From NCBI GenBank assembly GCA_963693365.1, contig CAVNZM010000002.1, positions 12,146,328-12,210,327 on the forward strand: DNA of 64,000 nucleotides. Reading direction: 5' to 3'. Positions 1 through 64,000 of the stretch are shown here, piece after piece. Numbering within the stretch: position 1 is the first letter of the stretch; each line of letters opens with the position of its first letter. This DNA comes from Amoebidium appalachense (lineage: Eukaryota > Protista > Ichthyosporea). The notes beneath the pieces are model-generated. The model was not told where the DNA came from. It ran no database searches and saw nothing but the letters and a program-made list of their open reading frames with translations. The position numbers and the translations under genes are program-made.

Positions 1-23
1 GGGGGGGGGGGGGCGAGAAAGAC

Positions 24-105
<82 letters not shown>

Positions 106-338
106 AGGGAGGGAGAGAGGGAAAGAGGGGGGGGGGGGGGGGGGGAGAGTGAGAGAGTGAGAGAGCGAGAGAGAGAGAGAAGAGAGAGAGACTCTCGGGA
201 TGAGAGAGATGGTGGGGAGAGGGGTTCCGTGAGAGAGGTAGAGAAAGAGAGAAGTTGGGGGGGGGGGGAGGGGGGGAGGTAGGGAGGAAGGGAGAAAGGG
301 AGGGAGCGAGGGAGGGAGGGGCAGGAGATACATAACAG

Positions 339-376
<38 letters not shown>

Positions 377-394
377 GAGGAGGGGGGAGGGGAT

Positions 395-425
<31 letters not shown>

Positions 426-436
426 AAAAACACAAC

Positions 437-7100
<6,664 letters not shown>

Positions 7101-8763
7101 CTTTCTTGGTAGCCCCCTGATAATCCTCCTCACACCGTTATAATCGAGCGTTTTGGAGCAAAACATGCATCACGATGCACTAGGGAGATCTGGAACTAGT
7201 GGGGCATAAGGAGGAGGAGGAGGGGTAGGGTCGCGTGAGAGTGAGGGTGGTTGGGGGAGGGGGCGGGGAGGGGGGGGGGGGGGGGGGGGGGGGGAAGGGG
7301 AGGGGGGGAGGGGGGAGGGGCAGTGAGGGGGTGAAGAAAAATGTATCAATGAGTTTGATTGCTTTATATTTAGAAAGGAGGTTTCCTTTTCCCTTCAGAT
7401 AGGATCCGGTGTACTAATATTAGATCTGGAGTCATCAAACTTGCACAACCTCGAACTAGAGAATCAGCGTGCCGCCAAGAGAATGTGCTGCCTATCTGAT
7501 GTGTGTCCAAACGGGATGCTTGAGGAGTAGAAAGGACCGCCACCTGTCGCACAGAATTTTGGTTCAGCTGCTGATGTGATGTGGTCTTTGTTTTGATAGA
7601 AAACAAACCTAAATCCGTTAATTAAGGAATACACGGGGAGCAGAACGAAGGAAAAACGGTCCTCCTAAGGAACAGACCGCCATTTACACAGACAGAGAAA
7701 TTAGTGTAAAATGAATGTAACAAGTTTACAAAGGTCATATCATCGGACATGATGGTCATACACAAGTTTTCGTCAGAGCCTTTTTTTCGTTTTTCGCTGT
7801 GTGTTTGTCCCGTACGCTTGAACAGCCTTTTCACGTCCGGTATTCCGGGAAATGGGGTTTACGGATCTGTATTTTTTTTTATAATGACTTTATTGATGTT
7901 CTCGTCAAAATAGAGGCAATCCGAGATATCACAGATATCTCAGCGAAGAAGATACAAAAAAAGAAAAAGAAAAAAGAAGAAAAAAAACCTTACTTGTATT
8001 TCTAAATAGTCCCTTTATTTCAAGATTATGGCCAAATGAAAGTCTAGAATAAGTATATTTGAAACCTAAAAATACAGAAATAGAAGAAATTACAGAACAG
8101 GGGTGCTCAACCGAGTGAGCCGCTGTTGTGTCATCGTCAGACGACTTTTTGTTACTCCTACTGCGCTTGCGCGAAAGAAGAATTCGAGCCACTTGACTTT
8201 TTCATTGTTTCTCAGGCTAGGGGAGTTTCAATTCCCATGTCTCAGGCTTTTCCCTTTTCTGTTTCAAGACAGTACAAGGAGGGGTTTGTTTTGTACTGTA
8301 TATCAGCTTGTTTGTATAGTTTGTACAGATGGTAGTTGAAGGTGTGGTAGGTTCACTGATGACTTTGAGGTAACTTCGACTCAAAACGGCCCAGTGGCTT
8401 TGTTAGCGGAAAAAGGCTGTATATACAACAAAGTTTGCTAGTTTTTGCAGTCCCATGTTTGCTATAAGACAAATTATTTAACTGAGCCTACGTGGGAGGA
8501 GGAAGGAAAGGACTTTTTTGCCACTTGAGTTCTGGACTTGCCGAGGCGGAGGAGGAGGCAAAGGGAGGCTGAGACCTCCGTGTTATGGTGGAAAGCGGGG
8601 ACGAACATGATCCATTGAGGTATGTGATCTTTCTTCAGCGCAATGGCTTTTACACCTACTTTTTATTCACATTCAGAGCTGTCTGCCCCCAAATACGCTT
8701 TCAGTCATCGTCCTTTTTTGTCGCCTGGGCGTTTGTAGAGTATTTTTTTGCGACTTTGCTGCC

Positions 8764-8843
<80 letters not shown>

Positions 8844-8992
8844 ACACCACCACCACCACCACCAAAAAAAAAAAAAAAAACTTCCCCGCGCAGGGTGCCT
8901 CCATCCTTCTAAAAGTCATGACCACCCATAAAACTGTCCAACCATTGTCTCCCACCCACTGTCCAGGCCAGCAAATTTGTTCAACAATAGCC

Positions 8993-9553
8993 ATGGCGAC
9001 TGTAGAGAAGAGGTCAGTGCATGTGCTGCGCCAGAACCCAACATACGAGAGGGAAGATGCGTCCATTGCACAGACCTTCTCATGGGGCCTCAAGCACTCG
9101 GTATCCTCCTCCCCCCCCCCCCCCCTCTCCCTCCCCCCTCCCTTCCCCCCCCTTCTCCCCTCCCCCCCCCCCCCCCCCTCTCCCCCCCCCCCCCCCCCCC
9201 TCCCCGCCACCGCCACCGCCGCCACACTCGTGTTGCATTCTCCCTGATCACGTATTTGCATATCCATGTGTTTATTACGGCGTGGATCCTTGCTCCTGTC
9301 ATGCAACTTAACTTTGCACTTTTGACTGCATGCCACTTCTCACACCCGTTTTTCATTCAAGCCGCAGCCCGCCCCACCCTTCCCTGCCTCCCCCCCCTCC
9401 CCCCCCTCCCCTCCCCCCCCCCCCCCCCCCCCCCCCCCCGCGCACACACACACACCACCACCACCGCGGCGGGGGCAAACAACCGTTTCTTTCAACTCGG
9501 CACTGAGTTTGCTTCCACTCTCTCCGAGGGTTTTCTTTTCCCCTGCGCCTGCC

Positions 9554-9594
<41 letters not shown>

Positions 9595-11076
9595 AAAACC
9601 ACCACCACTCCTTCCCGCCTTCGCCCAATCCCACCTGTCTTTCCCTTGCCAATTCTCTGCCTGTGTCTGCCCCTCCGTTGCCCCTGTCCTATAGCCAAAG
9701 CCCCCGCTGTGCTCCTTCCTGCGTTCGTACCCTTGCCCCCCCCCCCCCCCCCCTCCCCCAGCGGTTTCTCCCCCCCCCCCCCCCCCCCCTCCGAGCTCCC
9801 CTACCCACGCCTTACCTCATGAGGTAGGGAGTATTTTTGGAATTCGGCTTATGCTGTGGTTGCCTGTTTGGGTCTCTTCGATTTGTTTTTCCGTTTGCTT
9901 TGTCCACAAACGAGGCAGGCAGACGATAACAGAGGAGAGGGGAGTGGGGTGCTGTGAAATAATGTTGATAAGAGGGGGGGGGGGGGGGGGGGGTGTCGTC
10001 ATTGCTTTTACATTGTCCACAAACGAGGCGGGCAGGGGGAGGGAGGGGAGGGGGGAGAGAAAGAGAGAGAGTGTGTCTGTGTGTGTGTGTGAGTGGGTGA
10101 GGGAAAGAGTGTGAGTGTGTCTGAGAGACACTGGAAAAGTAATATTGACCATGGGACGGTGGTTTTTTCAGGTGCTCGAATTCTCGCACACGGACATACC
10201 CAAGATCATGATCCCGGACCAGTACAAGGCGTACTACAAGGTCACGGCAGAAAACCACCTGTGCAGAGGGTACGTGGGCATGGGGCCATCGTGGTGGTTG
10301 GTTGATGGCGTTGGAAAGTGTGTGAGTGGGTGTGTGTGTGTTTGGGGGGGGGGGGGGGGGAGGGAGGAAGGGAGGGGAGGGGGGTTTACGGTGGAAGGGG
10401 AAAGGGGTTGGGGGTGGGTGGGGGGGGGGGGGGGGGGGGAGGGGAGCGGATCAGACAGTGAGGAGTAGGGAGAGTGAGCAGGAGGGCCTTGTGTGGGTGG
10501 GTGGGCGGGGGCGGGGGTTCAAGGACGGTTGCGTACGGTTGGTGGGTTGGAGGAGTGCAAATCGATCAATGTGACGGATTGAGATGTGTTGATGGTTGCG
10601 AGTGGGGGCATGGGTTTGAATGAGCATGGCTGGACAGTGGGGTGGGAAGGAAATACTTCAGCCTGTCCTTCTGTTTCCGTATTCACCTTTTTTAGTTAAG
10701 GCATACATCCCCCCCCCCCCCCTCCCCCCCCTCCCCCCCTCCCCTCCCCCCCCCCCCCCCCCCCCATCCGCCCTCAACCTACCATCCCTTTTCCGTAGAG
10801 ACGTGAGTTTCCCCTTTCATCCGGAGGGAGAATATTCGGGGTCCTTCTGAGGTCCAGCCCCACGGGAAAGGTTAGGGTAACCTCTGGCTGTTTTGTTGGT
10901 TCGTATCGATCGACACAGTGTTAGATGTGGTGTAGCTGTGTGGGCAATGCAGTCTTTAATACTTTTGGGGTGCTCAGGAACACAAAGTATTCCTTTAAGG
11001 AATTTTGCCCGGTGGTCTTTCGGGACCTAAGGAACAGGTTTCAAATAGTCGATGACGAGTATGTGGTGAGTCTGAG

Positions 11077-11108
<32 letters not shown>

Positions 11109-11379
11109 TTTTCTTTCTTTCTTTCTTTCTTTTTTTTTTTTGTGTGTGTGTGGGGGGGGGGGGGGGGGGGGGGGGAGAGGGGGGAGAGCGGAGGGGTTAC
11201 GTGTGGACGTGTGTGTGTACCCAACATACCCAACATACCCAACAGGGTACGTGTGGACACATCATCATCACACACAAACATGGGAACATACACATACATG
11301 CACGTGGCACGGGCATGTCAACCCACACACGTACATGGATACAAGACAGGCACATGCAGCAGGTGCCGATGGTGCACAC

Positions 11380-11411
<32 letters not shown>

Positions 11412-11430
11412 GTCACCCATTCACACACAC

Positions 11431-11462
<32 letters not shown>

Positions 11463-11533
11463 GTCACCCATTCACACACACACACACACACGCACACACA
11501 CACACACGCACACGCACACACACGCGCGCGCAG

Positions 11534-11587
<54 letters not shown>

Positions 11588-12730
11588 ACCACAACCCCCC
11601 CACCCCCCAACCCTGGGGATGGGCTGTGCTTATTATGCATACTTTTTGTGTCGTTTCCACTTTGCACTATGTTATCCTCTGTGAGTGTGTACTTCGTACT
11701 TAATGGTGCATTCAACCCCCCTCCCCTTCACCACACAAACACACACACACACACACACACACAGAACTCTCTCCGTCCGCAATCCGTTGAGCAAATAGAC
11801 GGGCAGGATGTGGGGTGGGGGGTAGGGACCGTCTTCTATCGCAGCAATGACCGAAGGTTTCTTGTCAAGACGATAGACAAGGAGGAGGCAAAGATATTCA
11901 AAAAGGTCTTTTGGAACGGTTACAGAGATGTATGTGCAATTACTCCTCCTCCTCGTCCCCCCTATTTATATTTTTCTTGCTTCTGCTTACTGCTGCAACT
12001 TTAACCCCCGGCCTTTCCCACTGCCCTTGCCTGCATAAGCAACCCTGCTCGTCTCTGATCAAGACGGGTGACCTACTCATGTTCAAGTGAAACAGTATCT
12101 GAGTTGGGTTTCGTTAACGAGGGGAATAGGTCGAAACTCGGGTACTGTGGATGACGTGGGCCCCCCCTGAGGATGGGCTCTGCTTATTATGCATACTCTT
12201 TATGTATGGCTTGCATTCTGCATCGTGTTATCCGTTTGTTCTTGTGTACTTCGTGCTTTTTGACGCATTCAAAACCCCCCCCCCCCCCCCCCCCCCCCTC
12301 CGTGCTGGAGATTCTTGGGAGCTGGCCCTTACTATCGGGTGTGCTTTGCTGTTTCCCCTGTGGATAGTTCTACCTCGTGCCGGTTAACTTGAATCCTCCC
12401 CTCCACCCCCCCCCCCCCCCCCCCCCTCCCCCCCTCTCTCCCCTTTCCCCCCCATTTTCATTTAGTGGTTTGCGATTTTTTCAATGTGTGGTCTGTCGCG
12501 AATGCGTACTTCGTGCTGTGTAATGTGTTCTACCCTCCTCCTCCCCCCTCCCCACACATACACACGCAGGGCAAAAAAAAAAAAAAAAAAAAAAAAAAAA
12601 CCCACACATTCACACATAAGCGACACACGTGTCGGCTCCCTATCCGCCCGCGTTCTCTCCCCCCCCCCCCCCCCCCCTCTCCCCCCCTCCCTCTTCAATT
12701 GCACATCCACACGTGCGCACATACAAACAT

Positions 12731-12777
<47 letters not shown>

Positions 12778-12835
12778 CACGCAGATACACACATAGACAC
12801 ACATCTGCGCACGCACACACACACGCGCGCGTACA

Positions 12836-12878
<43 letters not shown>

Positions 12879-12895
12879 ACACACACACACACGCA

Positions 12896-12957
<62 letters not shown>

Positions 12958-13810
12958 AGCGCGCACCACGCACGCACGCACGCACACACATTACACACAC
13001 ACACATCAACCCCCCCCCCCCCCTCCCCCCTCCCCCCCCCCCCCCCCCCCTTCCCATTCCAAAACACACACACACTCGCCCTTCACCTCACTCCGGTCTC
13101 TTCTGTTCTGCCCGTCCCCACCCACCCACACACTCACCTACACGTAACAGCATATGGTGGAATTCGATCAAGAAACGTTGATGCCAAAGTACACGGGCAT
13201 CTACAAAGTTGCTTAGTAAGATTCCTGTTCCTTTCGGCTTCTTGTGTTTTTTTCCCTCCTCTCTCGCTCCTTTGCTTCATGCGTGCGCATGTGTGTGTGT
13301 GTTCCTGTCGCACATTCCCGTGTGTGTCTGGCGCGCGATTGCAAGAGAGAGAGGGGGGGGGAGAGGGGAGAGAGGAGAGAGGGTGTGTGTGTGTGCGCGC
13401 GCGCGCATGCACGTCCATTTGCGAGTGTGTGTGTGTATGTGTGTGTGTGTGGGGGGGGGGGGGGGGGGGGGGAGGGGGGGGGAGGAAAGGTGGGTGCGTG
13501 TCCTTGCTACCGTGAGTCGGTGCAACTGCACACACGTTTTTGTGTCTTCCATCAACCGTACACACACGCGCAAGTATGTGTGCTTCTGCTTGCCAACTGA
13601 ACTGATAAGATGCTTGTCTGTGTTATGTTTGTACTTGACAGGGGCTCGTCTACTCGTTGTTTTTGAATTTGTTTTTGGTGTGTGGGCATGCGTGTATGTG
13701 TTCACATGTACATGCATGTATAGATGGTGGTATGTTTTGTGTCTTATGGCAGTTCTTGGCACAAGCGTTGTCGTTTTTATACGAGTGTGTAGTGAGAACC
13801 CCCCACCCTG

Positions 13811-13844
<34 letters not shown>

Positions 13845-14410
13845 GCTTTTCTTTTTACCGTCACACAGTCGAGAGTTTCCGAGTCGTTGTACGATCGACA
13901 CTTTGGACATCTGTTGTGGAATCCCACGATGTTTTAACATTTGTCCAACAACCAGAAAAAAAAGGGAATAGGGAGTTTATACCTTTTGCTCCATTTTTAC
14001 TTGGAGCTGCTCTCCATCATATGATTATCCGTATGGTGACCATTGCCTCAAGTTGTGACCAACGAATTTTTTTTTAAACTCATTTTTGCATTTGGATGTG
14101 TAGCTTCCAAGCTCACTTTTGCATTTTCACACCTCGATATCTTCCAAGTTCACTTTCCCATCTAAATCCATGTTACCGACAAACATAATAACATCTTTGT
14201 GTGCAGCCAAGGAAAACCGGCCGTGTATCTTTTGTGCAGGGTTTTGGGCGCAGCTAAAATGGAACCTACAGAACGATACGTGCTAAAGGTGAGTGGCCAC
14301 AATCTGTGTATTTCAGTTTGGAGGTAGAGGTTATTGGTGTTTGGTGCGTCGTGGCATGGGTGGTTGGAAGAAGGGGAAAACTGGGTGAAATTGGGTGTCA
14401 CCTCCCCCCC

Positions 14411-14457
<47 letters not shown>

Positions 14458-15025
14458 AAAAAAAAAAAATCCACCGACCCACCCACCGACCGACCCACCC
14501 AAGAAAAAAGAAGAACAAAAGAACAAAAAGAAAGAAAGGAAAGGAAAGGAAAAGGAAAGGAAACACAGGCCCATGCACAGATGCACACAGACACACACAC
14601 AAGCTGGCTTGGGTGCTCTACTTTCTGTGTACATGTCCCTTGTGTTCGTTTTGAATTCCATGGTAGGAATTGTGTCCATTCACTCACTCCCCCCACCCCC
14701 CTCATCCCATCTCTTTCCCCCTTGCTCCCCCCCCTCCCCCCTCCCCCCCCCCCTCTCTCCCCCTACTTCTTTACCCTGTCATTTGGTTGTTTCCGTTTTT
14801 TGTGGGTATGCAGCCCATGGGTATGGCGAGTGGTCGGGAGATTGAAGGGGTGGAGCCGACGGAGGACAACAGTGCACCTCCACAGCATCGGTTCCACATA
14901 AGTGACGAGGCTAAGGTTAAATTTCTAAAGGTACGTGTTTGTGGGTTTGTGTGTGTTGTCAGGGGGGGGGGGGGGGGGGGGGCTTGTTTTTTTTTGGGGG
15001 GGTGGGTGGGTGGGTGGGTGAGTGG

Positions 15026-15093
<68 letters not shown>

Positions 15094-16178
15094 GCGTGTG
15101 CGTGTGCGTGTGCGTGTGCGGCTGCGCATTCATGCGCTTGTTTGATAATGTGCGTGCTTGTTCGATAATGTGCGTGCGTGTGGATGTTTGTGTGTAGTGT
15201 GTATGTTCAAAGTGTGCTCTCCCATGCGCCCATCCATACACCTTTATTTCCACCTTAACTGCCCTTTACCCTGTGCTGTTTGCGCATCACACACGACCTC
15301 TATTTCAGAGCACCCCAGCCCTTTCCTGGATCCTTCCTTTCTGCGTGTGTTGCATGTGGATCCATACCTCTATTTTCTCTATCGTCTAACAGATCCTCCG
15401 ACGCTTTGTTGTTGCTCTTTGTTGTATCCTCCATATTTCCAACCCTCTAACGCATACATCACCCCCCTTTCCCCCCCCCCTCCCCCCTCCCCCCCTGCTG
15501 CTCCTTCCCCACACCCAACACGCACACGTACACATACACTCGAGCAGAGACAAAATACAACATGCACGCGTGCGTGCTCTCGTACACACACACACACACA
15601 CGTACACACTACGCACACAAACACCACTTACACACACACACACAGACAGTCCCAACCCCCCCCCCCCCCCCCCCCCCCCCTCCCCCCCACACACACACAG
15701 ATGCTGCACAATGACGTAGAGTTTGTACGGGGGGCCAAGCTTCTGACATGCTCCCTTCTGGTTAAAGTCTACTCCGGTCGGATTGACCCACCAGACTACA
15801 ACGGTGCCTGGTTCGTTCACTCGGTGTCAAAAGGTGAGTGCCCCCCCCCCCCCCCCATATTTTTCTTATTTTTCTTATTTTTCTTGCTTCTGCTTACTGC
15901 TGCAACTTTAACCCCCGGCCTTTCCCACTGCCCTTGCCTGCATAAGCAACCCTGCTCGTCTCTGATCAAGACGGGTGACCTACTCATGTTCAAGTGAAAC
16001 AGTATCTGAGTTGGGTTTCGTTAACGAGGGGAATAGGTCGAAACTCGGGTACTGTGGATGACGTGGGCCCCCCCTGAGGATGGGCTCTGCTTATTATGCA
16101 TACTCTTTATGTATGGCTTGCATTCTGCATCGTGTTATCCGTTTGTTCTTGTGTACTTCGTACTTTTTGACGCATTCA

Positions 16179-16219
<41 letters not shown>

Positions 16220-16481
16220 AAAAAAAAAAAAAAAAAAAAAGGGGGAGGGGGGGGGGGGGGGGAACACCCCACACACAAAGAGTAGGGAGAGGGGGGGGGA
16301 GGCAACAAGGGATGTAAAGTTTGAGAGGTTAGGTACGAACACGGAGAGGACAACACCAAAATTACAGATAGATAAGGGCAAGGGAAGCACATCAGCACAA
16401 GCCTTGGTGTGGACAAGGAAGCGGAAAACACGAGAAAAATAATGAAGGAAGGGTAGCCAGAAAAACTGCAAATGCTTACAC

Positions 16482-16522
<41 letters not shown>

Positions 16523-16629
16523 TTCCTCTCCTCCTCCCCCCCGATTCCCCTCTCTCCGGGTCTGCAACACATAAACACATCCAACGGTGCACCCACAAAC
16601 CCATTAACCAACCCTTACATGCGCGCGCC

Positions 16630-16674
<45 letters not shown>

Positions 16675-17280
16675 TCACCTCTCACCTTACCCAAACTGCA
16701 AACACTCCCCACACACACAACACACTACAACAGACGAAACCTATGCTTTCATACTTCTTCCATTCGGTATCACGGGTTCTGGACTTCTAAGCCGCAAGGA
16801 TTCGGGCCCGAAGTTTCTTATAAGACGCGAGTCTGCAACAAGCAAAGTGGAGAAGGAGAGGAGAGAGGAGGAGGAAAAGAGAAGGAAGGAGGAAAAGAGG
16901 AGAGAGAAAGCGGCACGGTCATCAGAGGGGTTGAAAGTGAGAGGAGAGAACAAGGGAGAGGTACGTGGGGTGCATGTTTGAATGTATGATGTTTTCTTTT
17001 TCTTCTTCTTTTTCTTCTTCTTTTTTTTTTGGGGGGGGGGGTTTAGAAGGGCCGGCTTGGTGTTTCTCTCCTGTTTCCCGTTCCACTTGGCTTGATTTGG
17101 GGAGCGTGTGAGAGGGTAGGAAGAGGGTGGGTTGAGAGTGTGTATGTCAGTTATTTGTGATGTAGTCCATGGGGAGATGGGGGGAGGGGGGAGGGGGGAG
17201 GGGGGGAGGGGGGCTATAAGTGGATCTCCCTCCGCCCTCTTTCCCCCCGTCCCTCCCCTCCTCTCTCTTTCTCCCCCTCT

Positions 17281-17314
<34 letters not shown>

Positions 17315-17659
17315 TCCCCCTCCTGCCCCTCTCTCCGTTGCCCGATGTCTTTATACGGGCTGTCGACGTGTGTGCATGTCTGTTTTTCTGAGCCTGTCTA
17401 TTTGTGTCCGCAATGTGCGCCTACCGCTTTTGTGCCCACGAGATTGATTTGTCGAAACTGACTTTATTTGTGTCGGCTGACTGTTTGAGCGTTTTTAGGT
17501 GTTGCCATGCAGGAGTTACAAAACTTTCAACCTCAAGAGGTTTCGATCGTGTTTAGGCGCCTGTGAGTAAATGTAGGTGCAGGCGGGCACAGGGCTGTTT
17601 ATCTTGGTTCCCTCGTTTATGCGCACACTAACATCTAAAATGGTATGCCGTGCGCAAGT

Positions 17660-17748
<89 letters not shown>

Positions 17749-17822
17749 GCCCCTCGTCTAGCAGCACTGACGGTCTGAGTGAGGATCCATTCATCACCTA
17801 CGTGAAGACTCTCTTGGCCTAA
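8993..17822 (+). CDS. PIP4K2: Phosphatidylinositol-5-phosphate 4-kinase (type II PIPK)-like protein, ~385 aa, probable pseudokinase
   Basis: Ten phase-consistent exons: 8993-9100, 10172-10269, 10978-11065, 11765-11929, 13151-13215, 14207-14288, 14814-14930, 15701-15833, 16734-16960, 17748-17822 (TAA). Motifs [25 protein letters not shown]...[28 protein letters not shown] and DVEF...KL..SLLV align with PIP4K2 as recalled. The start codon is uncertain. Confidence 0.88.
11611..11715 (+). repeat. 5'-truncated copy (3' module) of the structured-RNA repeat family
   Basis: CCCTGGGGATGGGCTGTGCTTATTATGCATAC...TACTTCGTAC...GCATTCAACCCCC matches the 3' half of copy A. Confidence 0.75.
11968..12274 (+). 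mobile_element. Structured-RNA repeat family (K-turn/pseudoknot), subfamily A copy 1, intronic in the PIP4K2-like gene
   Basis: Near-identical to 15857-16180 and to the reverse complement of 38994-39302. Flanked by C-tracts. Fold core 12032-12193. Confidence 0.85.
12032..12193 (+). ncRNA. Putative structured RNA / candidate self-cleaving ribozyme with kink-turn and double pseudoknot
   Basis: Closing stem TAAGCA/TGCTTA. Hairpin CTCGTCT/AGACGGG. GACCTA (12070-75) pairs with TAGGTC (12127-32). K-turn TCA-AGT-GA-A / G-GA-TGA. 12-bp stem ACAGTATCTGAG/CTCGGGTACTGT. The pairings covary in subfamilies B (40099-40341, 5'-truncated) and C (51597-51896). Function is inferred. Confidence 0.6.
15400..15465 (+). 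repeat. 3' fragment of subfamily C of the repeat family
   Basis: GCTTTGTTGTTGCTCTTTGTTGTATCCTCCATATTTCCAACCCTCTAACGCATACATCACCCC closely matches the reverse complement of ~51597-51655. Confidence 0.7.
15857..16180 (+). mobile_element. Structured-RNA repeat family, subfamily A copy 2, intronic in the PIP4K2-like gene
   Basis: Virtually identical to 11968-12274. Embedded between two poly-C runs, just after the splice donor at 15834. Confidence 0.85.
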
Positions 17823-17959
17823 ACCCGTCCCTGTACGTGTGTGCAGGCATGCCATTCGTGACACGTGTGTGTGCACAGTAGCGTGTGGGACTTTGCATGC
17901 ACGTGCGCCTTCGTGTTCTTGTGTGTGTGCCCTCGTATGCACCTATATGTGCCTACTGT

Positions 17960-18033
<74 letters not shown>

Positions 18034-18091
18034 CGTGCGTGCGTGCGTGCGTGCGTACGTGCGTGCGTGCGTGCGTGCGTGTGTGCGTGTG

Positions 18092-18123
<32 letters not shown>

Positions 18124-18216
18124 TGTGCATGTACTTGTGTGTTTGGGTGCCGTGTGTATGTGTCCTGAAATATTGGTAGCCTATATATGGCCCGTCCTCA
18201 CTAAACAACCCCCCAC

Positions 18217-18263
<47 letters not shown>

Positions 18264-18800
18264 TTCCTGGGCTATCCTAAAAGATTTTCCATGACGTCTT
18301 CCTAGGTGTCCGACATAGGCAGGCACTTTTCAAATAGATTCATTCTTAGCCTGCTGCAGCAACATTGCAGGTGATGGTGATGGTGGCACCGTGCTGGAGA
18401 TTGTCTATAAAATCCATGTAATCTGCTTGCCTCTGATCCATATTAGGCGAAATGTTCTGAATTTGATCAAACTTATATTTAGCTTAGGCCCTTGCAACAC
18501 CGTGCTCCGTGGGCTTTCACTGCTTGATGCTTGCAGTCTTTTATTACAATGAATTTCGACTGTGTGTCACAGAGTGTGGTTAGGTTTTGATACTTCATAG
18601 TGGCTGTGGTAGCCTGAAAGTTTAATAAATATGGAATGTATGGTTATAATAATTTTCTACCAAGTTAAACGGCGCCAGAGCGGAATCCGCATTGCGCTGT
18701 CCATCATGAAAGTGTACTTCATGCTCCATATCACTTTCTACTCCTTAAGCTTCTACCCACTATGACACACACACACGCACGCACTTACGTACCCACACGA

Positions 18801-18848
<48 letters not shown>

Positions 18849-19297
18849 ACTCATACACACTCACTCGCTCACACATTGTGGCACACGCACAACACAAACT
18901 TTAAATAAGCCCTTGCTACCCTTTCCACACAAATTCTTCCCGCTCTTCCCCCCAACTTCCTTCGTACATGTGCAGTGTTCTTGCCGAGCACACAGTCTGA
19001 CATGCACGCGTGCACCCGTACACACACACAGCAATACCGCGCACACACCTGTACACACACACGCATACATGCATCATGCCATATGACATGGTGTCATACA
19101 CGCACACACACTGTCAGTCGCTTCATAGAAGCACGCCGCCACATACAGTGACAGTCACCGTGTCATCAAACTACGAATCCAATTGAGGAGAAAGCACGAT
19201 ATATGAAACACAAAGTTAAACGCTAATTAATAGAGCGAAACACACACACACAGACACACACACACACACACACATGCACACATACACACGCAAACAC

Positions 19298-20076
<779 letters not shown>

Positions 20077-20798
20077 AGACTCTTAAAAAAACTTTGATGG
20101 AGAACGTTCGGATGTGAAAGACACAATTGCAACTGACTCGAGGCATGCTACCAGGTTGCTACATGCACCTCTCTCTGGATCTCTTCGGCTGGCCTGAGAA
20201 TATGAAGTTCAGGGCCATAATAAATCCCTCGAAAAGTGTCTCTAATTTTTGATGTCTCATCATTCTCTCCGGGTTGGGGGTTTACGCTAAGTTCACCGAT
20301 TTCTTAGCCAGTGGCTCTCTAAGGGATAAATATATGCAAAAGGCTCCTCTTAAATCGGTATTATTACCATTACACATGCAGTATTATAGTTGGGCCATTT
20401 ATTTAGCCAGTGCATTGTCCGAAATAACCAAACAAACCGGATTGGCTCAGTGCTGGGATGGTTGGATCCCCCAACACTTCTCAACACTTCCAAGTAGGGG
20501 GGCGATCGTATGTCCATACTTTATTTTCTCTTCATACCTGTGCTCCTGGGAATTTTAGACCCCGTTTCCATATGTGTGTAACAGTATGTAACTAGTAACT
20601 ATGGAAAATGCAGCCTCGTTATACCAAAATACCCATATTTAGTGTGAAGCTATTCATTTTTACTATATGTAGAACCACATGCAGTCCTATGTTTGTAACG
20701 GAATTTTACGTGGCCTAGGCCCTAAATGTCGAAACTGATAAATCGTAAATCCGCTGCTACACAGTCACACATATACGACTTGCTCCACCCATAATTAA

Positions 20799-21737
20799 GG
20801 GCCTGTTTGGCAACGCGGGTTAGTGTAATCTGGATTTCGGGGGATATCTGGATATCAAAATCGAGATCCAGATTATGCTGGATCTCAGCCGAAACCTGGG
20901 TTAAGCCGGGTAGATAACCCATGGATGCCAAACAGCCCACGTACGATTTCGGGTTAGATTTGCTCTGCTGTTCATGGAAACGACCGGCCATTCCATTCCA
21001 TTGAGCCTTTTTAAGGCTCTTGCCTCCCGAATCAAGTTTCCTGAGTGAGAGGCTAAGAAAATCGTCTACAACGAACTTGCTTTCTTCTCCCGTAAATCTC
21101 ATACGTGTCTTTTCAACCGCCTCAGTCGACGGTTTGGCTGACTGTGGGGGACTGTCACTCTGTGATTCGATGTTGAGGTTTGCAGGCATCTTGTCGGTTC
21201 AAACAAGATTATCTACAAGTGTACTGTGCTACTGGAAGACTCGGGCTGGACGGCCGCAGAGGGTAGGAAAAGAATGAGAAGTGAGGTGCGTGTCTGTTTT
21301 TATAACGTTCCCCACGTGCAAGTCCGTGCGTTGGTGCAGGTGTCGCAGTTCAAGGCACAGCTGTCGCAGCCCACTCAGTATCCACATGCTGCCAGCAACG
21401 GAAGTTTGGTTTGGCGCCCTTTCAACAATCCTTTTTTGGCCACTTCAAACTATCGACGATTGGTGCAAAAGGACACCATATATAGTTCCATAAAATGAAC
21501 ATTCATTGGGTCGGACATTCAGGACCTGAAAGGATTTCGCGCTAATCCACCTCCCGAGGTGGATTAGTGGAATCCAGAATACGGCCATGTCCGAGGGGTT
21601 TGAAACCCAGATTTACGTGACCGGATCTGGCCGTCTGTTTGGCAGCGGCTGGATTTTGAGATTTGGATTTAGCGCTAAACCCAAAATCGCCCGTAATCCG
21701 GATTTAGGACCCTAAACCCGGGTTGCCAAACAGGCCC
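20799..21737. mobile_element. Non-autonomous PIF/Harbinger (Tourist-like) DNA transposon carrying a Myb/SANT-like ORF remnant
   Basis: TIRs GGGCCTGTTTGGCAAC... / ...GTTGCCAAACAGGCCC, with TAA on both sides (20796-98, 21738-40) as a 3-bp TSD. Subterminal TGGATTT/AATCCA motifs. The minus-strand ORF from 21189 (RMRFTGEESKFVVDDF...SLKKAQWNGMAGRFHE) resembles the Harbinger Myb-like protein. Confidence 0.85.
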
Positions 21738-22110
21738 TAAGAGTTTTGGGGGATCCGATGGTTTTATTTATTTTTATTATGTGGAATTCACGGAGCGTTC
21801 GGGGCCACCAAGATTTTTTTGAACTTCAGGAAGTTGAATAAACCCAGCGTAGCTTATATAGTTATACACACAATATACGCAGGAAAGTTATGGGGAGAAA
21901 ATTTGAGGGCCTGAAAGCTCAAAGAATCTGTAGTACTACATCTACCGTGCTTGTTCATTGCATACACTACACCGTCGGACGTTTGGGGCCCTGGCCCCCC
22001 TGGGCCTGCTTTAGCCCGCCTCTCCAAAAAAATAGCATTCACACTGACATGACGTGTCGCATTCCTAAGTACATTCTTTTCATTCCAACCGCTTGTCCAA
22101 AGCCAAATAG

Positions 22111-23306
22111 CCGAACGCGAGTGGCCCGGATTCGTCGACAACTCCCCGCTGAACAACTCGTTCCGGCCCTTCGGAATAGCATTTAGCCTGGTGCAGCGCG
22201 GCACGTTCTTTCCATATCAGGACAATCCATTTCCTTTTTTGGAAGCGGTCAACAACAGTGATGCAACTGCCACGTACCTTTACCAGTGCACGAATGTTTA
22301 CGATGTGGACATCACGGTGGGTCCCCCCCCCCCCCCCCCCCCCCCCCTTCCTCTGTGACGTCTGCTCGCACAAGTAATTCTGCTGGTCTCTGCTTGGGCG
22401 CTCCCTGAGGATGGGCTTTGCTTATGGCGCATAGCTGATGTTGCATACTTGCGCATTGCTGATATTGCATACTTGAATGTTTGGCTTTGCATGTGTCCTG
22501 CACCATGCTTCTCGTCGTGTATATGTACTTCGTACCGTGTTCCGCATTCAACCCCCCCCCCCCCCCCCCCCCCCCCCCGCCCTGTTTTGTGACATCAAAC
22601 ATCCGCACGGAGTCCTGCGTTTTTCACCCAGGTTTCAGTATTGATTAACGTCATTGTGGTATTGTGTTAGTTATAGTGACTGCTTAGTTATGGGACTTAA
22701 GTATTATAGATAACAAAGACCGTTTCTTTTCATCCAGTGCCTATATAGTGCAAATCTCCCCCTTCTGATATTGGGGTTACGCCATGTTTAGGAGTTATTA
22801 AGAAATGCCGTCATAACTGTTAAATGCTGTGGTTGACTTAAGGCCTGCCGCTGTCGTGATTTGCTGTCCTAGGGTAAAAAAAGTGGCCGGGCAGGGGAGC
22901 AGGGCGAGAGGGGCGGGGGGGGGGGGGGGGGGGGGGGGGAGGGGGGGAGGGGGGGGGGGGGGGGGAGGAGGAGCGGAATCCGAGGGGAGGGGGTGGGGGG
23001 TGGGGAGAGGGGTCCCTGGATGTGAGTAATATGGGCAATTTAGGCTTGCAAGCACTTGCGGCTCTACATGAACTAAGCGTATATGGTAACATTCTCTCTC
23101 CAGGGATTGGCCGGTAGCTTCTTCTTGCGTCTGTCCACAGGCACATGCGGCACCCTTATGCCATGTACTCAAACCCCGAGCGCTCTCTTCAGTTTCCCCC
23201 AGGGCACAGGTGAAACCTTATCCCCTCCCCCTCTCCCCCCCCCCCCCCTTCCCCCCCCCCCCCCCTGCCTTCCCCTCCCCCCCCCCCCCCCCCCACCCCA
23301 CCACCA

Positions 23307-23366
<60 letters not shown>

Positions 23367-24669
23367 CACTACAAAACTTGCTCCGTCCTTCTGCACCGAT
23401 CGATGCATGGCATGTGTCTATGAGATGCGATTGGCTGGCCGTTTGACTCTAACAGTCAATTTCTGAGTGTAGCAAACGATTCCTACATAGATTCCCCATA
23501 ACCCGCCAATCATATGATCGTAAAAAGCCGATTGGTGCAAAAGACGGTGCAAGCACTTTAGTACCCCTTTTGCCTCTCCCATACCCTCCATTAGTTTTTT
23601 TTTCTACTCCATCTTAACTTCCCTGCCCAGTTGAAAGATTAAAACTTAAAGACTATATAATGACTACAACCACTATTCCTCGTACTACCACAACACTAAT
23701 ACCAATAACATCAAAATTTTAATACAGGCACGCTGGAGTTTGCTCTTCAGATATGGGACATTGATGGGGGGGAGCAATACATTGTGAGCGGCTACGATCG
23801 CAACTACAAGTTTGTCACATCGGCAGTCAGTCCATTTGATGCCAGTTCAGCGAATTGCACGGCTGTGCTAGATGGCAGGCCCTATCAGATTGTCTTGGGT
23901 ATGTATACAAACCAGTTGCCTTCCCCCTATACCCCCTCCCCCGCCTGCATCCCCGGAGTTCTTCCCCCCTCCCATTCACAAAAAAATCAAAGAGCAAATA
24001 AAGGAATAGAGGAAGAAGAAAGGACAAACACACACGCACCCCTCCCCCCTTCCCCCCCCCCTCCCCCACACACACTCTCCCCCCCTCCCCTCTCGCTCTC
24101 CCTCCGCTCCCTTCCCCCCTCCCCCCCTCTCAATCCCTCTCTTGCGATCTCTCCTCTCCCCCCCCCCCCCTCCCCCCTTCCTCTCTCTCTCTCGATCTCT
24201 CCTCCCCCCTTCCCCCTCTCCTTCTCCCCCCTCCCTCCACCCTCCTTCCCCCCCCCCCCTCTCTCTCTTTCTCTCTCTTCTGCATCTCCATGGAGTTCTT
24301 ATTCACCTTCTTACGGGTTGCCTTATAGTCGTTTGGGTAATTATCTGAGGTATGCTTTGCTAATCTCCTTTTTTTTTTTTTTTTCCCTCGTCGTGATAGA
24401 TATGTTCCCCCCTCCTCCCCCGCCTCCCCCCCCCTCCCCCTCCCCTGCTCCTTCGCCTTTTCCCCAATGCCGGTCAACCTGATCGCCTGGTCGCCGACCC
24501 ATTCTTTTTATAGAACCATCTTGCTGTGATTTAGGTCTTTGTTCACGTATCGTCTTCCTGCACAATCGAATTGACTTCTGTTTTTTGTTTTTGCTGTGTT
24601 AATGAGGGCGGATAAGAGGAGTACTCATCAAAAATACGGAGTTGTAGCCTTGGTGTAGTGCGAGAATAA

Positions 24670-24735
<66 letters not shown>

Positions 24736-25311
24736 TGTGTATGCCTGCGCATGTGCTCGTGCGGGTGTGTGTGCGGGTGTGTGTGCGGGTGTGTGTGCGG
24801 GTGTGTGTGCGGGTGCTCACTCGTGATGGCAGCGGCGGCAGCGGCGGCAGTGGTGGTGGGTGGGTAGGTGGGTGGGTATGTTTCTTTTTTTTTGGGGGGG
24901 GGGGGATGCAAATTGGTAGGGAGGCACGAAGGCAGACTATGGTTTTACGCAGTAGGCTCCCATGCACTTGATGAGACCACCTTAATGATCTCATATTTCT
25001 TTGAGATATTCCTGATTTACATAGATAAACACCAAATGTACTAAAAATCTCCCAATATCAGGGGGGCCCAACAACACCATCCCTATGAGCTATGTGCGCA
25101 TAGACTTTGTAGGCTATTCTCGGTGGGCTGTTGGCAACGCTTTTGATAACTTCCGCCCATACGGTTGCACGTTCGATGCAAGTATGTACAGCCCTCCCCC
25201 CCCCCCCCCCCCCCCCCCCCCGCTCTTTCTCTCTTTCCCTCTCTCAGTCTTCCCTCCTCCCTCCGCCTTCTCTCTCCCCACCTTCTCCCCTCCGTTTCAG
25301 CTCCAGTCTAG
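22111..25311 (+). CDS. Spliced gene encoding an uncharacterised, probably extracellular beta-rich domain resembling bacterial surface (PEP-CTERM-associated) proteins; 5' exon(s) not found
   Basis: Phase-consistent exons 22111-22316 (PGFVDNSPLNNSFRPFGIAFS..PFLEAVNNSD), 23104-23209 (GLAGSFFLRLS..), 23728-23898 (EFALQIWDIDGGEQYIVSGYD..LDGRPY) and 25062-25181 (SYVRIDFVG..VGNAFDNFRP). Possible last exon 25301-25311 (TPV*). The family assignment is from recalled motif resemblance only. Confidence 0.7.
22393..22551 (+). repeat. 5'-truncated subfamily B copy of the structured-RNA repeat family
   Basis: CTTGGGCGCTCCCTGAGGATGGGCTTTGCTTATGGCGCA...TTCCGCATTCAACCCC matches the reverse complement of 40099-40245. 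Confidence 0.8.
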
Positions 25312-25390
25312 GTGTAGTGCAACTGAAAACAAGGGTTGCCGGCAGACCAAGCTTCTAGAGCACAGTGACAGTCAGGGTTAAGTGTGACGT

Positions 25391-25452
<62 letters not shown>

Positions 25453-25526
25453 TACATCTATACATACACCATGAGAGATGCATGAAATATACAGGTATTT
25501 GAATGGTGTATCCAAGCCCTACTCAC

Positions 25527-25782
25527 TAGTAGTATGACGTGTTAGTTTGCGGAAAGTTCCGGAAAGTGCTATGCCGAGACTCTGCCACGGCAGCAAAGCT
25601 TTCGCCATAAATATTGTGCCCCCCTCCCTGCGTTCAACCCCTCTATCAGAACAACCTACTCCCCAGATGTAGTTTTTTACCCCCATCCCGGTCGCTCTTT
25701 TCAGTTTACTTCGATCTCCTCCCTCCCCTCCCATCAAAAAATGTGCCCTTTCTTTAGTTTTTTTTTTTTTTTTTTTTTTGAA

Positions 25783-25821
<39 letters not shown>

Positions 25822-25920
25822 TATGTGAATATGCTCTGAGACTCGTGTGCGTGTGTGTATTTGAATGATCTGCTGCTGGTGATGGCGGGGGTGGGGGTGG
25901 GGGTCGGGGAAGGGTGGGGT

Positions 25921-25951
<31 letters not shown>

Positions 25952-26267
25952 TTTCAACCTTAAACTGACTTACCGTGTCCCACAGAGGTAAATTTGTAAG
26001 AACGATTTCCATCTCCAAGGATGCAACAAGGCCATCCTCCCCCGAAAGGTTTATGTTTTGGTCTGGGCCAGTGGCAAAAAATGTTAACTCGAGGCAGAGA
26101 GGCCAGTCTCAGAAAGTGGGTTTTTGCTTTGTATGCTCCCCCAGTGTCAAATCAGGTAAATGGAGGTCGGGTGTTGCTTGCGCATCCATTTTCCTCGATG
26201 CTGTTACGAAATTACTCTAGAGAAAGAAGAACTTTGGTATTAGACGTGCATTTTTACGGTGTGTGGT

Positions 26268-26312
<45 letters not shown>

Positions 26313-27167
26313 GCCGGCGCCGGCCCGGCCCGGATATGGCCATATCGCCGGGGGGGGGGGGGGGGGGGGGGGGGAGGGGGGGGGTGCCCTAGCATGTGTG
26401 CTTGTGTTTACTAACTGGGTAGTTTAATGCTTGGTGCCGGTGTGTGCTTGGGCATGCAATCGATAAACCGTGTAGCACACAGTGCAAGAGTGGGCTAACA
26501 TGACAATCCGCTAGTCCTACAAGATGGGTGTATGTGGGTGTTACACTTCTGGGTGAGACGTTATTAGTAATAGGACTGAGGCGGAGTAGAGACAGAGCGA
26601 GAAAATCCTAATTTTTTTCAGGTATTAACTTGGCAATGCTTAAGGCCTACATAATCCCAGTATCTTGTGGATGAGTCTTATTATAGATGGCCTTATGTGT
26701 AATAGTTTTTGTGTGTGTGAAAACATGCTGTAAGATCAATTGAACTAATCTTACTTAAGGCTTCTTTAGGCTGCTTATGTGCTTGAAGACTGAAGCCTTC
26801 TCCATTTGTTATCCATGGAAGTTGTGTAATAGTTTTGTGAGCACAATATGTACCAAAGCGTAAATGGCAGCTCTGAGACACACACTGCCATTTTATTTTT
26901 TCTTTTGCCATTTTTTCAAGCGGCTGATGAGCTTGTTAACATGGAGCCCGAGATGGGATACTGTACATGTAGCAGATGACGTATTGGTAGAGGGTGGTAT
27001 GTATATGTAGAAGTTCAACAGGTCCAGGTTTACAAGTCTATCTATCTAAATAAAACACCAAATCAACCAAGCAACCACTATGAATGTTACTAGTAAACTA
27101 AGTAAGGGGCCAACTCAATTGCTGCTTCTTTCTCCTTTGTGTGTGTGTGTGTGTGTGTGCGCGTGTG

Positions 27168-27199
<32 letters not shown>

Positions 27200-27830
27200 T
27201 GTGCGTCCACCAACACCACACTCCACATTCCACCACCCCAGATGAACCAATGAGAGCCCGTGTTTAAAGTTTATTCGTAGGCTTTAAGTGGAGGGGGCGC
27301 CTGGTGCTAACCACCGACGAGGTTTGGGTGAAAACCTTCCGGACTTAAAACGGGATTAAAAAAAAGGCGTGTGTGTGTGTGTGACACGTGTGTGTGTACA
27401 CGTGTGTGTGTGTGTGGGTATGGGTGTGTGTGTGTGTGTGATGTGCACATGTCTAGGTGCCTGTCTGCATCAGACCCTGCATGGGTGTGTATCACAATAT
27501 GTACGTGCGTGTGTCCATCTTGCTGTCAACAACATGTGTGTGCGTGTGCGGGCATGCCTTTTCCCGGGCACAACGGTGCACATGTGCTTTTGTATTCCTA
27601 TATGCGTGCGTGTGTGCGTACAGTGTCACGATCAGGGCAGTGCGCGCTCGGGCATGTGCACCCGCGGTGTGTATACGTATATACGTATGAAGGTATGACA
27701 GCCCAGATCCCCAAAGTAGACATGTACCACGGATTACATATATACCTGCAGAAGAAGCCCATTCAACCAGTGCTGCAGCAGCGACCATGGCCAGGCAGAG
27801 GTAAAGCAAGCGGTACCCAGCAGTGTCCTT
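25527..27830 (-). CDS. Possible small secreted-protein gene (tentative exons)
   Basis: The signal-peptide-like exon 27830-27746 (RLLYLCLAMVAAAALVEWASSA) joins in phase to 26062-25974 and ~25627-25527. No recognisable homology and no start identified. Confidence 0.3.
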
Positions 27831-27864
27831 CTACCGTTTGTGTACCCGTTCAAAATTCCATTGG

Positions 27865-27912
27865 TTAGGTACCACGGCCATCTAGAAACACCTAGATGGC
27901 CGTGTTAGGTAC
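27865..27912. mobile_element. 32-bp TIR-only relic with 8-bp TSD (probable excision footprint of a P-like DNA transposon)
   Basis: TTAGGTAC-[CACGGCCATCTAG aaacac CTAGATGGCCGTG]-TTAGGTAC: a perfect 13-bp inverted repeat inside a perfect 8-bp direct repeat. Confidence 0.8.
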
Positions 27913-28424
27913 CTACATAGATAAAAAAGAAGATAATAACTTGCATGGTACTCATACTGGGACATAGTGCTTGTTTGCATTGGTTGATTTGTCTCGCCAG
28001 CAACGATTGGTTCAAATAGATTCAGCCAGTTAGAAGGGAAATATATACACTAAATAAGGTGAATTCCGAAATTTATTTTGCCGGCTGGCCCGCGGCTTAC
28101 ACGGCAGACTCAGTCGCCGAGAGGCCGGCGAGTCCAACGCATGCACATGTGTACCCTACTGTACATACAGACAGGTGCCTCTGCCTGTGATCCGCGTGTA
28201 CGTGTGCAAGCAGTTAGCAAACCAGCGCTGTGCTAGCAGTGGCAAGGCCACTCATGATCAGAGGCCTTGCACACACGTATGAACCGGGTTGGGGCTGTTC
28301 GAACATGGTTTGGACCAAAGGAGTCCGGATCATGACGAATTCCCAAAGGAAGCAGTACTAGTGCCGCATGCACGGCAGATGCACGACGTTGGCCATGGAC
28401 GTACGCGTGGAGGGGGGGAGAGAG

Positions 28425-28506
<82 letters not shown>

Positions 28507-28882
28507 AAGGGGGAAGGGCCGGAACCACGTGCGTATGGCTGGCGCAGGGGGGTGGGGGGAGGGGGAGGTGGAAGGACTACTCGCGGTGGGGATGGGGTGG
28601 TGGTGATGGTGGTCACAGTGATATTTCAAGCAAATGTATGACTCAGCGGTGTGTGTGTGTGTGTGTTAGTGTGTGTGTTTGTGTGTGTGTGTTTGTGTGA
28701 GCGGGAGGGTGGGGGAGGGGGGGGGGGGGGGTGTGTGGAGAGGGAGGGAGCTAGGGGGGTTACCATGCAACACCCTCTGCAAGAGGTGGGGATCATGATA
28801 AGGGTCTTCCCAGGGCCCCTATGCCTGGGGGAAAGAAGGGGGTCCGTTGCAACATGTACATGGAGGGGGGGCGAGAGAGAGG

Positions 28883-28920
<38 letters not shown>

Positions 28921-29294
28921 GGGAGTGGGGGAGGACGTGCCCAGCATATCCTGTGAAATGATCACATACCAGCTGTGCTATTTTTTAAAATAGCGGCTAA
29001 TTCGACTCCTATTGGTTATTGGCTCTGTTTATTCTAGCATTTATAAATTCCCCCCTTTGTCTTTGTATCTCATCCATCATCTTTTCACTTAAATCGTACA
29101 GAGCATGGTAATACACAATATCGAGGGGTGTGTGCTGCATCCGCGGCCACCAATCCCAAAGTTATAATGTCACGCAGTCGGTGCAAAATTTCAATGCAAA
29201 AAATGCGTTGAAAATTTTTTTTTCTTTTGACTGGATTTATTCGACGGAAAGATATGACAAGTATGCACGGCATACTGAGAAGACAATAAAAACT

Positions 29295-30700
29295 TCACGA
29301 GTTATCCAGTAACAAGTGCATACTGAGATACCTGAACACTGTGTGAAAATCATATAAATACTCAATGTGACGACCAACAGAATTCAACAAAAAGTCTAAA
29401 GTGTTCACATTGCCAGCTAGTGTAGCAGATACCCGGAGGGAAAGAGGTAAAACGCGACATAAAAATTCACACCTATCAACATGCTTGCGATTAAAAAGGT
29501 CAGCACAAAAGTGGCACCAGCGGCGATGAAAACAAGAATTACAGCGCCACTGCACAACTTCCCAGGCAATATCAACATCAGAGCACCATACAGACTTATC
29601 TACTAGGGTGGTATCCATACGTACAGCAGGAGAAATGTATCCTGCCAAAGCTCCCAAAAAGCGATAATGATCAGTACGGTGTTGCCTAAGGAACATAACA
29701 CATGCCGACTGAGTTTTACCTTTGATTTCTCTATCAGAACGAGAAAGAAACTTATACTGCGTATGGTAATAACGCGAAAAGGCAGAAAAAACAGGAAGAG
29801 AAAAGAAAGAGGGAGTGAGATAGCGAGAGGAAGAATCAGGTGGAAAGAGGGTAGGCTGAGGACATTCAGAAGTAGCGTTGGTGAATCGGGGGGGAAGAGG
29901 GATGGAGGGAGGGGGGGGAAAGAAAGCATAAAGAGGGTGACCATCAGGTAGCCTAACTAAATGAAAACAAAAACGAAGAGACAATTCCTCCATACGACAA
30001 ACAGCAGACGACAATCCAAACATACTGATTAAGGGAGGCACAAACCGAGTACGAAACAAAGTGCGTAGCGCAGTACCCTGAAAAATCGTCGAACTCGTTC
30101 AGCGCCATTGCCGCCTCGCGAGGTGGGGCGCAGGCCAATAGCGGGAAGTCCATATTCGAAAGTCGGCCGTAAAAAAGTTTTATAGTAGAGAAGAAGGTTC
30201 GCAGGATGGATCACAGACTCCTGTTGAAACATATTTGACACGATGTGAAGCTTACCCTTCGCACGAGCGATCCGTGCTGTGAGGAGCTTGCGGAAATCAA
30301 TACCCCGTGCAGTAAAAGGAATACCCAAATAGTCATAGGTGCTCTGAACAGGAATAGGAAGGCCGGCCAATCGAAAGGAAGTGTTCTTCGAAAAAGTAGC
30401 ACACTTTGCAATTCCGACTGTCATGAAATTCTCGGTGCACCATTGATCCACCGACAAAGCATCTGGTGCATGACATCTTCGGTTAAGGAACAAAGAACAA
30501 TATCGTCCGCAAAAAGGAGACCCGGTACACGACGGGTATGCAGTTGGCCAAAGGGTTCGAGGGCGCAGGCTAAATCGTCAATGAAAACGTCAAACAACAA
30601 CGGACTCAGGAGGGACCCCTGCAGAAGACCCCGGGTGTTAATGTTCCATTGACCGCCGCGCGTCCGCGAGTGGTATCGAACAACGCTTGCAGAAGACGGC
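29295..30700 (-). mobile_element. 5'-truncated, frameshifted non-LTR retrotransposon (LINE) ORF2 fragment: reverse transcriptase plus C-terminal CCHC knuckle
   Basis: RT motifs GLLQGSLLSPLLFDVFIDDL, LLFADDIVL, YDYLGIPF and YKTFLRPTFEYGL. C-terminal CHFC..FNRKHVDRC. Split over several frames. Confidence 0.92.
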
Positions 30701-30868
30701 CAAAGGGGGCTGGCTACTTTGTATCCACGTTTCTTGCTTGCTATGGCTGAAAAAATGACGTCTAGGTGCAAACCAGATCACGTAATTCGTGCATATTTGT
30801 TGCGTGGAAGTATGGGACAGTACTACAAGCATGTACACGTAACCAGATCTAGCGCACAACCAAATACA

Positions 30869-30905
<37 letters not shown>

Positions 30906-31175
30906 CCCCCCCGGGAAACACACACACACAAAAAAATAAATCTTGAATCAAATTATGAAAACCAAAGGGGAAAAACAGGGAAAGAAAAGGAACAAAACAT
31001 CTATATACATACATTTTAATAAACCAGCCGCACAATCAAGTCGAAGCAACCAACTAGGTCAATTATTCAGACCAACAAACCGGCATGCATTCACCCATGG
31101 CCACATGCAAACGTACGCTCGCACGCACTGCTGTGACGCGCAAACACACATACCCACACACACACACACTGCTTC

Positions 31176-32097
31176 TCACCCATCGGTACCATACCAATTA
31201 TCAGCCACTGGTGCACTGCATGCCTTCTTGTGCACCTTCCAGTGGGCCTTTTGGCAGTCTCTGTCGCAGTACCACGCAACCTTGCACGTGCACACTTTCA
31301 GCTTTCGTGATTCCGTACCAAGGCCTCCTAAATACCACACACACACGCGGCCTATGTGGTCGCGGAGACCACTGTGCGCGTGATGGAGTGCCTCACCAGC
31401 AAGGAGCTGGAGGGCAAGTTTCTGCACGCCGGCTCCCACCGCCTGCTGGTTCACACGCTCGCGGTTCAGCACGCCAAGAGCCGGCCGGAGACAGAGACAA
31501 TTCGAGGCATTACTTGTGAGGTGTGCGGGGAGGACACGGCGCAGTACCTCGACGGCATCGCCATGAGAATGACCAACATTTTGCTCAACAACTACACCAA
31601 GGAACGCAACGCGAAAAAGAAAACACCAACCAACAAGCCAAACCAGCAAACCAAGAAATACGAGGGTGCATCAACCGGTTTATTGGCGGCGCACGCCGCG
31701 GACGACGGCCCCAGCGCCAGCGACGACGTGGAGGCTGTGCTCGAGGAGGAGGACTTCGACGTTTGTCGTTTTTGAACGACGACGCACTGGGTGCGTTGTG
31801 TGAGACTTAGGCAGTTATAGGCAGTGATGATTGCGTCTGGTAGTTTAGCGTAATGTTTGCACAAGTTTTGCACTAAAACTAGTCTGATGTAGGAGACCCC
31901 GGAGGGGCACGTAAGATTTCAGTGTTCGATCACCCTACTCTTTACACGTAATCTGGAGTATTAGTCTATTGCGTGCCTCGGCCCGGTGTGGTATTTAGGA
32001 GGCCTTGTTCCGTACCCACCGTACCGCAGCTGCTGCACGTGCGTACAGCCCGGGGGCTGATTTCAGTGGGTGGTGGCTCAGATGCGGGCATGTGGTT
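31176..32097 (-). pseudogene. Second MYND zinc-finger terminal exon, disrupted by a DNA transposon
   Basis: Removing 31319-32007 and one TSD restores [52 protein letters not shown]. The finger is nearly identical to the exon at 36117-36320. Confidence 0.85.
31319..32007 (+). mobile_element. 689-bp non-autonomous TIR DNA transposon (P-element/THAP9-like or hAT) with a transposase C-terminal remnant
   Basis: Perfect 22-bp TIRs CAAGGCCTCCTAAATACCACAC and 8-bp TSD TTCCGTAC (31311-18, 32008-15). Internal ORF 31356-31775 (CEVC..YLDGIAMRMTNILLNNYTKERN) is reminiscent of P-like transposase C-termini. Confidence 0.88.
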
Positions 32098-32612
32098 CTG
32101 TATGTGTGTGTGTGGGGGAGGTGTGCATGTGAGGGGTTTAGAATGTGTTACAGGTACGAAGTACATATGACCGGGGAGGACCGGGGGGGGGGGGGAGGGG
32201 GGGAGGGGGGAGGGGGGGGGGAGGGGGGGGGAGGAGGGGAGGGGGGAGGCGGGGGGAGGGGGAGGGGGTAAGATAATTGTGCTGTGTATGTGGGTGTGTT
32301 TGCGTGTCTGGGTGGGTGGGTGAGCGCGTGCGTAAGTATGTGAGTGCGCGCACGGGCGTGTGTGAACATGAGTCACCGTGTTTGTGTTTGTGTGCGTCTA
32401 GGGGTGTCAGTCAGTCAGTGTTGTGTGTTAGGGTGTGCTGAGCAAATAGGTCATGGGTAAGGGTGTGTGCGGTGTATGTGTTAGCCTGTGGTCGAGAGAG
32501 AGGAAGGAAGGGAGGGAGGGAGGGAGGGAGGGAGGGAGGGAGTTTTTTAGGGAGGGAGAGAAAGGAGAAAAGAGAGGTCATTCATGGTGCGTAAGAAAAC
32601 CCCCCTCCCCCC

Positions 32613-32643
<31 letters not shown>

Positions 32644-32870
32644 ATACAAGTCCACAAGGTTCGGCAAGCTTGTGTACGTGCCAAAGGGCGTGCATGCAGT
32701 GCGAGTGCATGGCATGCGCTTTTATGAGTTGTATTGCACGGAGCCATTATGTAAAACAGCATGCACGGAAACGGGCTTACAAATGGTGCACGTTCGTATC
32801 CATGTGTGTGTACATTGCGTGTGCGTGCGTGTAGAGGACCTTTCACGAGTGAGGTGGGGAAGAAGAAGAA

Positions 32871-32908
<38 letters not shown>

Positions 32909-33397
32909 AGGGGGTGGGAAGGGGTAGAAGTCTAACCTCTGATAGTTTGGCCCGTGTCTCCAGCCACTTTGTCATTATCATCTGTTCCTGTTGAAAAAAA
33001 ACAAAGGGGAAAAAACCACTGTTTAGGACAACAGCTACACTTGTGACATTCAGATAAACCCCCCTCCCCCCCCCCCCCCCCCCCCCCCCGCCCCCTCCCT
33101 CCCCCCTTCCCTCCCAAAAAAGAACGAGAAAAGAAAAAAAAAAAACCAAGGAAAAGGAGGCAAGTAAAAAATCTACCCCCTTCATTTACAATTATCGTAG
33201 TTATGTGCATGTAAAGATGGGTTTTACCAAATGGCACGTGCTTGTGTCTGCCTGCATGCATGCATGCATGCATGTGTGTGTGTGTGTGCACGCGCCCGCG
33301 CGCGTGCGCGTGTGCATGCGTGCTTGTACAATGGGTAGCCCGTTGTCCGTGTACAACTTCGAGAAGGGATGTAACTTCAACTCCGAGCAGGGGGACA

Positions 33398-33430
<33 letters not shown>

Positions 33431-33572
33431 GTTGAGAGGAGTTTTGGAAAGAAATATGACCTCCATCTGCCACCCTCGGTCTCTTTGCCGGCCCCTTTTC
33501 ATTCATCTTTTCAAATTCAACCCTCACACAATCCAGGTATTTTTGTATTTAGCATGCTTGCCCGCCCTCCCC

Positions 33573-33607
<35 letters not shown>

Positions 33608-33703
33608 ACCCCCCCTTCACCCTCAACTTCACTCCGTAACTGGTGCAAGTCGCCCGTTTATTAATGGATGTTTGCGGTCTTATTTTCTTGGTGGTGTTGG
33701 CAT

Positions 33704-33744
<41 letters not shown>

Positions 33745-33929
33745 CGCTTCCCTGCCCCTCCCCCCTCCCCCCACCCCCCAACCCCCGACACACCAGACCA
33801 TAGCCTCCCTCCACCTTCTTCAAAAAAACACAAGAAACACACACAAGAAAAAAAAGCACGGGCTCACACAGGAATAGTCCATACCTCCCCCCCCACCTCC
33901 CTCCCTCTCCCCTCCCGGTTGCTTCGCAT

Positions 33930-34123
33930 CACCTGACATTAATCGGTTCCTTACAAATTCTAACTCTCGCTCAACCCTGACTTGAAATCCATAAAGCCTC
34001 CGCCGATTTCTAACACTTGATTGCTCGTTGTAAATAATCCGAATTTGGTTGCTTCCGACATATTTTCTTCTCTTAAGGCTGAATTCATGCGAACCGCACC
34101 CATACAACGGAAACGTTCTAGCT

Positions 34124-34154
<31 letters not shown>

Positions 34155-34502
34155 GCCTCTCACCCCCCTCTAAACTCAGCCCCTGTTTCGCCCTTGCCGT
34201 GCAAGAGCATAACTATGGTTTCGTTCTATTCTTCTCTCTTGTAGCTATAGTACTCCCCCCCCCCCCCCCCCCCCCCCCCCCCCACCCCACCCCACCCACC
34301 CACCCTTAAACAACCCACCCACCCACCCACACATACACACACACACACACACACACAAAACCCTTTCCCGGCCCTCCCTTAGTCTTGCTCGCCTCCCCCA
34401 CTCTCCCTCCCGAACTCCTTTTGAATTCCGCTCTTCCTCTTCGGCCCCCTCCCCCCCCCCCCCCGGCCCCTCCCCCCCCCCCCCCCTCCCCCCCCTCCCC
34501 CT

Positions 34503-34570
<68 letters not shown>

Positions 34571-35550
34571 TTCTTGCCAAGTCATGGCAACAGCTGCTCA
34601 AGCCTTTTCTTTTTTGAATCGCCCTAACATTAAAGATCACTAGCCAAATACAGCTCCCGTTCAACGCCTTCCCTTCCTCATTTCCCCACACTTTCCCCCC
34701 AAACACTATTCAACTCCACCTCTCTGGCTCTCTTCATCAGCCCACCTCTACCCTTCACCCATCTCTCTCAAGTGCTTGGGGCACATCAATCCCCGCAACT
34801 CCGCATCCATCGAGAACATCGCTTTTTCTTTTTTCCCCAACGTCTGGCATTTGAGCTTTATCATAAAAGATGCTGGGTGACAATAGGCACAGAAGTTCTC
34901 TACACCGTCCTTTTCCAACCCTACCTCCCCATCTCTCCCCGCACCAAGCCCCCCGCGGGCGGCGTGTTTTCCCCATGCTCGCCTCATTTCTTTCTTTTCA
35001 CACCCTATCACAAATCGGCCTCCGAAATAAAGGCAGCGCCAGCCAGCTACCCTCAAAATGAAAAAATGGGGGCAAACGCAAAAAGAAAAAAATGGGGAAA
35101 GTTTTCTTTCAACGGGATGAAAGCACAGCCCTCTGAACACAGTGTGTTCATGAACGGGTCAGAGGGCCTAGTCTCCAAGGCTATGTACCCACTGGGTTAC
35201 GTAAGTGGCTGAGCACTACTACGTGTCGCCTGCGGCAACATACAAGGTATGTTGAGCCGGGCCGCAGCTGCAGGAGACAGCACTCAAAAGTCACTACAGA
35301 GGGCCGTGATGAAAGGGAACAAAGAAATTACGTAACAAGGCAAGGGACCAGCGTATGCTATTTTTAGATTACTCCAACTCAGATTCTGGCCAAGTTGAAT
35401 ATCCGGCTGTCCGGTCGTGGTCGATAGGTGGGTTCGGGGGCAGGACTCAGCGTTCCCACTACTGTAGAAAAAAAAAAAGAAGAAGAGACCAGTCGCACGA
35501 TCATGGCAAGAACCTACGTTTTTGTGCATTTTGCTTGCTGTTATGTATGC
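33930..35550 (-). mobile_element. Decayed retroelement-like fragment, paralogous to 41700-44100
   Basis: 34766-34990 aligns with 43582-43800 (FCAYCHP..KC..GKKEKA..MCPKH). ETIVMLLHGKGETGAEF (~34170-34225) parallels TIIAEFYGALFDTGAQL. The GCACGATC...CTACGTTTTTGTG end is shared. Confidence 0.5.
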
Positions 35551-36116
35551 ATGCATGGGTAGGCTGATCACCCCCCCCAGAAATCTTCGGGATCCCCATC
35601 GCCCTGGTGACCACAGGCCATCAAGACACGGCTTGCAATCGGAACATGGGACACAGTCGCTGAAGTATACCCAGACATGCAAAGATATGTGTTTCTAGTT
35701 AACCAACCATTGCATGTGGTTTAATAAACATTTATTCTGCTCGTGAACATATGGAGGGCTGTACATGTTTTGACGTCCTCGCGCAACGCGGTCTGCGTTG
35801 CCATGTGCAAAAGGTTGATTTACACATATCTACAGATTCAAGATGTCTTGTTGATTCAAATTTGGAATTTACACGTTCACCCAATATCATAATGACAGTG
35901 TCCAAAGTAGTAAATACACAAAGTTATCGTACATGCACATCATTTGAAACAAAGACCCAACAGCTACATGCACGTACATAGGGCAGCAATTCAAGGAAGA
36001 TCATGTCTTTTAATCCATCTGGAGCTCCACGTTTATTGCTATTGTACAACGAAAAAGAGGTGACAAAATGACAACAACAACACACTGAATTTCTCCCACA
36101 TTCTTTCCGCAGCACC

Positions 36117-36605
36117 CTAAACCCCGCCCTCCCGCGCACTGCACACCTTCTTGTGCACCTTCCAGTGGGCCTTTTGGCAGTCTCTGTCGCAGTACCACGC
36201 GCCCTTGCACGTGCACACTTTCAGCTTTCGTGATTCCGTACCCACCGTATCGCAGCTGCTGCACGTGCGTACACCCTGGGGTAGGCCCCGTGTAGGTGCC
36301 TCAGGCACGGGTGTGTGGTCCTGCAATTGTGTGTGCATGTGTGTGCATGTGTGTGTGTGTGTGTGTGTGTACGTGTGTACGTGTGTTTTTTTTTTTTTTT
36401 TTTTTTTTTTTTTGGGGGGGGGGGGGGGGAGAAGAGGGAATGCGCAAGTGAGTGAGTGCTGTGCGTATGTATGTGTGCGTGTGTGTTTGTGTGTTTGTGT
36501 GTGTGCGTGTGCGTGTGTGTTTCTTATGTGCATGTCTGTGGGTGTCGGTGGTTGGGTGACTGGATGTGTGTGTGTCTGTGTGTCCGTGTGAGCCTATGTA
36601 GGTTC

Positions 36606-36691
<86 letters not shown>

Positions 36692-37232
36692 AGGGTGGGT
36701 GAGTGGATGTGTGTGTGTGTTAATGCTAGTTGTCTGTGTGGGGGTGTGGGTACAAGTGCGTAAGTGAATGAGTGAGCGTGTGTGTCTTCGTGTGCGTGTC
36801 CTCTTGGGTGTGTGTTGTGCAGACTTGTGAGATCATGCTTGCATATTAGAAACTCCCTGCAGGCTCAAACAAAAAGTTTCAGCTCTTGTAGGCGCCTCGT
36901 TTATGTGCTCTATCTCACGAAAATAAGGGCGCTAATATTAATTTAAATTAGAACACCTGGAAACGGGAGAACTTGCGCATGGGGCGGAGCCAGCCGCCGC
37001 CGGGCCTGTGCGTGCGCCGACGTGCATGTGTGCGTATGTGCTTAGCAAGCGGGGAAGGGGGGGGGAGGGGGGGGGAGAAGGTTGAGCCCCACCTTTAGAA
37101 GTGTAGTCCGTTTCTCCAGCCACTTTTTCATCTTCATCTCATCCTATGGGGCAAAGAACAGGTTCAAACCACAGCTCTAATTGGGATGTTATCACATGAA
37201 TAAATCCCCCCCCCCCCCCCCCCCTCCCCCCA

Positions 37233-37265
<33 letters not shown>

Positions 37266-37340
37266 GTTAGAATAAAAAACACCAGCACGCCTCTAATCCT
37301 TTACTTATCTCTATTATGCTGATTGGTGGGGATTAAACTA

Positions 37341-37387
<47 letters not shown>

Positions 37388-38212
37388 CGCGCGCATGTGC
37401 CTGTGCGTGTGTGTGTGTGTGTGTGCGTATGCGCACATGCATGTGTACGTGTGTGTACGTGTGCATGTGTACGTGTGTTCATGCACGTGCGTGTGGGTGA
37501 GGGTATGGGTATGGGTGTGGGTGTGCGGTGCGGTGCAGTGTGGTGGTGTGTGTCTGTGTGTGTGTGCACGTGTGTGCATGCCAATGTTCGAAGAATGGGG
37601 GGAACGGACAGCAGGGGGAATGAACAGCATTAAAATATAACAACGAGATACATAGATTAACAAAATTACATCCCGTAGGCAGCCTTGCTTTTCATCTACA
37701 CGCACAAGCATGTACCCACACATGCACACATGCGCCCACACACAGGCGCACGGACGCACACACAATCCCCCCCCCCCCCCCCCCCTCCCTCCCCTCCCCC
37801 CTCCTCCTCCTCCTCACACACACACACACGTCTTATTTTGTCCTCCGTTGGGGAGGGGGGGGGAGGGGAGGGGGGCAACACACCTCCGAATCCATGACAA
37901 ACCCCCATGTCCCGTTGACAGGTGCAAACATTCCCCCCTGAGCAAACAGACGGGTGACGTTTGCATCCCCAACAAGATACATGTCTGTTCCGCTTGTCGA
38001 CCCCTTCCCGATCTCGGCCAGAAGTGCGTAGAAGCAGACGTAAATGCGGAATGTGTTTTTGATGAAATCTTGGGGAAGTTTCCTCTCCCCAGCCTGAATG
38101 TCAAGAAGGGCTTTGGCAGCCACCGACCCGAAGTTGTTCTTTTTATATTTTGGGGAGAGAGGGGGGGGAGGGGGAGGGGGGGGGGGGGGAGGGGGGGGGG
38201 GGGGGGGGAGGG

Positions 38213-38280
<68 letters not shown>

Positions 38281-38346
38281 GTGCGCGCGTGCGTGTGTGC
38301 GTGCGTGCGTGCGTGTGTGTTGTAGAGGAGGGGGGAGTGGGGAGGG

Positions 38347-38384
<38 letters not shown>

Positions 38385-39302
38385 TGTGTGCATGAGGTGT
38401 TGCGTGTGAATATGGCGTGGGTGTTGTTTTAAAAAAATAAGAAGGTCGTTAGAGGGTGCAAACAAAAGCACCACACCTGGATATGGTTCTAAGAATCCTA
38501 CGAGCGACTATATGTTCCGCGAAGGAATTTGTGTCACTCCATAAATGGTAACCATGAATTGCAATCTATCAAATATGTTCCACAGGTGTCACTTGTTCTA
38601 CTCTGGTCCCAAAAGTGATCAACCCGAAATGCCACCGAACGTCCGGATATATATTGTCCAACCGCATATTCTACCAAAATCCATTAGACTTGAATGGACT
38701 CACATAATTTGCTTATAACCCTCTGCTCACTAAAGCTACTCCACCCCCCCTCCTCCCCCCCCTCCCCAGGGGCCCCATTTACACACCCACACACTCACAC
38801 ACCTCTCCCGCCTACATTGTGCGTGTTTCGCCGTGGGTGTATCTTATGTGCACGTGTGCATATAAATGTCATATCTACTCCAGTGTGTGCGACTGTGTGT
38901 CTATCTGCCAATATTCCACGCCATGCACACTACAACGTCGCGCGGAAGGTGGGGTAGGGGGGGAGGAAGGGGAGGGATGGGGAAGCGGGGGGGTTTGAAT
39001 GCGTCAAAAAGTACGAAGTACACAAGAACAAACGGATAACACCCGATGCAAAATGCAAGCCATACATAAAGAGTATGCATAATAAGCAGAGCCCATCCTC
39101 AGGGGGGGGCCCACGTCATCCACAGTACCCGAGTTTCGACCTATTCACCTCGTTAACGAAACCCAACTCAGATACTGTTTCACTTAAACATGGGTAGGTC
39201 ACCCGTCTTGATCAGAGACGAGCAGGGTTGCTTATGCAGGCAAGGGCAGTTGGAAAGGCCGGGGGTTAAAGTTGCAGCAGTAAGCAGAAGCAAGAAAAAT
39301 AT

Positions 39303-39333
<31 letters not shown>

Positions 39334-39375
39334 AGGGGAGAGAGGGGAAGGAAGTGGTTAGGTGGCCGGGGGGGA

Positions 39376-39410
<35 letters not shown>

Positions 39411-41595
39411 GAGGGGGGGGAGGGGGGGGGGGGGGGGGGGGGTCGGTTTCCAACCTGCCACAGAGAAAACACGTATGTGTCTACGGCCAGTAGATTCAAA
39501 CACAACTCCACCACGACTGTGAACGCATCTCTCCCATGCCCTCTGTAGTATCTATGCAAATCCCTCGGCTCGGGTGGGTGGCGGCAAAATGCGCCAAGCA
39601 GCGTCAAAAGGCGGCATGCTGAGGTTGCTGGGAGCACCTTGGCCATGCGGGCCGGTGAAATTTGCCGGTTGCCATCCGTGGAAGAACAAGTAGGGTCTGA
39701 TGGAATGGGGGAAGGGAGCGGGAGGGCGGAGGGTGGTGGTGGTGGGGGGGGGGGGGGGGGGAGGGAGAGGAGGAGGGGGGGGGGGGGGGGGAGGGGGGAG
39801 GGCGGAGGGGGGTTAAAAGGTTAGAATTTGTCAGGAAGTATGGACTACACATTCATGACCAACAACACAAGGCAGATTCCCAGGGGCAAGTAAAGAGCAT
39901 GCATCACAAGCAGGGCCCAATCTTGGGGGGGGGGGGGGGGGGGGGGGGGGGGACCACTCAAAGCAGAAAATAACCCCCCCCCCCTCCCCCCCCCCACCTC
40001 CTCTCGCTTACAACGGATAACACATTGCAGATTGCAAAAGGCAAACAGAAAGAGTTCGCATAAGTAGAGCCCAACCCGAGGGGGGGGGGGGGGGGGGGTT
40101 TGAATGCGGAACACAGTACGAAGTACGCATAGACGATGAGAAGCATGATGCAGGACACATGCAAAGGCAAACATTCAAGTATGCAGCATCAGCCATGCGC
40201 ACAGTATGCGTCATAAGCAGAGCCCATCCTCAGGGAGGGCCCAAGTCATCAATTGCGTCTGAGTTTCGACCCCTTAGCCCGCGTATATACGACGCTCCAA
40301 CTCAGACAGCAGCATCAACTGAACTTGGGTGGGTCAACCCGGGGGGGGGGGGGGGGATCAAACCATCCTTGAACCCCCTCCCCCTTTTTTTTTTCAACGG
40401 ATAGAACAACACAGATTGCAAAAAGGACATGCAAGAGTACGCACCAGAAGAAGAGCCTATACCTGGGGGAGTTTTGGGGGGGGGGGGGGGGGGGGGGGGG
40501 GGACCAGACCACCCAAAGAAGAGCCCCCCCCCTCCCCCCCGCAACAACAACAACGGACAACACAACACACATATAGACAGTATGCATGAGAAGTGGAGTC
40601 CATCCCAGGAGGGGAAGGGCGGGTGAGGGGGAGACCAGACCATCCAAAAAAGAGACCGCCCCCCCCCCCCCCCCTCCCTCCCTTCCCCCCCCCCCCCCCC
40701 CCCCCAAAAGGTCAAAACCTACCCCCAGCATGTATTCGGTAGCCGTCACCTGCTCTCCCATGTTTAAGTTTCCCCGCGCAAACACTGTTTCAGCCGCCCG
40801 CAGAAAACCCTCCGTATTGACCCAGCTTTTGGGAACGCGCGTTACAGTATATTCCGCAAAATCGCACAATCGGACTAGCGTTCTCCTCGCAAAGTACTCG
40901 TGGAAGTACACATCTTGCAATGGATGTGACGGAGATCGGGTGATCAGATCGGCCAGGCCTGCAATCGCAGGGTCGAAAAACACCCGCGGGATGGTATTGA
41001 CCACCTTGTCCGTCCACCCCATCCTCTCAGCCACCGGGAAAATCGCGTTCAAGATATCGGCGATCTGACCAATTAGCTGAATCGGATACCTGTGCTTGAG
41101 GCCCCGTGCCTTCTCAAACATGGAAACCCCCCCGTTGGCCAAATACCAATTCAAGAGTTTTTCGAGATCGTATGTTCGTGGCCCCTTTGCAATCTCAACA
41201 AATATGCCGCCCGCAAGCAAATGTGGGCACATTGTGTTATTATTCGTGCAATCGTTGGAATGGTTGGCATTTATCCCGAGCTGCACCAACAACAACAAGT
41301 CGTCAAAATTTTGCGGGTAAATTTCCGATTCCGCCATTAGAACCCACCATGTGGCCATCAAGCGGCCGTATATCGACGTCATTTGGGAGGCCTGGCGGGG
41401 GTTTTTCCTGAATTCCTCGTTCATATATTCCGTGTATCTCCGAGTGGCCCTGGCCATGGAAGTTGCCATTCGAATGGGGTCTTTGTGTCCGCTTTTGGGT
41501 AGTAACCCCCCCACCGTGCAGACTAGCATAATCTCAACAAGAGGTGGGATCGTCTCCTTTTCGAAGACCTTGTCACTGCAATCGATCAATCCTGC
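36117..41595 (-). CDS. Helical-repeat-like protein with C-terminal MYND zinc finger; 5' exon(s) not found
   Basis: Exons 41595-40723 (291 codons, open), 39696-39455, 38138-37884 and 36320-36117 ([33 protein letters not shown]). One phase mismatch at the G-run donor at 40723 (homopolymer error or missed exon). Confidence 0.8.
38994..39302 (-). mobile_element. Structured-RNA repeat family, subfamily A copy 3, intronic in the MYND gene
   Basis: Reverse complement of 11968-12274 with few substitutions. Those in the K-turn stem (CTCA>CCCA, TCA>TTA) preserve pairing. Confidence 0.85.
39820..40650 (-). repeat. Head-to-tail stack of ~5 diverged copies of the repeat family, including a subfamily B copy at 40099-40341
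   Basis: On the minus strand each short unit begins at a C-run plus a (T)GAGGATGGGCTC-like motif and ends at the next poly-C. 40099-40341 extends further 5' and retains the K-turn/pseudoknot core. Confidence 0.75.
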
Positions 41596-41617
41596 CTGTG
41601 GTGTGAAAAGATGAGTG

Positions 41618-41674
<57 letters not shown>

Positions 41675-41699
41675 ACGGTGAGTGTGTGCCAATGTGTGT

Positions 41700-44100
41700 G
41701 AAGAGCAGGTGGCGAAACCTATCCATCCCATCAAGCATGGCTGATCTAGATTCACACAACAAGACACTGATAATACTATGAACAGAAACCCCTTGGGTGC
41801 TGCAGGGGCAAAGGGAAAGGTATGAACAAGCAAAGGACTTGCCAACAACTAATATGTGTTCTCCGACAAGCTGGTATGTGCATGTAGCTCGCAAGCTCTG
41901 CCCTCTCTCTTTCCCCCTCCCCTTCCCCCACAGATCCAATCTATCTCCCTCTCCCCCACCCCCCCCCCCCCTCCCTCCCTTTCTCAGTTGCCCGCCTTCC
42001 CTAAACACAACCTGTTGACACACTCGTGTCGCACAAGAGCACGAACACCTATCTTAACCGTAAACCCATCTTTGTAAGCTCTTTCTTTCTGTGTTTTCCT
42101 CTACTCGATCTCCCGTTGTGATCCAGAAACGTGGAGGGAGGAACTAACCGCGATCAAGGCAGGACCAAACCTCGGGTCAGGAAGTTGTGCACCGGTATCG
42201 AACAAAGCACCGTAGAACTCCGCGATGATCGTCTTCTCGACTGTCGGATCGGACGATCCAACCCAGTTCGCGCCGTTCAAATACTCCACCTTGAGCTCAC
42301 ACATCTGGTTTGTGATTAGGTTTTTAGGTTTTTGGGATACACTCAGATTGGTATAATTCAAGGCCCAGATGGAGCTTGTTTATATTATGCTACCCCCCCC
42401 CCCCCCCCCCCCCCTTCCCTTTCCCCTCCCCCAACACACCCACATCTGCGATGTCCGAGTTGCGAATTCTTCCCCAAATTCCCTCACATACACACCGCCC
42501 CTCCCCCCCCCCCCTCCCCCCACCCAAAAAAAAACAAAACAAAAAAAAACAAAAAACAAAAAAAAAACATGAACACAGACACACATAAGAAAGAAAAGCA
42601 CCCGTTGTCACAGGAGCATCAGCTCCCCTCCCCGGTTGCCCTGATAACTCCACAACTTACCGTTACTCAATATTCTGTTCCCTCCCCTCTCTAATCTTTG
42701 CTCAAACCTACTAAGCTAAAGTCCACATCCTCTGTCGAGTTTTGACAGTCGTTTGATTCTTGTACCTCGTACTGGCTCTATCTCCAGATGTCATTCTTGA
42801 AGAAAGTATTTTCTTTCCTTCATATCTTACCAATGCCAACCCGCCAAGAACAACTGTGGACATACTAGAACACACGTCGACCCCCCCCTCCCCCCACCCA
42901 CACACCCACCCACCCCTCCCTTCCCCCCATTGTTTTCATAGTGCTGTGCTTAGAAGGCAAACACTCTCCTTCTCTCCTTTCTGAAGGCAAACCCCCCCCC
43001 CAAAACACACACACAACCCCCCTTCCCCCCTCCCCCCCCCCCCCCCCCGGCCGCCCCCTCCTCCCCCTTGCCCTTTCTACTCCCGCACCCTTCTCCTTAT
43101 GTCTCTTCCCTCAACCCCCCCACCCCACCACCACCACCCCCGCCCTCTCCCCCCCCCCCCCCCCCCCCCTCTATATATATATATAACGCTCTCCTCGCTC
43201 TTCTCTCTCTCTCTCTTCCTGTTTCTCTTTCTCTCCCTCTCTCTCCCCTCTTCACCCTCCCCCCCTTCCTCTCTCCCTCTCTCTCTTTCTTTCTCGCACT
43301 CGCTTTCGCTTCCCCCCTTACCCCCATTCACCCCCTCCTCCACCAAGAAAGCTAACTTGACAAATTTGCACTTGGTCACCGCTTTTTCAACCACCCCTGG
43401 GGGCACATCAAGAGCAAAAACTCATTCTTTTCCGCCAACCATCCCTTCGTTTCTCAACCTTTCCCTCCCGGCAGTCACTTTTCTCACTCCTACTTCTTTC
43501 CTCCGATCCCAACCTCCTCCTCCCCCCCCCCCCCCCCCTCCCTTCCCCGCCCGCCCGCCCGCCCGCCCCTCTCACCCACCTCTTCAAAGTGCTTGGGACA
43601 CATCGATCCCCACCCCTCCGCACCCAACATCATTCCAGCTTTCTCCTTTTTCCCAAACCTCTGGCACTTGAGAGCTTGTTTGGCAGCGTCTGGATGACAA
43701 TAGGAGCAAAGTTCCCCTACGCCACCCATTCCCGCCCCACCCCTCCTCACACCAAGCCCCCCGCGTGCGGCGTGTTCTGCCCCTGCTCGCCTCATTTCAC
43801 ACCCGTAGCAACGGTGACAGTGAAGTCATGCAACAGACAAACTCGAAAAAGTTTGCGCGTGCTCAGGCTACAGATGACATCTGAAGCTATTTTTAGATTA
43901 AGCTTCAATTTCTGGCCTTTCAATCGTAGGCAGCCTTTTGTTTCAAGCCTTGGAGACAAGTTGGAGTGTAACTATGTATGTACGTGTATGGCGCGAGTTA
44001 GCATGTTGTAGGCGTGCGCACGCTCCGTGGGGACCTTGATTCTCAAAACAGCTGCATGGCACGATCCTGCTTCTACGTTTTTGTGTGTTGTGCTGGCTGG
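41700..44100 (-). mobile_element. Decayed retroelement-like region with a retropepsin-type aspartyl protease motif and a Cys/His-rich N-terminal segment
   Basis: ORF 42101-42361 contains FYGALFDTGAQ (DTG). ORF 43490-43795 has CSYCHP..KC..MCPKH. Broken by stops and microsatellites. No RT or integrase seen. Confidence 0.55.
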
Positions 44101-44168
44101 TGTGTGTGTGTGTTTGGGGAGGTGGTTACGTGTGTGCGTGTCGGGGGCAGGGGGGGGCTGCCTGTCTG

Positions 44169-44229
<61 letters not shown>

Positions 44230-46115
44230 TTTACCAACCATGTCCTATGTATCTCAGGCTGTTTTCCTCTTCCCCCGCTCTTTTGAATAACTTTAACACC
44301 CCCAGGCCCCTTCCTCCCCCCCCCTCCTCCCCCCTCCCGGCCCCGTCCCCCCCCCCCCCCTCCGCCCCTCGCCTCTCCCTCTCACCCGGCCGCCCACCCG
44401 CACTTCTCCCTCCCCCCCCCCCCCTCTCCCCTCCACTCGCACACTTGTACCTGCACCCACCCCCTAACCTGCGCTATCTATGGCTACCTTCCTCCACGTT
44501 GCCGTGCCCATGCCTCCCAACAGTAACCCCGCCTCAATTTACTCCTTTCTACTGTACTTCCGAATCCACCATTTAGCATTCCCTCCTTAACCCCAAGACC
44601 CTTTGACCGTGCTCACATTCAACCCCTCTCGGCGTGCTAACTCATCGACCGACTTCTTTATCATCCCCCCCCCCCCCCCCCAACCCCCCTCCCCTTCCTC
44701 CCCCAACCCCCCTCCCCCGCCCCTTCCTCCTCCTCCCCCCCCCCCCCCCCCCCCCCCCCCCCGCCCCCCGGGCCTACGCCCCTAGCTCCCCGCCTCCCTC
44801 CCCCGCCCCTATCACTCCTCGCCCTTCCCCTCCCGCCCCTCCCCCCACTTCCCTCCCTTGTCCCTCCCATCTCTCCCCCCCCTCTCCCTCAGGCCCCACT
44901 GGGTCCCTCCTCTCACTCAAGTGCAGTTTAGCCACCAGTATTTCACTTCTTCCGATCCCCACCCCCTTCCCTTCTTCCACCCTTCCACCGTGATGCCCAC
45001 ACGTACCGCAATGCGCCGGGGGCTTGTGCGCTTCTGCAAAATTTTGAATCACTGACAGGTGGAGGGGCATGGGAGAATTCTCTATTCGATATTTCGCAGA
45101 CTGAGCCGACAGCATTAGGCTGACACCATGATCAAGTTAGGCTAGTGACCCCAGTTACATACACCTGTGCACCCACACAACAGTAGAGTGGTGGCCCACG
45201 TGGCACTGGTGGGCTCACATGCGCGAGTCCTGATCCCCTGGAATGCAGGGTGAACGAAACTATGTGCTTTTGTTACCATATATGGTAACCATTTTAATGC
45301 TTTAACGGTTATCAACCAATCAAAACTGTGAACAACATTCATAGCAGCTGAGTACAACTGTAGCTCACCGCCGGCCGGAGAGGGTTTCACGTTTTTCAGC
45401 GAACGTCCCTTTTCGAAGTAACTATTTGGTCTTAGAAAAGCTCTATAGTGGCACCTTGCGCGCGTATTTGCGTGTTGGCATTACCAGGACCTTATTGTGT
45501 ACAGAAGTCCCCAAACAAAGCGTGATTAATAATCCAAATCGTCGGGCACAATATACGACGTGCAGGTTGTGACAGATATAAAACAAGCCCTTACACTCGC
45601 GAAGGCCAACCTTTCTACCTGTCTTCTCAGAGAGTTTGTTTCCTAAACCAAAGTAAGATTGTGATACAGCAGGTCGAAAGCTAAAAAGGCTTTAGCGTTG
45701 AACAATTTCGAGTTTACAAGCAGTAACTACACACAAGCAGCCAAGTCACACACTAACAAGTCCCAACCAGCAGGAGTACCCAACACTCTATGTATAGTAC
45801 ACAGGAACGGCCTGGCACTAATGCGACCACTATCCCCAGAGCAATTTTTTTTTCACCTCATCTTTCCACGAACGTAAATTATAATCACTTCGAAGTGACC
45901 CATTCATCGACCAGAATTTCAGCACACGTGCGTTACAATCAGTATACAAGGTTTACCCATTGACATTGCATTTCAGGAAGATTCTCGATCCCTGCTTCTC
46001 ACTTACATATAAGCATTCAAGAATGGATAAGTTCACCTCGACTCATTCCCTGGCTGCCCATCAAGCACCACCGCCTCTCAAGGTACTCATCAAACCGCTC
46101 TCTCTCCCCCCCCCC

Positions 46116-46146
<31 letters not shown>

Positions 46147-46164
46147 AAACTCGCGCGCACACGC

Positions 46165-46257
<93 letters not shown>

Positions 46258-46665
46258 CACGCACACACAAAGTGCAAAATGGATTGAATACCAGTCCAGA
46301 GGCTAGAGGCGGAACCCGTTTGTTTATTGAGGCATAGGAGAGCCCTATGATGAATGATGGCCTAGGAATCTGGTCAGGGGTGTCCTGCCTGCACAGCTGG
46401 ATTCCGTTTTTGTACTCCATTTTGGGGTTGTTTTACGGTCTGTGATTCTACCCGTTGGCCATCATCCAAAGCATATTTCAGCCCCTCCCCCTCCCCCCCT
46501 CCCCCCTCCCCCCTCCCCCCTCCCTCTCTCTCTCCCCTCTCCCTCCCTTCCTCCCTTCCCCTATATAGGCACACAAACACACGCAAACGCAGTACACGTG
46601 TACCCACACATACACACGTACATATATACACCCCCACACACCATGCACGCGCACGCACACCAACG

Positions 46666-46728
<63 letters not shown>

Positions 46729-46738
46729 ACCCACACCC

Positions 46739-46776
<38 letters not shown>

Positions 46777-47471
46777 ACATACACGCGCACACACACACAC
46801 ATGCACTCACACACCCTGCCCCACGTACCGTTCCCGCCCATACACGTGCATTTGCCTATGCACACCCACACATTTGCTCCATGCCTTTTTCTCTGGCTTC
46901 TGTTTCCTTCTGTTTTTACCTTCACCTCCCTATATTTCAGGCACTGGGACAGTAGACAAATATTGCATAACTGTAATGAAGCAAGCGCTCATGAAAGAGA
47001 AAGAGACCAAGTTTGTCCAGTCACATTTTTCCTTTTACCAGCTCCTTGTATTTACTTGGTCTATATCGTCTCTGTCACGTTGGCAAAATGATCTGCTTTC
47101 TTGTCTCCTACATCTCGTTTTCCTCTCCCCCCCCCTCCTCCTCCTCCCCCCTGCCCCTTCACCACCACCACCAGCCACCCACCCTCCAACCCACTCACCA
47201 CCTCCCGAATACCCATCCTGCCTCCCGCTTCCCTCCCCCCTCCTCCCCCGCACTCCTCCCCACCCCCCAACCCACCCACCCACCCACCCCTTCCCTCCCC
47301 CTTGTTGTTTTGTCGTGGCCAGTTACTGGATGGCTTTGCATGTGCCGTGCCCGATATGATCTTGTGCACTGCTCACGGTTTTTTGCTTGCTTTCTGGTTC
47401 TCAATGACAAGTATGGAGCTAGATGTTGTGGTTCAAGGAACGAACACGGATTTGTGTTTGTGTTTGGAAAA

Positions 47472-47509
<38 letters not shown>

Positions 47510-47577
47510 GGAGGGAGGGGCAGAAGAAGGGGAAGATGGGAATTGGTGTATTAAGGGAGGGGGGTGAGGGAGGGGGC

Positions 47578-47647
<70 letters not shown>

Positions 47648-47774
47648 TTGTGCAAATTGAACTGATTTGCTTGTTTTTGTCGTAGGTGAGTGTCGAGATA
47701 AATGAGATTTCTGGTACAAAAGAAAAGAAATAGGAGATATCGATCATAAAAATTGCCTGAACCCCTCCCTCCCC

Positions 47775-47805
<31 letters not shown>

Positions 47806-48346
47806 TTTTTTTTTTTTTTGCCTGAAGGCTCGTAAGGCTTTGTTCGAGCTTATGCAATGTGTGTACGGGCAGGCAAAACCCTATTTTTGGTTTTTGCCTT
47901 AAAGCCAGCAGCTACTGCATATTAGGCTACTTAACTTTATTCTAAGTTTGATTTTTGTTTTTTGTTTAGTGTTTTACCGATTCAATGCAATGTTCAGACG
48001 ATAGATACTACTTCATCAAGTAGCCTTACTGTCCTATGTGATTTGTTTTTTCTTTTGTGCCATGCACTGGCTACGGTATTATGCATTTGGGCTCCTTTGC
48101 CTTAGCCCTCAACTCAAACTGAGGCTTTCCACGTTTCCCCCCACGCACACACACTTTTCCCTTCAAAAACACTCTTTATTCTATTTCATCCTCTTCCCAC
48201 TCATCCCCCCCCGCCCTCCTCCTCCCAACCCCCGCCTGTGTCACTCTTCCCATTATGGGTTTTACAAAGCCGTCTGACGATTCATTGACACGCCGTGGGG
48301 TTCTATCCCACAATTTAATTTATTTATTCATTTTTTTTTTGTGCAG

Positions 48347-48517
48347 GGAGAAAGTGTTGAAAATCTTGCGCTTGCAGAGCCCATGTTCACGCCAGCAGAG
48401 CAGACACCCGGGCCGTCACTGGGACAGAGAATTTCCCGGCTGCTTGATGGCATCAGTGGGGTTCTATGCTGTATGGATGCAAGCGAAGATAGGATAGCTC
48501 TAACGGACGACTCATGA
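48347..48517 (+). CDS. Possible terminal exon of an unidentified gene
   Basis: A strong T-rich acceptor is followed by 56 open codons (GESVENLALAEPMFTP...IALTDDS*). Upstream exons (e.g. 46023-46082) could not be joined confidently. Confidence 0.3.
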   Translation, partial: GESVENLALAEPMFTPAEQTPGPSLGQRISRLLDGISGVLCCMDASEDRIALTDDS

Positions 48518-48670
48518 CACAGGAGTACCTTATAGTTAATATGAACTTTTAAGTTATACTTTCCGCAATAGGTTAAGCGGATGATTGAAGATGGTGTTTT
48601 TTCCCCTTGCTGTTATCTTTTTTTTGGGTGGTGGTGGTGTGCGTGTGTGTGTGTGTGCAGGTGGGTGGGT

Positions 48671-48702
<32 letters not shown>

Positions 48703-49078
48703 GTGGGGGGGGGGGGGGGGGGGTTCTAATGTCTCATTGTGAGTTGTGTGTGGTATTAGGATGTGGTGGTGGGGGTGGGTGGGAGGGTAGGGGAGGAGGG
48801 GTTGGGAGGGGGTGGTTATTACATGCACGTACACATCCATAATGAACTTTCTAGGCTGCAAGTAGTACCGGTACCGTGGCCGGTTCGTTTTGCTATTTTT
48901 TTCTTCATTAGGCAAAGAGCTCATGGACTATAGACGTAGTGAATTACCACACAACTGTACGTGTGCTTCGGCATTTATGCCTTTGCACATGTGTGCACGC
49001 ATTAAAGACAAACACATCTACACGTACTCACAATTACAGTACCGTCTCTCTCCTTATACACAACCTTGTGGGCATGCC

Positions 49079-49143
<65 letters not shown>

Positions 49144-49384
49144 GCCCGTACGTGTACACCGTCACCTACACACACGCAAAAATACACAAGCGCACGCGCG
49201 CGCACGCGCACACACACACACACACACACACACGTACAAACACACAGTTCACAGACGTCCACGGTATGCAATTTAAATGCTTTGCAAATGCCTTCAATGT
49301 TCAATACAATTAAAAATATACATTCCAATACAGATGCAGACTGCCCTCGGTCCCCTCACCATACATATAGCAGATAGTCACAAT

Positions 49385-49815
49385 ACAAAAGACAATCCCC
49401 CCCACCACAAAAGACAATTAATCACTCCAACCACAAAAGTCAACCATCCCCACCTCAGAATACAATCACCACCCTCACAAAGATCATCACAAGAGATAGT
49501 TATATATCCACCACAAAATGCAATCAGCCCCACTACCAGTTTTGAGGGCTATCACCCCCACCCCGAAAGACATTCACTCAGTGGCACCCCAAAAACTATC
49601 ACTCCCACCACGATAGGCAACCACCCCACCACCTGAGACACTCGAGAAAAGGCAATCATCCCCCCCACGAAAGACCAACATCCCCAGCACGAAAGACAAT
49701 CCCCCCCACCACAAATAGCAACCACTCCTACCACGAAAGACAATCATCCCCACCACAAATGAAAATGAAAGACAATGACCCCCACCAAAAAAAGTCAACC
49801 ATCCCCACCACAAGA
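49385..49815. repeat. Degenerate minisatellite (~20-25-bp units, consensus near GAAAGACAATCATCCCCACCAC)
   Basis: Repeated AAAGACAATC...CCCCACCAC units are visible directly. Confidence 0.7.
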
Positions 49816-49819
49816 GGCG

Positions 49820-49902
<83 letters not shown>

Positions 49903-50776
49903 CATCAGAACCTAAAGGAATTGGAAGAGATGCTTAGACATAAACATTAACATACATTCAATCATGTCTACATGTTGGGGCAGATGACATCTTCAGGGCT
50001 TAACAGGAACCTAGTTGCTTTTTATTTTCTTTATGTTTTATAGTCATTTTTGATGTCAGTAAATATTAATACAGATAATTGGACACAGGCGCCCATGGAT
50101 TTAAGGTTACATAACCTCCTATTGATAATTGCTACTTGTTAATTACAAGACTACACGCTTATTATTGACTTGTGGCAGCTGATCGATAGCGTCTGCGGAT
50201 CTACATACGTAGCCACATGGTAAATCGTTTTGCATTAACCTTGGGCGACCAATAAGCACGCACCAATAAATTTGATCTTCAATTCGATAAGACAGTGGAA
50301 CAGGGCTGTCTACAAACCCTTCCCATGGTTGTTGCAGAATGCAGGAAAGCTTCACCCTACCCAAAATTAAGATCAAAAAAAGATTGTGTGTATATGTGTG
50401 TGTGTGCTGTGTGTGTGTGTGCGCATACAGGTGTGAGCATGTGTGCGCGTACGAGGTTTACAACGGGAAATGTCACACAGATTTATAAAAAGGGACGAAC
50501 AAACACAGGCTTTGGAGCATAAGGCAGTCCACGCTCTGAGCAGGAACCCAATCATGCACCATTTATTTCAAATAGCATGCCGGTGAGAAACCAACGATTA
50601 TCCCGTAACACGCATTTGACACATGCTAATATGTAGTGCTGTCATACCGTGGCCGGTAAAAACCCCGGGAAACGAATATGTACACCATATAATGTATAAA
50701 AAGGCCAAGGTGACTACAACATCCGAATGGCCCAAACCCAAAACCGGGTTTTCCGAAGCCATTTCCGGGTTTTTCC

Positions 50777-62796
<12,020 letters not shown>

Positions 62797-63455
62797 TTTT
62801 TTCCGGCTGGCGTCTATCTTTCACAGAGGCAAGTTGAACGTACACTTTCTCAGGTGTGGGCGAGAACGTATGAGAAATACCTCGTAAGATGAGGGAATGT
62901 GAACAACGTTAGCTTGAATTAAGCGGGGGCTTGTTTTGTTTTGCGTTGTGCTGAAGATGAGAAACGACAGCCGAACACAGAGGTTGTATATTCACTGCAG
63001 ATATGCGCGATGGTTAAGTTCTTAACCTCTCCTTGTTGTTTCACTAGAAAAGGTGCTTGTTTTTCTAATAACGTCTTTTCTATTTCCTTTTCACTTGCCA
63101 AGAACGACCGGTCGTGCTGACCGTCGAGTGGGCTGGGGCTGCCGGGTGGCATTCACATGCTGTGTTTTTTGCGCGCCAAAACAACATTGGTCGCCAATCA
63201 AAGTAGACGTTGCAAATTTACAAGATTTACAGTCCCACTATCCTTCGTATATCTCACGTGGTCTACTTCAAATGTGCATTGCAGCACATCTCCGAAGCCC
63301 GGCTCGAGGACTGGTAACGCTTCTTTCTTGCTTTGCGATTAGCTGCAACATAAAATGCCCCACACTTGTAAGATGCTTCTAAGTGCGGAACTTTATATGC
63401 ATATGAGCTCGTTTTCTTTAACTCATGAGGAGAGTGGCTTGGACCATAATTCATC

Positions 63456-63535
<80 letters not shown>

Positions 63536-63744
63536 TACTGAATCTCAACGTGTGAAACAGCATTTGTATGCCTGTTCATCATGAATAGGAAGAAGGCAGA
63601 TTGGGGGGCCGGGAGGGGGAGATGTTTTTCGAAGTTCCATTCTGCTTCTCTCTTCGAACATGTACATGCTTTCCCCTCCTTCCCCCCCCCCCCCCCCCCC
63701 CCCCACCTCTAGGGCCCAACCACATCAGCTGATTCAACTTGCTC

Positions 63745-64000
63745 CGAGCAGAATTGTTCCGCAAAAAGCAGAATTATTCTGCAAAAAGCAAAAGCAGAAT
63801 CGATCTCCTAAAAGCAGAATTATTCTGCAAAAGCAGAATCAATCTGCTAAAAGCAGAATCAATCTGCTGAAAGCAGAATTATTTTGCCAAAAGCAGGATT
63901 ATTCTGCTGTCGAAAGCAGAATGATTCTGCTTTTGCAGAATAATTCAGCTTTTTGCAGAATAATTCTGCTTTTTGCAGAATAATCCGCTTTTGCAGAATA
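63745..64000. repeat. Array of ~20-bp near-palindromic units (AAAAGCAGAATTATTCTGC) that inverts midway; probable MITE/foldback interior, truncated by the window end
   Basis: Units read AAAAGCAGAATnATTCTGC up to ~63915, then TTTTGCAGAATAATTCTGC. Confidence 0.75.

Follow-up and report, generated by a model that had tools for sequence, protein, structure and literature searches.

We are inclined to think that a repeat family scattered through the 64,000 nucleotides of Amoebidium appalachense DNA analysed here (the window) contains a complete hammerhead ribozyme core that is split and non-circularly permuted, that it likely forms the 3' end of a Naiad/Chlamys-type Penelope-like retroelement or a non-autonomous derivative of one, and that its RNA is predicted to cut after the GUU triplet ending at 12105. 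The parts of this reading deserve different degrees of belief: that the core is a hammerhead is very likely, that the carrier is Penelope-like is likely, and that the RNA still cuts itself is a prediction we hold to on the whole. The RNA fold is real and conserved, very likely a new form among the permuted hammerheads, and probably comes from a Penelope-like element.

The window is eukaryotic and intron-rich, with many C/G runs and dinucleotide repeats. A first-pass annotation had described five copies of the repeat in three subfamilies (A, B and C), and each copy lies where it was placed; 11 fragments beyond that description bring the copies and fragments in the window to 16. With A1 as the sole query, nhmmer retrieved both B1 (E 4e-16) and C1 (E 1e-11).

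11959/68-12273, plus strand: copy A1, intronic, 29 nt past a GT splice donor, with a C-run at its end
15876-16180, plus strand: copy A2, 99.7% identical to A1 and in the same host gene; predicted cut after 16012
38994-39302, minus strand: copy A3; predicted cut after 39165
40099-40343, minus strand: copy B1, 5'-truncated shortly before stem II; predicted cut after 40299
51597-51896, minus strand: copy C1, in the last intron of a WD40 gene, with two decayed core positions
11610-11716, plus strand: 3' fragment beginning at the C-run that precedes the core
12468-12525, plus strand: old 3' fragment (E 0.023)
15400-15461, plus strand: family C 3' fragment, 90% identical to C1 over 62 nt
22356-22552, plus strand: B-type copy with an apparent internal deletion from hairpin Ha to the outer helix
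32140-32175, minus strand: short 3' terminal fragment, found by motif match alone
39821-39934, 40003-40087, 40393-40488 and 40546-40633, minus strand: four old 3' fragments, head-to-tail around B1
58643-58898, minus strand: two old 3' fragments in tandem, in an intron of the WD40 gene
12243-12273, plus strand: 3' terminal motif common to A- and B-type copies, with a C-run next to it

Every helix that the annotation had named is there in the sequence, although two of them, real as they are, go by other names: its long-range pseudoknot is stem II of a hammerhead, and its long inner stem is stem III. Its remark that family B lacks the 5' part of the fold holds for the window copy B1 and not for the family at large, given that a contig of run X4 joins A-like upstream sequence to B-type sequence. 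In A1 the parts lie as follows.

12036-12041, plus strand: 5' strand of the closing stem, paired with 12181-12186; two two-sided changes between A and C
12048-12068, plus strand: hairpin Ha, 7 bp, its loop holding a 6-nt palindrome (TGATCA in A, TGGCCA in C)
12070-12074, plus strand: 5' strand of stem II (10.1-10.5), the annotation's pseudoknot strand, not contiguous with CUGANGA
12076-12085, plus strand: 5' strand of the outer helix (the C-stem of the K-turn), paired with 12152-12160; counterpart of the stem I-II interaction helix
12086-12091, plus strand: bulged strand of the K-turn, a 3-nt bulge and then G, A, A; partner 12149-12151
12092-12105, plus strand: 5' strand of stem III and the GUU triplet, 13 bp with 12136-12148; cut predicted after 12105 by hammerhead analogy
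12106-12108, plus strand: stem I strand 1.1-1.3, GGG, paired with CCC at 12164-12166; pair 1.3-2.3 is G-C in A and C, A-U in B
12109-12127, plus strand: variable hairpin Hb and linker, with a self-complementary centre
12128-12136, plus strand: 3' strand of stem II (11.5-11.1), then G12 A13 A14 A15.1
12164-12173, plus strand: stem I strand 2.3-2.1, then the core C3 U G A G G A9; family C contigs have CUGAUGA
12174-12186, plus strand: invariant UGGGCUC and 3' strand of the closing stem; 12176-12180 is an alternative stem II strand

The argument for a conserved RNA begins with pairing that persists while the letters change, as the annotation had proposed. Across six helices, comparing A1 with B1 and A1 with C1, 16 of the 17 differing pairs still pair, 11 of them by two-sided changes; random substitution kept 16 pairs in 0 of 200,000 trials, and in 206 of 200,000 when transitions were favored 2:1. 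With registers set by hand over three subfamilies, this count is support and not an R-scape test. Stems I, II and III each show two-sided changes among the three subfamilies (a single such change in stem I). In contigs of run X3 both ends of one stem II pair vary at similar depth (12074 T>C at 3.7%, 12128 A>G at 3.1%), frequencies that do not imply linkage on one molecule. Folding energy did not set the sense strands above their shuffles (z -0.24, -1.01 and +0.62).

The K-turn that the annotation had read in all three subfamilies is seen in A, B and C, with its 3-nt bulge followed by tandem G.A and A.G pairs, as the standard definition has it; position 3b:3n is A:G in A and C and U:U in B. By the rules given in the accessible part of PMC8191799, the K-turn of A (3b:3n A:G, -1 pair A:U) should fold in Mg. 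The annotation had linked this motif to proteins of the L7Ae/Snu13 family, and of that suggestion the K-turn itself stands, while nothing else supports an L7Ae/Snu13 particle.

Why call it a hammerhead? The invariant letters of A1 are G16.2 U16.1 U17 at 12103-12105, C11.1 G12 A13 A14 A15.1 at 12132-12136 and CUGAGGA at 12167-12173, and in A1-A3 and B1 the entire core stands in register (G10.1-C11.1, GAAA, A15.1-U16.1, C15.2-G16.2, U at H17, CUGAGGA). The NUH triplet between stems III and I is GUU in all five copies. CGAAA followed 25-35 nt on by CUGANGA occurs four times in the window, always within a copy, and 0.21 times per shuffled window. The core of C1 is broken twice, by a mismatch at 15.2 and by a CUGANGA one letter short, and both positions can be followed in family C contigs from four runs, which represent at most three samples (X3 and X10 are one; X1 is possibly the source of the window). 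There C15.2 is present at 98-100% of depth in all four runs, and the extra letter that gives CUGAUGA is present at 36, 52, 86 and 33% of depth; more family C contigs break at the CUGAUGA site, and their loose ends bear the same extra letter.

It is at this point that one might ask whether the letters still do anything. The fold could instead be a non-cutting protein scaffold, an L7Ae-family K-turn or a reverse transcriptase recognition fold in the 3' untranslated region of a SINE or LINE, in which the hammerhead letters are a relic. We find this quite improbable. A scaffold would account for a K-turn in A, B and C and for a cut site that leaves no footprint: the predicted site is the start of none of the 16 copies and fragments in the window, and no loose end falls there among the matches listed for upstream-A and family C contigs. 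It would suit the intact copies that host introns carry in sense orientation, where activity of the monomer would sever the pre-mRNA (a fact that counts against cutting), it would sidestep the difficulty of folding in cis discussed below, and it would recall that, of nine natural retrozyme dimers, eight failed to cleave, according to the accessible part of a preprint (bioRxiv 10.64898/2026.07.22.740005). Against it, the catalytic nucleotides are all kept across three families whose helices have been rewritten, the positions decayed in C1 are intact across family C, and a scaffold would have no need of GUU in that register. As for the sense orientation, all copies that can be assigned to a host gene are intronic and in sense, and we regard this as a weak bias because 85 of the 120 long C/G runs in those genes already have C on the sense strand; the odds for nine independent sense loci are then about 0.045.

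A ribozyme core, then, very likely; in what order are its pieces arranged? From 5' to 3' the RNA presents the 5' strand of stem II, the outer helix, the K-turn, the cleavage block, the GAAA block, the K-turn again, the outer helix again and CUGANGA. The blocks thus run site, GAAA, CUGANGA (S, G, C), which is the order that defines type SGC, and the circularly permuted block order of canonical types I, II and III is not found in the repeat. Because the covarying strand of stem II is at 12070-12074, ahead of all these parts and some 100 nt before CUGANGA, we read the CUGANGA core as split, with the closing stem and hairpin Ha inserted where A9 ordinarily joins G10.1. With this upstream strand stem II has five Watson-Crick pairs in each of A, B and C and three two-sided changes.

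The main rival to a split core takes the RNA for a type-SGC hammerhead of the ordinary kind with a 2-nt insert, in which stem II is made from the invariant GGCUC that follows CUGANGA-UG, and in which the upstream strand makes an OFF helix, the first to form as the RNA is transcribed, which shields the host pre-mRNA. This reading is improbable in our judgment, although several things speak for it. The contiguous strand pairs over 4, 5 and 5 bp in A, B and C, equal to the upstream one in C; positions 11.4 and 11.5 alternate only among purines, which suits both stem II partners; no change is seen in the flanking words CCC, GGG and CUC, which would fit words that have two partners each; the single short link that must reach the core is one the rod model described below allows (29-45 Å needed, 46 Å of reach); and Eckert et al., in the accessible part of PMC10085705, permit inserts of one or two nucleotides. 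What speaks for the upstream strand is that the two-sided changes in stem II are all made with it and the downstream strand never follows. The contiguous helix is, moreover, weak in A, the youngest family here, where it carries a C-A mismatch: its energies in A, B and C are -3.8, -7.4 and -8.3 kcal/mol, against -8.2, -10.0 and -8.2 kcal/mol for the upstream strand. In the two octopus Naiads, read by eye from the accessible sequences, the contiguous helix is just 2 bp. The two stem II pairings may also be two states of a switch.

Granted a split core, how would it close? By bending stem III back, the K-turn would let the outer helix tie together the tops of stems I and II and substitute for the usual loop-loop contact. 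A crude rod model with the K-turn closed leaves a gap of 36-61 Å between the outer helix and stem II, to be bridged by a link that reaches about 33 Å, and on that model a single molecule with a closed K-turn would be unable to close the core; an opened kink or a second molecule would be needed. With the internal loop opened, the geometry gives 56 Å needed and 67 Å of reach, so that the link could just make it. The same model with octopus Naiad lengths gives 17-36 Å, which could be closed. A further point against our reading is the shortness of stem I, which has 3-4 bp.

A second molecule might be had if the repeat were a domain-swapped, obligate-dimer hammerhead, with half an active site at each end of the K-turn-bent arm, a second copy paired through two self-complementary loops, and two ribozymes formed in trans. 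We hold this to be unlikely, although it is allowed by the gap in the rod model and by the self-complementary loops of both hairpins. Hairpin Hb holds a palindrome of 10 nt in both A and B, family C contigs have CGCGCG there, and the centres of Ha and Hb remain self-complementary although their letters change. On the other side of the ledger, a 6-nt palindrome occurs in about 10% of random 10-nt stretches, hairpin symmetry raises palindrome counts, the Hb palindrome is absent from window copy C1, and one molecule with its internal loop opened could just bridge the gap. Were the dimer true, lone intronic copies would be harmless and just those transcripts with two terminal repeats would be cut, a natural copy-number switch, and the split-core hammerhead of animal Naiads would extend to unicellular holozoans.

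What sort of element would carry such a core? A- and B-type copies share one 3' motif and family C copies have their own, and all of them stop at a C-run; 5' ends differ among copies, and six of the 16 copies and fragments begin at the internal C-run before the core. From the fixed 3' end, the varying 5' ends and the abutting C-runs we infer a retroelement that is copied into C/G runs beginning at its 3' end. Priming would be done on the G-rich strand of those runs by a reverse transcriptase and endonuclease supplied by a partner, the RNA would be copied from its fixed 3' end to yield 5'-truncated copies, and, if other Penelope-like elements are a guide, cuts at two terminal repeats would trim the transcript to unit length. 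The first-pass proposal of a mobile, strand-specific structured RNA of retrozyme-like kind, outside any Rfam family, is thus borne out; a whole-window Rfam scan gave no gathering-score match among the matches listed (150 of 276), and the best matches to A1, C1 and B1 searched alone were mir-981 (E 0.33), a partial Hammerhead_1 (E 1.9), none, and a snoRNA (E 8.6).

Naiad and Chlamys elements, as described in the accessible part of Craig et al. 2021 (PMC8557442), show 5' truncation, partial tandems, microsatellite targets and non-autonomous derivatives, and the first three of these are all seen in the repeat, as traits that are not exclusive to Naiad and Chlamys. According to the same source (C)n is a common Chlamys target, and our copies abut C-runs and stand in head-to-tail arrays as described for Chlamys there. 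The four fragments around B1 (39821-40633, minus strand) have spacers that are similar to one another and G- and C-runs on their flanks, and for these reasons the array looks like a tandem duplication. Further marks of the Naiad/Chlamys group are a 30-40 bp tail extension and inverted 5' copies; long copies, in which these might be seen, are few in the window. Where the repeat differs from Naiad and Chlamys is in having no protein gene found in the window: a motif scan, with Pfam on 24 of 185 ORFs, gave neither a Penelope-type protein nor an ORF with an N-terminal GIY-YIG, a CxC motif and a Penelope-type reverse transcriptase. Ichthyosporeans have no hits in PMC8557442, and we found no paper on Penelope elements of Amoebidium.

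Could the ribozyme be real and the carrier a LINE, or a SINE dependent on one? The chance is slender. LINE-type copying would likewise account for a 3' end that stays fixed, for 5' truncation and for the short hairpin at the terminus, and there is a decayed, frameshifted LINE-like reverse transcriptase at about 30030-30780 (minus strand), not linked to the repeat, for which five RVT_1 proteins were found at 55-68% identity over 40-53% of the query. That fragment adjoins no copy, however, and the copies lack a poly(A) tail; their C-run targets and their head-to-tail arrangement fit Chlamys, and the same RNA layout was read in Naiad ends. A SINE, which the first-pass annotation had suggested as one likeness, finds no support as far as a tRNA, 5S or 7SL head goes, in that ARAGORN reported 0 genes and Rfam no match, although the upstream extension beyond our view could hold one. 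A shared extension upstream of A appears in contigs of three runs, with 30 nt visible, and from it we conclude that a longer master exists; no match to it is seen at the C-terminus of any of the five reverse transcriptase hits.

Run X3 has 7,760 contigs on 11740-12300 and 1,218 on C1, and though summed contig depth is not copy number, the contigs point to a very large, very abundant family. Loose ends of run X20 contain at least one further subfamily, with another stem II 3' strand before GAAAC. Contigs of runs X4 and X9, which we guess to be RNA and which are uninformative on the ends or level of the repeat RNA, match the exon upstream of A1 as far as 11929 and then diverge from the window. 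Pattern scans found no relatives in viral contigs (2 and 83 loci), metagenomes (21) or prokaryote genomes (59); both core words, as regular expressions, occurred in 147 of those 165 loci, and none passed the helix test, as against four window copies. A sequence-only model found no match in loci L001-L023. The comparisons that follow thus have as their base the repeat of one organism and Naiad ends read by eye.

Minimal type I hammerheads of Penelope-like elements are said to have been described by Lunse et al. 2017 and by Cervera and de la Pena 2014. Non-LTR retrozymes, in the accessible part of the preprint cited above, are like our repeat in being short, non-coding hammerhead repeats tied to Penelope-like elements, with dimer cutting known; they and the minimal type I forms treated there have canonical tandem folds, whereas here the fold is permuted and the copies are mostly dispersed and common in introns. 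A second comparison is with the type-SGC hammerheads (HRIMA-1 and variants), which cleave in vitro (Eckert et al. 2023, PMC10085705, from its accessible part, as are the next comparisons). Shared with them are the order site, GAAA, CUGANGA, the whole core with stems I-III, a helix linking the far ends of stems I and II, and a short link between stem I and stem II strands. The repeat departs from them in the break in the CUGANGA block, which is taken as unbroken there and here has its covarying strand about 100 nt upstream; in the hairpin within its stem I-II link; and in the K-turn that joins both stem III strands to the outer helix. In a few cases in that paper the interaction helix abuts stem III, with a geometry called unclear, and neither "kink" nor "k-turn" occurs in its text or supplement. 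Those hammerheads came from metatranscriptome contigs; ours is a chromosomal repeat.

Canonical hammerheads are reported absent from Naiad and most Chlamys elements in the accessible part of PMC8557442, which flags "half core" hammerhead words at 35-50 nt. We read by eye the 14 Naiad and three Chlamys 3' ends accessible in its supplement, some of them named from file order. Those of Naiad_Obim and Naiad_Ovul (octopus) have the split layout of the repeat and a K-turn-like loop, differing by a stem III of about 5 bp, against 13 bp in the repeat, and by opposite K-turn polarity. Naiad_Hcon, Naiad_Hpol and Naiad_Smim have the CSG order, a type of which two sequences are known in the accessible part of Eckert et al. 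(PMC10085705), and Smim has a U between A9 and G10.1; joining the ends of the Smim form and opening it at its U would give the block order of the repeat. Among the other Naiad ends, again by eye, two are partly S-G-C like, one is ambiguous and six of the 14 show no motif, nor did we see one in the three Chlamys ends, two of which target (C)n.

In SAM-I and c-di-GMP-II the closing of a long-range helix is made possible by an arm bent at a K-turn. RAGATH-18, which has a K-turn according to the accessible part of PMC8191799, follows the same principle, as the repeat would; all three are bacterial and have no hammerhead core, and the repeat has no Rfam match. In the literature we searched (titles and abstracts, few subscription papers, no preprint supplements), the fold of the repeat is undescribed.

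If our reading is true, the hammerhead core can bear to be broken between A9 and stem II, which the accessible part of the paper defining six permutations (PMC10085705) takes to be impossible, and a K-turn can belong to the structure of a natural ribozyme. A permuted hammerhead missed by standard descriptors would explain why Naiad and Chlamys appear to lack canonical ones. The repeat has its cut predicted to the nucleotide, and it comes in three natural sequence variants and lends itself to clear mutants. Should copies cut in vivo, an intronic repeat of great abundance would influence how a close relative of animals processes its RNA.

Other identities were tried and set aside. For an HDV-like fold, inspection shows no upstream P1 partner and no P3, with U at the C position in A and C; the topology is unsuitable for a group I or lariat-capping core; a Fanzor/TnpB guide RNA such as RAGATH-18 finds no Rfam match, no nuclease gene and truncation of a retroelement-like kind; and box C/D snoRNAs reached only E 4.4 and 8.6.

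The genes that hold the copies deserve a brief description. The WD40 gene (50780-61625, minus strand) matches a EukProt protein in 12 blocks at 77-100% and hosts C1 and two old fragments; a second EukProt protein matches it at 39-83%, and carries what we take to be the gene prefix of Ichthyophonus hoferi, so that an ichthyosporean host is likely from the sequence itself. A multi-exon gene at 10165-17850 (plus strand) holds A1, A2 and three fragments, and its exons, by motif, resemble those of a PIP kinase. Beside B1 lies an exon of about 300 aa (40700-41600, minus strand), for which Pfam gave no match and a search of proteins 165-525 aa long gave no homolog at E 0.001.

Elsewhere in the window a piece repeated at 31213-31319, 32008-32055 and 36136-36281 with 94-96% identity is possibly another mobile element, and on the minus strand it reads as what we take to be a MYND-type zinc finger. 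A second dispersed repeat (34751-34990 and 43567-43798) is 73% alike, with a C-run before each copy; an inverted pair about 900 nt apart (20798-20845 and 21686-21738, 81% alike) may bound a small DNA transposon; 49352-49812 is an array of diverged units of about 30 nt, rich in A and C; and at 63727-64000 short units stand in tandem in two opposed orientations, making a large inverted repeat at the end of the window.
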